DNA from: Candidatus Saccharimonadota bacterium
GTDB taxonomy: Bacteria; Patescibacteriota; Saccharimonadia; Saccharimonadales; UBA10212
Direction of reading: 5' to 3'
NCBI GenBank assembly: GCA_016187125.1
Contig: JACPKF010000001.1
Coordinates: 238,178 to 302,177, forward strand
Length of the DNA: 64,000 bases
Part shown: in pieces, positions 1 through 64,000 of the stretch
Layout of the letters: every line of letters begins with the position of its first letter
Numbering within the stretch: position 1 is the stretch's first letter
Translations under genes and position numbers: made by a program
Notes under the pieces: generated by a model
The model's database searches: none
Told to the model about the DNA's origin: nothing
The model's input: only the letters and a program-made list of their open reading frames with translations

Positions 1-8
1 ACAATTTA

Positions 9-85
9 TGGTGGAGACGATGGGAGTCAAACCCACGACCTCATGCCTGCCAGGCATGCGCTCTAATCAACTGAGCTACGTCCCC
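9..85 (-). tRNA. tRNA-Ala (anticodon GGC), CCA encoded
   Basis: The reverse complement folds as a cloverleaf. Acceptor GGGGACG/CGUCUCC, D stem GCUC/GAGC, anticodon stem CAUGC/GCAUG with loop CUGGCAG, T stem GUGGG/CCCAU, then ACCA. The D loop is AGUUGAUUA and the T loop is UUUGACU, both non-canonical. Confidence 0.9.
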
Positions 86-227
86 TCGTCGGAATCGACG
101 TGTCGGCTTCCATAACTCACTAGGAGTAAATTACTTTCAGCCTCAGGTCGCTTCCTCCTTTTCAATTCTACAAGCTCTGCTACGCACGATCTTATAGAAT
201 TGGTGTAAGAACAGGGGTATTATACCA
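86..227 (-). promoter_or_regulatory. tRNA leader module copy C with upstream extended -10 promoter
   Basis: Read on the minus strand: TGGTATAAT (plus 219-227), then CCAATT, an 11/12-bp hairpin (163-202), AATTGAAAAGGAG, and exactly 69 nt to the tRNA-Ala 5' end. About 50 nt of the leader are near-identical to the tRNA-Phe leader (GAAGCGACCTGAGGCTG ... TTATGGAAGCCGACACGTCGATTCCGACG). Confidence 0.6.
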
Positions 228-258
228 ATTTCAGTGGTAGTGTGCCATGCCCGCGTCG

Positions 259-2412
259 TTAAAAATGCAGCCTGCGTAGGAGTTGGGCGTTTAGGGCAAC
301 GATGATTGTCGATAGCGACATTAGCCCCGCGCCAACGGCTGGGGCTAGTACGATCCCATACTGATACAAAACACCTGCCGCCAGGGGGATGGCAACAACA
401 TTGTAGCCGGTTGCCCAAATAAGGTTTTGTTTCATCTTGCTATAGGTTGCCTTGGAGAGTTTTATAACCTTTACGACATCGCGCGGATCGCTTTTGACCA
501 GTATTATATCTGCCGACTTAATAGCCACATCGGTGCCGGCACCAATCGCCAGACCAATGTTGGCCTGAGTTAGAGCTGGCGCGTCATTAATACCGTCACC
601 AACCATAGCAACTTTTTGGCCACCAGCTTGCAGTTGTTTGACCCTCGCCACTTTGTCCTGCGGCTTAACCTCAGCAAAATACTGGTCCAGACCAAGTTGG
701 CTGGCAACGTAGCTGGCAACATCTTCTGAGTCACCAGTTACCATGGCCGTTTTAATATTTAACTTCCTTAAGGCGCCAATGGCCGTTTTTGATTCATCAC
801 GAATGACGTCTGCTAGAGCCAGCGCGCCGATAACATTATTACCTCTTAACAAATAAACTTCGGACTTGCCTTGCTTGGCAGCGGCTTTTATCTTTGATTC
901 AACGGCGGTCGGTACTACTAGCTTATTCTCTTCGATGTAGCGGCGGCTGGCAGCTACATAAGGCTTGCCGTCCTCAAGTACGCCCTTGACCCCTAAGCCG
1001 GGTAAGGCTGAAAAATTGGTAACCCGGCCGGCCAGCAACTTTTTTTCCTGGGCATATTTGACAATGCCTTTGCCGATGATATGTTCGCTGTTTTGTTCCA
1101 GGCTAGCGGCCAGCCGCAAAATATCATCTTGGCTGTAACCCTTTGTCGGCCAGATATCTGTCACTCCGTGCTCACCACGAGTCAGTGTACCGGTTTTATC
1201 AAACAAGACTATATCAAGGCTACGGGCTGACTCTAAGGCCAAGCGTTTACGGATGAGTAAACCGTTACGGGCCGACAGAGTCGTTGAAATCGAAACCACC
1301 AGCGGGATAGCCAGGCCCAGGGCATGCGGACAAGCGATGATTAAAACTGTGACGCTGCGTTCCAGCGCAAAGCCGCTGTCTTTGGCTACCGTCCAAAGCA
1401 AAAATGTTAACAACCCAACCACAATAGCGACGATAGTCAGAGCAAAGGCTGCTTTATCAGCCAGCATCTGGACGTTAGATTTTGAGGCTTGAGCCTCAGC
1501 CACCAAACGCATGATGCCAGCCAGAGCCGTATCTTCGCCGATTTTTGTAACTTTCACCGTCAGTGAGCCATCTTGGTTAATGGTGCCAGCCACCACCTCG
1601 TCGTTAACTGTCTTGCTGACTGGTTTAGACTCACCAGAAATAGCCGCCTCATTAACAGAGGAACTACCCTCAGTAATCTGGCCATCAACCGGTATAGCCG
1701 CGCCCGGTCGTACTAACACCAGATTGCCAACTTCCAACTGGCTGACCAGGACCGGCTGAGGTCTGCCATTAACTAATTTTTCAGCCTTATCTGGTATTAA
1801 TTGAGCAATGGCATCCAAAGCGCTTTGGGCTTTTTTGATAGAAGCCATTTCCAGCCAATGCCCCAGCAGCATGATGGTAATTAAAGTAGCCAGCTCCCAA
1901 AAGAAGGTTTGGCCTGATAAGCCGAATTGGACAGCCACGCTGTAAATAAAGGCTGTTGAAATAGCCAAGCTAATTAAGGTCATCATCCCCGGCCGGTGAC
2001 CCTTCAATTCGCCCAGCGCGCTCTTGATAAAAACTAGGCCGCCGTAAAGAAAAATAACTGTGCTTAAGACAAACGGAATATAGCCTGAACCGCTAAAGGC
2101 CGGCAGACTAAAATTCAACCATTGTTGGATAGTCACTGAATATGCCAAAACCGGAATCGTTAAAGTCAGGCTTAACCAAAATCGGTCACGAAACATCGCT
2201 ACCGAGTGTCCGGCGTGCTTGTCTCCCATAACCTTCTTGACCTTCCGAAGCTTTTTAGCGAAGGAGGTGGCAGAGGCGGATTTGTCAAGCTCAACATCAG
2301 GTTTTTTTGCCTGTGGGATCAACGACATGCCGCATTTGGGGCACGAACCAGGTTCATCTTGAATTACTTCTGGATGCATCGGGCAAGTGTAAATCGGCTG
2401 TTTATCGTTCAC
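259..2412 (-). CDS. heavy-metal-translocating P1B-type ATPase (CPH motif, CopB-like)
   Basis: 717-aa ORF. N-terminal CPMHPE...CPKCGM metal-binding motif, transmembrane CPH motif (IACPHALGLA), DKTGTLT phosphorylation site and GDGINDAP hinge. Confidence 0.9.
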   Translation of the reverse strand: MNDKQPIYTCPMHPEVIQDEPGSCPKCGMSLIPQAKKPDVELDKSASATSFAKKLRKVKKVMGDKHAGHSVAMFRDRFWLSLTLTIPVLAYSVTIQQWLNFSLPAFSGSGYIPFVLSTVIFLYGGLVFIKSALGELKGHRPGMMTLISLAISTAFIYSVAVQFGLSGQTFFWELATLITIMLLGHWLEMASIKKAQSALDAIAQLIPDKAEKLVNGRPQPVLVSQLEVGNLVLVRPGAAIPVDGQITEGSSSVNEAAISGESKPVSKTVNDEVVAGTINQDGSLTVKVTKIGEDTALAGIMRLVAEAQASKSNVQMLADKAAFALTIVAIVVGLLTFLLWTVAKDSGFALERSVTVLIIACPHALGLAIPLVVSISTTLSARNGLLIRKRLALESARSLDIVLFDKTGTLTRGEHGVTDIWPTKGYSQDDILRLAASLEQNSEHIIGKGIVKYAQEKKLLAGRVTNFSALPGLGVKGVLEDGKPYVAASRRYIEENKLVVPTAVESKIKAAAKQGKSEVYLLRGNNVIGALALADVIRDESKTAIGALRKLNIKTAMVTGDSEDVASYVASQLGLDQYFAEVKPQDKVARVKQLQAGGQKVAMVGDGINDAPALTQANIGLAIGAGTDVAIKSADIILVKSDPRDVVKVIKLSKATYSKMKQNLIWATGYNVVAIPLAAGVLYQYGIVLAPAVGAGLMSLSTIIVALNAQLLRRLHF

Positions 2413-3137
2413 TGCTTCTGGCCTCCATGTTCCGTTGGGCAGTTAGGCTCGTGGTTTCCCGGTTCTTCTTTGGTTAGCCGGCCGTCTTCAATAGTAATAA
2501 CTCGTTTAGCCACATCTTTTAAACGAGCGTCATGACTAACAATAATAACAGCTCGGCCCTCAGAGCAAGCAGTGTTGCAAAGCAGCTGCATGACTTCGTG
2601 GCCGGTTTTACTATCTAAGTTGGCCGTCGGCTCATCGGCTAGTATAACTGCTGGTTGGTTGGCTAGGGCTCGGGCTACCGCTACTCTTTGTTTTTCACCG
2701 CCGGATAAATTCTTCGGCAGACTATCCAGCCTTTCACCAAGCTGAAGCTTTTCCAGCAGTTCCTCAGCCTTCTTTAAAGCCGGCTTTTTTGATAGTCCGG
2801 CTATCATTAGCGGCACTGCCGCATTCTGCTGAGCAGTTAAAGCCGATAACAAATTGAATGATTGGAACATGAAGCCAAGATGATGAAGGCGCAAGTTAGC
2901 CAATTTGGCCCCCGACATTTCGGAAATATCCTCGCCGCCTATCCAGATTGTGCCGCCAGTTGGCCGCATCAAAGTGCCGAGCATGGAAATCAGCGTCGTT
3001 TTACCAGAGCCGGATGGACCCATAATTAAAATGATATCGCCGGCTTCAACTTTCAGGCTAACACCATTTATAGCCTTAACGGCTGTATGGCCTGAACCAA
3101 AAATCTTCGTGATATTCTTGGCTTCGATAATACTCAT
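2409..3137 (-). CDS. ABC transporter ATP-binding protein (MacB/LolD/FtsE-like)
   Basis: Walker A GPSGSGKTT, signature LSGGEKQRV, Walker B ILADEPT. The C-terminal tail HEPNCPTEH is Cys/His-rich. The stop overlaps the ATPase start by 4 nt. Confidence 0.9.
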   Translation of the reverse strand: MSIIEAKNITKIFGSGHTAVKAINGVSLKVEAGDIILIMGPSGSGKTTLISMLGTLMRPTGGTIWIGGEDISEMSGAKLANLRLHHLGFMFQSFNLLSALTAQQNAAVPLMIAGLSKKPALKKAEELLEKLQLGERLDSLPKNLSGGEKQRVAVARALANQPAVILADEPTANLDSKTGHEVMQLLCNTACSEGRAVIIVSHDARLKDVAKRVITIEDGRLTKEEPGNHEPNCPTEHGGQKQ

Positions 3138-3157
3138 CCCGGGCCCCCTGCGGAAAT

Positions 3158-3285
3158 ATTAACCCTTAACCTTTTACCATTTTCCATACATTTACCTTTA
3201 GCCATTAACCATGAAACATGGAAAACGGAGAACAGATAATGCATGGTGAAAGGGAAACAGTGAACGGTGAACGGAAATGACGTAG
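3158..3285. repeat. long imperfect palindrome built from TTACC/TTAACC/TTAGCC words and their complements
   Basis: The left half is ttaacccttaaccttttaccattttccatacatttacctttagccattaacc. The right half is atggaaaacgg...catggtgaaagggaaacagtgaacggtgaacgg. Same word family as 25685-25806. Confidence 0.6.
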
Positions 3286-4398
3286 TCATGCCTTGAATAC
3301 CTCTGCCGGATCAACGTCGGCAATTCGTCTAATTGGCATGTACGAAGCCAAGGTGGCCATAGCCAGCGTCAGGCCAAAAACCCAAAGCATGTCTAAAGCA
3401 TTAATTTGCGAAACAAATTGCGGTACAAAGTCACCAACAGTCGCCTGCAAACCAAAGGCAATTAAACTACCAGTTGCAAAACCTGTTAAACCGGCTATCA
3501 TAGCTTGCTTGATAACAACACCATAAAGTTGGCGATGACTCATGCCGATCGCCTTCAGTACGCCGTATTCCCGAATTTTTTCGACCACTGACGTGAAGAT
3601 GGTTAAGCCAATGACTGCCGTACCGACGACCGTGCCGATAATCAGCAGCACCAAAATTACCGGCAGAAAACTTTCGCGGATGAGCTTGGTGTTGTTAGAC
3701 ACAAATTGCTTTTTTGTAACTGCGTCAACACCGGGAAGATTGTTTTTGATATTGCTAATTGCCTGGTTTGGATCAGTGTTGTTTTTGAGCTGTACGGTAA
3801 AGAAATTAGTTGAGTTTGGCAAGCGTAAAATTTGTTCGGCATCCTCTTTAGCAGCAAAAGCGAACGAAAAAGTCACTACATCACCCCCTTCGGACAGTCC
3901 GACGACTTTGAATTTTTGCCCGGCAATATCAAGTGAATCATTTATTTTTATGTTTTTGTTCTTGGCTGTTATTCTATCGACGATAATTTCGCTGGCTTGC
4001 GGTACGTTTTGGCCGGTCGCGATGGCTGCGGGTAGGCCAGTTTGACGCTCGGCGTCATAGGCCACGATATATAGACCGACATCTTGTTGATTAGCTGTAT
4101 GGAAGGCTACGCGGCGACCGCTAAAGGGCTTTACACTGGCTATACCATCCAGGTCTGCAATTTTGGATTCATAATCTAACGGTAGAACTGACGGCGTATG
4201 GAACATATCTTCTGTTCCATCTTGCATCACCCATAGGTCGGCTGGTACCGACCGGATGTATTGACCCATTTTATCGTTCCAGCCTCTGTATAGACCGGTT
4301 AGCACCATAATCAGGACGATACTAAAAGCCACGCCGCCAACGCTAATTAACAGTCTGGTCTTTTCTTGAAAAAGATTACGGACAGCAATTAGGAACAT
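3286..4398 (-). CDS. ABC transporter permease, FtsX/MacB family
   Basis: 370-aa ORF. N-terminal TM helix, large periplasmic-type domain, then a C-terminal three-TM FtsX-like block. Adjacent to the ABC ATPase. Confidence 0.8.
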   Translation of the reverse strand: MFLIAVRNLFQEKTRLLISVGGVAFSIVLIMVLTGLYRGWNDKMGQYIRSVPADLWVMQDGTEDMFHTPSVLPLDYESKIADLDGIASVKPFSGRRVAFHTANQQDVGLYIVAYDAERQTGLPAAIATGQNVPQASEIIVDRITAKNKNIKINDSLDIAGQKFKVVGLSEGGDVVTFSFAFAAKEDAEQILRLPNSTNFFTVQLKNNTDPNQAISNIKNNLPGVDAVTKKQFVSNNTKLIRESFLPVILVLLIIGTVVGTAVIGLTIFTSVVEKIREYGVLKAIGMSHRQLYGVVIKQAMIAGLTGFATGSLIAFGLQATVGDFVPQFVSQINALDMLWVFGLTLAMATLASYMPIRRIADVDPAEVFKA

Positions 4399-4533
4399 TT
4401 AGTTTTTTTGAATTTTTTTAAATAGCCAAATACCTAGCAAAACTAGGTCAACTAAAATGACAACCCACAAAATTGCTCCAACAAAACCGTAGCCGCCCAT
4501 CATGTCGTGTCCCCAGTTTGATCCGCTCATCAT
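4399..4533 (-). CDS. small Met/His-rich membrane peptide (44 aa)
   Basis: Hand-translated as MMSGSNWGHDMMGGYGFVGAILWVVILVDLVLLGIWLFKKIQKN. AAGGA lies upstream. The stop abuts the permease start. Below the ORF-track size cutoff. Confidence 0.5.
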   Translation of the reverse strand: MMSGSNWGHDMMGGYGFVGAILWVVILVDLVLLGIWLFKKIQKN

Positions 4534-4563
4534 GATTTGTTTATCCTTTCATCTTCTTTTAGT

Positions 4564-4722
4564 TTACCGCCTATGATTATGATTCATACCAATCATCATG
4601 GTAATCATCATGATGGGGCATAGTAATAGAAGCAGTAGCAGCGCATTAATCTCAAATAGTTTAGCCAGTACTAAGGCTATGACAAATGCCGCCAGCATAA
4701 TGAAAATTAGTTTAGAACCCAT
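4564..4722 (-). CDS. small membrane protein, DUF2933-like (52 aa)
   Basis: Hand-translated as MGSKLIFIMLAAFVIALVLAKLFEINALLLLLLLCPIMMITMMIGMNHNHRR. The CPxMM...His-rich tail is typical of small proteins in metal-resistance operons. Confidence 0.5.
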   Translation of the reverse strand: MGSKLIFIMLAAFVIALVLAKLFEINALLLLLLLCPIMMITMMIGMNHNHRR

Positions 4723-4817
4723 TTCAATACCTACCTTCCTTCTGCGAACCAGATTCCAGGCAATCTAACTGATTTTTGCTTCGCGATGTACCAATGGGTA
4801 CAGCTTGTGGCAAGAAA

Positions 4818-5324
4818 TCAGTCATCTTTAACCTGGAATTGAGTCTCTCGAACTCCGAAGGAGGTATTGTCGCCGGGATGATTAATAAACTTATCGCGGC
4901 AGCCGCTAGCACAGAAATAGTATCTTTGGCCAAGGTAGTCGGTTTTATCAAAGGCCTCTGAAGCGCTTAATCTCATTGTGCAGACAACATCCTTGACAAT
5001 CGGGAAAAGTATCTTGGCCGGAAATTCATCACTGAAACCATATTGGTTTTGCAAAAAGTGATAAATCATCTCGACAGCTTTAGTAATTTTGTTGTCAGCC
5101 AGTGAATAATAAGCTTTTTGGCCCTGGCGTTTAACTTTTACCAGCCCGTGATGGCGCAGCAGAGTCAGGTGCTGGGAAAGATTTGGTTGGCTCAAGCCCA
5201 ACATTTGCACCATTTCATTAACATTAAGGCTTTGGTGCTTCAGCAGTTGTAAAATTTCCAGGCGCTTATGGTTAGCCAAGACCTTAAAAGTTTCTTCTTC
5301 TAAACCGATTACTTTCTGGTGCAT
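4818..5324 (-). CDS. ArsR/SmtB-family transcriptional regulator fused to a C-terminal TRASH/YHS-type metal-binding domain
   Basis: N-terminal wHTH (FKVLANHKRLEILQLL...NLSQHLTLLRHHGLV). The C-terminal part has C...YYFCASGCRDKF. First gene of the minus-strand metal operon. Confidence 0.85.
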   Translation of the reverse strand: MHQKVIGLEEETFKVLANHKRLEILQLLKHQSLNVNEMVQMLGLSQPNLSQHLTLLRHHGLVKVKRQGQKAYYSLADNKITKAVEMIYHFLQNQYGFSDEFPAKILFPIVKDVVCTMRLSASEAFDKTDYLGQRYYFCASGCRDKFINHPGDNTSFGVRETQFQVKDD

Positions 5325-5487
5325 ATTCGCTTCCTTTGGTCGCTCTAGCTGTTAGCTATTAGTCCTTAGCTAGTAGCAAAAATTGCAGTGGCTGTAAGCT
5401 TTCAGCTATTAGCTAGTGGCTAGTGTAGCATATATTTTTATATGCGAATACTTGAATATATTTATTATTAACTGTAGGCTTAAGTTG

Positions 5488-5916
5488 ATGTTCTATGTTT
5501 TTTTGGCAATTAGCCTAGTGTTCATCGCCAGCCTGGTTTTTAAGAGTCTGATAAAAAAGTCCTTTTGTTCCCTTTGTGTAGCAGTCGCATCTACTTGGCT
5601 GGCTCTGCTGGTTTTATATAAAATCGGCCGTTTTGGCAACCAAGTCCTGCTTGGACTACTAATCGGTCAAAGCATAACTGGTATTTTCTATTTTGCTTAT
5701 CAGCGCTTGCCAAAGTCGCTGCGAATCTTTAGCTTACCTTTTTTCTTATCACTGACAGCCATCCTCTACACGTTAATTACTAGCGAGGTTCAACTATCGG
5801 TTTTTATACTACTGACAATTTTATGGCTGGCGGCTTGGGTAATATTTACCTATCGCAATGACCCGGGCAAAAAAGGTATTGCCAGAATATTAGCTAAATG
5901 CTGTGAGGATATATAA
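5488..5916 (+). CDS. polytopic membrane protein with CxxC (CSLC) and C-terminal CC
   Basis: The ORF is open from 5416. An internal ATG at 5488 gives MFYVFLAISL..., about 4 TM helices, CSLC near TM1/2 and KCCEDI at the C-terminus. Function unknown. Confidence 0.45.
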   Translation: MFYVFLAISLVFIASLVFKSLIKKSFCSLCVAVASTWLALLVLYKIGRFGNQVLLGLLIGQSITGIFYFAYQRLPKSLRIFSLPFFLSLTAILYTLITSEVQLSVFILLTILWLAAWVIFTYRNDPGKKGIARILAKCCEDI

Positions 5917-5981
5917 AGTCATGGCTCCCGTTAGAGCTAAGTATTTTATCAAAGATAAAATCTGCCGGTTCATTACCGGTA

Positions 5982-6881
5982 GTGAACCGGAGCTCTAACG
6001 GGATGGAACTAGTCGCTGCCGCTTCGTTTGTCACTGCTTTCATCGCCGGTATGGCGGCGCTGTTCGCCCCTTGCTGCATCGGCGTGCTAATGCCAGCTTA
6101 CCTGGCCTCGGTCTTTAGAACCAAAAGCAAAATACTACTGATGACATTCGTCTATTTCCTGGGAATCTTAACTATCTTTCTACCGCTTGGCCTTGGCATA
6201 GCCAGCTTGAGTAGTTTCTTCACTGACAACCACGGATTGTTCTTCGCCCTTGGCGGTGCCTTCATGCTGCTGATGGGCTTGTCCCTGCTGCTGGGCAAAT
6301 CATTCATGCTGCCGGTCCATGTACACCCCAAACTGCAAAAATATGACTTTGGTTCAATCTATGTACTCGGCCTGTTCTCCGGCGTCGCCACCACTTGCTG
6401 TGCGCCGGTACTGGCTGGGGTTTTAGCCCTGTCCGCCCTGCCCGGCTCCATTTGGCTGGGTGGTCTGTATGCCCTCACGTTTGTCGTCGGTATGGTGGTA
6501 CCACTGTTTATCATTGCTGCCTTTATCGATCGCAGTCGCGTTATTAAGAGATTTGAGTCGCTTAAGCGTCGTGTCAGTTACACTTTGTTTGGCCGGCAAA
6601 TTTCACTAAGTCTGTCCCATCTAATTTCCGGTATTACCTTTACCGTCTTCGGTTTGTTTATCTTAATTTATGAGCGGGCAAATCCAGACGTCTTCGGCAG
6701 CGGCTACCAGCTGGAGATTAACCTGTTGGCAGCCCGTATTACCCGTTTCATTGACCGGATAGCCGGCTCAGTGCCTGAAGCAATTTGGGCTGTTTTATTT
6801 GTTTTGCTATTTTTGGCAATTGGCCGCGCCGCCTACCGCCAGGCCAGCAGCGAAATTAAGCTAAAGGAGAAAGATGAGTAA
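5982..6881 (+). CDS. CcdA/DsbD-like thiol-disulfide (or metal) transfer membrane protein
   Basis: 299 aa, multi-TM. Two intramembrane vicinal-Cys motifs, FAPCCIGV and TTCCAPVLAG. GTG start, with an alternative ATG at 6003. Confidence 0.6.
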   Translation: MNRSSNGMELVAAASFVTAFIAGMAALFAPCCIGVLMPAYLASVFRTKSKILLMTFVYFLGILTIFLPLGLGIASLSSFFTDNHGLFFALGGAFMLLMGLSLLLGKSFMLPVHVHPKLQKYDFGSIYVLGLFSGVATTCCAPVLAGVLALSALPGSIWLGGLYALTFVVGMVVPLFIIAAFIDRSRVIKRFESLKRRVSYTLFGRQISLSLSHLISGITFTVFGLFILIYERANPDVFGSGYQLEINLLAARITRFIDRIAGSVPEAIWAVLFVLLFLAIGRAAYRQASSEIKLKEKDE

Positions 6882-7461
6882 GCGGCTAATTATATTACTT
6901 TTATTAATAGCCGGCTTGATGTTCGCCGGAGCCAGTTTGACCGACAAAGGCAGTAACAATAGCGGTAAAAAAGGGTCCGCGGTACCACAATCGCTAAACG
7001 ATATGATCGGCAGACCGGCGCCCGACTTTAGTTTAACCTCCTATGACGGCAAATTATTTGCTCTTAGCCAACAACGAGGTAAAAAAGTTATCCTTTTTTT
7101 TAACGAAGGTATCATGTGCTATCCGGCTTGCTGGAACCAAATGGCTGCTCTCGGCACCGATGGACAACTTAACTCCGAAAAGGTTGTGTCTGTCTCCATA
7201 GTCACCGACGAGTCCGATGAATGGAAGATGGCTGTCAAGAAAATGCCGGAACTAGGAAAAGGCACTATTTTGATGGATTCAGACCGGAGAGTCTCAAATC
7301 AATACGGAATGCTGTCGCTGGCCTCGTCAATGCATAAGGGCACAATGCCTGGCCACACTTATTTGATCGTTGACGAACAGGGTGTTGTCCGCTACACGCT
7401 TGACGACCCGAAGATGGGTGTTCAAAATGATGTGTTAGTAAGTGAGTTAGCCAAAATCTAA
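6874..7461 (+). CDS. secreted thioredoxin-fold protein (redoxin/AhpC-TSA family)
   Basis: N-terminal signal/anchor, PAPDFSL...GKKVILFF...CYPAC (CxxC). Overlaps the upstream gene by 8 nt. Confidence 0.7.
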   Translation: MSKRLIILLLLIAGLMFAGASLTDKGSNNSGKKGSAVPQSLNDMIGRPAPDFSLTSYDGKLFALSQQRGKKVILFFNEGIMCYPACWNQMAALGTDGQLNSEKVVSVSIVTDESDEWKMAVKKMPELGKGTILMDSDRRVSNQYGMLSLASSMHKGTMPGHTYLIVDEQGVVRYTLDDPKMGVQNDVLVSELAKI

Positions 7462-7472
7462 GGAGGCGCGAC

Positions 7473-8093
7473 ATGAAATTGGACAAAAAAATGCTACTGG
7501 TCGGGGTTATTGGACTGGTCGTAGGCGCCTTGATAATTTTAGGTGAGAGATTCATAACCTATAAGCCGGAAAGGCAACCCCATTATCATGCTAACTTCGC
7601 TGTTTATATTAACGGGCAAAAAGAGCAGTTTAAGGATATCTTTTACTACATTAACGCTGAAAACGCCTGCTCCGCCACAGCGAAGCATAAAATGACGCCT
7701 TACGAGCGGGCGCATATGCACAACAGCGTAAATGATGTCGTTCATGTTGAAGATGAGGCCGTCACGTGGGGCCAGTTTTTCCAAAATATTGGCTGGGTAG
7801 TTGATCCCAAGATTATGCGCACACCAGATCAAGTTTTTCTGGCGGATGCCCAAAATAAAATCACGTTTATTATCAACGGTGAGCAGACAGACAAAGTCAT
7901 TAACAGCCTGATCGGTGACAAAGACAAGCTGTTAGTAGATTTTGGCGCGACGGATAACCAAACATTGCAAAAAGAATTTCAGATGATTGCTTCGACCGCC
8001 GGTAAATATGATGGTTCAAAAGATAGTGGATCATGCGGCAGTGCCAGTCAAGAAAAGAACAGCTGGAACGATCGCCTGAAACATATGTTTTAG
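7473..8093 (+). CDS. membrane-anchored extracytoplasmic His/Cys-rich protein, function unknown
   Basis: N-terminal TM helix, then HYHANFAVYINGQ...HMHNSVNDVVHVED. C-terminal GSCGS. Confidence 0.5.
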   Translation: MKLDKKMLLVGVIGLVVGALIILGERFITYKPERQPHYHANFAVYINGQKEQFKDIFYYINAENACSATAKHKMTPYERAHMHNSVNDVVHVEDEAVTWGQFFQNIGWVVDPKIMRTPDQVFLADAQNKITFIINGEQTDKVINSLIGDKDKLLVDFGATDNQTLQKEFQMIASTAGKYDGSKDSGSCGSASQEKNSWNDRLKHMF

Positions 8094-8170
8094 TTCTGGT
8101 TTACCACCCTTCGATCGTGAGCCTCAGGGTCGAACGATGAGCAAGGCAGAGATATCTCTGCCGGGTCGAA

Positions 8171-8246
8171 TGGTGGACCGAGTGGGATTTGAACCCACGA
8201 CCCCTGCAATGCGAATGCAGTGCTCTACCCCTGAGCTATCGGCCCC
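8171..8246 (-). tRNA. tRNA-Ala (anticodon CGC), CCA encoded
   Basis: Reverse complement GGGGCCGAUAGCUCAGGGGUAGAGCACUGCAUUCGCAUUGCAGGGGUCGUGGGUUCAAAUCCCACUCGGUCCACCA. Canonical cloverleaf with anticodon loop UUCGCAU. Confidence 0.9.
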
Positions 8247-8449
8247 AAAATACTATGGGGTAAAAAATGCCCGCTCCCTGCCCCGTAGTATCCCGACCTG
8301 TCGAGATTACTTCTGGGGTAGCCAGGTGACTGCATACCAAAGCCTTCTTGACCTCCGACTTGTCCTCAGAAGCACTTGCGAAGGAGGAAGCTTTAGCGGA
8401 GGGGGTGGAGTCGGCGGGAATTATAGTCCCCTAATCAGTTTCTATTTTA

Positions 8450-8695
8450 TCAGGCTTGAGGCCTCTCGTTCTTTAGAAAATTATAAGTGAGCACAAACAC
8501 CATACCGCCAATCCCTACCCCGGCAACCCAACTTAACGCCTCGCTATTAATTTGCTCCGTAACCATGCTAGCAACAACAAGGCCAGCCCCTGCTGCTATT
8601 GTGGCTCTTCCAAACTTCCTAGTCCGATGAAAGTTCTTTTCGGAGTCATACTCTGAAGTATCACCTAATTCTGGATTCCTACTCATTCTGATCAT
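8450..8695 (-). CDS. small membrane protein (81 aa), unknown
   Basis: Part of the 123-aa track ORF. The ATG at 8695 (MIRMSRNPELGD...) lies just after a TATAAT box. Two hydrophobic segments. The start is uncertain. Confidence 0.4.
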   Translation of the reverse strand: MIRMSRNPELGDTSEYDSEKNFHRTRKFGRATIAAGAGLVVASMVTEQINSEALSWVAGVGIGGMVFVLTYNFLKNERPQA

Positions 8696-9066
8696 ATTAT
8701 ATGTTAAAAAGCAAAAAACCGTTAGTATGAGACGGCTTTCTTGGTGGGCTTCGCACAGCCCACCCTTGCCCCGCACAAAAACCTGATCGGAGTAATCTGT
8801 AATCAGATTACGGAGCTTCAAGTTTTAGGGCGGGGCGTGGGCTACATGTTTTTGTTTTACAAACGCAGCCCAGTTGCGCGAAGCTGACCCTATTACACGC
8901 TTACGCTTACTTTTTGTCAACCCAGCAGTCAGCTTTCCAGACGAGCCGCGAAGCGGCTTTGTGATCCGCCCAAGGCGGATCCACTGGAAAGCCTACTGCG
9001 GGGTCAATAGTAATCACTGGTTTATGGCTTAAGCAAAATTTTTGACCTATGTTATTTTTATATCTA

Positions 9067-9618
9067 CTAATTAAGCTTGAGGAGAAATTTTTTGAGCCGT
9101 GGATAGACAGTGGCCGTTCGCAGCGAATAGCGTAGAATTTCTTCTTCGGCCATTTCTGAATTAGCCTTCGTTTGGCCGGCCGGAATAAAAATCCGATTCC
9201 AGCCAAAGCCATCATCGGTCCGCGGTTTGTCGGCCACACTACCCTCCAGTTTGCCTTCGAAGAATTTTAGCGTCTTACCATCAAAGTAAGCATAACAAAC
9301 TTCAGCAAGTGCTCGTCTATCCCCATAAAGATCAGCCAGTCGACATAAACCCTCAACATTTAGCTCATCTAAAAACCACCTGATTAGCGGGCCCGGCAGA
9401 CGCCCCATCGGCTTGAGAATAAACGATATATCCTCTACTAAAACTGGGCCTTTGATTATATTGTAGGCTTGTCGAACCTTATGTTCAGTTATCTGCCGTA
9501 GATCAAGTGACTGGATTTCATCTAAATCCAGCTTTTTATGCGGTAGCTCAAGGCCTAAATATTTAGATAGAAATTCCGCTTTTTTATCATTGCCGGTTAT
9601 AAATGTGACGTTGATCAT
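9067..9618 (-). CDS. rdgB: non-canonical purine NTP pyrophosphatase (RdgB/HAM1 family)
   Basis: N-terminal FITGNDKKAEF motif and about 183 aa, typical of ITPases. 4-nt overlap with ligA. Confidence 0.75.
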   Translation of the reverse strand: MINVTFITGNDKKAEFLSKYLGLELPHKKLDLDEIQSLDLRQITEHKVRQAYNIIKGPVLVEDISFILKPMGRLPGPLIRWFLDELNVEGLCRLADLYGDRRALAEVCYAYFDGKTLKFFEGKLEGSVADKPRTDDGFGWNRIFIPAGQTKANSEMAEEEILRYSLRTATVYPRLKKFLLKLN

Positions 9619-11672
9619 TTATCCAACAATTCGAGTAATTTCTTCTCGTCAATTTGTTTGGTGCCAAGTGTGCGGGCCTGGACCAGTTTTGCCTCGCCAA
9701 CCTTAGCACCAACCACTAAATAATCGGTCTCCTTGCCGACTGAACTTTGGAACGTTCCACCTAGAGCTCGGATTCTTTCAGCTGCTTCTTCTCGGCTCAT
9801 GGATTCCAAACTACCGGTAATCACAAAGTTTTTGCCGGTCAATGGTCCAGTGGTCCTGTGAACTTCCTTGGGATTAACCCCCAACTTTTTGAATTTATCG
9901 AGCAGCCGTTTGTGGCTAGGACGGGCAAACCACTCCACAATCGATTCCGCCACTACTTCGCCGACGCCTGCTACTTGGCTAAGCTCTTCAATGGTGGCCT
10001 GAGCTATCCTAACCAGAGAATGAAAATTATTAGCTAGGTCAATGGCCGTTTGCTCGCCTACTTGCCGAATGCCCAAACCATAAATAAATCTTGGCAGAGT
10101 TGGGCGTTTTTTGGCACCAATGGCACTAACCAGTTTGGAAGCCGAGATTTCGGCGAAGCGTTCCAGCCCAAGCAGGTCTTCTTTTTTGACCCTAAAAATG
10201 TCGGCCTGGTCTTTAATTAAGCCAGCATTGATCAGGGCCATGACATTTTTTTCACCCAAACCTTCAATATCTAGCGCCGCCTTGCTGGCAAAGTGCTGGA
10301 TCTGCTTCCAGGAACGGCTGGGGCAAGCGTTATTTGGGCATCTCCATATGGCTTCTTCTTTTTTGCTTTTTGCCAACTTTGTGTCGCAATCCGGGCAGTG
10401 CGTCGGCATAACGAATGGTTTTTCGGAACCGTCGCGTAGCTTCGTAAGCGGTTCAACAATTTCCGGAATTACGTCACCAGCCTTTTGGACGATTACACTG
10501 TCCCCTACTCTTATATCATTGCGTTTAATTTCCCCTTCGTTATGCAAAGTAGCCATCTGCACAGTGCTGCCGGACACCACTACCGGCTTCAGCATGGCTA
10601 CTGGTGTGGCCGCTCCGGTCCGGCCAATGCTGATAAATATATCCTTAACTTGGGTGGTGGCTTGTTCGGCCGGATATTTAAAAGCCACCGAGCCGCGCGG
10701 CGCCTTGCCCACCACTCCAAGTTGATCATGCAGGCGTCTATCATTAATTTTTACGACCAGTCCATCCGTGTTAAACGGTAGGTTATGGCGTTTTTCCTCC
10801 CATTTTTTATAATAATTCATGATTTCTTCAGCAGAATTAACAGCTGAAGCGATGGTATTGGCTATAATCCCGAGTTCACGCAGAGTTTTGTAAGCATATT
10901 CATTTGTGGGTACTTCGTTGCGGTTCTCGCGAATTAAATCATAAGCGTGGAAATGCAGCGGCCGCTCGGCAACCAATTTGGGATCCAGCTGACGGATGGT
11001 ACCGGCCGCCAGGTTACGTGGGTTAGCAAAAGCTGGCAAACCGGATTTAATCTGTTTTTCATTTAGTTTTTTGAACTCCTCTTTGTACATAACAATCTCG
11101 CCACGAATCTCTGTCCGTCCCTGTAAGAACTTGTGATAGGTTAAACCTATCACATTGCGGAGGCGGAGGGGGACGGATTCGATAGTGCGAATATTGGCGG
11201 TTACGTCTTCGCCTACAAAACCGTCGCCGCGGGTGATAGCCTGCTTTAAAACACCGTTTTTATAAACCAGCGCACAAGCCAAACCATCCATTTTGATATC
11301 CATAAAGAACTTCAATCGTCGAGGTTCGAGGTTCGAGGTTCGAGGTTCATTGCCCGGCATGAGCTTGGTGATACGCGCGATCCAGGCTGCCAATTCTTCT
11401 CTGTTAAAGACATCGTTGAGGCTGAGCATACGCGAGCTGTGGCGGATTTGCTTAAAACCGGGCAGCGGCTCACCGGCTACCCTTTGGGTGGGAGAGTCGG
11501 GCGTAATTAGCTCGGGATATTTCTCTTCAATTTGTGTCAGTTCATGCTTAAGACTATCGGCCGCCGCTTCACTCATAATTGATTTATTCAACACATGGTA
11601 GTTGTAACGATAATCAGAAATTAGATCACGCAATTTAGCCGCCCGATCTTTAGTTGCTTGGATATTTATCAT
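9615..11672 (-). CDS. ligA: NAD-dependent DNA ligase
   Basis: 685 aa. KMDG adenylation motif, OB fold, Cys4 zinc finger (CPDCDTKL...CPNNACP), HhH repeats and a C-terminal BRCT-like domain. Confidence 0.95.
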   Translation of the reverse strand: MINIQATKDRAAKLRDLISDYRYNYHVLNKSIMSEAAADSLKHELTQIEEKYPELITPDSPTQRVAGEPLPGFKQIRHSSRMLSLNDVFNREELAAWIARITKLMPGNEPRTSNLEPRRLKFFMDIKMDGLACALVYKNGVLKQAITRGDGFVGEDVTANIRTIESVPLRLRNVIGLTYHKFLQGRTEIRGEIVMYKEEFKKLNEKQIKSGLPAFANPRNLAAGTIRQLDPKLVAERPLHFHAYDLIRENRNEVPTNEYAYKTLRELGIIANTIASAVNSAEEIMNYYKKWEEKRHNLPFNTDGLVVKINDRRLHDQLGVVGKAPRGSVAFKYPAEQATTQVKDIFISIGRTGAATPVAMLKPVVVSGSTVQMATLHNEGEIKRNDIRVGDSVIVQKAGDVIPEIVEPLTKLRDGSEKPFVMPTHCPDCDTKLAKSKKEEAIWRCPNNACPSRSWKQIQHFASKAALDIEGLGEKNVMALINAGLIKDQADIFRVKKEDLLGLERFAEISASKLVSAIGAKKRPTLPRFIYGLGIRQVGEQTAIDLANNFHSLVRIAQATIEELSQVAGVGEVVAESIVEWFARPSHKRLLDKFKKLGVNPKEVHRTTGPLTGKNFVITGSLESMSREEAAERIRALGGTFQSSVGKETDYLVVGAKVGEAKLVQARTLGTKQIDEKKLLELLDK
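11132..11154. repeat. 23-nt perfect palindrome TGTGATAGGTTAAACCTATCACA, in-frame in ligA
   Basis: 10-nt arms plus flanking T/A around a central A. On the coding strand it encodes VIGLTYH. Identical copy at 54285-54307, 21/23 copy at 35095-35117. Confidence 0.9.
11320..11347. repeat. tandem heptanucleotide (CGAGGTT)x4 inside ligA
   Basis: Four perfect 7-nt units read directly from the sequence. They encode EPRTSNLEPR just upstream of the KMDG motif. Confidence 0.9.
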
Positions 11673-12610
11673 GACAATAGATCCCTATAAAGACTATAGC
11701 AATAGGTATGCACCAGTAAAATGAGCGAGGTGCTCAGCAAGAAAAAAACCGGCACGACTAGGACATTTATATATATTATTAGTGGTATCATCACAGCGGT
11801 GAAAACTGCCGCGACAAAAATCATAAGAAACAAAAATTTTCGCAGAACTTGCCAACGCCTAAAAGCCACTAACTTCTTGGCCGAACGCAGCGCTTGCCGC
11901 GGCTGCATGTCTGGCAGCGTCACGATGTAGAGCGCAAAAAAAGAAGAACTAATCATATAAAACGACCAAGCCGCCAAAGGCAGCATTATTAAAAGTGTTA
12001 GAGTTATAACAGTGCCGCTATCACTAATTAGGGTAGACAAAACTATGGCCACCAACCTGGTAATAAGAGTAACCGGTAAAAGCTGCAGGATAATAACCAA
12101 TACCACTAACAGGAATGGGATAAGAGGACTTGTGGAATTATAAAAAGCTTGCTTAACAGTTGCTTTTTCTCCAGCTTGCACTTGGCGCAGTGCCCATATA
12201 ATCACCAGGCTAAAAATAATCAGCAGTACACTTTGCCCCGCGCCGGAAGATCCCGAACTGGCCGCCCCAGAACTACTGGTAAGGTTGATAAGACTCAATA
12301 GTCCATCAGCCAAACTATGGGCGCTGCCAAAATTGTTTTTAATATCGGCAAAGGCCGCGTTGATATTGGTTAAACCACTAGCCAATACTATATTGAGTAT
12401 CAGATAAATCCCCATGATGCCGCCCAGTAATTTCCAGTTTTGTCGCAAAATAGCAAAAACCTGCCGCAGAAGACTAGGACCGCTCGGCAGAGGCGCAAAA
12501 GTCTTAGCTTCTTTTTTGACCGCTTGGCGCTTTTGCCGGCGCGAGGCTCTGCGCATGCGAAGCTTCGAGCCCGCCAAATCTGAGCCTTTCACCTGCCCTT
12601 TTTTTACCAC
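11669..12610 (-). CDS. polytopic membrane protein, unknown function
   Basis: 313 aa. Basic N-terminal tail and about 6 hydrophobic helices. 4-nt overlap with ligA. Confidence 0.6.
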   Translation of the reverse strand: MVKKGQVKGSDLAGSKLRMRRASRRQKRQAVKKEAKTFAPLPSGPSLLRQVFAILRQNWKLLGGIMGIYLILNIVLASGLTNINAAFADIKNNFGSAHSLADGLLSLINLTSSSGAASSGSSGAGQSVLLIIFSLVIIWALRQVQAGEKATVKQAFYNSTSPLIPFLLVVLVIILQLLPVTLITRLVAIVLSTLISDSGTVITLTLLIMLPLAAWSFYMISSSFFALYIVTLPDMQPRQALRSAKKLVAFRRWQVLRKFLFLMIFVAAVFTAVMIPLIIYINVLVVPVFFLLSTSLILLVHTYCYSLYRDLLS

Positions 12611-12674
12611 AGTCTTATTATAACCAATGATAATACCATTTACTTCTGTGTGTAACTAAGATATATTTTATCGA

Positions 12675-13292
12675 ATGAGTCAAATTACCCCAGAAGCAAG
12701 AGCAGTACGCGACACTAGAACTGAAGCTCGTTTATTGGCAGCAGCAGAAACCATGGGCCGTATATTAAATGCTACGGAAACTAACTTAGACGATTCCCAG
12801 GAAGTTATAGAACTCCTTGCTAGAGCAGAGAGTCTAACTGGCTTAAGCAGACTTTTTAGCATAGGCACTGTATTAAGAATTCTTGACTTTCCATTCGATT
12901 CAGAACGTGAGAAAGAAAAAAAGAACATTGAAGGGTTTAGAAGAGGATTTGTATTTTTGGAAAGAGCCTTTCCGAATTACAATACTCGTTCATGGAACAA
13001 TACTTATATAGACGTAGCTCTGATGTGCGCAACTGAGCTTTTCAGTCAAAAGATTGGAAGTTCTCCGAGTCATCGAAGTCAAACCCATCTTGAAAGATTT
13101 GAATTGTGGCTCTCTGGAGAGAGCAAGGAAGACATTGCACGAAGAACTTTTGTTGCTCCAGAGACTGTAAGGTTATGGATATACCAATTCCCGAAAATAT
13201 TTAGCCAACGAGTGAATTACTACGAATTAGTTCATGCGGCCGATTCACTATATTCTGTTGTAGATTCCGTTGCCAACCCGGTGGAAAATTAA
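12675..13292 (+). CDS. hypothetical protein with C-terminal HTH-like segment
   Basis: 205-aa ORF in visibly AT-richer DNA. GESKEDIARRTFVAPETVRLWIYQF resembles a sigma-r4/transposase-type HTH. Confidence 0.5.
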   Translation: MSQITPEARAVRDTRTEARLLAAAETMGRILNATETNLDDSQEVIELLARAESLTGLSRLFSIGTVLRILDFPFDSEREKEKKNIEGFRRGFVFLERAFPNYNTRSWNNTYIDVALMCATELFSQKIGSSPSHRSQTHLERFELWLSGESKEDIARRTFVAPETVRLWIYQFPKIFSQRVNYYELVHAADSLYSVVDSVANPVEN

Positions 13293-14161
13293 AGCTTCAT
13301 TTCGCGGAGAGCTTTGATACGAGCTTCAACCGGAGGGTGAGTACTGAATAAATTGCCTATACCACCTTTTTTCAGAGGGTTGGCAAAAAACATATGAGCT
13401 GTGGCGGTACTCGGTTTTTTTAAAGCGCTGCCATATTTGCCTATTTTTTCTAAGGCAGAAGCTAGGCCGTCCGGATATCGGGTGGTCAAAGCCCCCGTGG
13501 CATCGGCTAAATATTCCCGGCGGCGGCTGATGGCCAGTTGGATTAAGGAGGCGGCAATTGGAGCTAATATGACTGCAACTATCGCCAGTATATAGATTAG
13601 CTGATTGCCTTCCCGCCGATTGCCGCTGCCTCCCCAAAAAGTAATGTGCCAAAAAAAGTCGGCAATCATGGATATTATGCCGACCAGCGCGAAGGCGATG
13701 GTATTAACCCGCATATCATAGTTTTTGACGTGTCCTAGTTCGTGGGCCATTACCCCTTCTAGTTCTTGATCGTCCATCATTTGCAGCAGGCCAGTTGTGG
13801 CGCAAACCGCCGATTTATCAGGTTTTCTGCCTGTAGCAAAAGCATTGGGCGCCGGGTCATCCATAATATAAACCTTGGGCATTGGCAGGCCTTCGGTGAT
13901 CGACAGATTCTCCACCGTCCGCCACAGGCGTGGCTGGTCTTTTTTAGTGATTTCCTTGGCTCGGTTGATAGCCAACGCCATTTTGGCACCGGCAAAATAA
14001 CTAAACAGGGCATAGCTGATCGAGAATAAGCCGATAAAGAACAGCATGCCCCGCTGCCCAGTATATTCACTAATCAAGTAGGCCAAGCCCCACAGCAAAC
14101 CGATGAAAGACAGCAGTAGAATTACAGTCCGGCGTTTATTACTAGATATTTGATCGTACAT
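13289..14161 (-). CDS. htpX: zinc metalloprotease HtpX (M48 family)
   Basis: Four TM segments and a HELGHV zinc motif. 290 aa. Confidence 0.9.
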   Translation of the reverse strand: MYDQISSNKRRTVILLLSFIGLLWGLAYLISEYTGQRGMLFFIGLFSISYALFSYFAGAKMALAINRAKEITKKDQPRLWRTVENLSITEGLPMPKVYIMDDPAPNAFATGRKPDKSAVCATTGLLQMMDDQELEGVMAHELGHVKNYDMRVNTIAFALVGIISMIADFFWHITFWGGSGNRREGNQLIYILAIVAVILAPIAASLIQLAISRRREYLADATGALTTRYPDGLASALEKIGKYGSALKKPSTATAHMFFANPLKKGGIGNLFSTHPPVEARIKALREMKL

Positions 14162-14216
14162 TGCTAAAGCTCCGCTTTAGAGTAAATAGCAAAATGTAAA
14201 ATGTAAATAGTATTGT

Positions 14217-14594
14217 TCATGATGATCTGATGCTCCTGATTAAACCATTGATTATTTTATTAACCGTTACTGTGAGTTCCGTAAGTTTTTCGCAGATATC
14301 TGGTGATATATAGCCAAGGTCTTTCGCTATTAGCAGTTGATCCTGTAGTTCAGTACTTGATCCACGGGCAATAACATAGAATTGAATCTTATCGGGATTG
14401 CTCTGCCGTCCGAAACCCTCTGCAATGTTTGATTTTATTGATGTTGCACTTCGCCGCATCTGGCTCGTTAAGCCGAATCGTTCATCCGATGGAAAGCCCT
14501 TTGTTTCTCTGTAAACTGCAAGAGTCAAAACATGAGCTTTTTGCCAAGCAAACAAATCTGTAAAATGCCGGATCTTTGCCTCAGCCTTTTGCAT
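14217..14594 (-). CDS. four-helix-bundle protein (23S rRNA intervening-sequence protein / Avd-like family)
   Basis: 125 aa. FTDLFAWQKAH...SIKSNIAEGFGR...ARGSSTELQDQLLIA is the typical signature of this family. Confidence 0.75.
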   Translation of the reverse strand: MQKAEAKIRHFTDLFAWQKAHVLTLAVYRETKGFPSDERFGLTSQMRRSATSIKSNIAEGFGRQSNPDKIQFYVIARGSSTELQDQLLIAKDLGYISPDICEKLTELTVTVNKIINGLIRSIRSS

Positions 14595-14599
14595 ATTAC

Positions 14600-15172
14600 T
14601 TATTGCTTATTACTATTTGAGAAGTCGACTTTAACTGGCTCGGCAACAGCCGCTGCTTGTCCGCCGGGAACTTCAAAGAACTCACGGATTTTAAAACCCA
14701 TCATTCCAGCAAACAAGTTGGTCGGAAAGGTTTGAATTTTGATGTTCAGGTCACGGGCGGCACCATTATAAAAGCGGCGTGAGGCTTGAATTTTATCTTC
14801 GGTATCAGTAACTTCGTCCTGCAGTTTTTGGAAGTTTTCACTAGCCCGCAGCTGAGGATAAGCTTCGGCAACGGCAAACAGGCTTTTTAAAGCCGCTTGG
14901 AACATATTGTCGGCCTTGGCGGCTTCGGCCGGTCCCTCTGCACTCATAGCTCGAGTCCTGGCCTCGGTTACTTTTTGAAATACGCTGCTCTCGTGTTTAG
15001 CATAACCTTTAACGGCCTCGACTAGATTTGGGATTAAATCATAGCGGCGCTTTAGCTGGACGGTGATATCGCTCCAGGCCTCGTCGGTTCGGACTTTGGC
15101 TCTTACTAAGGTGTTATAAATTACTATGATTGTCAGCAAAATTAGGCCGACAATGATTAACGCAATGACCAT
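14600..15172 (-). CDS. lemA: LemA family protein
   Basis: N-terminal TM helix, YNTLV...RRYDLIPNLVE...RRFYNGAARDLN motifs. Confidence 0.9.
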   Translation of the reverse strand: MVIALIIVGLILLTIIVIYNTLVRAKVRTDEAWSDITVQLKRRYDLIPNLVEAVKGYAKHESSVFQKVTEARTRAMSAEGPAEAAKADNMFQAALKSLFAVAEAYPQLRASENFQKLQDEVTDTEDKIQASRRFYNGAARDLNIKIQTFPTNLFAGMMGFKIREFFEVPGGQAAAVAEPVKVDFSNSNKQ

Positions 15173-15349
15173 TTCACCCTCCTTATGGATTGTCCTTTAG
15201 ATTATACACCCTACTAAAGGACAAAATGAGTCTATGGATTCATCTAGCACGCCAATTAACCCGATATTTCACGATCGTAAAATAAAGTAGGAATTGGCAA
15301 ATCGACTTATTTTAAGTATCAGCAGGTGGTCTGTTGAATACGGTGTATC

Positions 15350-16537
15350 ATGATCGTAGCCATGAGTGGAAAGAAAATGATGTTGCTGGCGGCAGGTTTT
15401 TTGCTGATTTTGGGGTTATATCAATATAGTCGGCCGTTGCCAGCCATTGATGCTATTTCTTCACTTAGTGTCCCCGAAACTGGCAAGGCTATAACTTTGC
15501 CCTGGCCAGCTTACGGCCAAGCGGCGATCAGCGCTCAAGGTTATGGCTTGCTGGCCACAAGTGGCGAGCAGAAACCAGTGCCTATGGCATCTATTGCTAA
15601 GGTGGTTACAGCTCTGGCCGTCTTAAAGCAAAAACCACTGGAAAAAGGCCAGCAGGGGCCCAACATCACCATAAGTAAAGATGATGTGGCAATTTACAAC
15701 TCTTATTATTCTCAGGACGGCTCGGTTGTTAAAGTCGAAGCCGGCGAGCAAATCAGTCAATACCAAGCCTTGCAAGCACTTTTGATCCCCTCCGCTAATA
15801 ATATGGCCGAGACTCTGGCGCGTTGGGCCTTCGGCTCGATGGAAAACTATGTTACGTATGCCAACCAAATGTTGCAGGGATTGTCCCTGCAAAACACCCA
15901 AGTAGCCGATGCCAGCGGCTTTTCACCCCAATCAGTTAGTTCTGCCAAGGATCTTGCAAGGCTCGGCCTTGCAGCCATTGGTAACGCTGTGCTGGCCAGC
16001 ATAGTCGGCCAACAAACCGCCGAACTGCCGGTGGCCGGAACTGTTAATAACTTAAATTGGCTGCTTGGCGAGGATGGCGTGATTGGTATCAAGACTGGCA
16101 ATACTGATCAAGCTGGTGGTTGCTATCTTTTCGCTTCTCGTCGAGTGGTTGACGGTCAAAGCGTGACAGTGGTAGGCGCCGTAATGGGGGCTCCGGATCG
16201 CAATACGGCTATCAGCGATTCCCGGACGATACTGCGCTCAATCGATACCAGCTTTGAAAATGTAGTAGTCATTCATAAAGATCAAATCATCGGCTATTAT
16301 CAGACGCCATGGGGAGCAAAAGCCGATGCAGTCGCTGATCAGAACCTAAGCATCTTGGCCTGGCGCGGCAGTCAACTGCAAACCAACGCCAAACTTAACA
16401 AGCTCAAAGCTCCGGCTAGAGCTGGAACTTTAGTGGGTTCAGTATCCGTAACTAGTGGCCAAAAAACCAGTTCAATCCCGGTCATTTTAAAATCCAACCT
16501 GCCCGGCCCATCCTGGCACTGGCGAATATTGCGTTAA
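15350..16537 (+). CDS. D-alanyl-D-alanine carboxypeptidase (S11, PBP5/6-like)
   Basis: SxxK (SIAKV), SxN (SANN) and KTG (KTGNT) motifs in the correct order. N-terminal anchor. Confidence 0.85.
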   Translation: MIVAMSGKKMMLLAAGFLLILGLYQYSRPLPAIDAISSLSVPETGKAITLPWPAYGQAAISAQGYGLLATSGEQKPVPMASIAKVVTALAVLKQKPLEKGQQGPNITISKDDVAIYNSYYSQDGSVVKVEAGEQISQYQALQALLIPSANNMAETLARWAFGSMENYVTYANQMLQGLSLQNTQVADASGFSPQSVSSAKDLARLGLAAIGNAVLASIVGQQTAELPVAGTVNNLNWLLGEDGVIGIKTGNTDQAGGCYLFASRRVVDGQSVTVVGAVMGAPDRNTAISDSRTILRSIDTSFENVVVIHKDQIIGYYQTPWGAKADAVADQNLSILAWRGSQLQTNAKLNKLKAPARAGTLVGSVSVTSGQKTSSIPVILKSNLPGPSWHWRILR

Positions 16538-16569
16538 TTGGGTAAAATAACAGAGGTTAATGAAGCTGA

Positions 16570-16688
16570 CCAATTTTGTAAAATCGTGTTTCAGTAGACT
16601 TTTACAAAATTGAGAGGAGTGGCCATAGCCATAAGCCGAAGCTTTTGCCAGACCTGGCGAAACGAGGTATTGGCGTAGGCCTCGACGA
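16570..16688 (+). promoter_or_regulatory. tRNA leader module copy A
   Basis: CCAATT, a perfect 12-bp hairpin (16572-16611), AATTGAGAGGAG, then exactly 69 nt to tRNA-Leu(CAG). A TAAAAT box lies at 16543-16548 upstream. Confidence 0.6.
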
Positions 16689-16775
16689 GGCGCAGTGGTG
16701 AAATTGGTATACACGCTACGTTCAGGACGTAGTGGGGGTAACCCCGTGAAGGTTCAAGTCCTTTCTGCGCCACCA
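16689..16775 (+). tRNA. tRNA-Leu (anticodon CAG), type II, CCA encoded
   Basis: Acceptor GGCGCAG/CUGCGCC, anticodon stem CUACG/CGUAG with loop UUCAGGA, long variable arm, T loop UUCAAGU. Confidence 0.9.
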
Positions 16776-16787
16776 AAAATTGGACAT

Positions 16788-16845
16788 GGAGGTTAGCCCC
16801 GCTCCGCCAGCCGGCGGACGGAGCGCTGTCCTCTTTCGCCCACCA
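16788..16845 (+). other. tRNA 3'-end fragment (Leu-GAG-type T arm plus acceptor plus CCA) split by a 34-nt GC hairpin
   Basis: GGAGGTT[34 nt: agccccgctccgccagccggcggacggagcgctg]TCCTCTTTCGCCCACCA, compared with the intact 3' end GGAGGTTCGATTCCTCTCTCGCCCACCA at 19391-19418. Confidence 0.6.
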
Positions 16846-16860
16846 TGAACTGGGGGAGTT

Positions 16861-18489
16861 TTGAGCAAAATCGCCTATTATTTACAGGAGCATTTGGTTG
16901 GCGAAGTTACCGATAATCTGGAAGTTCGCCGCTATTTCTCGACCGACGGCAGCATTTTACAAATGGTCCCGACGACCGTCGCATACCCCAAAAACGAAGA
17001 TGATGTTCGTAAAACCGCCCGCTTTAGCTGGCAGCTAGCCGAGCGTGGCAAAATTCTACCCCTAACTGCTCGCGGCGGCGGTAGCAATACATCAGGAGCG
17101 GCAATTGGCGGTGGAATTATGTTGATTTTTCCGGCCCATATGAACCAAGTCTTAGCTTTTGATCCCAAGCAACAAACTGTTACGCTGGAGCCTGGTATTA
17201 GCTATCAAAACTTGCAACAAATGCTACAAAGCCACGGCTGGTTTCTGCCGCCCTGTCCCCCGTCGTTGGCTTATTCGACCCTCGGCGGCGGAGTTGCTAG
17301 TAATTATTTAGGTCAAAAGTCGCTTAAGTATGGCGCCACCGGACACTACGTGAAACAGCTGCGGGTGGTGCTGAGTAATGGCGAAGTTATAGAAGTCGGC
17401 CCGCTCAACAAACGCCAACTCAGTCACAAAATGGGCTTAACTAACTTTGAAGGCCAGATTTACCGGCAGCTAGACAAACTCATAGAAGAAAGCTCGGAGA
17501 TTTTGGCGGCCGCGGCCAAACAGGTCAAATCGCCTCGTAGTGTCTCTGGGTATAATCTGCATGATATTAAAGACAGAGGCAGCTTTAATCTGGCGCCGCT
17601 GCTTGTCGGTTCGCAAGGGTCTTTAGGCATCATTACCGAAGCTACCCTATCAATAGCCCCTTATCCCGAGCCGGCAGAACTAGTCCTAATTAGTCTGGAT
17701 GATATTAACGAGTTAAAAGAAATTTTGCCTAAAATTCTGGACCTTCGACCCAGCGTTTTCGATTTTATTAACAAAGCGGCTATGGACACAGTCACCTCGA
17801 TCAACCTAAGCCAGCTGGCGGGGGTGCTAGCTCGCCCCGAGGCTGCTATTCATTTATTTATCGAGTTTGATGATTTTAAAGAAGCCGATCAGAAAAAAGC
17901 CGTTAAAAAACTCGGCAAGATTGTTGATAAAGCTGGAGCTTGGGCAGAAGTCTTTGATCCCGAAAACGATCATGACAAGTTTTGGAAAATCCGCCAGAGT
18001 GTCTCAACCATCCTAACGGGGACTAAAGGCCAGAGCCGGGCAGTTCCGGTGGCCGAAGATATCAGCGTTCCGCTGGAAAAGTTTGTTGATTTTTTGAGCA
18101 GAGCCGAAGAAGTTTATTCCGAGCTGGATCTTAATGCTGCGGCGTGGGGTCAAGCTGGCGATGGCATGGTTAGAATGCGACCAATGCTAAATTTGGCGGA
18201 GCTAGGTGACAGGCAAAAATTATTTAATATAGCCGGCAAGCTATACGCTGCAGTTATAGAAATGGGCGGCAGTATCACGGCCAGTGCCGGCGATGGCCGA
18301 GTTCGTGCGCCCTATATCCAGAAACAATACGGCGAAGATTTTTATAATCTTATGCTCAAAGTTAAAAAGATTTTTGATCCTTATGGCTTACTTAATCCAG
18401 GTGTCAAAACCGCCAGCCTGAAAGACGTAAAATCGCTGCTGCGTGACGAATACAAATCAAGCCACTACGAGCATCTAGCTGGAAGTTAA
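16861..18489 (+). CDS. FAD-binding oxidoreductase (GlcD/FAD_binding_4-like)
   Basis: 542 aa with a TTG start. N-terminal FAD-binding region (ARGGGSNTSGAAIGGG) and a C-terminal FAD-oxidase domain ending FDPYGLLNPG. Confidence 0.8.
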   Translation: MSKIAYYLQEHLVGEVTDNLEVRRYFSTDGSILQMVPTTVAYPKNEDDVRKTARFSWQLAERGKILPLTARGGGSNTSGAAIGGGIMLIFPAHMNQVLAFDPKQQTVTLEPGISYQNLQQMLQSHGWFLPPCPPSLAYSTLGGGVASNYLGQKSLKYGATGHYVKQLRVVLSNGEVIEVGPLNKRQLSHKMGLTNFEGQIYRQLDKLIEESSEILAAAAKQVKSPRSVSGYNLHDIKDRGSFNLAPLLVGSQGSLGIITEATLSIAPYPEPAELVLISLDDINELKEILPKILDLRPSVFDFINKAAMDTVTSINLSQLAGVLARPEAAIHLFIEFDDFKEADQKKAVKKLGKIVDKAGAWAEVFDPENDHDKFWKIRQSVSTILTGTKGQSRAVPVAEDISVPLEKFVDFLSRAEEVYSELDLNAAAWGQAGDGMVRMRPMLNLAELGDRQKLFNIAGKLYAAVIEMGGSITASAGDGRVRAPYIQKQYGEDFYNLMLKVKKIFDPYGLLNPGVKTASLKDVKSLLRDEYKSSHYEHLAGS

Positions 18490-18528
18490 ATCATTGCACT
18501 ATAATTATTTAGATAGTTTAAAAGTACT

Positions 18529-18867
18529 TCAATCACCTCCTCGACCCGGGTAATAATCTGGATAGTGTGACTGAGCAAAGTCAGAGATAAGTATCAATGC
18601 AATTGAACCAACAATAAAACCTGATATAAAAATATTTTCAAGTGCCACGCGAATATTCTTCCGGCCATTCCTGCGCATATGAATGTATAAAGCAGAAAGC
18701 GAAAATAACAACCAGCCCCCTGTAAGAGATAGAAACAGGAATAAGCCAGCGGGACCATCAAAACCTATCGAAGGTTTTGTGACTAGGGAATACACGAAAA
18801 GCCACACCAATCCGCCTAGGATCGTGCCTAAGGCTGGAAGAAGAACAGTCACCTCCCTAAATCTCAT
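18529..18867 (-). CDS. small membrane protein, unknown
   Basis: 112 aa with three hydrophobic helices. No recognisable motif. Confidence 0.5.
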   Translation of the reverse strand: MRFREVTVLLPALGTILGGLVWLFVYSLVTKPSIGFDGPAGLFLFLSLTGGWLLFSLSALYIHMRRNGRKNIRVALENIFISGFIVGSIALILISDFAQSHYPDYYPGRGGD

Positions 18868-18903
18868 TGCATAAATTAGGATACACGAGCACCTTCCCGG
18901 CGA

Positions 18904-19191
18904 CTAGGCCTCAAAGTCCACAACCTCGTAATCAAATACCTGCTTAAGTTTGGCTTTGACTTGTTCATGACGAGGATGATGACGGTATTGATCCATTCCT
19001 TTTACGTTATCGAAAACGGAAAATTGGACGTAATCATATGGACTTGGCCGCATAGACAATACTTTGCTTACAGACCAAGTCTTTACTTCAACAACCTCCT
19101 CCAAAAGCTTTTCCAAACTCTCTAAAGCAGCTCCGATTTCTGTCTTAGTAGCTGTATTCTTGGCTTTAAATAAAACAATATGATTAAACAT
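18904..19191 (-). CDS. Dabb (stress-responsive alpha/beta barrel) family protein
   Basis: MFNHIVLFKAKN... is typical of Dabb proteins. I chose the ATG at 19191 because the longer track ORF runs into tRNA-Val. Confidence 0.7.
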   Translation of the reverse strand: MFNHIVLFKAKNTATKTEIGAALESLEKLLEEVVEVKTWSVSKVLSMRPSPYDYVQFSVFDNVKGMDQYRHHPRHEQVKAKLKQVFDYEVVDFEA

Positions 19192-19197
19192 ATGCAA

Positions 19198-19274
19198 TGG
19201 TGGGCGATGAGGGACTTGAACCCCCGACACCCTGAGTGTAAATCAGGTGCTCTAGCCAACTGAGCTAATCGCCC
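19198..19274 (-). tRNA. tRNA-Val (anticodon TAC), CCA encoded
   Basis: Reverse complement GGGCGAUUAGCUCAGUUGGCUAGAGCACCUGAUUUACACUCAGGGUGUCGGGGGUUCAAGUCCCUCAUCGCCCACCA. TGGTATAAT lies upstream on the minus strand. Confidence 0.9.
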
Positions 19275-19330
19275 GGCACAGGTGATTATACCAGATGAAA
19301 TGCTATACTTTATGCTGTTAGATTCGCTTT

Positions 19331-19418
19331 GGGCGAGTGCTGTAACCAGGTAGCCAGGCTGGCTTGAGGTGCCAGTGTCCGTAAGGACGTGGAGGTTCGA
19401 TTCCTCTCTCGCCCACCA
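19331..19418 (+). tRNA. tRNA-Leu (anticodon GAG), type II, CCA encoded
   Basis: Acceptor GGGCGAG/CUCGCCC, anticodon stem CUGGC/GCCAG with loop UUGAGGU, long variable arm, T loop UUCGAUU. TGCTATACT lies upstream. Confidence 0.85.
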
Positions 19419-19597
19419 AATGGTTGTTTATTCCGAATTTTGCGTTACAATCAAAAGAGTTAGACGGAGGTTTTACCCGCCGAAACTTTACGTTATGAAA
19501 TGTATCGGTTTACACGAAGAGGGGGTAAGCAAATCACAAGAGTCGATAAAAATTTCGCAAACAATCCATAATGTAATGAAAAGTTTAGGAGAATGAA

Positions 19598-20359
19598 ATG
19601 TGGCTGGTGATTACCCTAGCAATAATTGCTCTTATCATCATAGTTAACGGCATTAGGCTAGTTAATCAGTATGAACGAGGGGTGGTTTTTCGGCTGGGTA
19701 AAGTTCGCCCGCAAGTTAAAGAACCGGGCCTGCGCTTGATTATTCCGATCATAGACAGAATGCGTAAGGTTAGTTTGCGAATTATTACCCTACCAGTAGA
19801 CAGCCAGCAGATTATTACTAAAGATAATGTGTCCATAGACGTAGCCGCCGTTGCTTACTATAAGGTTCAAGATCCCACAAAATCTATTGTGGAGATAGAG
19901 AATGTCATAAGCGCGACTTACCAGATTGCCCAAACTACCGTGCGTAATGTGGTCGGTCAAAGTTCACTTGACGAAGTTTTAAGCCAAACCGCGGCCATAA
20001 ACGACAAGATTAAGAACATACTGGACGGAGTGACTGAAAAGTGGGGTATTTACGTGAATACAGTGGAGCTTAAAGATATCCGCCTGCCGGACAGCATGCA
20101 GCGAGCGATGGCCAAACAAGCTGAAGCCGAGCGCGAAAAACGAGCCAAGATTATCGCCGCCGAAGGCGAACAACTCAGTGCTACAAAACTCGGCGAAGCG
20201 GCTGACATCATCAGTAAACATCCAATTGCCTTGCAGCTTCGTAATCTACAAGTCCTTAGCGAAATTGCGGTAGAGAAAAACAGCACCATTGTTTTCCCCG
20301 CCCAGTTTATGGACACGGTCAAACGCGTCGAAGAGTTTATGGCTCGAGAAAAGCAATAA
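19598..20359 (+). CDS. SPFH/band-7 (stomatin-like) protein
   Basis: N-terminal TM helix, the [12 protein letters not shown] hallmark (here [12 protein letters not shown]), and a C-terminal coiled [12 protein letters not shown]. Confidence 0.9.
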
Positions 20360-20406
20360 GCCCATCTTTACTTGCTCATATCTGTTAAAATATCCTTGTA
20401 GCTTCA

Positions 20407-20527
20407 CCAATTTTGCAAAGTTCCGCATCGCTGCAGTACTTTGCAAAATTGAGAGGAGGAAGCGACCTGAGGCTGGAAATAAACAAGTTATACTTGTTTA
20501 TGGAAGCCGACACGTCGATTCCGACGT
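20407..20527 (+). promoter_or_regulatory. tRNA leader module copy B
   Basis: CCAATT, a perfect 12-bp hairpin (20409-20450), AATTGAGAGGAG, then exactly 69 nt to tRNA-Phe. TGTTAAAAT, an extended -10, lies at 20383-20391 upstream. Confidence 0.6.
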
Positions 20528-20603
20528 GGCTCTTTAGCTCAGTTGGTAGAGCAGAGGCTTGAAGAGCCTTGTGTCCCCAGTTCGAGTCTGGGAGGAGCCA
20601 CCA
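20528..20603 (+). tRNA. tRNA-Phe (anticodon GAA), CCA encoded
   Basis: GGCUCUUUAGCUCAGUUGGUAGAGCAGAGGCUUGAAGAGCCUUGUGUCCCCAGUUCGAGUCUGGGAGGAGCCACCA. Canonical cloverleaf. Confidence 0.9.
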
Positions 20604-20763
20604 TAACAAAACACTCGACTTTTTGTTGGGTGTTTTATTATGCGTCCCCAGGCCCGAACTGCTTGCAGTTCGGCGGACGCAGCCGCGGAGCCAAAAGTGT
20701 GTTTACATGCTTTTGGCGAGCAGCGAGGGAGAAGTACGAGGAGCTTTTAGCGACGAGTGCGCT

Positions 20764-20781
20764 GTCTGGGAGGAGCCACCA
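20764..20781 (+). repeat. 18-nt direct repeat of the tRNA-Phe 3' end (GTCTGGGAGGAGCCACCA)
   Basis: Identical to 20586-20603. The copies are separated by 160 nt that contain GC-rich hairpins. Confidence 0.85.
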
Positions 20782-20796
20782 ACTTAAATCATAATT

Positions 20797-20831
20797 ACAG
20801 CTTCCGTGAAGAACAGCAGAAGCTGTTTTTA
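20797..20831 (+). terminator. putative rho-independent terminator
   Basis: 8-bp stem ACAGCTTC/GAAGCTGT with a 13-nt loop, followed by TTTTT. Confidence 0.5.
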
Positions 20832-20986
20832 CTTACAGCTTACACATACCTTTACGCTTTACCCCACAAAGAATCCTCTCTTTGTGGGGACCCCATTTTT
20901 ATGGCGGATTTTGATGTCTCACCCAGACTTAAGGACTGGGCAAGCTATCCGCCGAAAGCGAATGTTCGTTACCTGGAAGGAGTAAA

Positions 20987-21775
20987 TTACCTAGTTTTCA
21001 ACGCCGCGATCACTACTCCCCTCAGGATAAGCAAAAGGTCACCGGGCAGACCCAGAATAATCTGAAGTTTATGCAAAAACGGACCGGCCAGCTTTCTTAA
21101 ATTGTGACTATGCTCATACCATAAAGTTAGCCCGATTATGCCCGAAATCATCAAAAACTTATAAAACGAGCCGATTTGAATGTGCTTGGCATCCTCTATC
21201 AAAATAATCACACCAATCAGTCCGACTATTATGTAGGCCGCCGTGGCTAGGCGTGGATAGCGATTAACTATTTTAAGCATTAGCTGGCTCATCAAAACAA
21301 TGCCGGCAATGCCTATCATTACGCCGACAATTATGTAGTAAATATTATTAGACAAACCCACCGCCGAAACGACATTATCAATGCTAAAAGCAATATTGGT
21401 CAAGGCAATTTGGATTATCACGGCTTTATAAGTGGTCCCTGCCTTACGAGCCTTGCCTGCTTCGTCGACTTCTTGGCCAAGATGATTAAACATTAAAAAT
21501 ATTAGATAAAGAGCGCCGATGGTTTTTAGCCAGATGTTGTGAATGATAATGCTGGCAAAAATCAGAGCTATTAACCTAAAACCAGCGCCAAAAATAATTC
21601 CACGGCGGACGGCTGAAAGCCGCTGCTCGGCTGGTAAATCCTCAGCCAATGACGCATTAACTAGGGCGTTATCGACGCTCAAGAGTATTTCCAGAAAAAA
21701 TAAACTCACAATAACCGACAAAAAGGATGAGAAATCAAACTCCATATAGCTGCTCAGTATGGCAAAAGCCACCAA
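20987..21775 (-). CDS. TerC/DUF475-family integral membrane protein
   Basis: 262 aa, multi-TM. Two LSVDNALV / FSIDNVVSAV motifs characteristic of the TerC superfamily. Confidence 0.75.
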   Translation of the reverse strand: MVAFAILSSYMEFDFSSFLSVIVSLFFLEILLSVDNALVNASLAEDLPAEQRLSAVRRGIIFGAGFRLIALIFASIIIHNIWLKTIGALYLIFLMFNHLGQEVDEAGKARKAGTTYKAVIIQIALTNIAFSIDNVVSAVGLSNNIYYIIVGVMIGIAGIVLMSQLMLKIVNRYPRLATAAYIIVGLIGVIILIEDAKHIQIGSFYKFLMISGIIGLTLWYEHSHNLRKLAGPFLHKLQIILGLPGDLLLILRGVVIAALKTR

Positions 21776-22036
21776 GCTTGTAAATAATTGAACCTGGGCA
21801 AACGCCTTTTGTTATAATCGGTACTTGTAGCTTACCAACCAATTTCCGAAGCCATAGCTCAAGCGGGTTTGTCCGCCGAAGCCTTGGCGTAGGTGGGTGT
21901 AGCTTCCTATCATGCATGCGATAGGACCGTGTCGGATGACACGGCAGTTGTTTACCGTATCATTCGATACGGCCATATCGAATGACATGGGAGCGCTTTG
22001 CCAAAAAGTCTGTACCTTGAGAATATGTTAAAACAT

Positions 22037-22113
22037 GCGGGTGTAGCTCAGTTGTTTAGAGCGCTTCCTTGCCAAGGAAGAGGCCAGGGGTTAGAGTCCC
22101 CTCACCCGCACCA
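22037..22113 (+). tRNA. tRNA-Gly (anticodon GCC), CCA encoded
   Basis: Acceptor GCGGGUG/CACCCGC, anticodon stem CUUCC/GGAAG with loop UUGCCAA. The D loop AGUUGUUUA and T loop UUAGAGU are non-canonical. Confidence 0.85.
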
Positions 22114-22141
22114 TGGTTCGGCAAACTTATTTCAAATAAAA

Positions 22142-22175
22142 AATCCTCAAGCCAAAAAGCTGAGGATTCTTTATT
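22142..22175. terminator. putative bidirectional terminator hairpin
   Basis: AATCCTCA/TGAGGATT 8-bp stem, flanked by an A-run upstream and a T-rich run downstream. Lies between tRNA-Gly (+) and a small minus-strand ORF. Confidence 0.5.
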
Positions 22176-22192
22176 CTTTCTCGAGAAAGAGA

Positions 22193-22342
22193 TTAGCGAT
22201 GCCAAAGGCCAAGTATTGGCAGGTCAGATACTTTTGCCTTACCGCTGACTAAAGCGATAGCCACACCAAGCAACACTAAAGATGCGCCAACCATTAGCGC
22301 GAAGAGGCCAAGAGCGATGGGTGAGCTCCAGTCCCAAGTCAT
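22193..22342 (-). CDS. small membrane peptide (49 aa), hypothetical
   Basis: MTWDWSSPIALGLFALMVGASLVLLGVAIALVSGKAKV... preceded by GAGGGG. The longer track ORF upstream is made of GC-rich repeat DNA. Confidence 0.35.
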   Translation of the reverse strand: MTWDWSSPIALGLFALMVGASLVLLGVAIALVSGKAKVSDLPILGLWHR

Positions 22343-22575
22343 ATGATTCCCCTCTACCCACCCTTCGACGCGCCCCACGGGCTTGCTCAGGGTAAACCGC
22401 TCGATATATGTCGAAGGGTCCTGAGCGAAGTCGTCCATTCGATGTACTCAGGCCTTCGGCTCTGAGGCTCAGGCTCGAAGAGACGACCCTGAGCTTGGTC
22501 GAATGGGTCGAGGGACCGCATCACTTTAATTTGTAGCTTAACGATAACGCTTATTTGGAATTTACGCAACTAGTC

Positions 22576-22661
22576 TGGTGGGCGGGGAGGGACTTGAACC
22601 CTCAAGCCTTTTGGGCACAGCATTTTAAGTGCTGCGCGTATACCGATTCCGCCACCCGCCC
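22576..22661 (-). tRNA. tRNA-Leu (anticodon TAA), type II, CCA encoded
   Basis: Acceptor GGGCGGG/CCCGCCC, anticodon stem CAGCA/UGCUG with loop CUUAAAA, long variable arm, T loop UUCAAGU. Confidence 0.9.
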
Positions 22662-22664
22662 GGG

Positions 22665-22738
22665 TGGAGGCGCGAACGAGATTCGCACTCGTGTACAGGG
22701 TTTTGCAGACCCTTGCCTAACTCCTCGGCCATCGCGCC
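22665..22738 (-). tRNA. tRNA-Cys (anticodon GCA), CCA encoded
   Basis: GGCGCGAUGGCCGAGGAGUUAGGCAAGGGUCUGCAAAACCCUGUACACGAGUGCGAAUCUCGUUCGCGCCUCCA. Lies 3 nt upstream of tRNA-Leu(TAA). The T loop UGCGAAU has G at position 55. Confidence 0.8.
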
Positions 22739-22804
22739 ATACAAGATATATTTTACTACAATTTTTGTATGGTATAGGCAACTATAAAGGGGTATAATTA
22801 GTGT

Positions 22805-23296
22805 ATGCCAAAACGTTCGTGGACGGACCAACAACTTGAGATTGCTGTAAGAGACTCAAAAAGCTATAGGTCGGTGCTCATTAAACTTGGCTTAATCCCA
22901 GCCGGAGGTAATTATGATCAAATCAAGCGGCGTATCAAAGAGCTAGCGATTCCGGCGGAGCACTTCACCGGCAAGGGCTGGAATGTTGGCGGAATGTTTA
23001 TTCCAAAGCCGGCGAAACCAATTGAACTGCTTCTGATTAAAGACAGTGATGTACAAAGCTACAAATTAAAAGTCAGGCTTTTTGCAAAAGGGTTAAAGAA
23101 GCCTAAATGCGAATTGTGTGGCTGGGCGGTCGTTGCTCCGGACGGTAGAGTGCCACTGGAACTAGATCATATCAACGGCAAACGGCGCGATAATCGTCTA
23201 GAAAATCTGCGGATTCTTTGTCCTAACTGCCACAGTCTTCAACCCACGCACCGTGGTAAAAATAAGAAGGTTAAACTAGCTCAAATATTAGCTTAG
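22805..23296 (+). CDS. HNH endonuclease
   Basis: CELCGW...LELDHINGKRRDNRLENLRILCPNCH (HNH with flanking Cys pairs). 163 aa, next to the tRNA pair. Confidence 0.8.
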   Translation: MPKRSWTDQQLEIAVRDSKSYRSVLIKLGLIPAGGNYDQIKRRIKELAIPAEHFTGKGWNVGGMFIPKPAKPIELLLIKDSDVQSYKLKVRLFAKGLKKPKCELCGWAVVAPDGRVPLELDHINGKRRDNRLENLRILCPNCHSLQPTHRGKNKKVKLAQILA

Positions 23297-23451
23297 TTGG
23301 TTTGCCCAGTAGTAGATTTTCGAGTCAGCTCGTTTCCCCGGCGAGCCATTTATTCGGCATCATAGCGAACTTAACTATGTATGATTTACGGTATATGTTA
23401 GGTTTACTGACGAGCTGAAATTTACATGTAAAGTCGAGTAATCTCGAAAGC

Positions 23452-25242
23452 TCACTGCTGGGTTTGGCGTTTTTGGCGGATCATCCAGTTTTGGACATTA
23501 TAAAACCGGTCGGCTGCGGTGTTTGTACTCTTGCGTTCATAGCCAAAAACCGGCCCGCGAGTGACGTATAAGAAATTGGGCTGATACAGCGCCAGAGCTG
23601 GAGCGTCATCACGCCAAACTGTTGCAAAAGCTCGGTATTTAACCACTCGCACTACCGGATCGCCCCTAGTCCGACCGGCTTCCAGCGCTTGGTCGGCCGG
23701 ACCGGATTTATATTCACTCAAATTAAGATGACCCTGGGAATTGACACTGGCCTGCGAGCTATTCCAGTAGGCGAAAATATCAGGGTCAATGCCAATGTTG
23801 ATAGCATAAACCAGTATGTCATAATCATGGTTAGCAATAATCTGACTGCCCAGATCATTGGCGTCATAGAATTGAACTTCTACTTTTACTCCTAATTTGG
23901 CCCACTGGGTTTGCAAGTACTGTGACAACACAGTGTACTGCCGAGTGTTTTGGGAACGCAGGTTCAACACTAAAGTTTGATTATTTTTACTCCTAAAACC
24001 TTGTCCGGTGCGCAGCCAGCCGGCTTGGTCAAGTAATTGGTTGGCCAAGGAAGGGTCGTACGGCAGCTGCATAAGATCGCTGCTATAGCCTAGTTGATTA
24101 TGCAGCAGTGGACTATCAACCAGTTGGGTTGGGAAGCCAGTAATTTTGCTTAGCGGCTGACGATCTATGCCGCTAACTAGAGCCCTGCGAACGGCGGCGT
24201 CGGCAAAGACGCCGCGCGAATTATTAAAGAAAGCCATTACCGCGCTAGTCAGCGGCGTGTTATAGACTTGGACGTTGCTATCATCAGCTAGCTCATCGGG
24301 TAGTGCCTCTAGTCCTCCAACAGCATTGATCTGTTTTTTATTGAATGCATTTAGAAGTTGTTGTTCATTACTAAAAACCAACAAGTTAAAGCCGTCTAGT
24401 TTTGGCCGGCCGGCCCAGTATTTGTCAAAGGCTGCCAAGGTGATTCTTTGCTCAGAACCAAATCCTGAGGATGTTAGCAGTTCTATGAACTTCCACTGAA
24501 ATGGCCCCATACCAATCGGTTGGCTATTAAAGCTATTGCTGCGCAGTTGCGTCGGTGGGATCTTTTTCAAAATATGGGCTGGAATAATCCCATTAGTTAA
24601 AGACAATGGAAAAGGACTAAGGGCATTGGGTAGATCAAAGGTGACTGTGTAATTATCAACTTTTTTGACGGTGATGTCTCTCCAGTTGCTATAAAGAGCT
24701 GACTGAGACTCAATGTCTTGAATAGTTTTATAGGTAAAGACCACGTCATCGGCTGTAAACGGCGCCCCATCGTGCCAACTCAAGCCCTGCCTAAGATGTA
24801 CGGTGTAATGGGTCGGGGTTGGACCAACGCTCCAATCCTTAGCTAGATCAGCGGCAAAGCCGTTAGCGTTGTCATATTTGAATAGTCCGGCAAATACCAA
24901 ATGGCTGAGAGCTATATCGGCCTCTGTAGTGGCATAAAGTGGGTTGGCATTTCTAAATGTAGAGAGTATGCCTTCGCTATAAATACCGCCGGGAACTGGT
25001 TTGAGTGATTGATAATAGGGCGAAAGAGCTCGTAGCTGAATAACCCCGAAAAAAAACATCAGAATAAATAGGCTTATCCATAAAAAAATAAAACGCCGCA
25101 CAGAAACTAGTCTCCCCAACCGACGAAGCAGGAGTTTTTCTATCTGTTGGTCGGCTTGAACACCTAATTCTACGGCGCCTCTTTGATGCCGGCGAAAGTG
25201 TCGCCGCCAGCGTCTTTTGGTGCCCGAATCAAAAACAGCCAT
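23452..25242 (-). CDS. ABC transporter substrate-binding protein, family 5 (peptide/nickel type), membrane-anchored
   Basis: 596 aa. N-terminal basic region plus a TM helix, then an SBP_bac_5-like body (WSDGAPFTADDV-type motif, here WHDGAPFTADDV). Confidence 0.75.
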   Translation of the reverse strand: MAVFDSGTKRRWRRHFRRHQRGAVELGVQADQQIEKLLLRRLGRLVSVRRFIFLWISLFILMFFFGVIQLRALSPYYQSLKPVPGGIYSEGILSTFRNANPLYATTEADIALSHLVFAGLFKYDNANGFAADLAKDWSVGPTPTHYTVHLRQGLSWHDGAPFTADDVVFTYKTIQDIESQSALYSNWRDITVKKVDNYTVTFDLPNALSPFPLSLTNGIIPAHILKKIPPTQLRSNSFNSQPIGMGPFQWKFIELLTSSGFGSEQRITLAAFDKYWAGRPKLDGFNLLVFSNEQQLLNAFNKKQINAVGGLEALPDELADDSNVQVYNTPLTSAVMAFFNNSRGVFADAAVRRALVSGIDRQPLSKITGFPTQLVDSPLLHNQLGYSSDLMQLPYDPSLANQLLDQAGWLRTGQGFRSKNNQTLVLNLRSQNTRQYTVLSQYLQTQWAKLGVKVEVQFYDANDLGSQIIANHDYDILVYAINIGIDPDIFAYWNSSQASVNSQGHLNLSEYKSGPADQALEAGRTRGDPVVRVVKYRAFATVWRDDAPALALYQPNFLYVTRGPVFGYERKSTNTAADRFYNVQNWMIRQKRQTQQ

Positions 25243-25456
25243 ATACTAACTTTACCATCTAGTCTTGGCAGCCTGCAGGTTTCGCTACCCAGGGCGACAC
25301 ACTTGAGTGTAGTACAAGGAAGCAATAAGAAACGAGCGAGTCGTATGAATAATACGGTGAGCGAGTTTCGCCAGCAGCTGACACAGTAATACACCAAGAG
25401 GCTGCCGGTGCTACCAGCTCTGCTGGTGGACAGGGCAGGCGGTGTGTTGTCTTGGG

Positions 25457-25672
25457 TTATTGGACAACGATGGTAATTAATATACTGGCAGCAAAAACAA
25501 CCACCAAGATAATCGTTAACTGATGTAAGGTCTTATCTGAACCACGCCGGACGGTGTTAACTTCGCCCGAGCTGCCAAGACCGGCGCCTAAACTAGCCCC
25601 CCGAGTCTGAATAAGAATCAGCAGAATCAGCAATAAAACTGAAGCAATTGTTATATAGTTCCAAATATTCAC
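25457..25672 (-). CDS. secG: preprotein translocase subunit SecG
   Basis: 71 aa with two TM helices. The QTRGASLGAGLGSSG motif is typical of SecG. Confidence 0.8.
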   Translation of the reverse strand: MNIWNYITIASVLLLILLILIQTRGASLGAGLGSSGEVNTVRRGSDKTLHQLTIILVVVFAASILITIVVQ

Positions 25673-25684
25673 AGTAAGCCTCCG

Positions 25685-25806
25685 GCTTTATTAACCATTA
25701 CCCATTTACCATTAGCCAAATTATTTACCATTAGCCAATGATCAGACATTTTGGTAAATGCCAAATGACACTTAATTGGTAAATGTGAATTGTTAAATGA
25801 TAAATT
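25685..25806. repeat. long imperfect palindrome of TTACC/TTAGCC words (same family as 3158-3285)
   Basis: The left half is ttaaccattacccatttaccattagccaaattatttaccattagccaatg. The right half is ttggtaaatgccaaatg...aattggtaaatgtgaattgttaaatg. Confidence 0.6.
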
Positions 25807-25808
25807 CT

Positions 25809-26177
25809 TCATGCCTTACTTTCTATAATACGGCTTACCAGGAAGTTAACCAGTCCAACAATTATACCAGCAATAATTGCCACGCCAAGATTTTTGACAT
25901 ACAGCGGACTATATAGCCAGCTGGACAGCAAGATCAAAAAGCCGTTCAGGACCAACATAAAAAGTCCGAGGCTAAAAATAATGGCCGGAAAAGACAAAAT
26001 AACCAAAATCGGTTTGAGGGCCATGTTGACAAGCGCTAAAAAGAAGCCGGCGCCAACCACTGTCACCCAATCACTGCTCATATCCAAACGGCTTGGTCCT
26101 AAAAGCGCAGCGGCTACCCATAAACCAAGAGCCGACACTAGCCACCTGATCCCAAAGCCCAGTAAAAAAGGTCTCAT
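25809..26177 (-). CDS. phage-holin-4_2/DUF360-family membrane protein
   Basis: 122 aa, 4 TM helices. The N-terminal FGIRWLVSALGLWVAAALL is typical of the family. Confidence 0.6.
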   Translation of the reverse strand: MRPFLLGFGIRWLVSALGLWVAAALLGPSRLDMSSDWVTVVGAGFFLALVNMALKPILVILSFPAIIFSLGLFMLVLNGFLILLSSWLYSPLYVKNLGVAIIAGIIVGLVNFLVSRIIESKA

Positions 26178-26189
26178 CTTAAGCTCTAA

Positions 26190-27425
26190 TTATATCAATT
26201 TTCGTACAAGTGCTGCCGATAAGACTTTATTCCCTGTGTCTGTAATTAATATGTCGTCCTCAATCCTTATGCCTATTCCCTCCTCCGGAATATAAATACC
26301 CGGTTCAACCGTCAAAACCATGCCGGCGGCCAGCGGTTGGTGCCAACCCCGGCCATCATGCACGTCCAGACCCAAAAAGTGCGAAACCGAATGTGGCCAA
26401 TACTGTCTGACATTCTTGGCATTATTTTTCTTGATCAACCCAAGAGACAGAAGTTGATCGCCCATGAATTTGTCTATTTTTGCCGTGTAGTCTTCTAGGA
26501 CTGCGCCCGGTTTTAAAAGACTTATGGCAAATTTCTGGACACTTAGAACTGCGTCAAAAACCTCTTGTTGCCTGACGGAAGGTGTGGCCAAAGCAATTGT
26601 TCGGGTAATATCACTGGCGTAGTGGCTGACTTCAGCGCCAGCGTCAATCAGTACAAGATCCTTACTCCTAAGTTTATGATTATTGGAGTTGTAGTGCAGT
26701 ATGCAAGCGTTTGGTCCGCTTGCCGTAATAGTCGGAAAAGCCGGCCCGTTGGCTCCTCTTCTGCGAAAGCTGGCATCGAGATCTGCAGCTATTTGATATT
26801 CCCAGTCAAACTTCTGGCGACGAGCTAGTACCTCTTTAAATGAATCGACGGTAATATCAACAGCTTTTTGCAAGGCAGCTAATTCCGGTAGCTGTTTAAT
26901 GATTCTCATATTAGCTAATTGCTGACGAAGATCTATGAAAGCTATCTTTTTATTGATTGTTTTTATCCGGCGCCTCAGCCGCGCGGGAGCCGGATTGGTG
27001 TGAAAGCCCATCTGCCTGACATATGGCGGCGGGGGCAGTATGGTGCCAGCCTTCTTGGTCTTTTTGAGTATGCTCGCTAAGTGCAGCCAGCCGTCTTTAT
27101 TGTCCATAACCTGATTGATACCAGAAGTCTGGCTAAGAGCCAGCTTGTCTATAGCTCCATCAAAGATCACTCTGATTTTATCTCTCGGCGGCACTATCAA
27201 AAACTCATCAGTGCCATTGATTACCAAAACAGTGTCCGGTTCATCAATGCCGGTGAGATACCAAAAATTACTATTTTGCTTGAAAGGAAAGGTATTGTCA
27301 GCGCTACTTTGCAGTAGCCCATTAGCCGCAATAACAATCAAATCGGTGCCGGCTTTGACTGGCAACCGCCGGCGGTTACCTCTAAAGAAATCTGCATTAA
27401 ATTCCATGGCTTCTACTATACACAC
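26190..27425 (-). CDS. Xaa-Pro aminopeptidase (M24B)
   Basis: DAGAE...SDITRT, HSVSHFLGLDVHD, EPGIY and IRIEDD metal-ligand motifs. The start is a GTG at 27425 or an ATG at 27407. Confidence 0.85.
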   Translation of the reverse strand: MCIVEAMEFNADFFRGNRRRLPVKAGTDLIVIAANGLLQSSADNTFPFKQNSNFWYLTGIDEPDTVLVINGTDEFLIVPPRDKIRVIFDGAIDKLALSQTSGINQVMDNKDGWLHLASILKKTKKAGTILPPPPYVRQMGFHTNPAPARLRRRIKTINKKIAFIDLRQQLANMRIIKQLPELAALQKAVDITVDSFKEVLARRQKFDWEYQIAADLDASFRRRGANGPAFPTITASGPNACILHYNSNNHKLRSKDLVLIDAGAEVSHYASDITRTIALATPSVRQQEVFDAVLSVQKFAISLLKPGAVLEDYTAKIDKFMGDQLLSLGLIKKNNAKNVRQYWPHSVSHFLGLDVHDGRGWHQPLAAGMVLTVEPGIYIPEEGIGIRIEDDILITDTGNKVLSAALVRKLI

Positions 27426-27578
27426 GTTTCGCGCTTAGCCATTGATAGCAGATTGCCCCTGAGCGAGCGAAAGCTTTCAATCCGTGGGAAGCATAACTGT
27501 AGTTATGGTGAATGAGGAGTGGAAGCTTGTAGCCACTCAGGGGTGATCTGAGGCGATGGAAAAGCGCGAAACGCGTGT
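27421..27578. repeat. ~158-nt imperfect palindrome (long hairpin) between pepP-like gene and uvrC
   Basis: Terminal arms GTTTCGCGCTT / AAGCGCGAAAC, inner paired blocks CCCCTGAG / CTCAGGGG and AAGCTT, and an apical hairpin CATAACTGTAGTTATG. Confidence 0.6.
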
Positions 27579-27595
27579 CTATAGCAAGCTAGGTC

Positions 27596-29218
27596 TTAGA
27601 TTTTCTTATAAGAATCCAGATAGCCGCGCAGCAGTTTGGCCTTATGAGTACCGATTGAAAGAGCAATACTAGCTTCGGATGTCTGAGTAATTTCTTTGAC
27701 TGAGCCAAAAGTCTTGATCAGTTTCTTGCGGGTTACCGGGCCAAAGCCGGGTATTTCTTCCAGCATACTGGCAGTTTGCCGGTGCCGGCGGAGACTGCTG
27801 TGATAACTAAGCGCAAAACGATGCGATTCGTCCCGAATCCGCTGCAATAGTTTCACAAGATGAGAATTTTGTGACAGTTTAATAACCTTAAAACTGTTGA
27901 CTTCGTTCGGTTTGCGAACGATGATTTCTTCAAAACGTTTGGCAAGCCCGATCATTGGAATGTGACTACGGCCTCCATCATCTCGGGCTTTTAGGGCCGC
28001 CGCCAGTTGCCCTTTGCCGCCATCAATAAGTACTAAATCCGGCAAACCCCACTTTTTTATATTCCGGTCGCTAAAGCGACGATGGACAGCCTCGAACATA
28101 TGAGCAAAATCATCGTTACCGGCAAGTCGCATTTTAAACTTACGGTAAGCGGCTTTATATGGAAGACCGCTGGCAAATACCACCATACTGGCAGTTGTAT
28201 CACTTCCCTGAATATGACTGACATCAAACCCTTCTATCCGCCTCAGCTTGCGTAGCGGTCTGGCCTGCTGCCTGGCCGAGCTAGGCATGCCGCCAGACCT
28301 TACAGCGGATTGCGGCGTTGCAGGCTGTGCTGCTCCCTCATCGTATTGTTCTCCATACGCCTCAGTCCGCTGCTCGCCTGCGCCTTGCACTCCATCTGCA
28401 TACGCAAGCTGAGGTTCATTTTCGTAAAGTCCAAGTAATCCGGCCAGTTCTATTAGTGCCTGATCACGACTGGCTGCCTGGATTTCATGATCACCGAACA
28501 AAACTTGGCGGCTGAGAGCTTGAAGCGAAAATAGTTGATTGCGCAGCTTAGCGGCTTTTTCGAACTGTTCGGCTCGAGCCGCCTGTTTCATATCTTTTTC
28601 TATCTTTTTCATCAGCGCCACCCGATTGCCACGTAAATACTGCATTAACTTTCGAAGGTTTGCTCGGTAGTCGGTTAAACTTGTCCGGCCGTCTTCTAGG
28701 CCCGGATCTAGACCCAAGTGATAGTGCAGGCTGGAACGTTTTTGACCTACCGGTTTAGAAACGGCGTACGGGAAGGCTCGACGCAGATAACGCAGGGCTT
28801 TTTTGAGCGCCAAACTGTTGATATACGGCCCGAAATAGTCAGCGTCATCATCCAAAGGATGGCGGATAAGACTGACAGTCGGGTAATCACTTTTATAATT
28901 AATCCTCGCATAACTAAGGCTTTTGTCATCGCGCAGTAAAATGTTATAACGAGGCAGGTAGCGCCGGACCAGTTCGGCTTCTAAAAACAGAGCATCAACT
29001 TCGGTTTCAACCGGTGTCCAGTCAACATCAGCAATCTCGGCGATTAACAAATCAGTTTTGGGATCGCGGTAGCGGCTGGACTGGAAGTACTGCCGTACGC
29101 GGTTGAGCAAATTGGCGGCTTTGCCAATATAAATAATTTCACCGCTGGCGCTTTTATGAAAATAAACCCCCGGAGAGCTTGGTAATTTCTTTAGTTTCTT
29201 TTCCAACTTCACATTCAT
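27596..29218 (-). CDS. uvrC: excinuclease ABC subunit C
   Basis: GIY-YIG N-terminus (GVYFHKSASGEIIYIGKAANLLNRV), UVR motif (QFEKAAKLRNQL), RIEGFDVSH endonuclease domain and a C-terminal HhH. Confidence 0.9.
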   Translation of the reverse strand: MNVKLEKKLKKLPSSPGVYFHKSASGEIIYIGKAANLLNRVRQYFQSSRYRDPKTDLLIAEIADVDWTPVETEVDALFLEAELVRRYLPRYNILLRDDKSLSYARINYKSDYPTVSLIRHPLDDDADYFGPYINSLALKKALRYLRRAFPYAVSKPVGQKRSSLHYHLGLDPGLEDGRTSLTDYRANLRKLMQYLRGNRVALMKKIEKDMKQAARAEQFEKAAKLRNQLFSLQALSRQVLFGDHEIQAASRDQALIELAGLLGLYENEPQLAYADGVQGAGEQRTEAYGEQYDEGAAQPATPQSAVRSGGMPSSARQQARPLRKLRRIEGFDVSHIQGSDTTASMVVFASGLPYKAAYRKFKMRLAGNDDFAHMFEAVHRRFSDRNIKKWGLPDLVLIDGGKGQLAAALKARDDGGRSHIPMIGLAKRFEEIIVRKPNEVNSFKVIKLSQNSHLVKLLQRIRDESHRFALSYHSSLRRHRQTASMLEEIPGFGPVTRKKLIKTFGSVKEITQTSEASIALSIGTHKAKLLRGYLDSYKKI

Positions 29219-29255
29219 ACTTCTATTTTAACCTTTGGCATACGTGATCGGAATT

Positions 29256-29289
29256 CCTACTAAAATCAGCGATCGCTGATTTTAGTAGG
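29256..29289. repeat. 34-nt perfect palindrome CCTACTAAAATCAGCGATCGCTGATTTTAGTAGG
   Basis: Read directly from the sequence. Lies 38 nt upstream of the uvrC start, in the uvrC/ABC-exporter divergent region. Confidence 0.9.
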
Positions 29290-29671
29290 GGAGGTCACAA
29301 TCACAAAAAGTTTGGACAGATTAGCTTAAGGTGTTATACTTCCTGAATTATTAATGGTTTGCTCTCTCTTCATCGGGAAGAGAGCCCGAGCGTCGGATTT
29401 ATTCCGCCCATTCGACAAGCTCAGGGCGGCCTGAGCGGCAGTCGAAGGCCGCACCCGGCGCGATAATCGGGGTCCCCATGAAATTTATTTCATGGGGTAT
29501 GGTGAGAAACCCGCGATGCGAGGTGTCTCATAAGGCGAAGCCGCACTAACAGGGAGAAAGGAGTAATCAAATGTGTGCATCATCAGTCACGAGCCATTTA
29601 AGGGTTGCTTCTTTTGCAGCCTGTTAGCTCTTGTCAAGTAAAAAGTTTAAACTAAAAATAATCAAGTTAAA

Positions 29672-29692
29672 GCGCAGCAGGAGGCTGCGCCC
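29672..29692 (+). promoter_or_regulatory. 7-bp GC hairpin presenting the SD (AGGAG) in its loop, 2 nt before the ATG
   Basis: GCGCAGC-AGGAG-GCTGCGC-CC-ATG, read directly from the sequence. Confidence 0.5.
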
Positions 29693-31465
29693 ATGAAGTC
29701 AGATACTCCCCGAAAAACCCTTCGCCTCTATTGGCATTATTCCAAGCGCCATAAAAATTTACTACGGCGGTTTGCTCTACTATTTATTACCACCCAGTTC
29801 GCCTCAGATATTTTGGTACCACTGCTAGTAAGCAAAATCTTGACGAACTTAGCGGCTGGTAATTTTGCCGAGTTATCTTTCGACAAATTAACTCCGGTAA
29901 TTTTAATGATTATAGCTGCTGAGATATACCAGCTGATACTCTGGCGGACAGTAGTCCGCTGGGTATGGCAATTTGAAGAGAGGGTTATGCGCGATTTGAT
30001 TATGCGTGTCTTTGGCCACTTGACCAACATGAGCTACAACTTCTTCTCTAATCGCTTTGCTGGATCGCTGGTTTCACAAACCAACAAGTTCGTCAACTCC
30101 TTTGAACGACTATCGGACGCTTTGATTTGGAATGTTTATCCACTAATTATCAGCTTTATCTTCACTGTTATCATTCTATTGCCCAAAGCACCTCTAGTGG
30201 TTGCCGGTTTGGTTGTTTTTAGCTTTATTTTTGTACCTTTGGTTTGGTGGGCCCGCCGCCAGCAAATTCCTTTTAATGAGCGCTGGGCCAGCGATGATAC
30301 CAAAAGAACCGGCCAGCTAGCCGATAGCATTTCTAACATGATGGCAGTTAAGTCTTTTGGGGCAGAGGAACATGAGCGCCAGCTTATGATGGAGCGAGCT
30401 AACAACGTGTACTCACGTTCCATCGAAACAATGGTTATTGCTATGCGCCTAGAATATTACACTGCGACCGTCCAAAGAATGATCAATATTTCTGTCATAA
30501 TCACTTCAGTCTGGCTAGCGGTTCATCATGTGGCATCGGTTGGGATTGTATATCTATCTTTGACTTACACTTCGCAGATTTTGCGGCGGCTTTGGGACCT
30601 TGGCAATACTTTCCGCAACTTGACCCGCGTCTTCGGTGATGCCCGTGAGATGACCCAAATTTTGGAAATTGAGCCAGAGATAGAAGACAATCCTAACCCC
30701 GAAAAGGCCAGGATAAAAAACGGCCATATCAGTTTTAACGATGTTGTTTTTGGTTATGACAATCGAGGGTTAGTTCCATTATTTGAAAACTTATCGCTTG
30801 ATATTAAAGCTGGCGAAAAAGTTGGCTTGGTCGGCCATAGCGGCGGCGGCAAAACTACGATTACTAAACTGCTGCTGCGATTTTTAGATATCCAAAGCGG
30901 CTCGATTAGCATTGACGGCCAGGATATATCTAAGATTGCTCAACAGGACTTGCGCCGCCATATCGCTTACGTGCCGCAGGAGCCGCTACTTTTCCATCGC
31001 TCAATTGCCGACAATATCCGTTACGGCCGGCAGGCTGCTAGTGATGCCGATGTTGAAAAAGTAGCCAAAATGGCCCACGCTAGCGAATTTATTAAAGATT
31101 TACCGGACGGTTATGAAACGCTGGTTGGTGAGCGCGGCGTTAAACTTTCCGGCGGTCAAAAGCAGCGAATCGCCATTGCTCGGGCAATGATCAAAAACTC
31201 GCCGATTTTGATACTAGACGAAGCCACCAGCGCGCTGGACTCAGAAAGTGAGAAATTGATCCAGGACGCCTTGTGGAAACTAATGGAAGGGCGGACAGCT
31301 GTAGTTATCGCCCATCGCCTCAGCACCATCCAAAGAATGGATCGGATCGTGGTTTTGGAAGACGGTAAAATCGTCGAGCAAGGCTCGCATAAGGAACTGT
31401 TGGAAGCCAGCGGCGTTTACGCCAAACTCTGGGCCCACCAATCCGGCGGCTTCTTAGAGGACTAA
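29693..31465 (+). CDS. ABC exporter, fused permease/ATPase (MsbA-like type I)
   Basis: 590 aa. Six-TM N-terminal half, Walker A GHSGGGKTT, signature LSGGQKQRIAIAR, Walker B ILILDEATSALD. Confidence 0.9.
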   Translation: MKSDTPRKTLRLYWHYSKRHKNLLRRFALLFITTQFASDILVPLLVSKILTNLAAGNFAELSFDKLTPVILMIIAAEIYQLILWRTVVRWVWQFEERVMRDLIMRVFGHLTNMSYNFFSNRFAGSLVSQTNKFVNSFERLSDALIWNVYPLIISFIFTVIILLPKAPLVVAGLVVFSFIFVPLVWWARRQQIPFNERWASDDTKRTGQLADSISNMMAVKSFGAEEHERQLMMERANNVYSRSIETMVIAMRLEYYTATVQRMINISVIITSVWLAVHHVASVGIVYLSLTYTSQILRRLWDLGNTFRNLTRVFGDAREMTQILEIEPEIEDNPNPEKARIKNGHISFNDVVFGYDNRGLVPLFENLSLDIKAGEKVGLVGHSGGGKTTITKLLLRFLDIQSGSISIDGQDISKIAQQDLRRHIAYVPQEPLLFHRSIADNIRYGRQAASDADVEKVAKMAHASEFIKDLPDGYETLVGERGVKLSGGQKQRIAIARAMIKNSPILILDEATSALDSESEKLIQDALWKLMEGRTAVVIAHRLSTIQRMDRIVVLEDGKIVEQGSHKELLEASGVYAKLWAHQSGGFLED

Positions 31466-32200
31466 TTATTCTTTTGGAGTTTCTTTGTTAATAGCTTCTT
31501 TTTCATGGTCATCTGAAGGTTTGCTTTTTCCAACTTCGCCTTCAGGTTGCTCGGCTTCGGCGGCTTCTTCGCCTTCGGCTGCTTCAGCGGCTTGAGCGGC
31601 GGCGGCTTCGGCCTCAGCCGCTAGTTCTTCCTCGGAAATCAGAGCTTTAGTTTCAACCACCGTAGCTATGGGGTGATCGGCTTCAGCCAGCACCGTGACG
31701 CCTGCCGGAACTATCAAATCAGCTATGGTGATTTTATCGTGCAATTCGGCTAATTTTCCGGCGTCAGCTTTAAGCTCATCGGGCAAATCTTTGGGCAGAG
31801 CCTCCACATTAACGTGGTCAAGTTGATGAAGAACCATTAAACCGACTTTTTCGGCTGGGATCTCTCCTTCCAGATGGATTGGTACTTCGGCTTCGACTTT
31901 TTCATCGCGACGGATAGCCTGAAATACTACATGATCAATACGCCGTTTCACCGGATGGATATGAACATCTTTTATGAGCGCCAAGAAGTCCTGCTCACCA
32001 ACTTTGAGATTCAGCGGGTGGTGTTTGCCAGCTTCGTGGTAGATTTTGCCAAGTTCTAGCTCCGGCGCCATAACCAGAACTGACAGCTGACCATGATTAT
32101 GGATTACGCCCGGCACTAAACCATCCTTGCGCAGAGTGGCCAAATGCTTGCGCACAATTTCACGCTTTTGCAACGTTAAAGGCGCATCTAAGTTAGTCAC
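31466..32200 (-). CDS. rplY: 50S ribosomal protein L25/general stress protein Ctc with acidic C-terminal tail
   Basis: The LRKDGLVPGVIHN... N-domain is typical of L25/Ctc. The tail is rich in E/A. The stop abuts the exporter stop with 0 nt between them. Confidence 0.8.
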   Translation of the reverse strand: MTNLDAPLTLQKREIVRKHLATLRKDGLVPGVIHNHGQLSVLVMAPELELGKIYHEAGKHHPLNLKVGEQDFLALIKDVHIHPVKRRIDHVVFQAIRRDEKVEAEVPIHLEGEIPAEKVGLMVLHQLDHVNVEALPKDLPDELKADAGKLAELHDKITIADLIVPAGVTVLAEADHPIATVVETKALISEEELAAEAEAAAAQAAEAAEGEEAAEAEQPEGEVGKSKPSDDHEKEAINKETPKE

Positions 32201-32261
32201 CTATAGTTTCTCCATTTTCGCTTTAGCATCAATTATACCAGATATAAGATACAATGAAGAC

Positions 32262-32909
32262 ATGTTTAGCCCTGAGCACATTATTCAGACCGGCGGGCTG
32301 CTGATAATTGCTTTAATAGTTTTTGCCGAAAGCGGGCTGCTGATAGGAATCTTGCTGCCGGGTGATAGTTTGCTACTAGCCGCCGGCGTTTTTGCTGGTC
32401 ATGGTAAACTGCCGATAGTTTGGCTTATAGCCTCAATTATTATAGCCGCAATTATTGGTTATGAGTTAGGTTACAGCATCGGTAAAAAAATAGGGCCGCG
32501 GCTATTTAAACGCCATGACGGTTTTTTATTCCGTGAGGAATACCTTGGCCGGACGGAGCAGTTTTTCCAAAAATATGGCCCAATTACGGTTATAGCCGCC
32601 CGTTTTATTGCTCATGTCCGAACACTAGTGTCATTGATTGCCGGAGCTAGCAGTATGGATAGGCGCCGCTACTTTATTTATAACATCGTCGGCGCAGTGT
32701 TATGGGGCGGTGGTTTACCGCTTCTAGGTTACTACTTGGGGTCGAGAGTACCGAATATTGATAAATTTATTATTCTAGCGGTGGTGATAACACTAGTGGT
32801 CCTTTATTCCCTGACTCTGTGGCAGCTTATGAAAAACCCCTCACGCCGCCATAACTTAAAAACCGGTCTAAAAGCCGATTGGAATTATTTTTTCGGACGT
32901 AAAAAATAA
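32262..32909 (+). CDS. DedA-family membrane protein
   Basis: FAESGLLIGILLPGDSLLLAAG and GYELG...RF motifs. The ATG at 32262 follows a TACAAT box. The track ORF start at 32127 overlaps rplY. Confidence 0.8.
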   Translation: MFSPEHIIQTGGLLIIALIVFAESGLLIGILLPGDSLLLAAGVFAGHGKLPIVWLIASIIIAAIIGYELGYSIGKKIGPRLFKRHDGFLFREEYLGRTEQFFQKYGPITVIAARFIAHVRTLVSLIAGASSMDRRRYFIYNIVGAVLWGGGLPLLGYYLGSRVPNIDKFIILAVVITLVVLYSLTLWQLMKNPSRRHNLKTGLKADWNYFFGRKK

Positions 32910-32915
32910 CCCTAC

Positions 32916-33005
32916 TTGAAGAGGTCCGTCCTTGCAAAAAGCAAAGAGATTTTATGCAAAATCACTAGATTCTACCTATCTTTTTGCAAGGACGGACCTC
33001 TTCAA
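32916..33005. terminator. 26-bp perfect inverted repeat with 38-nt spacer between dedA-like gene and uvrA
   Basis: TTGAAGAGGTCCGTCCTTGCAAAAAG ... CTTTTTGCAAGGACGGACCTCTTCAA. The right arm contains the uvrA stop codon. Confidence 0.6.
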
Positions 33006-35857
33006 AGCATCTTAGCTAAGAATTGCCCGGTATAGCTAGCCTTTGTTTTGGCGATTTTTTCTGGTGGGCCTTCGGCAATTATTTGGCCACCGGCGTCACC
33101 GCCTTCGGGCCCCATGTCAATCACGTGATCGGCCGATTTAATCACGTCAAGGTTGTGTTCGATCACTATTAGGCTATTGCCAGCGTCGGCAAGAGCCTGC
33201 AGCACATGTAGTAGCTTGGCAACGTCGGCCATATGCAGGCCGGTAGTTGGCTCATCTAAGATATAAAGTGTCCGACCGGTTGGGCGCCGGCTAAGTTCGG
33301 TGGCCAACTTAACGCGCTGGGCTTCACCGCCGGACAGCGTGGTGGCTGGCTGGCCAAGCGTTATATAGCCTAACCCCACGTCCACCAAGGTCTGTAATTT
33401 CCGGGCGATTGTTGGAATGGCCGCAAAAAACTCTAAAGCCTGCTCGGTAGTCATGTCTAGGACACTATTTATGGTCTTGCCCTTGTAGTGAATTTCCAGA
33501 GCTTCCCGGTTATAGCGCTGACCGTGGCAGACTTCACAGGTTACATAAACATCCGGCAAAAAGTGCATCTCGATTTTGATTAGGCCGTCGCCGGCACAGT
33601 TTTCGCAGCGGCCGCCGCGGACATTAAAGCTGAAGCGACCGGGCGCATAGCCCCGCAATTTAGCTTCAGGTGTTGCCGCAAACAGCTCGCGAATAGGTGT
33701 AAATACGCCCGTATAGGTAGCCGGGTTGGAACGCGGCGTCCGACCAATAGGCGATTGGTCTATAACAATCGCTTTATCGAGTTGCTTGATGCCCTCAATA
33801 TCGTCATGCCGGCCCGGCGTAACTTGTGCCCTCATCAGCCTGGCGCTTAGTTCGCGGGCCAAAATGTCGTTGATTAGGCTGGACTTACCCGAGCCGCTGA
33901 CGCCACTGACTACCACCAGTTTGCCCAAGGGGATACTTACATCTATGTTCTTCAAATTGTTCTCACGGGCACCTTTTATGAGAAGCTGTTTACCGTTGCC
34001 CGAGCGGCGTTTCTTTGGTGTCGGAATAATTTTTTCTCCCCGTAAAAATTGGGCAGTAACACTGACTTTGACTTTAGCTACCTCGCCCGGTACACCGGTA
34101 GCCACGATTTTGCCGCCGTGAATACCGGCCCCCGGACCAATATCTACTAAGAAATCGGCGCTGCGAATAGTTTCCTCATCATGTTCAACCACTATTACGC
34201 TGTTGCCTAAATCTCTTAGCTGTCTAAGGGTGTTAAGCAAGCGTCTGTTGTCGCGTTGGTGCAGGCCAATGCTCGGTTCGTCCAAAACATACAGCACTCC
34301 TTGAAGCCCGGAGCCAATTTGAGTCGCCAAACGGATCCGCTGGGCTTCGCCGCCAGACAAACTGACAGCGCTGCGGGCCAAGTTAAGATAGTTAAGGCCG
34401 ACGTCTTGTAGAAACTTTAATCGGGCATTAATTTCTTTCAAAATTTGCTGAGCGATTTTAGTTTCGGTGGCGTCTAATTTAATAGTTTTGAAGAACTCCA
34501 GGGCTTTATCAATATCTAGTTCGCAAATATCCATAATATTACTTCTGGCAACTGTCACCGCCAAAACCTCGGGCTTCAGTCGCTTCCCGCCGCAACCGTG
34601 GCAAGGCTTCTCTTGCATAAATCGTTCTATATCACGCCGGATAAAATCGCTTTCGGTCTCTTTGTAGCGACGTTCTAAGTTGTAAACCACTCCCTCGTAA
34701 GTAGTGTTAAATGACCGGCCAACGCCCAGGCTGATTCTGTAGGTTTCACCGCCCGTACCATACAGGATTTTATCCAGTTGAGCAGCCTTTAACTCGCCTG
34801 TCGGTTGATGGATGCTAAAGCCATAGCGATCGGCTACAGCCTGCATTTTTTTCATATACCAGGCGTCGGTATTAATTCTATTGAAGGGGCGAATGGCGCC
34901 TTCGGCAATCGTCAGCCGGCCGTTGGGAACGACCAGTTCCGGGTCAACTTCCAGGCGGTTGCCCAGGCCAGTACAAACCGGGCAGGCACCGTGCGGGCTG
35001 TTAAAACTAAATGTCCTGGGCTCCAGCTCCGGAATTGCCACATCCGGATGATCGACACAAGCGTATTTTAATGAATAATGATACTCCTGCTCTTTGTGCG
35101 AGGTTAAACCTATCACATTGTTAAAGGCTACAACTGTTAGTAAGCCATCGGCCAGATCCAAGGCTTGCTCTACGCTTTGAGCTAGGCGCGTGCGGTTTTG
35201 TTGGTCATTAACCACACGATCAACCACAATTTCAATAGTGTGCTTGTAGTTTTTATCAAGTGTCGGAAACTCATCTAAGGCATAAATAATGCCGTCTACT
35301 CTAGCCCGGGCAAAGCCGGCCCGGGCAAATTGCTCTGGAATATGTTCGAAGGCGCCTTTTTTGTCTATTACTACGGGAGCAAGTATTATGATTTTACCAT
35401 CTTGAGTGGTCTTGATAACTTGATCCAAAATAGCGTTGCTTGTCTGACGGGTCACTGGCTTGGCACAAACCTGCTCGTCCGGCAGGCGGGCCGGACAATG
35501 TGCAATACCAATGCGGGCAAACAAAAGACGCAAATAGTCATAAATTTCGGTGACGGTTGCTACCGTGCTACGCGGATTGCGGCTGGCCGATTTTTGATCA
35601 ATACTGATGGCTGGGGAAAGACCGTCAATCTGGTCAACATCCGGTTTTTCCATAATCCCTAGAAATTGCCGAGCGTAAGCACTTAAAGACTCTACGTAAC
35701 GACGCTGGCCCTCGGCGTAAATTGTGTCAAAAGCCAGTGAAGATTTGCCCGAGCCCGACAGCCCGGTTATGACGACTAGTTTCTCGCGCGGAATCTCCAA
35801 AGAGATATTCTTTAAGTTATGCTCACGCGCTCCCCGAATACTAATAAACTCTGCCAT
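33002..35857 (-). CDS. uvrA: excinuclease ABC subunit A
   Basis: 951 aa. Two ABC modules ([22 protein letters not shown]), zinc-finger Cys motifs and two LSGGE signatures. Confidence 0.95.
35095..35117. repeat. copy (21/23) of the 23-nt palindrome, in-frame in uvrA
   Basis: TGTGCGAGGTTAAACCTATCACA. Encodes VIGLTSH in the same frame as the ligA and mnmA copies. Confidence 0.85.
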
Positions 35858-35891
35858 TCAACCTCCAAAATTTTATAACAAGACGAACCCG

Positions 35892-35963
35892 CCCAGCACT
35901 AAAAAATCGAGTAATTTTATAAATAACCGTTTGTCCGGCTATTCTCGATTTTTAAGTGCTGGG
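35892..35963. repeat. 20-bp near-perfect inverted repeat with 32-nt spacer upstream of uvrA
   Basis: CCCAGCACTAAAAAATCGAG ... CTCGATTTTTAAGTGCTGGG, 35-105 nt upstream of the uvrA start. Confidence 0.7.
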
Positions 35964-36138
35964 ATTATACACAAATTTTCTCTTTTTTTCTAGTGTCTAA
36001 GGAGCCTACTTAAGTCTTAAGCATTAGCAATATAAAGATATTGCATATTTAGCAACTTAGTTGTAGAATGTAGACAAATCTTAAGTTTGGGGCCCATGCA
36101 AACTCGCCTCGGCGAGTTTAGGCGAGCGAAGTATAAAA

Positions 36139-36345
36139 ATGTTAGATTTTCTGCTTGTTTTAGGCCAGATACCTGGCACCAATATCCAGCTAGACTTCTG
36201 GGAATTTATTTTGGTTATTGTTGCAATTTGGTATGGGATCAGGCTTTGGCGTCGGCCGGCTACGCGCAGACGATTTATGTGGCGGCTCAAGCAGTTGGCT
36301 CTTTGGCTTGTTTTCCCCTTTATGTCACTTTATCGGCATCACTGA
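36139..36345 (+). CDS. small membrane protein (68 aa), hypothetical
   Basis: Two hydrophobic helices separated by the basic RLWRRPATRRRF. Overlaps the reconstructed sbcB 3' end by about 21 nt. Confidence 0.35.
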   Translation: MLDFLLVLGQIPGTNIQLDFWEFILVIVAIWYGIRLWRRPATRRRFMWRLKQLALWLVFPFMSLYRHH

Positions 36346-37595
36346 TTGCCCGTACAAGCTAAGTTCTCCCAGTAAATATTTCTGATTTTTATCCAGATGT
36401 GATTGCCCAGACAGTTCGGCGATACGCTTAAAATATTGTGACAATCGGCTAGCATTGCCGCCATCTTGCAAACGATGAGTTTTAAAATCTTGCCACCACC
36501 TTTGCTCTTGCTGATTTAATATATCCGGAAAATTGCGGGCTTTATAAAGCGGGAATACGCTGCGTTTAACTTTTCAGCAAATTTTTTAGCCTTTTGCAGC
36601 TTACCAAAATTAGTCTTTACTAATATAAGATCCAGTTTTAGCCGAGCGGCACTTTTGTCATCCAAAACAGACAGTGGCGCGATGGCCGGACATTTATTGT
36701 AAGACAGAATTTTTACCGGAAAATAAGCTACATCTTTCCCCCTCAGCGCCCATTTAGCCGCCAATTCGTCAGCCCGGAGTTTTGTAAACTCATCCGGATC
36801 AACCCGCAAATCATACATAAGAGCGCCGGGTCTATCCTGGCGAACTCCAACTCTTACAGCAACGGTTGTTTTTTCAAACTCGCTAGGGTAGCGGCCACTG
36901 GTATAAATCAGTGGCCGGCTACTATTTACCAAGGCTTCAACTTTATTCTTATCACGCAAATTAAGCAGATAATCAAACAGTTTTGGTTGTTTATTTTGAA
37001 TCATTCTGGCAACTGCCAGTGAAGCTTTAACGTCACTTAAGGCATCATGCGACAAATAGTGTTCTAATTGGTTCAGACTGCTAAGCAGTTCCAATTTGTT
37101 AGAAGCTTGGCCATCAGCGATGAATGGCCATTTGATACCCCTGGGGCGAAGGGCCCTGGTCATCCTGACGACGTCCAGTAGATCCCAGCGGCTGCGCTTA
37201 TCCTTCCATGACCATTCGTAAGCATCGGTAAAATTTCGCCAAAGCAAGAAGCGAATAAACTCATCATCAAAACGGATATTGTTAAAACCAACAACTATGG
37301 TGTCCTTAGTCGACACTTGCTCGGTAAAAAAAGCGGCAAACTGGGCTTCGCTGATACCTTCGTCCTGGGTTTTTTGAGGCGTGATGCCATGTATCAAAAC
37401 AGCCTCTGGATCGGGCAGCACATCAGGAGTTAGCTTGATTAAAATATTATCGGGCTGCCCCAGAGGTTTGAGGTTAAGATCGGTGCGCTGACCCCCGAAT
37501 TGCATAATCCGGCTAGTCTTGGGGTTTATGCCGCTGGTCTCCAGATCATAAAAATAAAAACTGGCCACGAGAGTAAGTTTAGCATTTCTTCTCAT
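36325..37595 (-). pseudogene. sbcB: exodeoxyribonuclease I (SbcB) interrupted by a 1-nt frameshift
   Basis: The N-terminal 359 aa (36516-37595) match ExoI motifs (FYDLETSG, HGITPQ, NNIRFDDEF, SRWDLLDV, HDALSDV). The conserved C-terminus YKARNFPDILNQQEQRWW... continues in another frame to a TGA at 36325-36327. The shift must lie within 36519-36573. The total length of 1271 nt is not a multiple of 3. Confidence 0.75.
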
Positions 37596-37628
37596 TAGAG
37601 GATCTTCTAGGGTATATTAAACATAAGT

Positions 37629-39701
37629 ATGATGCCGAAAATCTACGCGGCGATTGAGGCCGCCATAGCAAGTGGAGTACCACCCCAGTATGTGGCGGCT
37701 AATTTAATCCAACAAGGCTGGCCAGCCTCGGTAGTCAACGAAGCGCTGAGCGCCTGGCTGAACTCTCATGGCCGCTTGCAGCAAAAGACCGGCTTTGGAG
37801 CTTGGCTCAAAAAGTACCGGCATAAGGCCTTGCCAGCCATGTTGACAGTTACAACGCTCAGTATTATAAGCTCATCAATCGCCCTTTTAAAACCGTGGCC
37901 AACCAAAATAATGGTTGATTCGGCTTTCGGTAGCATCCCGGCGCCGGGGGCTTTGGCGTCCTACACCCACACGCCTACATTGATATTGATCACTTCGATT
38001 ATGACCATCGGCATCTTCGTCGTGGGTTCGATGTTTGGAATTTTGAGAGACTTTGTAGTGCTAAAACTTGGCTTCTGGCTTAACCGGGACATCAAAATGG
38101 AGACATTGCGGCATATTTTACATTTGCCGTTGTACCATCCTGAAAGGCTAGCCAAGGGCGATTACGTCTACCGGCAAAACACCCTGACCAACAGCTTGGC
38201 TGATCTGGTTCTGGATAGTACTGCGACTATTGCCGAATCGGTAATCATGATCTTTGGTGTGTCTGTTATCATGTTCCTGTTCGACCCCAAGCTCACGCTT
38301 ATTAGTCTGGTGGTTATTCCCTTTCTTTATCTGCTAATAAGGGTCTTTGGTCCGCCGCTTGGCACCTTGGCACTTCGGCTAACCGAAGTAGCCAGCCAGA
38401 CTTCTTCGACCATTAATGAATCTGTCGACAGCATCGAGACTATTCAATCGTTTAATATGGCCGACAAGCAACTGAATAAGGCCGACAGACTGTGGCAAAA
38501 AAGCTACAGCCTTTCCCGCAAAGGCCTTCTGCTCAGCCATTTCTACCGCTTCTCCAACGGCTCGCTAATAATACTGGGTACTTCGGCGGTCATGTATTTT
38601 GGCGGTACGGCGGCTTTGAATCAAGAGATAACGCTTGGCCAACTACTTATTTTTATGACCTACATGGGTTACCTGCTGGGCCCCGTCGAGGCTCTAGCTA
38701 ATGAAATCGCTACCCGCAACCAAAAAAAGGTGGACGTCAGTCGAGTATATGAAGTTTTAAGCGACCACGAAGGTATTGAGCAGCTGCGCCAAGAACATCA
38801 TTTCCCGATGCCCCGCGGCAAGATTGAGTTTCAGCATGTTAGCTACTCATATAAAGACCAGCCGGTACTCAAAGAAGTCAATCTAACTATCGAGCCTGGC
38901 CAAAAAATCGGCATCATCGGCCCCAGCGGCGGCGGCAAGAGCACTTTCTTAAAACTTTTCCCGCTATTTATCGAGCCTTCTGAGGGCCGGATATTGATAG
39001 ACAACACCGATATACAAACTGTCTCGCTTAAAGAACTACGCCAAAATATTGCCTGGATCAGCCAAACGCCGCAGCTTTTTAACGAGTCAATATTAGAGAA
39101 CTTAACCGACGGCAACGTTTACCGGCAAATGAGCCTGCCGGAAATCGGTGTAGCCATCACGGCCGCTAATGTCAAAGAGTTTACCGACCGCCTGCCGCAA
39201 CAACTGGCAACGCCAGCCGGCGAGGGCGGCAACGCCTTGAGCGGCGGCCAACGACAGCGGGTAGCCATAGCCCGGGGTCTGCTCAAGAATGCGCCTATCA
39301 TCTGCATGGACGAGCCAACGGCGGCCCTCGATAGCCAGAGCGAAAACAATATCGTCAGTTCGCTAGGTTCTATCATAAAAGGCAAAACAGTTATTTTGGT
39401 GACCCACCGCCGGGCGCTCCTAGCTTTGATGGATACTATTTATGTCATGGACAATGGCCAGCTGGTTGATGTCAATCAGCTCGGTGGTCTGGAACAGTAT
39501 TTGCAAAAAATCGAAGACAGAGAAACCGGATCTTCGAGTCAAGAAGCCGCGAGCGCCGCTTCGGGAGATGAAAATTATAAGCAGGCTACGGAAGAACTAG
39601 CCAAGCTCCGCGCCGTTAACGAACATCTCCAACTAGAAGTCCAGGCGGCCGACCAACATCAAAACCAGACGCTCGACGGGACTATTTTTATCAAGCATTA
39701 A
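37629..39701 (+). CDS. ABC exporter, fused permease/ATPase, with N- and C-terminal extensions
   Basis: 690 aa. Walker A GPSGGGKST, signature LSGGQRQRVAIAR, Walker B ICMDEPTAALD. It also has a ~60-aa N-terminal helical domain and a ~60-aa C-terminal coiled tail. Confidence 0.85.
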   Translation: MMPKIYAAIEAAIASGVPPQYVAANLIQQGWPASVVNEALSAWLNSHGRLQQKTGFGAWLKKYRHKALPAMLTVTTLSIISSSIALLKPWPTKIMVDSAFGSIPAPGALASYTHTPTLILITSIMTIGIFVVGSMFGILRDFVVLKLGFWLNRDIKMETLRHILHLPLYHPERLAKGDYVYRQNTLTNSLADLVLDSTATIAESVIMIFGVSVIMFLFDPKLTLISLVVIPFLYLLIRVFGPPLGTLALRLTEVASQTSSTINESVDSIETIQSFNMADKQLNKADRLWQKSYSLSRKGLLLSHFYRFSNGSLIILGTSAVMYFGGTAALNQEITLGQLLIFMTYMGYLLGPVEALANEIATRNQKKVDVSRVYEVLSDHEGIEQLRQEHHFPMPRGKIEFQHVSYSYKDQPVLKEVNLTIEPGQKIGIIGPSGGGKSTFLKLFPLFIEPSEGRILIDNTDIQTVSLKELRQNIAWISQTPQLFNESILENLTDGNVYRQMSLPEIGVAITAANVKEFTDRLPQQLATPAGEGGNALSGGQRQRVAIARGLLKNAPIICMDEPTAALDSQSENNIVSSLGSIIKGKTVILVTHRRALLALMDTIYVMDNGQLVDVNQLGGLEQYLQKIEDRETGSSSQEAASAASGDENYKQATEELAKLRAVNEHLQLEVQAADQHQNQTLDGTIFIKH

Positions 39702-39734
39702 GCCTGGCTAAACTCTGCTTGTTTTCCCGAATGA

Positions 39735-42599
39735 TTATTTTTTCTTGCCACTGGCCGGTTTAGCGTTGGAACCACCACTGATGGGTTTCGTAAAGGCGGC
39801 TGATTTACTGGGAGTCGGGTTAAAAGCGTTGGGGGCGAATTGGACTATGGAAGGCTTAGGCGGAGCAACCGAAACTACTACCGGCGGTTTGGGTGTTGGT
39901 TTGGGAGCGGCAGCTACAACCGGTGGTTTAGGTGTTGGTTTGGGGGCAGCAGCCGCGACTGGTGGTTTAGGTTTGGGCGGAGGGACGGAGGTTGTTGCAA
40001 AGGGTTTGGGTGTTGGTTTGGGAGCGGCAGCTACAACCGGTGGTTTAGGTGTTGGCTTAGGAGCAGCAGTTGCTACTACTGGTAGTTTCTTGGGCGGCGC
40101 CACTGGAGTAGGACTACTCATAACTACTTTTTTAGGCGGAGCGACCGAAGCTACTACTGACTTAGGTTTGGGCGGTGCTCCGGGGACAGGACTACTCATG
40201 ATGGGCTTAGACGGGAAGATTGTTGCCCCTGGCGTAGGCACTCCGGGTACAGGACTACTCATAGACACTAAGGCCGGTTTGGGCGGTGCTCCGGGGACAG
40301 GACTACTCATGATGGGCTTAGTAGGTATCGGAGATACTGCCGGCGAACTGGCAAGACCTCTCTCAGGACTGTTAGAGAAGCCAAAGGATGATGTTGCTAC
40401 AGCTGCTGGGACTACTGTCTTAGGGGGGGTAGCTAGCGGTGCGGTCTGGGCAGCATTGATAGCTGCCGCTTCAAGGTCATCGAAAGAAACCTTGGGCTGA
40501 GGAGGGATAGTCGGAGCGGCTACCGGAGCTGCTGATGCCGGAGGGGTAGCTAGCGGTGCGGTCTGGGCAGCATTGATAGCTGCCGCTTCAAGGTCATCAT
40601 ACGAAGCCTTATTTGCCTTAGCTGTGGTGGTCGGGGGAGTTAGAGGTACAGAATTGTCCTTAGCGTCCATAGCAGCATGATGATCAAAGACTTTTTGGGC
40701 TGAAGATTCAAAAGCTGATCCCAGAGGTTTGACATTATTATTTAGTGAGGCATTACCTACATCATCTGGCAGAGGGGTAGCTGATCCTATCGGCGCAGTT
40801 TGATCAGGATTGCTGGCTGCCATTATAGCGTCATCTAAGGAGGGTCTAGGCAGAGGAGAAGCTGCCGGGGTTACTGACGCCGGAGGGATAGCTGATGTTG
40901 ATCCTGTTGGTATAGTCGGTGCATCATCTCCCAATGCAGCCGCGTGGTGCGCTTGTACTACTGGATTATTACTAATGGCAACATTTATCCTGGTTGCCGG
41001 AGTCGAGGCAGGCAGAGCCGTTGCCTTAGGTTCAGGCACTCCCGGAACAGAACTGGGTATTGCCGGAGCCTTTCGGATCGTGTAAGGTGTATGGCCTTCA
41101 ACTTGCTCAATTTTAGCGCCCGATGCCGTGGTAGTTATAGTTACACCAGGGCTAGGATGTTCAGTCTTAACAGGCTTAGCGCCACCAGTATAGGCCGGTG
41201 GATAGACAGGAGGTGCTGCTCCTGGAACAGGACTAGGCATGGTAGGTTGAGACGGTGTTACTACCGGAACAGAACTGCCCATAATGGGCTGGGGCGACAC
41301 TCCCGGAACAGGACTACTCATAGCTGGGGCTTGACTTGTCGTAGGAAAAGATAAAGATACGGGAACGCTACCAAAGTCCGTAGTAACAGGCGCTTTGCTA
41401 CTGGGAGGTGGGAAGTGGGCTGTGTCATTAGAGGCGATCGACGACTTAGAAGAAGATGCTACCAACGGATTGACAAGACCTCTTTCAGAAGTGCTGGGAG
41501 AACCAAAAGATGTTGCCGGCAGATTCACGGTGCCTCTGTCAAAAAGGCTATGACTATCAAGAGATGGAAAGTGGGCTGTGTCATTTGCGGCAACTAGGCT
41601 TGCCGAGGCTGTTGGGGTTTGTAAGGCTGATGGATCGCCATCGCCAGAGTCACCCCTGCCTTGACCATCTTGAACAACAAGATGCTCGCTCAATATACCG
41701 CTGCCGATAGCTTTATTAACTTGCGCTTGGTTTAGATGGGAAGTGTCCCACACTTCACCGTTTTTAATAAATGATGCGTAGCCGTCAGTAAAGATACGCT
41801 CTACTACTCCGGTTTTGGGGTCTTCAATGGTTTTAAGAATATTGTCCGTAGTGTGAGGTACCGGATGAGATTTAATCTGAAAATACTGACTAGCTGCTGC
41901 TTGGTTCCGGGGAGGCATCGCAGCCGCGGAAGCGGCTGCCGGCGCGACTGCTTTAGCTATATCTGGAGAAGTTTCGCCACCGACAACTCCAAGTGGTCTC
42001 GGCGTAACTTGATCGCCTCTTAGCCCGCCGCCAGCTGGCGGCTCTGTGCCTGGAGGTGTTTCGCCACTGCCGCCACCGAACGGGTTGGTACGAACAGGAA
42101 TGCCCCCGCCAGGTGCTGCTGGAGGGGTGGTCACATCTCTTGGCTTAACATCCGTTTGGGTGCCAGGTCCGTAAGGGGTCGGAGCACCCGTATCTAAGAC
42201 TTTGCCACGATCACCATATTTAGTCCATGAACCATCAGGTTTATAAACTGTTACTGAACCATCGGGATTTCTAGTAATTTTTTCGCCGCCGGGAGTTGTA
42301 TGTTCTTTCAACGGTGATGTATTAGCCGCTGCGGCTAGCGCATTGTTTGGTACACTTGCTGTTGGAGCCTCAGAACTATCCTGCGGATCAGTAGAATAAG
42401 AAGTAACTAAGCCGTTCTTGCTGTAAACGTAGCCTGTCTTTCCGTCTGGGGAAACGGTTGTGTATTGACCACCATCGTTTAGATTGAAGTAGCCGCCTTT
42501 TTTTACCCAGGTGTCGCCAGTCCAGCTCCACCCATCACCGGGGGGTTTCGATGGAATCTTATTACCCTCTTTCTTACGACCTAGGCCGAAAAGTGCCAT
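39735..42599 (-). CDS. 954-aa proline/alanine/serine-rich modular repeat protein, unknown function
   Basis: A long ORF with a good AAGGA-type RBS. The N-terminus has beta-hairpin-like repeats (GWSWTGDTWVKKGGYF, SPDGKTGYVYSKNG, NPDGSVTVYKPDGSW). The rest is PxP-rich with exact internal DNA repeats. Confidence 0.7.
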   Translation of the reverse strand: MALFGLGRKKEGNKIPSKPPGDGWSWTGDTWVKKGGYFNLNDGGQYTTVSPDGKTGYVYSKNGLVTSYSTDPQDSSEAPTASVPNNALAAAANTSPLKEHTTPGGEKITRNPDGSVTVYKPDGSWTKYGDRGKVLDTGAPTPYGPGTQTDVKPRDVTTPPAAPGGGIPVRTNPFGGGSGETPPGTEPPAGGGLRGDQVTPRPLGVVGGETSPDIAKAVAPAAASAAAMPPRNQAAASQYFQIKSHPVPHTTDNILKTIEDPKTGVVERIFTDGYASFIKNGEVWDTSHLNQAQVNKAIGSGILSEHLVVQDGQGRGDSGDGDPSALQTPTASASLVAANDTAHFPSLDSHSLFDRGTVNLPATSFGSPSTSERGLVNPLVASSSKSSIASNDTAHFPPPSSKAPVTTDFGSVPVSLSFPTTSQAPAMSSPVPGVSPQPIMGSSVPVVTPSQPTMPSPVPGAAPPVYPPAYTGGAKPVKTEHPSPGVTITTTASGAKIEQVEGHTPYTIRKAPAIPSSVPGVPEPKATALPASTPATRINVAISNNPVVQAHHAAALGDDAPTIPTGSTSAIPPASVTPAASPLPRPSLDDAIMAASNPDQTAPIGSATPLPDDVGNASLNNNVKPLGSAFESSAQKVFDHHAAMDAKDNSVPLTPPTTTAKANKASYDDLEAAAINAAQTAPLATPPASAAPVAAPTIPPQPKVSFDDLEAAAINAAQTAPLATPPKTVVPAAVATSSFGFSNSPERGLASSPAVSPIPTKPIMSSPVPGAPPKPALVSMSSPVPGVPTPGATIFPSKPIMSSPVPGAPPKPKSVVASVAPPKKVVMSSPTPVAPPKKLPVVATAAPKPTPKPPVVAAAPKPTPKPFATTSVPPPKPKPPVAAAAPKPTPKPPVVAAAPKPTPKPPVVVSVAPPKPSIVQFAPNAFNPTPSKSAAFTKPISGGSNAKPASGKKK

Positions 42600-42729
42600 T
42601 TTTTTCCTTTTTTATTTTGTTAGAAAGCGCTTATGCTGTTAGATTAGGCTCTTTCGGGCTGGCCGTCAATAGTTATTTTAACCTGGCTCTCAAAACCCCT
42701 CATCAAAGCTCATCGCCCAAGGTGCGACT

Positions 42730-42770
42730 CATCCGTTATTTACAAGGAGGCTCCTTGTAAATAACGGATG
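42730..42770. repeat. 41-nt hairpin (19-bp perfect stem, 3-nt loop) between obg and the Pro-rich gene
   Basis: CATCCGTTATTTACAAGGA-GGC-TCCTTGTAAATAACGGATG. Confidence 0.85.
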
Positions 42771-42819
42771 GAAAATGGTTTGACGTGTTATACCAGGATT
42801 TTGAGACTTAGGTTTATTT

Positions 42820-44094
42820 TTAGTACTTCAGCGATCCGATTTCGGGATGGCCGATTTGGATTTTTTGGTCAGCTTCAATACCTTGGCGCTCCAGTTCGGA
42901 CATTATGCCCATTTTACGCATGATGTCGCGCAGACGTTGCTGGCCGAAATTATCAAAGTTAGTGCGCTGGGCAAAACGTTCAATCTTGCGACCCTTGATT
43001 ATAAAACCATCACCGGTTTTTTCTACGCGCCAAGAACCTTCGTCCTCACGCAGGCCTATCACTGGTATATTCATTACAGGCTCTACCTTCCCGGCTTTTT
43101 TGCGTGAACTCACCAGGGTTTTTTGAACTGTTCTGAGCAACTGTTTGATACCCTCCCCGCTGCTGCTGGAGATTGCTAAAACCGGCGTGGATTTAGGCAC
43201 AATTGCCTTAAGAGATTTTAGCTTTGAGCCCAGCTGCTTTTCATCCAGGCCTTCGGTTTTAGTTAAAGCGATTACCTGGGGGCGATGACTAAGATCAATT
43301 TTGTAATCATGCAACTCTTTAATAATGGTTTTGTAAGCCAAGCAAATATCTTGGCTATATACATCAATCAAATGGACTAGTAGTCCGGTGCGTTCTACGT
43401 GGCGCAGAAACTCATCGCCTAAACCTTTGCCTTGGCTGGCGCCCTCAATCAAACCCGGAATATCGGCGAACAGCAGGCTATTTTTGCCATCAACATCAAC
43501 TACCCCAAGATTGGGAACTAGCGTGGTAAAAGGATAATTGGCAATGGTTGGCTTGGCGTTGCTGATAACCGACAGCAAAGTTGATTTGCCAGCGTTGGGC
43601 AAGCCGACTATACCGACGTCGGCAATCATTTTAAGCTCCAGGGTGGCGGTGACTTCCTGACCTGGTTCGCCTTTCTCGGCAACTCTGGGAGCTTGGCGAG
43701 TGGAGCTTACAAAATGAGCGTTGCCATAGCCGCCTTTGCCGCCAGCGGCAATAACCACTGTTTGGCGATTCTCAGTTAAATCAGCCAGCACATCTGAGTC
43801 TTGACTAACCACCGTGCCAATGGGCACTGCCACTTCCAGATCAGGGCTGCTTTTACCGTGGCGTTTGGCCCGGCCGCCATTCTGACCGCTTTGGGCCTTA
43901 AGCAATTTTTTATAACGAAAGTCGGCTAGAGTATTTTGGTTAGTGCTGGCCAGCAAAATAACATTACCGCCGTTGCCACCGTCGCCGCCGTCCGGTCCGC
44001 CTAAAGACCTAAATTTCTCACGCCGAAAACTGACGATTCCATCACCGCCGTCGCCAGCTTTAAAAGTAACCTCTACCCTATCCACGAAACCCAT
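42820..44094 (-). CDS. obg: GTPase Obg/CgtA
   Basis: Gly-rich Obg fold N-terminus (GDGGDG, GGNGGNV), G1 GLPNAGKST, G3 DIPGLIEGA and a C-terminal OCT-like domain. Confidence 0.95.
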   Translation of the reverse strand: MGFVDRVEVTFKAGDGGDGIVSFRREKFRSLGGPDGGDGGNGGNVILLASTNQNTLADFRYKKLLKAQSGQNGGRAKRHGKSSPDLEVAVPIGTVVSQDSDVLADLTENRQTVVIAAGGKGGYGNAHFVSSTRQAPRVAEKGEPGQEVTATLELKMIADVGIVGLPNAGKSTLLSVISNAKPTIANYPFTTLVPNLGVVDVDGKNSLLFADIPGLIEGASQGKGLGDEFLRHVERTGLLVHLIDVYSQDICLAYKTIIKELHDYKIDLSHRPQVIALTKTEGLDEKQLGSKLKSLKAIVPKSTPVLAISSSSGEGIKQLLRTVQKTLVSSRKKAGKVEPVMNIPVIGLREDEGSWRVEKTGDGFIIKGRKIERFAQRTNFDNFGQQRLRDIMRKMGIMSELERQGIEADQKIQIGHPEIGSLKY

Positions 44095-44198
44095 ACCTAA
44101 AGAGTACCTAGTCGCTAGTCGCTAGTCCATAGCCGACTAGCTCTCAGTCCTTAGCCGTTAGCTCATAGCTAGGTGCTATCAGCTATGTGCTAGGAGCT

Positions 44199-45326
44199 TT
44201 AGCGGTAGATATAACGCTGAAAACGAGATATTGGCACCCAGTCACTGGTGCCAACCCGCCCCCAACCAGCTAGGCCATTCATGTCGGAGTATTTTATCAT
44301 CGTGCCATCCGGTGATACTGCTTCAACAAGTCCCACATGACCAAGGTAACTCATTGAGTCAGATTGGGCGATAGCGCCAGGTTTTGGCACAGTGCTTACA
44401 GTCCAGCCAGATAGTACTGCATAATTATCCCAGGTATTGGCATTCCCCCAATTGGTCGGGAGAGCGACCTTAGAAGCCACATAATAGGTACAGTAGCCAT
44501 AATCGTAGCCATTGCTACCGCCATAGCTGGCCGTAAAACTACTGGTATAACTGCTATAAGTTAAGCTTGAAGCTACATTTGACACAACCACTACGCCGTT
44601 TGGTACCACGATTTGCTCTCCCGGCTTCAAGCCGCCAAGTTCGGCGTCGTTATAAGTGATTATCAAACGTTCGTCGGTTTGATATCGTCCGGCTATGGAG
44701 GCAGCACTGTCTCCAGCTTTAACAGTGTAAACTACTCCGTTCACGGGAGGGATGCTAAGGTTGGTGCCAGCAGCAACATTATTGCCATAAATGTTATTAG
44801 ACCAACGTACAGTGTCAGCCGTGATGCCATATTTTTCGCTAATACTGGCAATACTGTCACCAGCAACAACTGTGTAGTGAATAATATCTTGTTTGGATTT
44901 TCCGGCCGTAGCTACGATCTGCGGCTTGGCTAAAGCCGTAGAATCGCTCGGTGTAAGTTTGAGTAAAATAATGTCAGAATCGGCCTGGTTGCGCACGGCC
45001 GTTGTTTCGGGCAAACGGGTCATCTGAGCAGCCGTTAGAGCAATCTGCGCAGAAGACAACTGATCAAGCGGGCTAGTCTGGACATTGCTGATTGATACGG
45101 CACTGGCAACTGTGCTGGCTCTAATGGTTTGGCTAGCCGAACGATTGACCACTATAAAAGCTGCTACGCCTATAAGTAGCAGAAAATTACCTGCTACCAG
45201 ACCCCATTTAACCAATCGGCGTTTACTACGCTTCTTCAACTTTGGCGTTCCAGGCAAAGCCGCCAGTGAATCAGGACGCGGCATTTTCTTCACCAGTTCG
45301 CTAATTAAAACTTGTGCTTTACGCAT
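44199..45326 (-). CDS. membrane-anchored peptidoglycan hydrolase: two LysM domains plus a C-terminal CHAP/NlpC-P60-like domain
   Basis: YTVVAGDSIASISEKYG and YTVKAGDSAASIAGRY LysM cores. The C-terminal GYCTYYV...GHVGLVEAV is a Cys/His catalytic pattern. Confidence 0.8.
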   Translation of the reverse strand: MRKAQVLISELVKKMPRPDSLAALPGTPKLKKRSKRRLVKWGLVAGNFLLLIGVAAFIVVNRSASQTIRASTVASAVSISNVQTSPLDQLSSAQIALTAAQMTRLPETTAVRNQADSDIILLKLTPSDSTALAKPQIVATAGKSKQDIIHYTVVAGDSIASISEKYGITADTVRWSNNIYGNNVAAGTNLSIPPVNGVVYTVKAGDSAASIAGRYQTDERLIITYNDAELGGLKPGEQIVVPNGVVVVSNVASSLTYSSYTSSFTASYGGSNGYDYGYCTYYVASKVALPTNWGNANTWDNYAVLSGWTVSTVPKPGAIAQSDSMSYLGHVGLVEAVSPDGTMIKYSDMNGLAGWGRVGTSDWVPISRFQRYIYR

Positions 45327-45580
45327 TGCTACATTATATCAATTGATAGTGTTCGCCACTACTGTTTCACATCCGTTCAAGGACTTCCTGACCGTCTGGA
45401 AAAGTCCGTTAACGAAACTCCCGAGTTCCCGAGGGACTCCGCCCTTAGCGGACAGCGAAACCGGTTCCATTGGGATTAGCAACTTTCTACTACCGGACGC
45501 ACCCAGTAGTTGACTTTCGCGACTGTCCCGACTTTGTAGGGACGCTGTATCCGCTAAAGGCGGATAACCGCGAAAGCTCA

Positions 45581-46663
45581 CTACTGGATGCACTTTTTAA
45601 CGCAATATTTTTTAACTGCGTCGTCATGTTCGGCTTGAGTCCGCGAAAAATGGATCTTGTTGTCATCTCCGGCTACAAAGTATAGGTAGTCAGTGCTAGC
45701 CGGGTGCGCAGCTCCATCAAGCGCCGAGGCGTTAACATTGCTTATTGGGCCAGGCGGTAAATCGTTATGTAGATAGGTGTTATAGGGGGAATCAATGCCG
45801 ATATTCCGCGGCTGGCCGGCTACATCGGCAGCATAATTTGCTGTTACGTTTGATTGAAGAGCCATACCCTGTTTAAGCCGGCTTAAGAAAACCTGGGCCA
45901 CCATCGGCTGGAAGCTTGGGTCATCGGTTTCCTGAGCTATAATTGAAGCCAAGATCACGCCTCTATATGCAGTTAGACCCTGAGCTGCAAAACCATTTAA
46001 AATATCGGCTGTTAAATGCTTATTCATCTCATCCAATGACTCACGAATTATGGTCTGCGGGGGAGTGTCTGTCAGTTTCTCGTATGAATCGGGATATAAA
46101 TAACCCTCCAAAGTTGCGCCGGCCGGCCGGCCGGACAGAGCCGGATGTCCGGCATAAGTGTCGGGGTTAAAGGCGGTTTCGATTTGACGCTGGCTGTAGC
46201 CAGCCTTAACAAAAGACTGCTTAATCTCATCGAGCCGTTTTTGCGGCAATATAGTCAACAGATTTTTGGTTACTTCTCCGTTAACTATTTTGCCTACAAT
46301 CTGCTTAATGCCCATGGATGGGCTGAGCGTATAGGTGCCGGCTTGAAGTTTGTCGTGGAGTTCATGGCTTCTGACATAGGTTTCAAAAGCTCTGGCGTTT
46401 CTAATTAAATCGGCTCGCTTAAGTTTGTCAGCTATGGTATGAAGGCCTGATCCTGGAGCAACAGTAAAATAGACGCTGCCGGCAGAACTCGAAACCGGCT
46501 GCAGATTACGTTGGTACCAACTGCGTAGGCCAACAACACCGCCACCCAAGAGCAGGATTATAGCAGTGACAATAATTAACCACGTTTTTGAAACCGGCAG
46601 TTTCTTTGATTTAACTCCTATCATAGTAGAACTATAACAAAATCCGCTCAGACTCGGGAACAC
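45581..46663 (-). CDS. mltG: endolytic murein transglycosylase MltG (YceG-like)
   Basis: N-terminal TM helix, then the YNTYLHNDLPPGPISN signature. The start is uncertain: GTG at 46663 or ATG at 46624. Confidence 0.85.
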   Translation of the reverse strand: MFPSLSGFCYSSTMIGVKSKKLPVSKTWLIIVTAIILLLGGGVVGLRSWYQRNLQPVSSSAGSVYFTVAPGSGLHTIADKLKRADLIRNARAFETYVRSHELHDKLQAGTYTLSPSMGIKQIVGKIVNGEVTKNLLTILPQKRLDEIKQSFVKAGYSQRQIETAFNPDTYAGHPALSGRPAGATLEGYLYPDSYEKLTDTPPQTIIRESLDEMNKHLTADILNGFAAQGLTAYRGVILASIIAQETDDPSFQPMVAQVFLSRLKQGMALQSNVTANYAADVAGQPRNIGIDSPYNTYLHNDLPPGPISNVNASALDGAAHPASTDYLYFVAGDDNKIHFSRTQAEHDDAVKKYCVKKCIQ

Positions 46664-46690
46664 TCCTCCAGTATTAAGTCAAGAAATCTT

Positions 46691-47176
46691 TCACGCCAGC
46701 ACTCTTTCTTCGTTAGACCCGTCAAGAAAATCTTGAAGGATCGCCGCCGCCGCCAGACTATGCTCATCCGTGTTGCTTGTTGCTTTTTGCTTACCTGCCC
46801 TGAGCTTGCCTGCGGTGAGCTCGCTCGCAGTGAGCTTATCGAATCTGTCCAATCCGTCGGACGGCTTGCCCCTTGCCTGGACGGTCGTTAGAGCTTCATC
46901 CTGCCAGTAAAAAGGCAACCCTACCTTATTCTTGGCTGCAGCGACCCATTGGCGTACCCAAGCGGTTTGGGCGCTGTCTTCGCTCTGAAGATTTCTAGGT
47001 AATCCGACTACGATTGCCTGGGCTCCGTTTGCCTTGATGAGGCCTGACAAACTATCTAATAGTTTGTCAGTCGGAAGGCTCGGCAGCGGCTGGGCGATTT
47101 TGGCCAGGCTTGAGCCCCTGGCTATGCCGGTGCGCTTGACTCCCAGATCTACGCCTAAAAATTCCATTTTCTCCAT
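46691..47176 (-). CDS. ruvX: Holliday-junction resolvase-like RuvX/YqgF with an internal repeat-derived insertion
   Basis: The GVDLGVKRTGIA N-terminus and DEHSLAAAAILQDFL C-terminus are typical. The segment DRFDKLTASELTAGKLRAGKQ is encoded by GC-rich repeat DNA (about 46794-46858). Confidence 0.8.
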   Translation of the reverse strand: MEKMEFLGVDLGVKRTGIARGSSLAKIAQPLPSLPTDKLLDSLSGLIKANGAQAIVVGLPRNLQSEDSAQTAWVRQWVAAAKNKVGLPFYWQDEALTTVQARGKPSDGLDRFDKLTASELTAGKLRAGKQKATSNTDEHSLAAAAILQDFLDGSNEERVLA

Positions 47177-47179
47177 AGC

Positions 47180-48886
47180 TTAGAGTTTTTTATCGGGTGA
47201 TGAGTTATCGGTCTTAAGCTCTTGCAAGACGACATGGATTTTACCGGGTTTGTTGGGAGCTTTACTTACCCAGAAAGGACTCATTTTGACTTCCACATTT
47301 TTCACACCAGGCCAGACACTAATTAGACTTTTAATATCACCGCTTTTTTGGCCGCCTACCATCTTTTTGACTGCTTCAATATCAATTACTGGAATAGCAG
47401 TGGTCTCAGCGGTTACTGCTAGCGTTGTGTTCGTGGGCGAAGCTTGACTTTGAACATTCACCTGAATATTTTTAAGTACATCTTCGCCACTGAGTTTTTG
47501 TTTTTTAAGATCAATTTGTTTGTTGAGCTCGCCTGTAACGGCTTTTTTTAAATCATCTTTTTGAAGCGTCAAAACGCTGTGAGTAATTTTAATAGTCACG
47601 GTTGCCGTGGTTGCCGATCGCCCAACAGCCGGCGATGATGAAACTTGAGAATCGCCCAGTTTATAAGTGGACGCAACGACATAAAAGCCGGCGGCAATTT
47701 GATTTTGAAAGTCCTTAGCAAATTTATCGGTTTCGGCCGATGTCAGCTTTTGTTTAGCGTTATCAAGGTCTGTTTGGCCAAGGACTGTAACAATATTATC
47801 GGTGCCCCCGCTAGCCGAGCCAGTAACACTAACTCCTGGATAACCAGCCACGCTAAAACTAGCTGAACTAAGATTATATTTAGTCCCTCCGCTGCTAGCA
47901 CCAATCGCCGTTGAACTTGTACTCTGAAAAGTACACTTGCCAGCAGCTACAACTGGAGCAAAGGCTGTTTTTGCCTGAGTTATATAGGTTAAGCCATTAG
48001 ATGACAGTCCGGTGCCCGCGGGGATGTCTGGCGGCACAGTACCGCTACAAGCTCCGGCCGACATATTTACCGAGCCAGAGGCTTTATTGCCATTGTTTTG
48101 CTGGCCAGTAGCCTGAACTTGCTGGGTTGAAGTCTGGTCAGCGGTTTTTAGGACCGACGGTATAATATTTTTTGTTTCGTCAATTTTTTTGGCTTGGCCA
48201 TCGGTAGTCAGATTAAAACTAGCTGCAAGTTTTGTGCTTTCGGTGCTTATAGTGATAGTGGCTTTGGGCAGTACTTTGGCAGCTAAAATTATAAAGATAA
48301 TCAGCGCTATAGTGCCAGCTAGACTCAGCCCGAGTATTAAACGGAATTTATCAAAATTGGGAACTTTAAGTTTTTTATTATTAGGTAGGGCTGGTCTTTC
48401 AGTTGACGATTGGTCGGCGGCTGCTTTTTCACTATCCTCAAGAGTTATGGCCTCGGGTTCTTCTAGTTCGCCGGCGGCAGCTAGCTCGCCAATAGAACGA
48501 TGGTAATCGAGCGTAGCCTTATCTTCGTCCGGTTCATCATTAAGCTTATCGTCGGACATAGCTGCCGTCTCGTCCCGGACAACTGGAGAGGGTGGAATAT
48601 AGGCTTTAGTTTCTAAGCTTTTGGCCACTTGAAGGCCAGCGGCGCCAGCCAGCGGCAGCAGTGCCGGCTCACTAGTGACTAGAACCGGCTTTTTGCTGGC
48701 TGCTTTGGCACTACGCTTTAAAAGACGCATGTTAACTATACTTTGCAGAGCCGATGCGCGTTTTGGCAGAACCAGGGCCACGGTTTGGGCTTTGGCCGAT
48801 TCGATTTTACTAATAATTGCCGTTATGTCGTCTTCAACGTCAACGTAAATTACATCCTTACCCGGCTCGTTGGATTGGGCAGCCAT
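47180..48886 (-). CDS. single-pass membrane protein, unknown function
   Basis: 568 aa. Cytoplasmic N-domain (VIYVDVEDDITAIISKIE...), acidic linker, TM helix, and a large S/T/G/A-rich external domain. Confidence 0.55.
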   Translation of the reverse strand: MAAQSNEPGKDVIYVDVEDDITAIISKIESAKAQTVALVLPKRASALQSIVNMRLLKRSAKAASKKPVLVTSEPALLPLAGAAGLQVAKSLETKAYIPPSPVVRDETAAMSDDKLNDEPDEDKATLDYHRSIGELAAAGELEEPEAITLEDSEKAAADQSSTERPALPNNKKLKVPNFDKFRLILGLSLAGTIALIIFIILAAKVLPKATITISTESTKLAASFNLTTDGQAKKIDETKNIIPSVLKTADQTSTQQVQATGQQNNGNKASGSVNMSAGACSGTVPPDIPAGTGLSSNGLTYITQAKTAFAPVVAAGKCTFQSTSSTAIGASSGGTKYNLSSASFSVAGYPGVSVTGSASGGTDNIVTVLGQTDLDNAKQKLTSAETDKFAKDFQNQIAAGFYVVASTYKLGDSQVSSSPAVGRSATTATVTIKITHSVLTLQKDDLKKAVTGELNKQIDLKKQKLSGEDVLKNIQVNVQSQASPTNTTLAVTAETTAIPVIDIEAVKKMVGGQKSGDIKSLISVWPGVKNVEVKMSPFWVSKAPNKPGKIHVVLQELKTDNSSPDKKL

Positions 48887-49001
48887 CAGGATTTTCCTCC
48901 CACAAGCCGCGGCTGGGGGTTATAGGCTCTAGGTTCTAGAAATATCGCAGCCACTAAAACCTGTAATCTAAGCCCTGTAACCTGCTGATGAGCGTCGCGA
49001 A

Positions 49002-50303
49002 TCATGTTCTTAACACCTTATTAACCCTGTCTTTTACCGAGGTTTCGCTGGGCACGGCGCCGGAATTTATAGTGTCCATGCCGACGCGCAGCAACCCCAT
49101 AGCCGTTATATAAGTATAATCGCTGGCATCGCCGGTAGTATCAGTAATGCCGACTACTTCGTCTGGCCTTATGTGTTGAACTAGTGGCTTCTTGGTAAAT
49201 GGCAAAGCTTTATACCACTCAGGCCCTTCTAATCGCTCAACCAACATCTGAAGCGACGAACCGCCGCCACATAGTAGCAAACGGTGCGGCAAGTGATCTA
49301 GTTTATCAAATTCGGCCAAGGCCAATTCCACGCCATTTATCCAGACATTAAGTGTCTTATCCAGGGCTTTTTCAACCGCTTCTTGTTTAGCTGAAGCCCC
49401 GGAGCTTAGGCCGACTTTAAGCGCCTCAGCGTCGGCAAAGTCGATATCCAGTTGGCGTTCAATAGCATGGGTGAAGGCCCGGCCGCCTATGCCGAACATT
49501 TTTGTGCCTTCAACGCCGCCTTCATTAACTACTGCAATATCGGTTGTACCACCTCCTACATCCATCAGTACAGCGCTAACGCTGGTATTAGGATCATCGC
49601 CGACTACCGAGCGAGAGACAGCAAATGGTTCGGCGGCAACCGCCAGTAGTTCCAAATCGAGCTCTGTCGCCGTGCGCTCTAGTGCTCCAATATGAATCAT
49701 TGGCGCAAAGGCTGTATACATCTCCACGACTATGTCGCGACCCTGAAAACCCACCGGATTGGTTACTTTATAGCCATCTATATCTATCCGAACCAGCGCA
49801 CTGTTAACCAGTCTAACTTCTACGTCTTTGCCGCCTAATTCCCAGGCTAGCTGCTGTCTAGCCTTAGTTTCAGCTCTTTCTTGCACCAACTCGATAATCC
49901 GGCCCATTTCGTCAATGCTCAGTTCAGAAGATGGGTTTTTGCGAGTAAATCGCACAACTGAGGTTGTGCCCTTAACCAGCTCTCCAGCAATACCGAGCAC
50001 CGCCGTCCGGGCGCTAACACCAGCTTGAGCTTCAGCAGCAGCTAGGGCCTGATCACAATTGGCCACCACAGCTGCAATATCAGCAATGGCTCCCGCCTGC
50101 ATGTCGGCCAGCGACTGGTGCGCCCGTCCAACGCCTATAATTTCAACTTCATTGCCTATTACTCGCCCAATGAGAGCTTTTACAAACTCCGTACCAACGT
50201 CTAAAGCCACTAGGTAATCCTGGGGGGCGCGGCCTTTTTTACCTGCCCGAGAAATTTTCGGTAATTTAGCCTTTATATTTCTGACCCTATCAAGCATAGG
50301 CAT
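49002..50303 (-). CDS. actin-like ATPase, FtsA/PilM family (FtsA-like)
   Basis: ALDVGTEFVKALIG phosphate-1 motif, DVGGGTTDIAV phosphate-2 motif and LCGGGS adenosine motif. 433 aa. Confidence 0.65.
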   Translation of the reverse strand: MPMLDRVRNIKAKLPKISRAGKKGRAPQDYLVALDVGTEFVKALIGRVIGNEVEIIGVGRAHQSLADMQAGAIADIAAVVANCDQALAAAEAQAGVSARTAVLGIAGELVKGTTSVVRFTRKNPSSELSIDEMGRIIELVQERAETKARQQLAWELGGKDVEVRLVNSALVRIDIDGYKVTNPVGFQGRDIVVEMYTAFAPMIHIGALERTATELDLELLAVAAEPFAVSRSVVGDDPNTSVSAVLMDVGGGTTDIAVVNEGGVEGTKMFGIGGRAFTHAIERQLDIDFADAEALKVGLSSGASAKQEAVEKALDKTLNVWINGVELALAEFDKLDHLPHRLLLCGGGSSLQMLVERLEGPEWYKALPFTKKPLVQHIRPDEVVGITDTTGDASDYTYITAMGLLRVGMDTINSGAVPSETSVKDRVNKVLRT

Positions 50304-50357
50304 AATCAGATTGATTATAGCACACCAACACCTCTATCTTCCTTACCCCCTCTCACT

Positions 50358-50389
50358 CACTTCTATGTTTCTTAAGAAACATAGAAGTG
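50358..50389. promoter_or_regulatory. 32-nt perfect palindrome, probable operator of the adjacent wHTH regulator
   Basis: CACTTCTATGTTTCTTAAGAAACATAGAAGTG, 30 nt upstream of the regulator ATG in the divergent region with the ftsA-like gene. A related core GTTCTTAAGAAC lies at 50667-50678. Confidence 0.6.
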
Positions 50390-50418
50390 TGATAAGATAA
50401 AAATGGCATGATGAGAAT

Positions 50419-50688
50419 ATGTTAAGTCCCAAAAGGCTGCAAAGGCACATGAAAGGCGCAGCTAACTACCGTCGGATTAGTATCCTTATATTGTTAGAGC
50501 AAAACCCCGACCTCTCTTTGGTCGAGATTGCCGAACGTTTAAAATGGAATTTAAAAACAACCGCTGATCACATCCGGCGTCTTAGCATGGCTGGACTAGT
50601 GAGTAGGGGGCGACACACGGGTAGTGTGCCGCACAAATTAACAAAACGTGGACAAACTGTTCTCAAGTTCTTAAGAACATTAGAATAA
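50419..50688 (+). CDS. small ArsR-type winged-helix transcriptional regulator
   Basis: 89 aa. ANYRRISILILLEQNPDLSLVEIAERL...HIRRLSMAGLV is an HTH pattern. Confidence 0.65.
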   Translation: MLSPKRLQRHMKGAANYRRISILILLEQNPDLSLVEIAERLKWNLKTTADHIRRLSMAGLVSRGRHTGSVPHKLTKRGQTVLKFLRTLE

Positions 50689-50697
50689 GAAAAGGGG

Positions 50698-52623
50698 TTA
50701 TTCAAGAACGGCTTTAATTCTGCGTACTCCTGCACTGGATGCTTCCTCTTTGGTGATTTTGAACTTTCTTTGTGGTGAGCCTGCCTGCGGTGAGCCAGTC
50801 GAATCCGTCGAACCATTGCCGCCCTGACCGATTTGGCCAGTATGCTGCACATGCGGGCCGCCGCAGATTTCGCGGCTGAAGGGCTTTTTGGGATCGCCAA
50901 TGGTGTAAACCTTGACTTTGTTGCCATATTTATCGCCAAAAGCGCCAGAAGCGGTCTTTAAAGCTTCCGGCGTTTTTTCTTCTTTCCAAGTCACCGGCAA
51001 GTCTTCGGCGATTTTTTGATTGACGATATCTTCTACTTGCTTAATTTGCTCGGCCGTCACCTTTTGGGAATGGCTAAAGTCAAAGCGCGTACGCTCGGCA
51101 GTTATATTGCTACCCCGCTGCACAACATGGTCGCCCAATACTTGCTTCAGAGCCCGGTACATCAGATGAGTCGCTGTATGGTATTTAACTACCTGCTGCG
51201 AATGATCGGCCAAGCCGCCCTTGAACATGCCAACACTAGCCGTTTGGCTGCGATGGCGCTGCTTAGCCATTAGATCTTTAAACTGCCCTTGCCACTCCTT
51301 ACTAACGGTAACTTTTTGCAGATAGGCTTCTTCTAAACTTAGCTCCACCGGAAAGCCATAAGTGTCGTAAAGTTTGAAGACATCAGCTCCGGTGAGTTGC
51401 TTTTTCTGTTCGGCCAGCTTGAAAAATTGGCGAACGCCAGCCCGGAGGGTTTGGCGAAAGATTTTTTCTTCTCGCATAAACAGTTCGACTACTTCATTTT
51501 TTTGTTGATTAACTTCTGGAAAATTCGGAGCGTAAAGGCTGGTGATTGTTGGCACTACCTGCTGGCATAAATCTTGTTCTATCCCGAGTTCAAAAGCATA
51601 ACGAATGGCTCGGCGCAGTAGCCGGCGCAAGACATAACCCTGGGCTTTATTACTTGGCGCAACCCCGTCAACCGCCAAAAAAGTGGCAGCTCGCAGATGG
51701 TCAGCGATTACCCGCATGCTGGTTTGGTGTTGCTGATAATCCTTACCGCTTAAGCCCTCCAGGCCGCTGATTATTGGTTTTATAAGGCTGATTTTGAACA
51801 TATCGGGATCATCATTGACAGCTGCAGCTATGCGTTCCAGCCCGCCGCCAAAATCAACGTTGGGCGCAGGCAATGGTTCGAAGCCTTTGGATGTTTTCTT
51901 GTAAGCCATAAACACGCTGTTACCTATTTCACCAAAACGGCCGCAATCACAGTTTGGGTGACAATGCTTGCCAAATTTTTGGTCATGTGGGGTCTCAAAA
52001 TCGTAAAAAACCTCGCTGTCCGGACCGCCCGGTTCGCCCTCACGCATATTGACTGGCGGGCCTTCGCGGCTCCACCAGTTTTTAGAAGCATCGTAATAAA
52101 AGATGCGGCCGCTTCGCATACCTTTGGCATAGCCATTAGCGTTGGAGCCGATTTCTACTTCTTTAGCTTCTAGGCCGCTAGCAGCGAATAATTTCTTCCA
52201 GATTTCAGCCGACTCGGTATCTTTGGGCACGCCAGTTTCTTTATCACCAATAAAACAAGTCACATAAAGTTTTTTCGGATTAAGGCTTACAGCGTCCGTT
52301 AAAAATTCCCAGAACCACGGCAGTTGCTCGGATTTGTAATAATCGCCTAGGCTCCAGTTGCCCAGCATTTCAAAAAAGGTGGTGTGACGATTATCGCCGA
52401 CTTCGTCCATGTCTTCGGCGCGGAAGCAGGTTTGACTATCCACCAGCCGCTTGCCGTCAGGGTGTTTTTCGCCCAGCAAATATGGCACCAGCGGCTGCAT
52501 ACCGCTACCGGTAAATAAAGTTGTCGGGTCGTCCTGTGGCACCAAACTAGCCCGCGGCAATATTTTATGGCCCTTCGCCTCAAAAAACTCCAGATATTTT
52601 TTACGTATTTCCTGCGCTGTCAT
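50698..52623 (-). CDS. alaS: alanine--tRNA ligase (short form) with a repeat-derived insertion near the C-terminus
   Basis: Class II core (FFEMLGNWS, GGGLERI), editing domain HTATHLM...CGGPHV. The segment QGGNGSTDSTGSPQAGSPQR lies between TGQIG and KFKI and is encoded by GC-rich repeat DNA (about 50768-50830). Confidence 0.9.
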   Translation of the reverse strand: MTAQEIRKKYLEFFEAKGHKILPRASLVPQDDPTTLFTGSGMQPLVPYLLGEKHPDGKRLVDSQTCFRAEDMDEVGDNRHTTFFEMLGNWSLGDYYKSEQLPWFWEFLTDAVSLNPKKLYVTCFIGDKETGVPKDTESAEIWKKLFAASGLEAKEVEIGSNANGYAKGMRSGRIFYYDASKNWWSREGPPVNMREGEPGGPDSEVFYDFETPHDQKFGKHCHPNCDCGRFGEIGNSVFMAYKKTSKGFEPLPAPNVDFGGGLERIAAAVNDDPDMFKISLIKPIISGLEGLSGKDYQQHQTSMRVIADHLRAATFLAVDGVAPSNKAQGYVLRRLLRRAIRYAFELGIEQDLCQQVVPTITSLYAPNFPEVNQQKNEVVELFMREEKIFRQTLRAGVRQFFKLAEQKKQLTGADVFKLYDTYGFPVELSLEEAYLQKVTVSKEWQGQFKDLMAKQRHRSQTASVGMFKGGLADHSQQVVKYHTATHLMYRALKQVLGDHVVQRGSNITAERTRFDFSHSQKVTAEQIKQVEDIVNQKIAEDLPVTWKEEKTPEALKTASGAFGDKYGNKVKVYTIGDPKKPFSREICGGPHVQHTGQIGQGGNGSTDSTGSPQAGSPQRKFKITKEEASSAGVRRIKAVLE

Positions 52624-52741
52624 AAAGAGTATTGTAACCCACGCACCAAAAACTTGACATTCTGATCCGCCATAGGCGGACTCCCTCTTCTTTATTCAGG
52701 TTTTGGTACGGGGCAAGCAGACAGGGATATAATGGAGTGAA

Positions 52742-53590
52742 GTGGCTATTTTACTGGCTTATATTTTTTACTTCGTAGCTTCTACTTCCTCGAAGTTGCA
52801 ACGACGACAACTGGCGACGACCCGCGAAACCGATGTTGGACAGATTGACTTTGCCTTCCGCGTAACATTGATAATTTTTGTTTTAACTCCCCTGCTAATA
52901 CTGTTCAATCGGCCGGTGTTCAACCAGCCAATCGGCACTTTAATTATGCTATCGACGGTCTGTGGAGCATTCGGTGCAATCGCATTAAGTACCCAGTATG
53001 TAGCACAACGCCACGTCGAGGCTGGCTTAACCTCTCTAATAGGCAACATTTACGCACCGACGACGATTGTACTTGCGACCATACTGTTGAACGAGGGGCT
53101 CAAAGCCCGTCAGGTCATCGGCGCAATTCTATTAATAAGTTCAGTGGTTTTGGTTAGTCGAAAGCATCGGTTAAGCCGGTGGCGTTTTGACCGTTACTTC
53201 TGGCTGAACGTTATAGCCGGCGTTGCATTGTCTTTTGGCTTAACCGCCGAGCGAGCTTTAATCAAATACAACAGCTTAACGACCGGCGCTTTGCTGAGTT
53301 GGGGTTCTGGAGCTCTTTTTCTAGGACTGGCGGCTTTAGCCAGTGGCACTAAAAGCCAGCATAACCTCAAAGAGGCATCTCTGACGGGGAGTCTGCGCTT
53401 TTTACACCAGGTGTCATGGATTGTTTTGGTGACAGTTGTAGCAAACTTAAGCGTGGTTTCTGCTGTAGCGACATTTTCAACAGCTGTGACTTTTTTCGCG
53501 GCGGCCATCTTCCTACATGAACGCGAAGACTTAAAACGCAAGATTATCGGCAGTTTTATTGCTGCAGCTGGTTTGCTTCTGATGGTTTAG
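52742..53590 (+). CDS. EamA/DMT-family transporter
   Basis: 282 aa, about 10 TM helices in two similar halves. Confidence 0.65.
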   Translation: MAILLAYIFYFVASTSSKLQRRQLATTRETDVGQIDFAFRVTLIIFVLTPLLILFNRPVFNQPIGTLIMLSTVCGAFGAIALSTQYVAQRHVEAGLTSLIGNIYAPTTIVLATILLNEGLKARQVIGAILLISSVVLVSRKHRLSRWRFDRYFWLNVIAGVALSFGLTAERALIKYNSLTTGALLSWGSGALFLGLAALASGTKSQHNLKEASLTGSLRFLHQVSWIVLVTVVANLSVVSAVATFSTAVTFFAAAIFLHEREDLKRKIIGSFIAAAGLLLMV

Positions 53591-54705
53591 ATGACTATTC
53601 CCCCACCCAAACATTCTGCACCGCAGTAGAAAACAGCTGATTGACCAGGAGTTAGCGCCCGCACTTCTTCTTCAAGTTCCGCCATCACACCTTCCATAGG
53701 GTACGACCCTATAAGGGTGAGTGATTTGACTGGAATTAGTTTTGCCCGATGCCTTGTCCGCACTTGCAAGGCTTGGCCTTGCAAAGGGGCTTCATTGATC
53801 CAATGCATATCAGTAAGCCGGATTTCCTTGCTCCAGAGTTTTGCGTCTTGCAGGTCGGTTGTGACATAGACTTCGTTTTTTTTCATGTTTTTGCCAGTGA
53901 CGTAATATGGCAAGCCGCCCTGCCTGCCGGCAGGCAGGCGCCAACCTATATCTAAGCCGTGGCGCTGACCGATAGTATAAAAGATAGCCCCGTCATGCTC
54001 ACCGATTTCTTTTTGGTTTTGGTCAATAATTTTGCCAGGTTTTTGCTTGACGAACTGCTCCAGGAAATCTTTGATCGGAACTTTGCCGACAAAACAAATA
54101 CCCATGCTTTCTTTCTTTTTGGCAGTCACTAGATTATTTTTCTCAGCTAGCTTTCTGACTTGCGGCTTGGTTAGGTCGCCCAGTGGAAAAATAGTTTTTG
54201 CCAATGCTTTTTTTGATACGCGGTACAAAAAATAAGTCTGATCTTTAATTTGGTCTTTGGCCATTAGTAACTGCGAACTTGTCTTGTGATAGGTTAAACC
54301 TATCACAGAGCGCGCGTAGTGACCGGTGGCGATCAAATCTGCTCCATCTTCCAAAGCTGTTTCCAAAAAGAGTTTAAATTTAATTTCCTGATTGCACATA
54401 ATGTCCGGGTTTGGCGTGTGACCAGCTTTGAATTCATCAAGCATATAATCCACAACTTTTTGCTTATACTGCTTTTGGAAGTCATACATTCTAAAATCTA
54501 TACCAAGCTGGATGGCCACCCGCTTGGCGTCTTGATAATCTTCTTGCCAGGGGCATTTCATACCGGGCAAATCCTGGCTCCAGTTTTTCATATAAACACC
54601 AGCAACGTTGTAGCCCTGCTGTTTTAGCAGCAGAGCCGAAACGGAAGAATCCACGCCACCGGATAAACCAACATACACCTTTTTCATCGGATTACAGTTT
54701 AGCAT
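53587..54705 (-). CDS. mnmA: tRNA 2-thiouridine(34) synthase MnmA
   Basis: PP-loop GLSGGVDSSV, catalytic Cys context (NPDIMCN, GICF), DQTYFLY motif. Alternative start at 54687. Confidence 0.9.
   Translation of the reverse strand: MLNCNPMKKVYVGLSGGVDSSVSALLLKQQGYNVAGVYMKNWSQDLPGMKCPWQEDYQDAKRVAIQLGIDFRMYDFQKQYKQKVVDYMLDEFKAGHTPNPDIMCNQEIKFKLFLETALEDGADLIATGHYARSVIGLTYHKTSSQLLMAKDQIKDQTYFLYRVSKKALAKTIFPLGDLTKPQVRKLAEKNNLVTAKKKESMGICFVGKVPIKDFLEQFVKQKPGKIIDQNQKEIGEHDGAIFYTIGQRHGLDIGWRLPAGRQGGLPYYVTGKNMKKNEVYVTTDLQDAKLWSKEIRLTDMHWINEAPLQGQALQVRTRHRAKLIPVKSLTLIGSYPMEGVMAELEEEVRALTPGQSAVFYCGAECLGGGIVI
53919..53938. repeat. 20-nt perfect GC palindrome CCTGCCTGCCGGCAGGCAGG in-frame in mnmA
   Basis: Read directly from the sequence. 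Encodes LPAGRQG within DIGWRLPAGRQGGLPYY. Confidence 0.85.
54285..54307. repeat. 23-nt perfect palindrome TGTGATAGGTTAAACCTATCACA, in-frame in mnmA
   Basis: Identical to the ligA copy. Encodes VIGLTYH. Confidence 0.9.
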
Positions 54706-54777
54706 TTATTTTAAGACGGACATCAGTAAAAACAGATGGGTTCGGTATGATGAGCTTATATAAAAGGAGAGAAGTCT

Positions 54778-55065
54778 ATGCCCTACATTAAAAAAGAGTA
54801 TCGACCAAGGCTTGACCCACACATTGAGGCTTTAGCTAAAGAAATTAATAAGATCAACGAAGAAACGAGTGAGGGCCACGCATTTGCTGGGCTCTTAGAT
54901 TATTCTTGTACTCGCTTAGCGTTTAAAACTTTGCCTGAACAACGTTACTGGGCCTATACACTTGTCGAAGGTGTTTTTAACGGGCTCGCCAAGGAATTTT
55001 ATCGTCGTGTAGTCGCCCCTTACGAAGACAAACAAATGAAGAAACGTGGCGACATTTATAAATAA
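54778..55065 (+). CDS. hypothetical protein (95 aa)
   Basis: Clean ORF with an AGGAGAG RBS. No motif that I recognise with confidence. Confidence 0.5.
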   Translation: MPYIKKEYRPRLDPHIEALAKEINKINEETSEGHAFAGLLDYSCTRLAFKTLPEQRYWAYTLVEGVFNGLAKEFYRRVVAPYEDKQMKKRGDIYK

Positions 55066-55384
55066 TTGCTCTTAGCTGTGACTAAATTGACCAAAAGAAT
55101 CAGGCATCTGCCGAGCCCTGATTAGATGTTATCAATAAATAAGTGCCCTTGGGTGGCTTTGGGTGTCCGTGCGAGTAATTTATCCGGTGGATCAATTGCG
55201 AGGAGTTCCAAAGCCAAACTTATTTTTGACAATCAGCTACTCAAGGTGAGGCAGGGCCCGAGAGCTTTTGCATACTTTTGACGGCACAAAAGTATGAATA
55301 GTTTGCTACTTTACAAAGTAGATCTGCTACAAGGATTATCCTTGTAGCAGACAGGTTTGGAAAAGAACCATTTATAAAGTGTTT

Positions 55385-57070
<1,686 letters not shown>

Positions 57071-57227
57071 ATTCTACCTCTCTTCGAGTCTGAGCCTGAG
57101 GGCTCATCCCTCAGAGTCGAATGACAGGTAAAATCAGCTGATAGCGTGCAGAGTACGGCGTATAGATTGACGGCAATTGCTGAACTCTGAAACCTGAAAC
57201 CTGAACCCTGATGATGAGTAAAGCGAA

Positions 57228-58079
57228 TCATAGTTGGTTTCCACCACGCAAATTATTTAGCAGTTCTTTTAGTCGCTCGTCCTTAATGTGCCGTTTAGCG
57301 TGGGCATACAGGCGATTGAAATCTGTGTAGGAGTCGTCGGCTTTCTCATGGGCCATTCTCATAGCTCGAAAACGGCTGGCATATTGTGCCAGTTTGGACT
57401 CCAGAATAACTTCGGACAGGGCAATCTGCATCATGGAACGTTCCAGGTGGTCAATAACCGCATGGGGGCTTGGCTCAAAAATATAATTAGCTTCGGTAAT
57501 AATTTCGGCTCCTGGTTTGACCTTAGCGCTCAGCCGCTCGACAGCCGTACCAAGTTTTATAGTTTTAACCGCCTGGTTCATCAGCGACATATAGCTTTGG
57601 TAATAAACGATCGTCGAAACATATTTTTGCACCTCGTTGACTAGTGGCTCTACATTAATATTTTGTTCGCTTTCCGGCAGCGTATAAGTCCTGGCAAAAC
57701 CTACACCTGCCTGCAGTAGTTGCACCGCGCCGTGGCGGCCAATAACAACGATATCATTTGCCTCCGACTTATAATCCATCAGAGCTTGGGCTACCAGTCT
57801 TTGGTCAATATCACCACTGAAACTTGACTCTGAGGTAATTAAAATCATCAGTTCTTTATTAATTAACTTAATGTTACCGCCACGCCCGAAATGAAATTGT
57901 TTGTCGATACGAATCTGATTATAAATTTGCCAAAGGTCTGCGAAAAATTTTTCGCTGCGTTGCACCTGGTCTTTAACCTGAGCAATCTTGGTAGAGGCAA
58001 TACCCTCAAAAGCACTGGTTAGTTCAATCAGTATGGCGGCCGCTTGGCGTTGGTGCGCTATATCAGTCAACTGTCTCAT
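57228..58079 (-). CDS. atpG: F-type ATP synthase gamma subunit
   Basis: 283 aa. Sits between alpha and beta. The N-terminal IxxxxxIxxITxAMxxVAxxK-like region and a C-terminal helix ending KELLNNLRGG are gamma-like. Confidence 0.8.
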   Translation of the reverse strand: MRQLTDIAHQRQAAAILIELTSAFEGIASTKIAQVKDQVQRSEKFFADLWQIYNQIRIDKQFHFGRGGNIKLINKELMILITSESSFSGDIDQRLVAQALMDYKSEANDIVVIGRHGAVQLLQAGVGFARTYTLPESEQNINVEPLVNEVQKYVSTIVYYQSYMSLMNQAVKTIKLGTAVERLSAKVKPGAEIITEANYIFEPSPHAVIDHLERSMMQIALSEVILESKLAQYASRFRAMRMAHEKADDSYTDFNRLYAHAKRHIKDERLKELLNNLRGGNQL

Positions 58080-58192
58080 CCCGTTAGACCTCCAAAAAAC
58101 AAACAGCGATTATTTTTGCGTCGAAGCAAGCACAGAGGTCCAAATGTAAACCAAGGTCCGGAAGTTAAGTGGAGTCTCATGGGACTCATGAG
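58080..58192 (-). repeat. 113-nt repeat copy B, immediately upstream of atpG (contains its SD)
   Basis: GGAGGTCTAACGGG lies next to the ATG. The distal partner CCCATGAGACTCC is at the same 91-nt offset and overlaps the atpA stop. Confidence 0.8.
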
Positions 58193-59622
58193 GCTGTTCC
58201 TTGGGCGCCGAATCCACTTTTAATAGCCGCCAGTAGGTTTTGGTAGTCGCTACCAGGCTTGGCAGCGGCGGCTGTGTCGTTAGCCAGTTTTTTGAGAGTG
58301 TTTATGTTCAAGCTGCCGGGAACATTGCCCGACAAAAGGCTGTCAAGCATCAACTGCTCGGCCAGCAGACCGTAGGTTTCGCCCGGTATTTGAGTAAAGA
58401 GTTGGTTGATCTGCGCCCCAATGGTCAGCAGTTGTTGTGTAGTCAGGGTCATCTCGGCTCCAAAATGGGTAAACTCTTGAGCTTTACGATAATCGGCCAG
58501 AATTTTAAAAACTTGACTCGCCTGCCAGCGTTGATGCTCGTTTTGGCCAACGGCACCTACCCTTGTAACACTCAAGCCAACATTCACCGCTGGTCGCAAA
58601 CCAGAGCGAAAAACTTCCATATCCAGCACCCACTGGCCATCGGTAATTGACATGATATTGGTCGGCAAGTAAGAAGAGATGTCGCCGCTTTCGGTTAAAA
58701 CCAGTGGCAAAACGGTTAAGCTTTTGTGATTTTTCTTAAGTTTTCCGGCCCGTTCTAGCAAGCTGGAATGGGCATGGAATATATCGCCGGGATAAGAATC
58801 ACGTCCCGGACTGACGCCCGAGAGCAAAGAGATCTCTCGGTAGACGTGAGCATGAGCAGTTAAATCATCATAAATCAAAAGAGCGTCCTGGCCGACGACT
58901 TGCCAAAGATATTCGGCCATGGCGCAGGCAGTGTAGGGTGCTAAATAGCTACTGACTAAGGAGTCAAAAATGGTCGAGACAACAACTATGGTCTTATCCA
59001 TCACCCCACTGTCACTCAGACGTTGCAACAAAATATCAATATCGCTGCGACGTTTGGCGATCATCACATAAATTACTATTTGGTCAGTGCTACGTTGGTT
59101 AATGGCAATTTGGGTAGCCAGAGTTGATTTACCTGATTTACTATCGCCAAGTATGGCTAGTCGTTGACCTCTTACAATCGGAAAAAGGCAGTCAATCAAA
59201 GTTACACCAGTTTCTAACTGAGTATTTAATAGTTCCCGTTCATAGATTGGCGGAGCAGGACCAAATACCGGCCAGTTAGCATCGGCGGCTATTGGTCCCT
59301 TGCCGTCTAGCGGATCGCCGCTCACCGAAACTACTCGGCCAATAAAATCCTTGCCGACTTTGGCGGTTAATTCCTCTTGCCCAACAGCTGCCAGCATGCC
59401 GATTTTAAACTGAGCGCTGCCTAGATTTAAAACAGTTACACGGGTCTCTAAAATATGTTGGACAAAGCCTTTGTTGCCGTTCTCAAAAATAACCAACGAG
59501 TGAGTACTAACCGGCTGCAGGCCTTTTATCTCGATCAGGAAATTATTAATGCCAATAACCTCGCCAACCGGCCGACCAGCATCAACCAGTTTTTGAAAGT
59601 GTTGGTCTACATCGTCAGTCAC
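58186..59622 (-). CDS. atpA: F-type ATP synthase alpha subunit
   Basis: Walker A GDSKSGKST, YDDLTAHA and SITDGQ motifs. 478 aa. Confidence 0.9.
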   Translation of the reverse strand: MTDDVDQHFQKLVDAGRPVGEVIGINNFLIEIKGLQPVSTHSLVIFENGNKGFVQHILETRVTVLNLGSAQFKIGMLAAVGQEELTAKVGKDFIGRVVSVSGDPLDGKGPIAADANWPVFGPAPPIYERELLNTQLETGVTLIDCLFPIVRGQRLAILGDSKSGKSTLATQIAINQRSTDQIVIYVMIAKRRSDIDILLQRLSDSGVMDKTIVVVSTIFDSLVSSYLAPYTACAMAEYLWQVVGQDALLIYDDLTAHAHVYREISLLSGVSPGRDSYPGDIFHAHSSLLERAGKLKKNHKSLTVLPLVLTESGDISSYLPTNIMSITDGQWVLDMEVFRSGLRPAVNVGLSVTRVGAVGQNEHQRWQASQVFKILADYRKAQEFTHFGAEMTLTTQQLLTIGAQINQLFTQIPGETYGLLAEQLMLDSLLSGNVPGSLNINTLKKLANDTAAAAKPGSDYQNLLAAIKSGFGAQGTAS

Positions 59623-60109
59623 CGACCGCTCCTTTGACTAGTGCCACCAAGTAATCTTTTTGGCGGTCCAAATAAGACCTCAGGCTCATATCAAAAACTT
59701 GGTTCGTGGTGCGCAGTACGCAACCAGCGGCAATTGTCGGCTGCAAACCGACTTGCAGCAGCGCATAAGGATGGATATTAGTCCGCAGCCAAACTAAGAT
59801 TCGCTCAATAGCTTGTGGCGATGGTTCGCTAGCAAAACTGATATGCATAACCGGGGCTATGGCTTGGATGGTTTTTAGTTCCTGGGCTAGATTTTGACGC
59901 TGCTTGGCATCAAGCAGATTATACTTATTGGTCTCAGTAGCCAGGCTATTCAAAATTCTAGTTACCCGAGGCGGCGGCGCGGCACCGGCTTTGCGAGCCG
60001 CCGCCGACAGGAAAAAATCATTCAGGCTACTTAGTTCTCTACTCAAGCGATTAAGGTCGCCGACGCTAACGACTGCACTTGGCAAGACAAGATTTGGCTT
60101 AAGTACCAC
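59615..60109 (-). CDS. atpH: F-type ATP synthase delta (OSCP) subunit
   Basis: 164 aa. The C-terminal PTIAAGCVLRTTNQVFDMSLRSYL resembles the OSCP signature. Overlaps both neighbouring genes. Confidence 0.65.
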   Translation of the reverse strand: MVLKPNLVLPSAVVSVGDLNRLSRELSSLNDFFLSAAARKAGAAPPPRVTRILNSLATETNKYNLLDAKQRQNLAQELKTIQAIAPVMHISFASEPSPQAIERILVWLRTNIHPYALLQVGLQPTIAAGCVLRTTNQVFDMSLRSYLDRQKDYLVALVKGAVGD

Positions 60110-60734
60110 GTTTAATATCCTCCAAAATAGCTACTTTATTGGCTTCCAGCTCGCTTAGTATGAATTCTAGTTGATCGGAAAGGTCGATTTGATTGCCGAT
60201 AGCCCGCAGAATGTAGTGGTTGACTATGCCCGCCATTTCGACTTCAAAGCGAGCTATTAGCCGGGCTTTTTGGGCTTCGGACTGAGTTAGCATTTGGGTT
60301 TCTAGGAACTTGCGTTGCTGTTCAATTGTAACGACGGTCTTTTCAATAGAATCAAGCGCCAGAGCTTTGGCGTCAGTAATTGACTGCTCATACTTTTTAA
60401 ACTCGACCTGGAGAGTACGAGTAATTTCGGCTCGCATGTAATCATTAAGCTGGCTGGTAGTTTGACGCAAATCTTGTTGCAAGAACATGGCATTTTCGCC
60501 AATAACTTTTTCAAAGTGCAGCCGGCCGCGATTCCTAAGTTCCTCACGGAACTCATTGTTAAAGATGTGGTCCACGTCTTCCTTGGCAGCTTGCTCAAAA
60601 ATCTGGCTAGTGGGAGACGCTGGTTTACCACCAGGACTGGGAGGGCCGGATTTAAGTTTGGTGGCCAGCCAGATAAAAGCTGCCGCCGCTGACAGCAGTG
60701 ATCCGATTACTAAAATTAACCCACCCGTATTCAT
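60099..60734 (-). CDS. ATP synthase b-subunit-like protein (N-terminal TM helix plus long helix)
   Basis: 211 aa. One N-terminal TM helix, a Pro-rich linker and a long charged helical region. Translationally coupled to atpH. Confidence 0.5.
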   Translation of the reverse strand: MNTGGLILVIGSLLSAAAAFIWLATKLKSGPPSPGGKPASPTSQIFEQAAKEDVDHIFNNEFREELRNRGRLHFEKVIGENAMFLQQDLRQTTSQLNDYMRAEITRTLQVEFKKYEQSITDAKALALDSIEKTVVTIEQQRKFLETQMLTQSEAQKARLIARFEVEMAGIVNHYILRAIGNQIDLSDQLEFILSELEANKVAILEDIKRGT

Positions 60735-60930
60735 TTAGGATCTCCGCACTACCACGTTAAAGGCCGGCAGCTGGGAGCCGGTTTTGCAAGCCGATTCCGA
60801 GGGGTTTTTGGTCTGTCCCAGACGGGTCAGAAATTTCGACAAAAGTCGGTCCCAACGACGCCGCCGGGGTTTACTCTTGTAATCATTGCTTGTCTTGGTG
60901 GTATTCAACTATCTAACTCCTGTAGTCATT

Positions 60931-61755
60931 TTACAGCCTTAATATTAAATATATGCCAGTTAGCCCAGCAAAAAACACTCCAACAGCCGAAAAAATAACT
61001 TGCGACAGGCTACGCATAATTGTGTGCCGGCTCAAGGGATTGCGGCCAATTGCAACCATGCCGCTGCGTACTCCCACCCAAACCAGCGTGAAGGACACTA
61101 TCATAGTTATAAGAAAGATCGCAAACACCGTGTAAATCCTAAGCAGCGATAGGCGCCGACCAGCTATATATTCGCTCAGGCGTTTAATTGGCTCAGGTAC
61201 AAGGCCGGCACTATTTATTAGCGGGTTTTTACCAGGTGCAATCTGGACTCGGATTTTATCGCTTATGGTTGTGCTGGAGGTCTTATTAGCCGTGGAATTA
61301 TTGCCGTCAAAACCTTGCAAGGCCCGGCCTAGTACATACGAGTCGTTACTGGTCGCCTTAGCAGCCACGCCGTCAGTCGAAGATATTGATAAATAATTAC
61401 CTGAGCTGATGGAGCCCTTCTCGGCAGTCACTAGCACAGAGTAAATGCCGCCGTTGGCAACTAGTACCTGCTGGCCTCGATTTTGAATACTAACTGAGGC
61501 CTCAGACGGACTAATAACCACACCATATATTCGATCTGGTGTGCCAGCCGGTGCCAGCTCGACGCTGCTGGAGTCATCGCGGCTTATGGCTACCACGACC
61601 CCGAGCTGAAGATCATCTTTAGCTTTAAAACTACGAGGTATATTATCGGCTCCGGCGTAGGCCGTACCTAAAAAAGTCGCCAGCAATAATGCCCCAACGC
61701 CAAATTTAACTGCCAGCCAGCTTCTTTTTGATAACGGCCTAAACACCAGTGTCAT
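60931..61755 (-). CDS. secreted/anchored protein with a C-terminal two-helix membrane hairpin, unknown function
   Basis: 274 aa. Signal-like N-terminus, a ~170-aa external domain, and a C-terminal TM-loop(GRNPLSR)-TM. It occupies the position where atpB/atpE are expected. Confidence 0.55.
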   Translation of the reverse strand: MTLVFRPLSKRSWLAVKFGVGALLLATFLGTAYAGADNIPRSFKAKDDLQLGVVVAISRDDSSSVELAPAGTPDRIYGVVISPSEASVSIQNRGQQVLVANGGIYSVLVTAEKGSISSGNYLSISSTDGVAAKATSNDSYVLGRALQGFDGNNSTANKTSSTTISDKIRVQIAPGKNPLINSAGLVPEPIKRLSEYIAGRRLSLLRIYTVFAIFLITMIVSFTLVWVGVRSGMVAIGRNPLSRHTIMRSLSQVIFSAVGVFFAGLTGIYLILRL

Positions 61756-61837
61756 ACTTCGGTACTAAGTATATCGCTTTTGTTTACCCAGTGGTAGGTT
61801 GAAGGTTAGCGACCATCAAAAACTTAGCTGCTTACTA

Positions 61838-62006
61838 AGAGCTAATTAACATCTCCCTGTTATAGGCAAAATTGAAGCAGGGTCCATGATTTTCAATCTG
61901 TTTTCTCGTGAGGAAGCATACCTCAAGTGGTACGCTGACGAGGGAAAAACAGATTGAAAGTGGGCCACCTTCGGTTTTGGCCGATAGGGAGATGTTAATT
62001 AGCTCT
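61838..62006. mobile_element. 169-bp MITE-like nested inverted-repeat element
   Basis: 21-bp perfect terminal inverted repeats AGAGCTAATTAACATCTCCCT / AGGGAGATGTTAATTAGCTCT, with an inner near-perfect hairpin at 61892-61958. The right arm supplies the last codons and stop of the desulfurase gene. Confidence 0.5.
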
Positions 62007-63140
62007 AAGATGGCGTAAGATATCAATTACTTGGTAAATATTAGCCTGGGTCGTAGCCCGGCCAAAGCTTAAACGCAAGGTGGCTTTGGCAAGCCCGTCA
62101 CTAAGGCCGATAGCTTTTAAAACGTGAGATGGTACAACGCTAGCTGCGCTGCAAGCGCTGCCGGATGCCGCCTGGATACCATGTTCATCAAGCTCCATCA
62201 CTAGACGCTCGTTATCTTGGCCGGGCAGCGTTACGGATACAATATGCGGCGCCGAGTTTTTGACTGGACCGTTTAAGTGAGCCTCTGGCAATTTACTTTT
62301 GAGCTCTGACAAAAACAAGTACCTCAGAGCGTTTATTCGCCGAGCTTCTGGAACTCTTTGTTTTTGAGCCAGTCCCAGTGCCACGGCTAAACCTACGGCC
62401 GCGGCAAGATTTTCGGTACCACTGCGCAGGCCCATTTCCTGTCCGCCTCCCAAGATTAGAGGCTGCAATTTTAGACCAGTTTTAACGTATAGTAGACCGC
62501 TACTTCTGGGGCCATAAATTTTCCCGCCGTTGATCGTCATTAAATCGACTCCCAGGCGGCTAACATGCAGATCCAAGAAATTGCCGGCTTGGGCGGCATC
62601 GCTATGTAAATATAGCGGCAGTTTATTACTATTTCTTTGGCGTTTTTTTCGAATGTCTTTAACCGCGCTAGCTATTTGCCTAAGTGGTTGGACAGTTCCC
62701 AATTCGTTATTGACCATGCCGATACTTACTAAAACCGTCTTGTTACTGATGAGCTCGACTAAACTTTCCGGTCTTACCAAACCAGTGGCTGTAACTGGAA
62801 TTTGTTTAGTTCGAAAAAGTCTGGCTGGAGCCAGCACCGACTTGTGCTCAATAGCGCTGGCAAGCAGTTCAGCTTCTGGAAATTGGCGCATAACACCTTG
62901 GATAGCCAGATTATTGGACTCAGTCGCGCCGCTGGTAAATATTATTTCTGTTGGTCGGGCCCCCAGACAATCGGCAATACTGGCACGAGCCTTTTCAAGT
63001 TCTAAGCGTGCATCTCTGCCAGCTAGATACAGCGCTGAGGGGTTATAAAATTGTTCCTTTAAGTAAGATTCCATAGCTTTCATTACTCTCGGATCCAACG
63101 GAGTGGCTGCAGCATAGTCGAGATAGATATTCTTTTTCAT
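61995..63140 (-). CDS. cysteine desulfurase (NifS/IscS-like, class V aminotransferase)
   Basis: 381 aa. HSDAAQ, a GGKIYGP PLP-lysine region and an active-site loop SGSACSA. Confidence 0.85.
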   Translation of the reverse strand: MKKNIYLDYAAATPLDPRVMKAMESYLKEQFYNPSALYLAGRDARLELEKARASIADCLGARPTEIIFTSGATESNNLAIQGVMRQFPEAELLASAIEHKSVLAPARLFRTKQIPVTATGLVRPESLVELISNKTVLVSIGMVNNELGTVQPLRQIASAVKDIRKKRQRNSNKLPLYLHSDAAQAGNFLDLHVSRLGVDLMTINGGKIYGPRSSGLLYVKTGLKLQPLILGGGQEMGLRSGTENLAAAVGLAVALGLAQKQRVPEARRINALRYLFLSELKSKLPEAHLNGPVKNSAPHIVSVTLPGQDNERLVMELDEHGIQAASGSACSAASVVPSHVLKAIGLSDGLAKATLRLSFGRATTQANIYQVIDILRHLRAN

Positions 63141-63922
63141 ATCAGCCCAAAAAGCTGTCTAGCGTTCTTAGTAGTTTGTCTAGCCAGTTGTTCAACTTCT
63201 TCCCCACGTAGCTCGGCCAAGCACTCAGCAATGTCGCGGATATGTTTCGGCTGGCAGATTTCGCCTCTATAGGGCTTTGGCGCCAGAAACGGCGCGTCGG
63301 TTTCTAACAGCAATTTGCCAGTTGGCACCAGCTTAGCGGCAGCCAGCTGGGCTCTATCTTTAGTAAAAGTCATTATGCCATTAAGGCCGACATATAAACC
63401 ACGCTCCAGAACTTGCTGCAACTGTTTAGGATGAGCGCTAAAGCTATGAACCACGCCCCGTATCCGCCGGCTGGGGGATTGATACTCATCAAAAATTTTG
63501 AAGAAATCTTCAAAGGCTTCACGAACATGGAATATAAAAGGCAGCCCGGTTTCTAGACCAATTTCGATCTGTTCACGTAGGGCTTTGGTCTGCTCCTCTT
63601 TAGATGAATACAGTTTGTAATAATCCAGTCCTAACTCCCCCACTGCCATAACTTTCGGTTTACCCAGCAATCTTCTCATTTCCAAGGCCTGGCCTTGGAA
63701 AGCTTGGTCCTCAAAAGCTTTGGCATCGTGTGGATGAATACCAACGCTCGCCCAGACGTTTTGATGACAACCAGCAAAAGTTATAGCTTTCTGACTATCG
63801 GCTAAAGTGGTGCCGACGGCAATCATGCGAGTTACGCCAGCCTTAGCGGCGTCGGCTAAAAGCTGAGTGGGCTGCAAAAAATCATCGAAATGCGGGTGGC
63901 AATGAGTATCAACAAAATACAT
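63137..63922 (-). CDS. TatD-family metal-dependent hydrolase
   Basis: FVDTHCHPHF N-terminal motif, GLDY, HVREA/H..SF, and LLETDAP near the C-terminus. Confidence 0.9.
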   Translation of the reverse strand: MYFVDTHCHPHFDDFLQPTQLLADAAKAGVTRMIAVGTTLADSQKAITFAGCHQNVWASVGIHPHDAKAFEDQAFQGQALEMRRLLGKPKVMAVGELGLDYYKLYSSKEEQTKALREQIEIGLETGLPFIFHVREAFEDFFKIFDEYQSPSRRIRGVVHSFSAHPKQLQQVLERGLYVGLNGIMTFTKDRAQLAAAKLVPTGKLLLETDAPFLAPKPYRGEICQPKHIRDIAECLAELRGEEVEQLARQTTKNARQLFGLI

Positions 63923-63931
63923 AAATAACCT

Positions 63932-64000
63932 TTAAGCGGCTTTAGCTTGGGGTTTTGGGACTTGGTGTTTGGGAAATAAGGAACCCGGAAGCGGTTTTAA
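63932..64000 (-). CDS. 3' end of an upstream gene (partial, runs off the window)
   Basis: The frame is open from the window edge to a TAA at 63932-63934 (...LKPLPGSLFPKHQVPKPQAKAA*). Identity is unknown. Being upstream of tatD suggests, but does not show, metG. Confidence 0.3.
   Translation of the reverse strand, partial: LKPLPGSLFPKHQVPKPQAKAA

Follow-up and report, generated by a model that had tools for sequence, protein, structure and literature searches.

In this study, we analysed a window of 64 kb, which is the whole stretch of DNA under consideration, and we believe it quite probable that two segments inside the genes ruvX and alaS derive from a REP-like mini-hairpin repeat, of which they would be in-frame, translated copies. 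Both inserts are built from a modular stem-loop unit of approximately 24 nt (8 codons), and their translation is suggested by the intact reading frames. The original prediction, that a repeat family colonises both spacers and housekeeping ORFs, was supported by the enrichment of a composite motif, by a covariance model and by further in-frame copies. The sequences and ORFs also confirmed the places of the two segments, that both are in frame, and that they are read in different frames, the shared words being read as TTC GAT AAG CTC in ruvX and as T TCG ACT GGC TCA in alaS.

The ruvX gene occupies 46691-47176 on the minus strand, which is its coding strand, and its product contains ...DGLDRFDKLTASELTAGKLRAG.... 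Within it lies an in-frame block of 72 nt at 46793-46864 (minus strand), translated as PSDGLDRFDKLTASELTAGKLRAG. The block consists of three 9-nt 'A' subunits (CCGTCCGAC, GGATTGGAC and AGATTCGAT) and, after them, of three 15-nt 'B' subunits (AAGCTCACTGCGAGC, GAGCTCACCGCAGGC and AAGCTCAGGGCAGGT), and the block can thus be parsed as three nested 24-nt units. Covariance-model matches were found within it at 46825-46850 and 46795-46818. In an alignment of 26 RuvX sequences, the insert was absent from 22 of the 25 orthologues, and the site was occupied only in the three nearest relatives. The inserts of the relatives were 24 or 48 nt long, with one unit in P0003 (CCATTCGACAAGCTCAGGGCAGGC) and two in P0002, and no insert was present at the syntenic Saccharibacteria loci L132, L367 and L368. 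The window derives from a metagenome-assembled genome, and the segments might on that account be taken for an artefact of assembly or binning. The ruvX block, however, was identical in five independent Logan assemblies from different runs, and graded versions occur in related lineages from other samples, and we regard the chance of such an artefact as close to nil.

The alaS gene lies at 50698-52623, also with the minus strand as its coding strand, and its product contains ...GNGSTDSTGSPQAGSPQR.... The in-frame block at 50768-50815 (minus strand) is 48 nt long and encodes (N)GSTDSTGSPQAGSPQR. In it, an inner 24-nt unit, GGATTCGACTGGCTCACCGCAGGC, sits in the loop centre of an outer unit, TGGTTCGAC...AGGCTCACCACAAAG, and the canonical TGGTTCGACAGGCTCACCA is recovered when the inner unit is taken out. 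The covariance model matched the block at 50785-50810 (E 0.031). Among 120 AlaRS C-termini, 117 had no insert and read GEG-G-KKFKI. In the DNA alignment of alaS, L132 was insert-free, and L129, L130 and L131 carried 24-nt versions. It had been claimed that the two segments interrupt otherwise canonical RuvX and AlaRS, and the orthologue alignments bear this out, the segments being lineage-specific insertions and not conserved ancestral linkers. A position in loops is likewise favoured by the AlphaFold models, in which both inserts are predicted as low-pLDDT coil between confident elements: residues ~100-137 of RuvX had a pLDDT of 47-69 and the rest >90, and residues 164-184 of a 205-aa AlaRS fragment were coil with a pLDDT of 56-67 and flanks of >90. 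Candidate peptides that span the ruvX and alaS inserts are FDKLTASELTAGK and STDSTGSPQAGSPQR.

The unit has a conserved core of 13 nt, TTCGACARGCTCA with TGAGCYTGTCGAA as its opposite strand, inside a covarying 4-bp stem. Its consensus is TCGnnCTGAGCTTGTCGAAGCnCnn, and its length is 21-25 nt. In 237 instances, the four flanking positions of the stem were paired in 94, 95, 93 and 80% of cases, respectively, with the stem types GCCC/GGGC, GGGC/GCCC, GTGC/GCAC and GTGG/CCAC, and 10-50 double-sided changes were counted per inner stem pair. The covariation score was 0.539, compared with 0.226 in shuffles (0 of 500 reached 0.539) and at most 0.21 in slid controls. The unit is a defined 24-nt stem-loop module with a covarying stem and not a loose set of words. 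A nearly constant 13-nt core together with a covarying closing stem suggests that a folded strand is recognised by some conserved partner. Since TTCGA and GCTCAG resemble words of the tRNA T-loop and D-loop, a tRNA origin was considered as a possibility.

The words alone do not carry this signal, since single words (TCGAA, TTCGA, GCTCAG and others) were not enriched in the window over dinucleotide shuffles. The word-frequency argument for the family therefore fails for single words and stands for the composite unit, which marks a genuine family: the composite motif TTCGACAAGCTCAGGGC, with up to 3 mismatches, had 2 matches in the window against 0.07 expected. A covariance model was also trained on 105 copies, all from other phyla. 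Its five best matches in the window were 29405-29429, the alaS insert, 29426-29452, 22484-22510 and the ruvX insert, with E values from 2e-5 to 0.49 (Poisson P ~1.6e-4), and the window holds approximately 8-10 units or relics in total. The segments could instead be ancestral variable linkers or local low-complexity expansions that resemble the spacer blocks by compositional chance, as the lack of single-word enrichment and the weakness of two spacer blocks under the covariance model would allow. This reading is contradicted by the RuvX and AlaRS orthologue alignments. Against it also stand the recovery of both ORF inserts by the cross-phylum model, the presence of the unit in five other protein families, and a 20-nt identity (CCATTCGACAAGCTCAGGGC) between window positions 29408-29427 and the ruvX insert of the relative P0003, and we consider it highly improbable.

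The best-preserved spacer copy lies at 29405-29452, between the divergently oriented uvrC and an ABC transporter gene, and its inverted units CGCCCATTCGACAAGCTCAGGGCGG and GCGGCCTGAGCGGCAGTCGAAGGCCGC form one hairpin. It contains an exact 17-mer match, its covariance-model matches are 29405-29429 on the minus strand (E 2.3e-5) and 29426-29452 on the plus strand (E 0.052), and its fold z is -2.4. By sequence, covariance model and fold, several degenerate units of either orientation were seen to cluster at 22350-22520, 3' of tRNA-Leu and tRNA-Cys (minus strand) and upstream of a small minus-strand ORF. The covariance model matched this cluster at 22484-22510 on the plus strand (E 0.13) and at 22371-22395 and 22449-22477 on the minus strand, and the fold z of the dimer region at 22430-22530 was -5.0. 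The composite pattern also matched at 8107-8170, between the 3' ends of the ORF 7473-8093 (plus strand) and of tRNA-Ala (minus strand), where degenerate units CCCTTCGATCGTGAGCCTCAGGGTCGAACG...GGGTCGAATGG flank a short perfect hairpin. This copy has an inverted-repeat match to 22455-22480, and we regard it as a relic or an uncertain member because its fold is weak (z = -1.3) and the covariance model gave no match to it at E<10. Within the ATP synthase operon, the spacer between atpG and atpD contains a degenerate inverted pair, CTCTTCGAGTCTGAGCCTGAGGGCTCATCCCTCAGAGTCGAATG, at 57080-57123, which has an inverted match to 22459-22483, a fold z of -3.6 and a weak covariance-model match at 57091-57106 (E 4.4). 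Of the four spacer blocks that had been proposed, 29405-29452 and 22350-22520 were thus recovered, and 8107-8170 and 57080-57123 are weak under the covariance model. Spacer units are usually inverted pairs that make longer hairpins, and within genes a single orientation alone survives. The intergenic pairs fold (z = -2.4 to -5.0), whereas the ORF copies have lost their hairpin potential (z = -0.6 and +0.2).

Two further segments had been put forward as possible copies. The one in mnmA, at 53920-53943 on the minus strand, is a real palindromic in-frame insertion of 24 nt, TGGCGCCTGCCTGCCGGCAGGCAG, translated as WRLPAGRQ. Of 120 MnmA orthologues, 114 lack the 8-aa insertion, and the 6 that have it are distributed patchily. 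Comparison with MnmA structures in the PDB had suggested a trivial loop difference of +3 aa at LPAGRQG, and the orthologue alignment overturned this with a clean +8 aa. The window, L367 and L368 share exactly the same DNA in this insertion (CGCCTGCCTGCCGGCAGGCAGGGC), with differing flanking codons. Membership of the same family did not hold, as the palindrome has no TTCGAC/GCTCA core; it also has no covariance-model match, and the sole stretch that it shares with the alaS B subunit is the 9-mer GCAGGCAGG. It is a 24-nt insertion family of its own, outside the TTCGAC/GCTCA family. The low-complexity segment of uvrC was rejected as a copy, for it contains none of the motif words and is a normally variable interdomain linker between the UVR and RNaseH-like domains.

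The family extends across phyla and is not confined to this genome. The unit is present in Proteobacteria, Acidobacteria, Chloroflexi, Actinomycetota, Patescibacteria and viral contigs, and at least 120 genome contigs from many phyla contain the exact 17-mer TTCGACAAGCTCAGGGC, as do 114 viral contigs. CCC directly preceded 115 of the 133 genome matches, and 54 had an inverted partner within 90 nt. The core is nearly invariant across phyla with 36-72% GC, for example from Sphingomonas to Saccharibacteria. A plasmid search returned 5-23 dimers in each of the Sphingobium chromids, all unannotated copies, and nothing else. In-frame copies were also found in PepA, AspRS, PolX, EF-P and a beta-CASP RNase of other Saccharibacteria and Patescibacteria, and those of EF-P and PepA correspond to gaps of 8-9 residues relative to solved homologues. 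Literature searches with the peptide or DNA strings of the unit returned nothing relevant, and those on Saccharibacteria repeats and Sphingomonad REPs returned general REP/MITE papers only.

The orientation of the copies was tested in contigs of at most 52% GC, with ORF-resident copies assignable to one strand; high-GC contigs were left out because spurious long ORFs made the assignment noisy. The ORF-resident copies of these low-GC contigs were 30 in sense and 5 in antisense orientation (p ~0.001-0.004), and the frames used by ORF-resident copies were STSS(G/P)Q in 19, LRQAQG in 5 and FDKL in 3. Such a strong bias in orientation and frame could mean that the segments are selected functional additions of particular lineages, either peptide linkers or intragenic RNA or DNA regulatory hairpins, and not passengers. 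The repeated occupation of the same loops, the DNA identity of the mnmA palindrome in three genomes despite differing flanks, and the RF02901 sRNA family, which is built on a dimer of the unit and transcribed in Aggregatibacter, agree with this explanation. However, purifying selection that removes harmful translations is expected to produce the biases equally well. The host proteins share nothing, disorder is predicted for the loops that contain the inserts, most orthologues work without the inserts, and hairpin potential is lost in the ORF copies. We therefore consider a selected function improbable.

For copies of a REP-like mini-hairpin repeat, we propose that a copy landing in a tolerant surface loop would add 8 residues of hydrophilic, flexible peptide. 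Five of the six reading frames of the unit are stop-free and its length is a multiple of three, which would explain why copies persist in genes. New units are added preferentially at the core centre of an existing unit (TTCGAC^ARGCTCA), and this addition at the centre produces the layered series AB, AABB and AAABBB, with lengths of 24, 48 and 72 nt for ruvX, whereas the steps of alaS are 24 and 48 nt. The units are presumably mobilised as DNA, probably in the form of single-stranded hairpins on which some factor acts in trans, much as has been proposed for REPs, and the inserted peptides are presumably translated and functionally near-neutral. The notion that nesting is peculiar to this lineage was rejected, as a metagenome scan showed AABB composites to be widespread.

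The same blocks might arise without transposition, if patches were copied from ectopic repeats by break repair or template switching and the 9- and 15-nt subunits were duplicated by slipped-strand events. No transposase or RAYT (Y1 HUH) was found among approximately 50 ORFs of the window, with Pfam scans negative for a RAYT in approximately 45 ORFs of >=150 aa, and alignments and direct inspection found no target-site duplication in ruvX or alaS, with a junction ambiguity of at most 1 nt in alaS; both results suit this explanation. Arrays with unequal subunit numbers (1A/4B in L023, and the classes (1,2), (2,1), (4,1) and (10,4) in metagenomes) indicate that replication slippage also operates, tandem 24-nt arrays occur in L093 and L321, and slippage could explain part of the layering. 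Yet the multiplicities of the A and B subunits are strongly coupled in metagenomes, with (2,2) in 23 of 121 units (Fisher p 1e-10), and the inner unit of alaS is identical at 21/24 positions to the middle unit of ruvX but at only 17/24 to its own outer unit. In the alaS of L368, a 48-nt inverted dimer occupies precisely the same central position of the same outer unit, which is beyond local slippage, and in the AlaRS tree the insert is patchy, the same alaS loop being occupied in non-sister lineages. Patch copying with slippage as the whole explanation is therefore unlikely, in our opinion, and we prefer insertion of a REP-like unit.

This preferred model leaves the near-identity of the core across phyla of 36-72% GC unexplained. 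A bolder reading, which we hold tentatively and think somewhat doubtful, is that the unit is a cross-phylum, self-targeting mobile '8-codon module' that inserts in frame, nests at its own loop centre and repeatedly targets the same loops of essential proteins. If true, it would generally drive the growth of loops and linkers in the core proteins of gene-dense Patescibacteria, and the near-invariant core would imply recognition by a conserved enzyme or host factor. For candidate-phyla-radiation bacteria, the repeat offers a concrete origin, at the level of DNA, for the lineage-specific insertions of their essential proteins. The genomes of these bacteria have almost no spacer DNA, so that a repeat can persist mainly inside genes. 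The nested series AB, AABB and AAABBB would serve as a built-in clock of successive insertion events at one site. For annotation, PFDKLRAG, PSTSSGQ, LRQAQG, STGSPQ and LSLSKG in predicted proteins should be read as translations of the repeat and not as domains.

The closest known parallels are the Rickettsia palindromic elements and intragenic REPs. The former were reportedly described by Ogata and colleagues in 2000 both in spacers and in frame within housekeeping genes, among them tRNA synthetases and repair genes. These elements have frame-compatible lengths, and they presumably lie in surface loops and are presumably translated; RPE-1 is palindromic, measures ~100-150 bp and is confined to Rickettsia. 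Similarly, the unit occurs in spacers and in frame in unrelated housekeeping ORFs, in predicted loops of low pLDDT. Compared by description, it differs from RPE-1 in its 24-nt length, its Saccharibacteria host, its cross-phylum occurrence, its conserved core and covarying stem, and its stacking by nesting.

GTAG/CGTC REPs are described in the running text of Di Nocera et al. 2013 (PMC3733652) as stem-loops of 20-40 nt that are often inverted dimers and lie mostly downstream of genes. According to the same text, some lie inside replication, repair and tRNA synthetase genes, where they encode 20-30 or more residues, some insert within other palindromes, and no dedicated transposase is known for CGTC REPs. 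Like these REPs, the unit is an imperfect palindrome in the 20-40-nt range that forms a stem-loop and occurs as inverted dimers, in the window at 29405-29452, 22430-22530 and 57080-57123. In contrast, its consensus has no terminal GTAG/CGTC tag, an internal TGTC being present in the core, and the REP rules given in that text (AT at stem positions 1-2, a 4-5-nt loop and a CCA tail) do not fit it. The loop is conserved and the stem variable in the unit, whereas the stems are the defined part of GTAG/CGTC REPs as that text presents them; the core strings of the unit are absent from its running text, figure consensuses apart. Bacterial MITEs such as Coxiella QMITE1 are 150-400 bp long, end in inverted repeats and are flanked by direct-repeat duplications of the target (PMC5896051). 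As a class, MITEs span approximately 50-500 bp. The unit resembles ORF-overlapping MITEs as a non-autonomous repeat that overlaps ORFs and adds peptide segments, but it has neither terminal inverted repeats nor target duplications.

No Rfam family reached its threshold in the window, where RF02901 had no match, and the best outside match of RF02901 on related loci was sub-threshold at 44.8 bits, compared with a gathering threshold of 97. The consensus of this family, AaHKsRNA41 (Aggregatibacter sRNA 41), contains GCUGAGCUUGCCGAAGC ... GGUUCGGCAAGCUCAGC, an inverted dimer of the unit. RF02901 describes a single-locus sRNA and not a repeat family, and since this sRNA contains the dimer, transcription of such a dimer is shown for a single organism, Aggregatibacter.

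The genes ruvX (46691-47176) and alaS (50698-52623), named from ORF and Pfam annotation, and mnmA (53587-54705) and uvrC (27596-29218), all on the minus strand, are those named in the original prediction. The quoted ruvX and alaS segments were found on this coding strand and gave the quoted peptides, in different frames as claimed: ruvX reads the core as TTC GAT AAG CTC (F D K L), and alaS reads it as T TCG ACT GGC TCA (S T G S). Alignment with 25 Saccharibacteria orthologues showed that 22 RuvX proteins lack the segment; in these, a short loop joins the conserved QDEALT helix to DEHSLAAA. Extra residues were confined to the three nearest relatives, P0003, P0002 and P0004, and were PFDKLRAGRQ, PFDRFDKLTASELRASKQ and the degenerate SFAKAAADKQ, respectively. 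At the DNA level, P0003 carries a single unit, CCATTCGAC-AAGCTCAGGGCAGGC (24 nt, a 9-nt A and a 15-nt B subunit), P0002 two A and two B subunits (48 nt), and the window three of each (72 nt, 46793-46864). At three syntenic loci of other Saccharibacteria (L132, L367 and L368), RuvX is a segment-free protein of 136-141 aa. The segment thus interrupts an otherwise canonical protein.

The same holds for alaS, because 117 of 120 AlaRS orthologue C-termini run uninterrupted through GEG-G-KKFKI. The orthologues P0121 and P0122 have 8 extra residues (GNGS(A/T)GSP(H/R)R), P0225 has 8 (VDSTGSPVR), and the window has 16. DNA alignment with an insert-free relative placed the empty site between GGCGGCAA and GAAATTC, and the insertion measures 48 nt in the window (50768-50815) against 24 nt in the relatives. 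When the columns of the insert were masked, the insert-bearing AlaRS sequences were not mutual nearest neighbours; therefore, the site was gained repeatedly or lost precisely several times. Those of L367 and L368 were nearest to insert-free sequences, and P0122 matched the insert-free P0127, P0124 and P0123 at 84-86%. The insert junctions of P0225 and P0122 are offset by about 4 nt, which is compatible with an independent event in P0225.

A scan for TTCGACAAGCTCAGGGC in one genome per species returned at least 120 rows, and the taxa among the matches listed included Sphingomonadaceae, Burkholderiales, Acidobacteriota, Dehalococcoidia, other Chloroflexota, Actinomycetota, Verrucomicrobiota, Chlamydiota, Bacteroidota, Saccharibacteria and others. 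Chance does not account for these 17-mers: among the matches listed, CCC directly preceded 115 of 133 copies, GAAC(GG) or AGGC followed most, and an inverted partner lay within 90 nt of 54 of the 133. Across all 237 instances of TGAGCNNGTCGAA in the matching loci, the four flanking positions per side paired in 94, 95, 93 and 80%, with the pair types GCCC/GGGC, GGGC/GCCC, GTGC/GCAC and GTGG/CCAC. The covariation score in a 105-sequence alignment was 0.539, compared with 0.226 after shuffling (0 of 500 shuffles reached 0.539) and at most 0.21 with slid partners. The unit is therefore a small stem-loop in which a 13-nt core is conserved and the stem covaries. This core hardly varies among hosts of 36 to 72% GC. 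Inverted unit pairs often form a longer hairpin with CCGTTCG...CGAACGG at its flanks. The alaS insert has the TGG/CCA stem type (TGG-TTCGACAGGCTCA-CCA), and the outer ruvX unit has CC(C/A)/GGG, the variant also present in the window spacer copy at 29405-29429.

A covariance model built only from copies of other phyla was run on the window without filters. The five best matches were 29405-29429 in the uvrC/ABC spacer (E 2.3e-5), 50785-50810 in the alaS insert (E 0.031), 29426-29452 in the same spacer (E 0.052), 22484-22510 in the tRNA-Leu cluster (E 0.13) and 46825-46850 in the ruvX insert (E 0.49); weaker ones fell at 22371-22395, 57091-57106, 46795-46818 and 22449-22477. Five matches at E <=0.49, where 0.49 are expected, correspond to P ~1.6e-4, the E-values being rough. 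The composite motif was over-represented in the window; the single shared words were not, and are no evidence of a repeat on their own. Of the proposed intergenic blocks, those around 29405-29452 and 22484-22510 were thus recovered; the ones at 8107-8170 and 57080-57123 are degenerate and best regarded as relics. As single strands, the spacer pairs folded more stably than shuffles (z = -5.0, -3.6 and -2.4), unlike the ruvX and alaS ORF blocks (z = -0.6 and +0.2). A 163-aa ORF (22805-23296, plus strand), which matches HNH_3 endonucleases (E 3.7e-6) and may be a mobile-element remnant, adjoins tRNA-Cys/tRNA-Leu and the largest repeat cluster.

The blocks follow the order AB, AABB and AAABBB, not ABAB. 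Without its inner 24 nt, the alaS block of the window reduces to the canonical TGGTTCGACAGGCTCACCA. The inner unit, GGATTCGACTGGCTCACCGCAGGC, is identical at 21 of 24 positions to the middle ruvX unit and at 17 of 24 to its own outer unit, and this resemblance is why GACGGATT and GCTCACCGCAGGCARGCTCA are common to ruvX and alaS. L368 represents an independent lineage, and there a 48-nt inverted dimer splits the same outer alaS unit at the same point, between TTCGAC and AGGCTCA. In metagenomes scanned for the CCG-stem subtype, AABB composites whose outer layer is CCC/GGG and whose inner layer is GG/CC were common among the matches listed; 69 of the 121 distinct units listed were single and 23 were (2,2), and A and B multiplicities were coupled (odds ratio 17, p 1e-10). 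We infer that units would insert preferentially into the core centre of pre-existing units. Unequal arrays also exist (1A/4B at locus L023, and others), which indicates that slippage contributes too. Long tandem arrays of the unit or its subunits occur in other phyla (L093 of Actinomycetota, L321, L050, L331 and L298), one of them being 5 x CCCTTCGACAAGCTCAGGGCACGA immediately upstream of a proB-like start; the unit therefore also acts as a minisatellite.

The matches listed (at least 120) included five Saccharibacteria genomes and one from elsewhere in the Patescibacteria, and five of these six copies lay in frame within genes, namely PepA (KPSSPSTSSGQLRPTVLVGKGVTFDTGG), PolX (EIEAALRQAQGKPGGLPKLI), AspRS (EWKEEDPSTSSGQKKGRWDAVHHPFT), EF-P (VVFWTHSTSSGQENRAIDLELP) and a beta-CASP RNase (EIWAGGPSTSSGQVKIVFSGDLG). 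Aligned with solved homologues, the EF-P and PepA segments appear as clean gaps of 8-9 residues; for AspRS, where the region is variable, the picture is less clear. The in-frame copies make use of each of the three forward frames. Apparent in-frame copies were also seen in putative host genes (a terminase-like gene, an aroE-like gene and a 707-aa viral ORF) at L026 (Allosphingosinicella), L074 (Eremiobacterota) and the viral contigs L139/L208, so ORF colonisation is probably not limited to Patescibacteria. On contigs of <=52% GC, where ORF calling is more reliable, TTCGAC..GCTCA lay on the coding strand in 30 ORF-resident copies and opposite in 5 (p = 0.001, or 0.004 without duplicates, against a null of three open forward and two open reverse frames), and the Ser/Thr-rich STSS(G/P)Q frame dominated the forward copies (19:5:3). 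A mechanistic strand preference may produce the orientation bias; orientation and frame bias together are the pattern expected if benign translations alone survive. The location of the insertions was examined in AlphaFold models built with orthologue alignments, which are confident overall (mean pLDDT 83 for RuvX and 85 for the C-terminal 205 aa of AlaRS). Both inserts were predicted as low-confidence coil, in RuvX at about residues 100-137 (pLDDT 47-69) between helices 95-103 and 138-152, and in AlaRS at fragment residues 164-184 (pLDDT 56-67) between the HVxHTG turn and the KFKI strand.

Two further segments had been proposed as copies. The low-complexity uvrC segment was rejected, as it has no motif and sits in an inter-domain linker. 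The mnmA segment WRLPAGRQ (53920-53943) is indeed an in-frame palindromic insertion of 8 residues (24 nt), which 114 of 120 orthologues lack and six, patchily distributed, contain, but it is not of this family: its perfect 20-nt palindrome has no TTCGAC/GCTCA core, and the other-phylum model gave no match there in the window. We therefore treated it as a separate insertion. The window, L367 (about 10740-10763) and L368 (about 2558-2581) share exactly this DNA, CGCCTGCCTGCCGGCAGGCAGGGC, read as WRLPAGRQ/RRLPAGRQ, and differ in the neighbouring codons. The three MnmA proteins are about 70% identical, and most closer orthologues lack the palindrome; either recurrent same-site insertion or nucleotide-level constraint would account for the identity.

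Several other repeats were observed. A perfect 23-nt palindrome, TGTGATAGGTTTAACCTATCACA, forms a second in-frame family inside three unrelated housekeeping genes, ligA (11132-11154), mnmA (54285-54307) and, degenerate, uvrA (35093-35117), with one common frame giving (N/S)VIGLT(Y/S)HK. LTYHK/LTFHK occurs at the same MnmA site in the orthologues P0242, P0283, P0288 and P0301, and the palindrome had no match in 366 fetched loci or the viral contigs. Dozens of Saccharibacteria MnmA orthologues carry differing inserts of 4-55 residues at a hot spot after about window residue 133 (following ATGHYAR), such as ARSSQLSAKSSQLVG, APAHSSQLTANS, TPAKSPSSPKVHQ and long Ser/Pro-rich segments, several of which look like translations of other simple repeats. 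The intergenic direct-repeat family D7, with TAGCTNTTAGC-type words (5353-5420 and 44138-44176), gives the impression of being related to the SSQLSAKS-type peptides of MnmA orthologues. A 127-nt direct repeat, 83% identical (56953-57079 and 58075-58201), makes up the leader sequences of atpD and atpG in the ATP synthase operon; it had no Rfam match and may be a shared cis-regulatory or processing element. The 954-aa ORF at 39735-42599 (minus strand), in a region of strong GC skew, has many 39-, 42-, 78- and 117-nt internal repeats and no Pfam match, and probably encodes a repetitive surface protein. A perfect 26-nt inverted repeat (32916-32941/32980-33005, 38-nt spacer), unrelated in sequence to the 24-nt family, lies between a VTT-domain gene and uvrA, which converge on it.

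Pfam scans of the roughly 45 ORFs of >=150 aa revealed no transposase, integrase or RAYT in the 64-kb window, and no target duplication is visible at the inserts. Because the loop is conserved while the stem covaries, the sequences argue for recognition of the unit as a folded single strand, which could be DNA or RNA. The consensus of Rfam RF02901, an Aggregatibacter sRNA family, holds a dimer of the unit, indicating that at least one copy is transcribed. Overall, the observation of the original prediction is confirmed, and its interpretation, a repeat family in both spacers and housekeeping ORFs, is supported with corrections.

In-frame repeat insertions in housekeeping genes are of a known kind. 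They have been described for the Rickettsia RPEs and for GTAG/CGTC REPs in several phyla, with cases including uvrA, dnaE, recB and tRNA synthetase genes, as well as REPs inserted within other palindromes (PMC3733652). ORF-overlapping MITEs have been reported in Coxiella (PMC5896051). We found no description of the 24-nt family in the searchable literature, and one may still exist. In contrast to the RPEs, REPs and MITEs, the present family has a unit of 24 nt, is very widely spread over phyla, grows via nesting, shows a strong frame and orientation bias and is prominent in gene-dense Patescibacteria; compared with the GTAG/CGTC REPs as described in the text of PMC3733652, it has a conserved core and a variable stem, without the GTAG tag.

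Follow-up and report, generated by a model that had tools for sequence, protein, structure and literature searches.

The 167-bp palindromic element that lies between a cysteine desulfurase gene and the ATP synthase locus of this Candidatus Saccharimonadota genome is, with a probability of about 90%, a type II MITE, a non-autonomous derivative of an IS1031-like insertion sequence (IS) of the IS5 family. The whole stretch of DNA that was analysed, 64 kb in length, is referred to below as the window. Prokaryotic MITEs are defined as elements shorter than 500 bp that carry terminal repeats of 4-30 bp, are flanked by direct repeats and give transcripts that form stable hairpins (PMC10969869). They are mobilised in trans by related ISs, and those of type II resemble an IS in their terminal repeats only (PMC10969869). 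The window element is 167 bp long and lacks a transposase gene. Its terminal repeats are perfect over 20 bp, and 96% complementary over 24 nt when the flanks are included; it is bordered by the direct repeat TAA/TAA (TTA/TTA in a second copy, L009, and around a full-length IS, L010); and it shares its ends, over 20-24 nt of identity, with two complete, putatively autonomous ISs (L010 and L011). As the similarity to these ISs is confined to the ends, we assign the element to type II. Together, the shared IS ends, the target-site duplication, the second copy and the absence of the element from relatives support the proposal of the initial annotation that a MITE-like mobile element donated the stop codon of the upstream gene. 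What is new here is this particular element, in bacteria that have been little studied; the kind, a MITE derived from an IS5-family IS, is already known.

The features of the locus are collected in Table 1. The 21-nt termini, AGAGCTAATTAACATCTCCCT (61838-61858) and its reverse complement (61986-62006), are perfectly complementary, and with the flanks they extend to 24 nt of which 23 pair (61835-61858 and 61986-62009). Within the element proper, which starts with GAGC and ends with GCTC, the repeats are 20 bp long and perfect. The 21-nt terminus has no other match in the window even when 3 mismatches are allowed, with a chance expectation of 0. Further inside, an inverted repeat has 14-nt arms without a mismatch (61891-61904 and 61946-61959). 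The predicted RNA fold of positions 61830-62015 (186 nt) is a single nested rod with a free energy of -98.2 kcal/mol on the plus strand, compared with a shuffle mean of -45.9 kcal/mol (z = -12.7, matched by 0 of 200 shuffles), and of -80.6 kcal/mol on the minus strand (z = -11.0). The 175-nt element forms 68 pairs, of which 7 are G-U pairs when the plus strand is folded and 1 when the minus strand is folded. The perfect 21-bp termini, their extension to 23/24, an inner hairpin placed at 61892-61958, the nearly continuous rod and an asymmetry of U-G wobbles had all been described in the initial annotation, and each is confirmed for the window copy. The G+C content of the MITE is 44.3%, that of the window as a whole 47.2%.

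Table 1. Positions of the MITE, its neighbouring features and related hairpin elements; coordinates are those of the window unless a contig is named.
Feature	Position	Strand	Remarks
MITE proper, without transposase	61839-62005 (167 bp)	.	GAGCTAATTAAC...GTTAATTAGCTC; bounds from comparison with L009, L010 and L011
Left copy of target-site duplication, TAA	61836-61838	.	Sequence read directly; C outside
Right copy of target-site duplication, TAA	62006-62008	.	Sequence read directly; followed by G at 62009
Left terminal inverted repeat	61839-61861	+	Matches IS right end best
Right terminal inverted repeat	61986-62005	-	Matches IS left end best; holds last codons and stop of the desulfurase
Inner hairpin, perfect 14-nt arms	61891-61959	.	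Arms also kept in the L009 copy
Apical part of inner hairpin, GGAAGC-hairpin-GCTGACGAG	61912-61938		
Cysteine desulfurase gene, 381 aa	61995-63140	-	3' end remodelled by insertion; PF00266; NCBI name
TAA stop of cysteine desulfurase	61995-61997	-	Donated by MITE
274-aa membrane-protein gene	60931-61755	-	First gene before the ATP synthase cluster
Promoter-like block CAAAAGCGATATACTTAGTACCGAAGT, 27 nt	61756-61782	-	Upstream of the 274-aa gene; invariant in window, L006, L007 and L008
Small hairpin CTTAG-TAAGCAG-CTAAG, then TTTTT	61818-61839	-	Directly 3' of MITE on mRNA strand; sequence reading
E25-type copy	25283-25445	+	Intergenic
E25-type copy, ~178 nt	28252-28429	-	In frame in uvrC (ORF 27596-29218)
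E25-type copy	L008 1392-1560	+	In the spacer orthologous to the MITE-bearing one of the window
E25-type partial copy	L017 5692-5786	-	63 nt upstream of tmRNA gene
Apical motif sites	61912-61938, 27487-27511, 25318-25360; L009 4295-4321; L008 1421-1464		

That such a structure arose as a palindrome by chance, or was created during assembly, has a likelihood close to nil. No terminus matches are expected by chance, none of the shuffled sequences folds as well, and a homologous copy is present in another genome (L009). The same 240-nt spacer is found in 7 independently assembled Logan contigs, and therefore is not an assembly artefact. A 63-aa ORF that overlaps the element on the minus strand (61835-62026) was treated as spurious; it has no Pfam match and its start lies inside the desulfurase gene.

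A metagenome scan with GAGCTAATTAACATCTCYCT returned three short contigs, L010, L011 and L012. The first two contain complete ISs, of 881 bp (L010, 126-1006) and 862 bp (L011, 18-879), and the third contains the right end of an IS. Over 20-24 nt, the MITE termini GAGCTAATTAACATCTCCCTG match each end of the L010 and L011 ISs without a difference. When the L010 IS was compared with the window using blastn-short, the left side of the element gave matches of 29 nt at 96.6% identity (61834-61862) and 23 nt at 100% (61838-61860), and the right terminal repeat matched the left end of the IS over 24 nt at 100%. Nothing else in the ISs resembles the MITE. Each IS contains two ORFs: the first matches DUF4096 (PF13340, about 5e-27 to 7e-27) and the second DDE_Tnp_1 / DDE_Tnp_1_2 (PF01609, about 2e-18 to 3e-18, and PF13586). 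The two jointly match the NCBIfam model NF033580, 'IS5 family transposase', at profile positions 1-123 and 141-258, with scores of 106.9 and 92.8 bits; as the gene is divided in two, each half falls below the whole-protein cut-off of 110 bits. The ORFs would be joined by a -1 frame change at GAAAAAGGGGGCC (A5G5), predicted from the sequence, and the resulting protein of 267 aa can be aligned with thousands of single-ORF transposases of 265-280 aa over 94-99% of its length, and end to end with relatives of 271 aa. The best identity of the joined transposase is 61% among the proteins searched, and 55% or less to annotated plasmid copies. One of these relatives, on a Nostoc plasmid (55% identical transposase, annotated as 'IS5 family transposase'), has terminal repeats that begin with GAG (GAGGGTGTTTATAAA) and flanks TAA/TAA. 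The window itself contains no autonomous IS, and tblastn with the IS transposase found no transposase in its 64 kb.

Members of the IS1031 subgroup of the IS5 family are about 857 bp long, encode orfA and orfB joined by a -1 frameshift, insert at TNA and exclusively generate a 3-bp direct repeat (PMC12016507). By size, predicted frameshift and TNA duplication, rather than by phylogeny, the putative parent IS fits this subgroup; database labels of the related transposases go no further than 'IS5 family transposase'. The flanking bases of the copies are consistent with the assignment. The 3 bases on either side are TAA and TAA for the window MITE, TTA and TTA for the L009 MITE, and TTA and TTA for the L010 IS; the L011 IS, with TTA on the left (15-17) and TAA on the right (880-882), is the exception among the four complete copies. 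In the three copies with identical flanks the middle base is identical on both sides and not complementary, which fits a 3-bp duplication and not a part of the inverted repeat. The mismatch in L011 could be explained by recombination between copies or by a point change. The next outer bases are C and G at 5 of 5 sequenced junctions, giving the target C-TWA-G, and this frame also flanks L009, L010 and L012. The target-site duplications that the initial annotation had suggested looking for are therefore present, and the search for further copies of the termini that it had also suggested led both to the ends of these complete IS5-family ISs and to a second copy of the element at an unrelated locus.

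This second copy was the single locus returned when one genome per species was scanned with the 19-nt terminus. It is complete, 167 bp long (L009, 4222-4388), and lies in a Candidatus Saccharimonadia MAG between holA-like and dCTP-deaminase-like genes, a context unrelated to that of the window. Over 175 aligned positions the two copies are identical at 150 (86%), with no indels. The L009 copy has a G+C content of 44.3%, equal to that of the window copy, whereas its host DNA has 56.3%. This brings the MITE copies found so far to two, in two genomes, with one inside the 64-kb window. One reading frame is open through both copies, but a protein search for further copies through miscalled ORFs gave no matches. 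Four matches to the terminus in viral contigs, all from one phage family, were judged to be chance matches, having neither CTWAG nor a hairpin, and scans of viral contigs for the inner-hairpin pattern and for the E25 core pattern (described below) gave no matches. On the minus strand of L009 (4389-4480), two reading frames enter the MITE junction. One is hydrophobic (..ILLQILHVVYLVFGIIGLFVMLFF) and has its stop exactly at the target-site TAA; the other ends ..IFLRAN-stop inside the element, with the same R-A-N-stop tail as in the window. As CTWAG targets include TAA or TAG, insertions beside stop codons may be favoured.

Comparison of the two copies also bears on whether the hairpin is, or has become, a structured small-RNA gene on the plus strand, antisense to both neighbours, with IS-like ends that are incidental or secondary. 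Both copies are indeed antisense to their flanking genes, and in both the plus strand of the 175-nt element folds better than the minus strand (-94.0 versus -78.3 kcal/mol in the window and -93.7 versus -86.5 kcal/mol in L009). All 12 substitutions in paired positions keep the pairing (2 are compensatory and 8 exchange G-C or A-U for G-U), compared with 13 substitutions in 37 unpaired positions, and every one-sided substitution in the predicted pairs preserves the plus-strand pair, although the pair list was itself predicted on the plus strand and is hence biased towards plus-strand pairs. The excess of G-U pairs on the plus strand of the window copy (7:1) is not repeated in L009 (3:3), and with only two copies a common orientation amounts to a coin toss. 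No sigma-70-like promoter site was found at the element on either strand. At the gathering threshold, Rfam matched only tRNAs across the window, and at E values up to 10 the best match to the hairpin itself scored at most 15.5 bits against a threshold of 55 bits. A match to a known RNA family, which the initial annotation had named as evidence against a mobile element, is thus not observed, and its suggestion of a plus-strand transcript, drawn from the wobble asymmetry, is weak given the 3:3 ratio in L009 and the lack of a sigma-70-type site. An RNA gene would moreover leave unaccounted for both the duplications and the fact that the two ends are identical to those of an IS that carries a transposase. 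We consider this reading very unlikely.

The orthologous locus was taken from three relatives, L006, L007 and L008, all of which keep the gene order TatD, desulfurase, 274-aa gene, ATP synthase. Their spacers are 110 nt (L006, 71% aa identity), 47 nt (L007, 65% aa identity) and 224 nt (L008, 74% aa identity) long, and none contains the element. L006 and L007 have short hairpins at this position, and L008 has a different, unrelated hairpin of 190 nt. Since the element is missing from the spacers of all three relatives, the window element represents an insertion; conservation of its position in all relatives, which the initial annotation had considered as a counter-indication, is not found. The spacer between the desulfurase and the 274-aa gene is, to judge from these sequences, a recurrent landing place. 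No near-identical empty site was found: all seven same-strain contigs are filled, and every contig with an identical desulfurase or an identical 274-aa protein carries the element.

Insertion has altered the end of the desulfurase gene. The product of the ORF at 61995-63140 on the minus strand, a class-V aminotransferase / cysteine desulfurase with the C-terminus ..RHLRAN, matches PF00266 (6e-60) over positions 1-370 of the 371 in the profile. As had been annotated, its last codons and its TAA lie in the right arm of the element: AGA-GCT-AAT-TAA (R-A-N-stop) occupies positions 62006-61995. When the element and one TAA are removed in silico, the coding strand reads ..CAT CTT AGT AAG CAG CTA AGT TTT TGA, and the reconstructed pre-insertion tail is ..H-L-S-K-Q-L-S-F-stop. 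Comparison with orthologues places the insertion point one codon past the last orthologue-aligned position (L17 after the conserved GR motif), that is, directly after the last conserved residue. Beyond the GR motif the orthologues have tails of 18-24 residues that are not conserved, and such lengths are normal. Considering that the Pfam domain is already complete before the insertion junction and that the tail is unconserved, we conclude that the insertion swapped a dispensable 6-residue tail (SKQLSF) for R-A-N and a new stop. An 'LSK' match between the reconstructed tail and the orthologue P0002 was rejected, being out of register when the sequences are aligned from the conserved GR motif.

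The target CTTAG is the 5' arm of the small CTTAG-TAAGCAG-CTAAG hairpin, and the insertion regenerated this hairpin just 3' of the element. With its TTTTT, the small hairpin may have been the original weak terminator, as far as the sequence suggests; a terminator scan found it too weak for a call. The promoter-like block CAAAAGCGATATACTTAGTACCGAAGT remains intact despite the insertion. An alternative is that the rod is primarily a terminator or 3'-end stabiliser of the desulfurase mRNA, kept by selection. The rod does separate a stop codon from the conserved promoter-like block of the downstream gene, shorter hairpins are present at this position in relatives, long perfect hairpins are numerous at gene ends in this genome (32916-33005 and 42730-42770, for example), and MITE transcripts have been discussed as possible terminators (PMC10969869). 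At the base of the rod, however, the G+C-rich stem followed by a U-tract that characterises intrinsic (Rho-independent) terminators is not found, and a terminator scan gave one weak internal match, no more than in shuffled sequences. The element, being absent from relatives, is not the ancestral terminator, and the surviving small hairpin with its TTTTT just downstream could serve instead. The initial annotation's 'bidirectional terminator' does not fit, as both neighbouring genes are on the minus strand, in tandem rather than convergent, and the rod base has no U-tract. Terminator function is also compatible with a MITE origin; it would then be an exaptation, and the two readings would not compete. 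As the primary role of the rod we regard it as unlikely.

Returning to the type II MITE, we propose the following course of events. The element retains only the terminal repeats of about 20-23 bp that the transposase would recognise, the remainder being self-complementary filler. A DDE transposase (DUF4096 plus DDE_Tnp_1) supplied by a full-length IS, located elsewhere or formerly present, would bind both ends, excise the element and move it by cut-and-paste into C-TAA-G, duplicating TAA. Since the insertion, the desulfurase frame continues into the right repeat, encodes R-A-N and ends at the TAA of the element. Co-transcription at the 3' end of the desulfurase mRNA would produce a long double-stranded RNA rod, in its minus-strand version (predicted at -78 to -81 kcal/mol), which could stabilise the mRNA 3' end, be a substrate of RNase III or hinder transcription from reading on into the ATP synthase locus. 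The rod itself would probably result from the palindromic construction of the element.

The MITE is accompanied by other hairpin elements in this genome. An 'E25-type' family, distinct from the MITE, consists of two-branched elements of about 165-180 nt (Table 1), whose copies are linked by nhmmer with E values of 5e-11 and 9e-8. A consensus of 46 pairs is common to the three full copies, and 18 of these pairs show compensatory double changes. Rfam searches with the E25-type and other long hairpins gave no matches. The copy inside uvrC adds about 58 residues (YENEPQLAYADGVQGAGEQ...RPLRKLR) that none of the seven closest homologues of UvrC contains, including one with 74% identity; homologues match the window UvrC as two stretches, residues 1-264 and 325-540. 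The minus strand of this region (28230-28450) folds at -96.7 kcal/mol, and the insert resembles the in-frame palindromic elements of Rickettsia (PMC10969869). A third long hairpin (27417-27581, 165 nt; -99.3 kcal/mol on the plus and -85.1 kcal/mol on the minus strand), with 26-nt arms at 85%, takes up the whole spacer between uvrC and the gene that follows, stopping about 8 nt short of a possible ATG. For this hairpin, neither a clear target-site duplication nor a further copy was found. On the other side of uvrC, the 474-nt divergent intergenic region upstream of the gene (29219-29692, plus strand) is highly structured, with a fold of -177.5 kcal/mol (z = -6.3), and matched no Rfam family at the gathering threshold. 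Elsewhere in the window, the ORF 39735-42599 on the minus strand contains a direct repeat of about 55 nt (GGGGTAGCTAGCGGTGCGGTCTGGGCAGCATTGATAGCTGCCGCTTCAAGGTCATC; 40380-40640), and the coding region has a strong GC skew (+0.18).

At the apex of the hairpin elements we observed the motif GGAAGC-hairpin-G(G/C)TGA, with tandem G-A pairs and always on the more stable strand; the window contains 7 matches compared with 1.9 expected. Hammerhead, k-turn, SRP and 6S structures were considered by eye for this motif and rejected because parts are missing (there is no stem II, and the bulge length is inconsistent), the motif lies on the wrong side of the loop and Rfam is silent. Homology between the MITE core and the other hairpin families is not supported: the tests gave weak local alignments, equalled by 7 of 300 and 17 of 300 shuffles, and against a covariance model of the E25-type hairpin the MITE scored only 1.8 bits and the I4 hairpin 3.9 bits. 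That the MITE is one of several hairpin families of about 165-190 nt that recurrently colonise the same spacers and coding sequence, and that share an apical GGAAGC-hairpin-G(G/C)UGA (sheared G-A) selected on a single strand, is in our estimation quite unlikely. If it were true, the apical module could bind a host or transposase-accessory factor as RNA or ssDNA, and the rod would be more than filler.

Many long hairpins also occur in intergenic spacers near gene ends (32916-33005, 42730-42770, 35892-35963, 29256-29289, 50358-50389 and 20408-20451). They are mostly perfect or near-perfect, with stems of 16-26 bp that are 90-100% complementary, and none of the examined ones is followed by a T-run. 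One of them (32916-33005) fills the entire interval between a pair of convergent genes, overlapping a stop codon. Such hairpins may be the usual terminators of this lineage.

The MITE explains an odd gene end, a transposon terminus having supplied the final three codons and the stop of a housekeeping enzyme, and together with its IS it offers a concrete pair for masking when genomes of Saccharibacteria and other CPR bacteria are annotated. It also indicates that mobile DNA still enters these reduced episymbiont genomes of about 1 Mb, the L009 copy lying 12 GC points below its host. The several hairpin repeat families, including the in-frame uvrC insertion, may prove of wider interest than this single element. 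In the top-ranked CPR/Saccharibacteria literature the phrase 'miniature inverted-repeat' was not found, which is absence of evidence only.

Among known systems, the partner IS most closely recalls the IS1031 subgroup (ISLrh, for example, at 857 bp; PMC12016507): it has a length of 862-881 bp, a DDE transposase encoded by orfA and orfB with a predicted -1 frameshift between them, terminal repeats that start with GAG, and insertion at TNA with a 3-bp duplication, and the MITE has the same ends and duplication. The target of the partner IS appears more specific, being C-TWA-G at 5 of 5 ends. Tourist-type MITEs of the eukaryotic PIF/Harbinger group (mPing and mPIF) are similarly non-autonomous and mobilised in trans. 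PIF prefers the target CWCTTAGWG, which would resemble the CTWAG found here. Tourist-type MITEs have a 3-bp TAA/TTA duplication (PMC2836001), and the PIF/Harbinger transposase superfamily has been placed in one tree with the IS5 family (PMC12730594). These eukaryotic elements differ, however, in requiring a second protein, ORF1, in being larger (430 bp for mPing) and in lacking a near-perfect hairpin over their whole length.

Also similar are the Correia elements of Neisseria and the ERIC elements, which are 100-170 bp long, have terminal inverted repeats, lie at gene ends and are co-transcribed to give long RNA hairpins; for the present element, by comparison, the matching IS has been identified directly. 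Correia elements duplicate TA. RNA from Correia elements is cut by RNase III, and ERIC elements at 3' ends alter mRNA levels (PMC10969869). QMITE2 of Coxiella burnetii is also alike in build, its core of 113-145 bp being framed by terminal repeats of 23-29 bp and its transcript forming a hairpin of about -113 kcal/mol (PMC10969869), but it has direct repeats of 7-9 bp, another parent element and another host.
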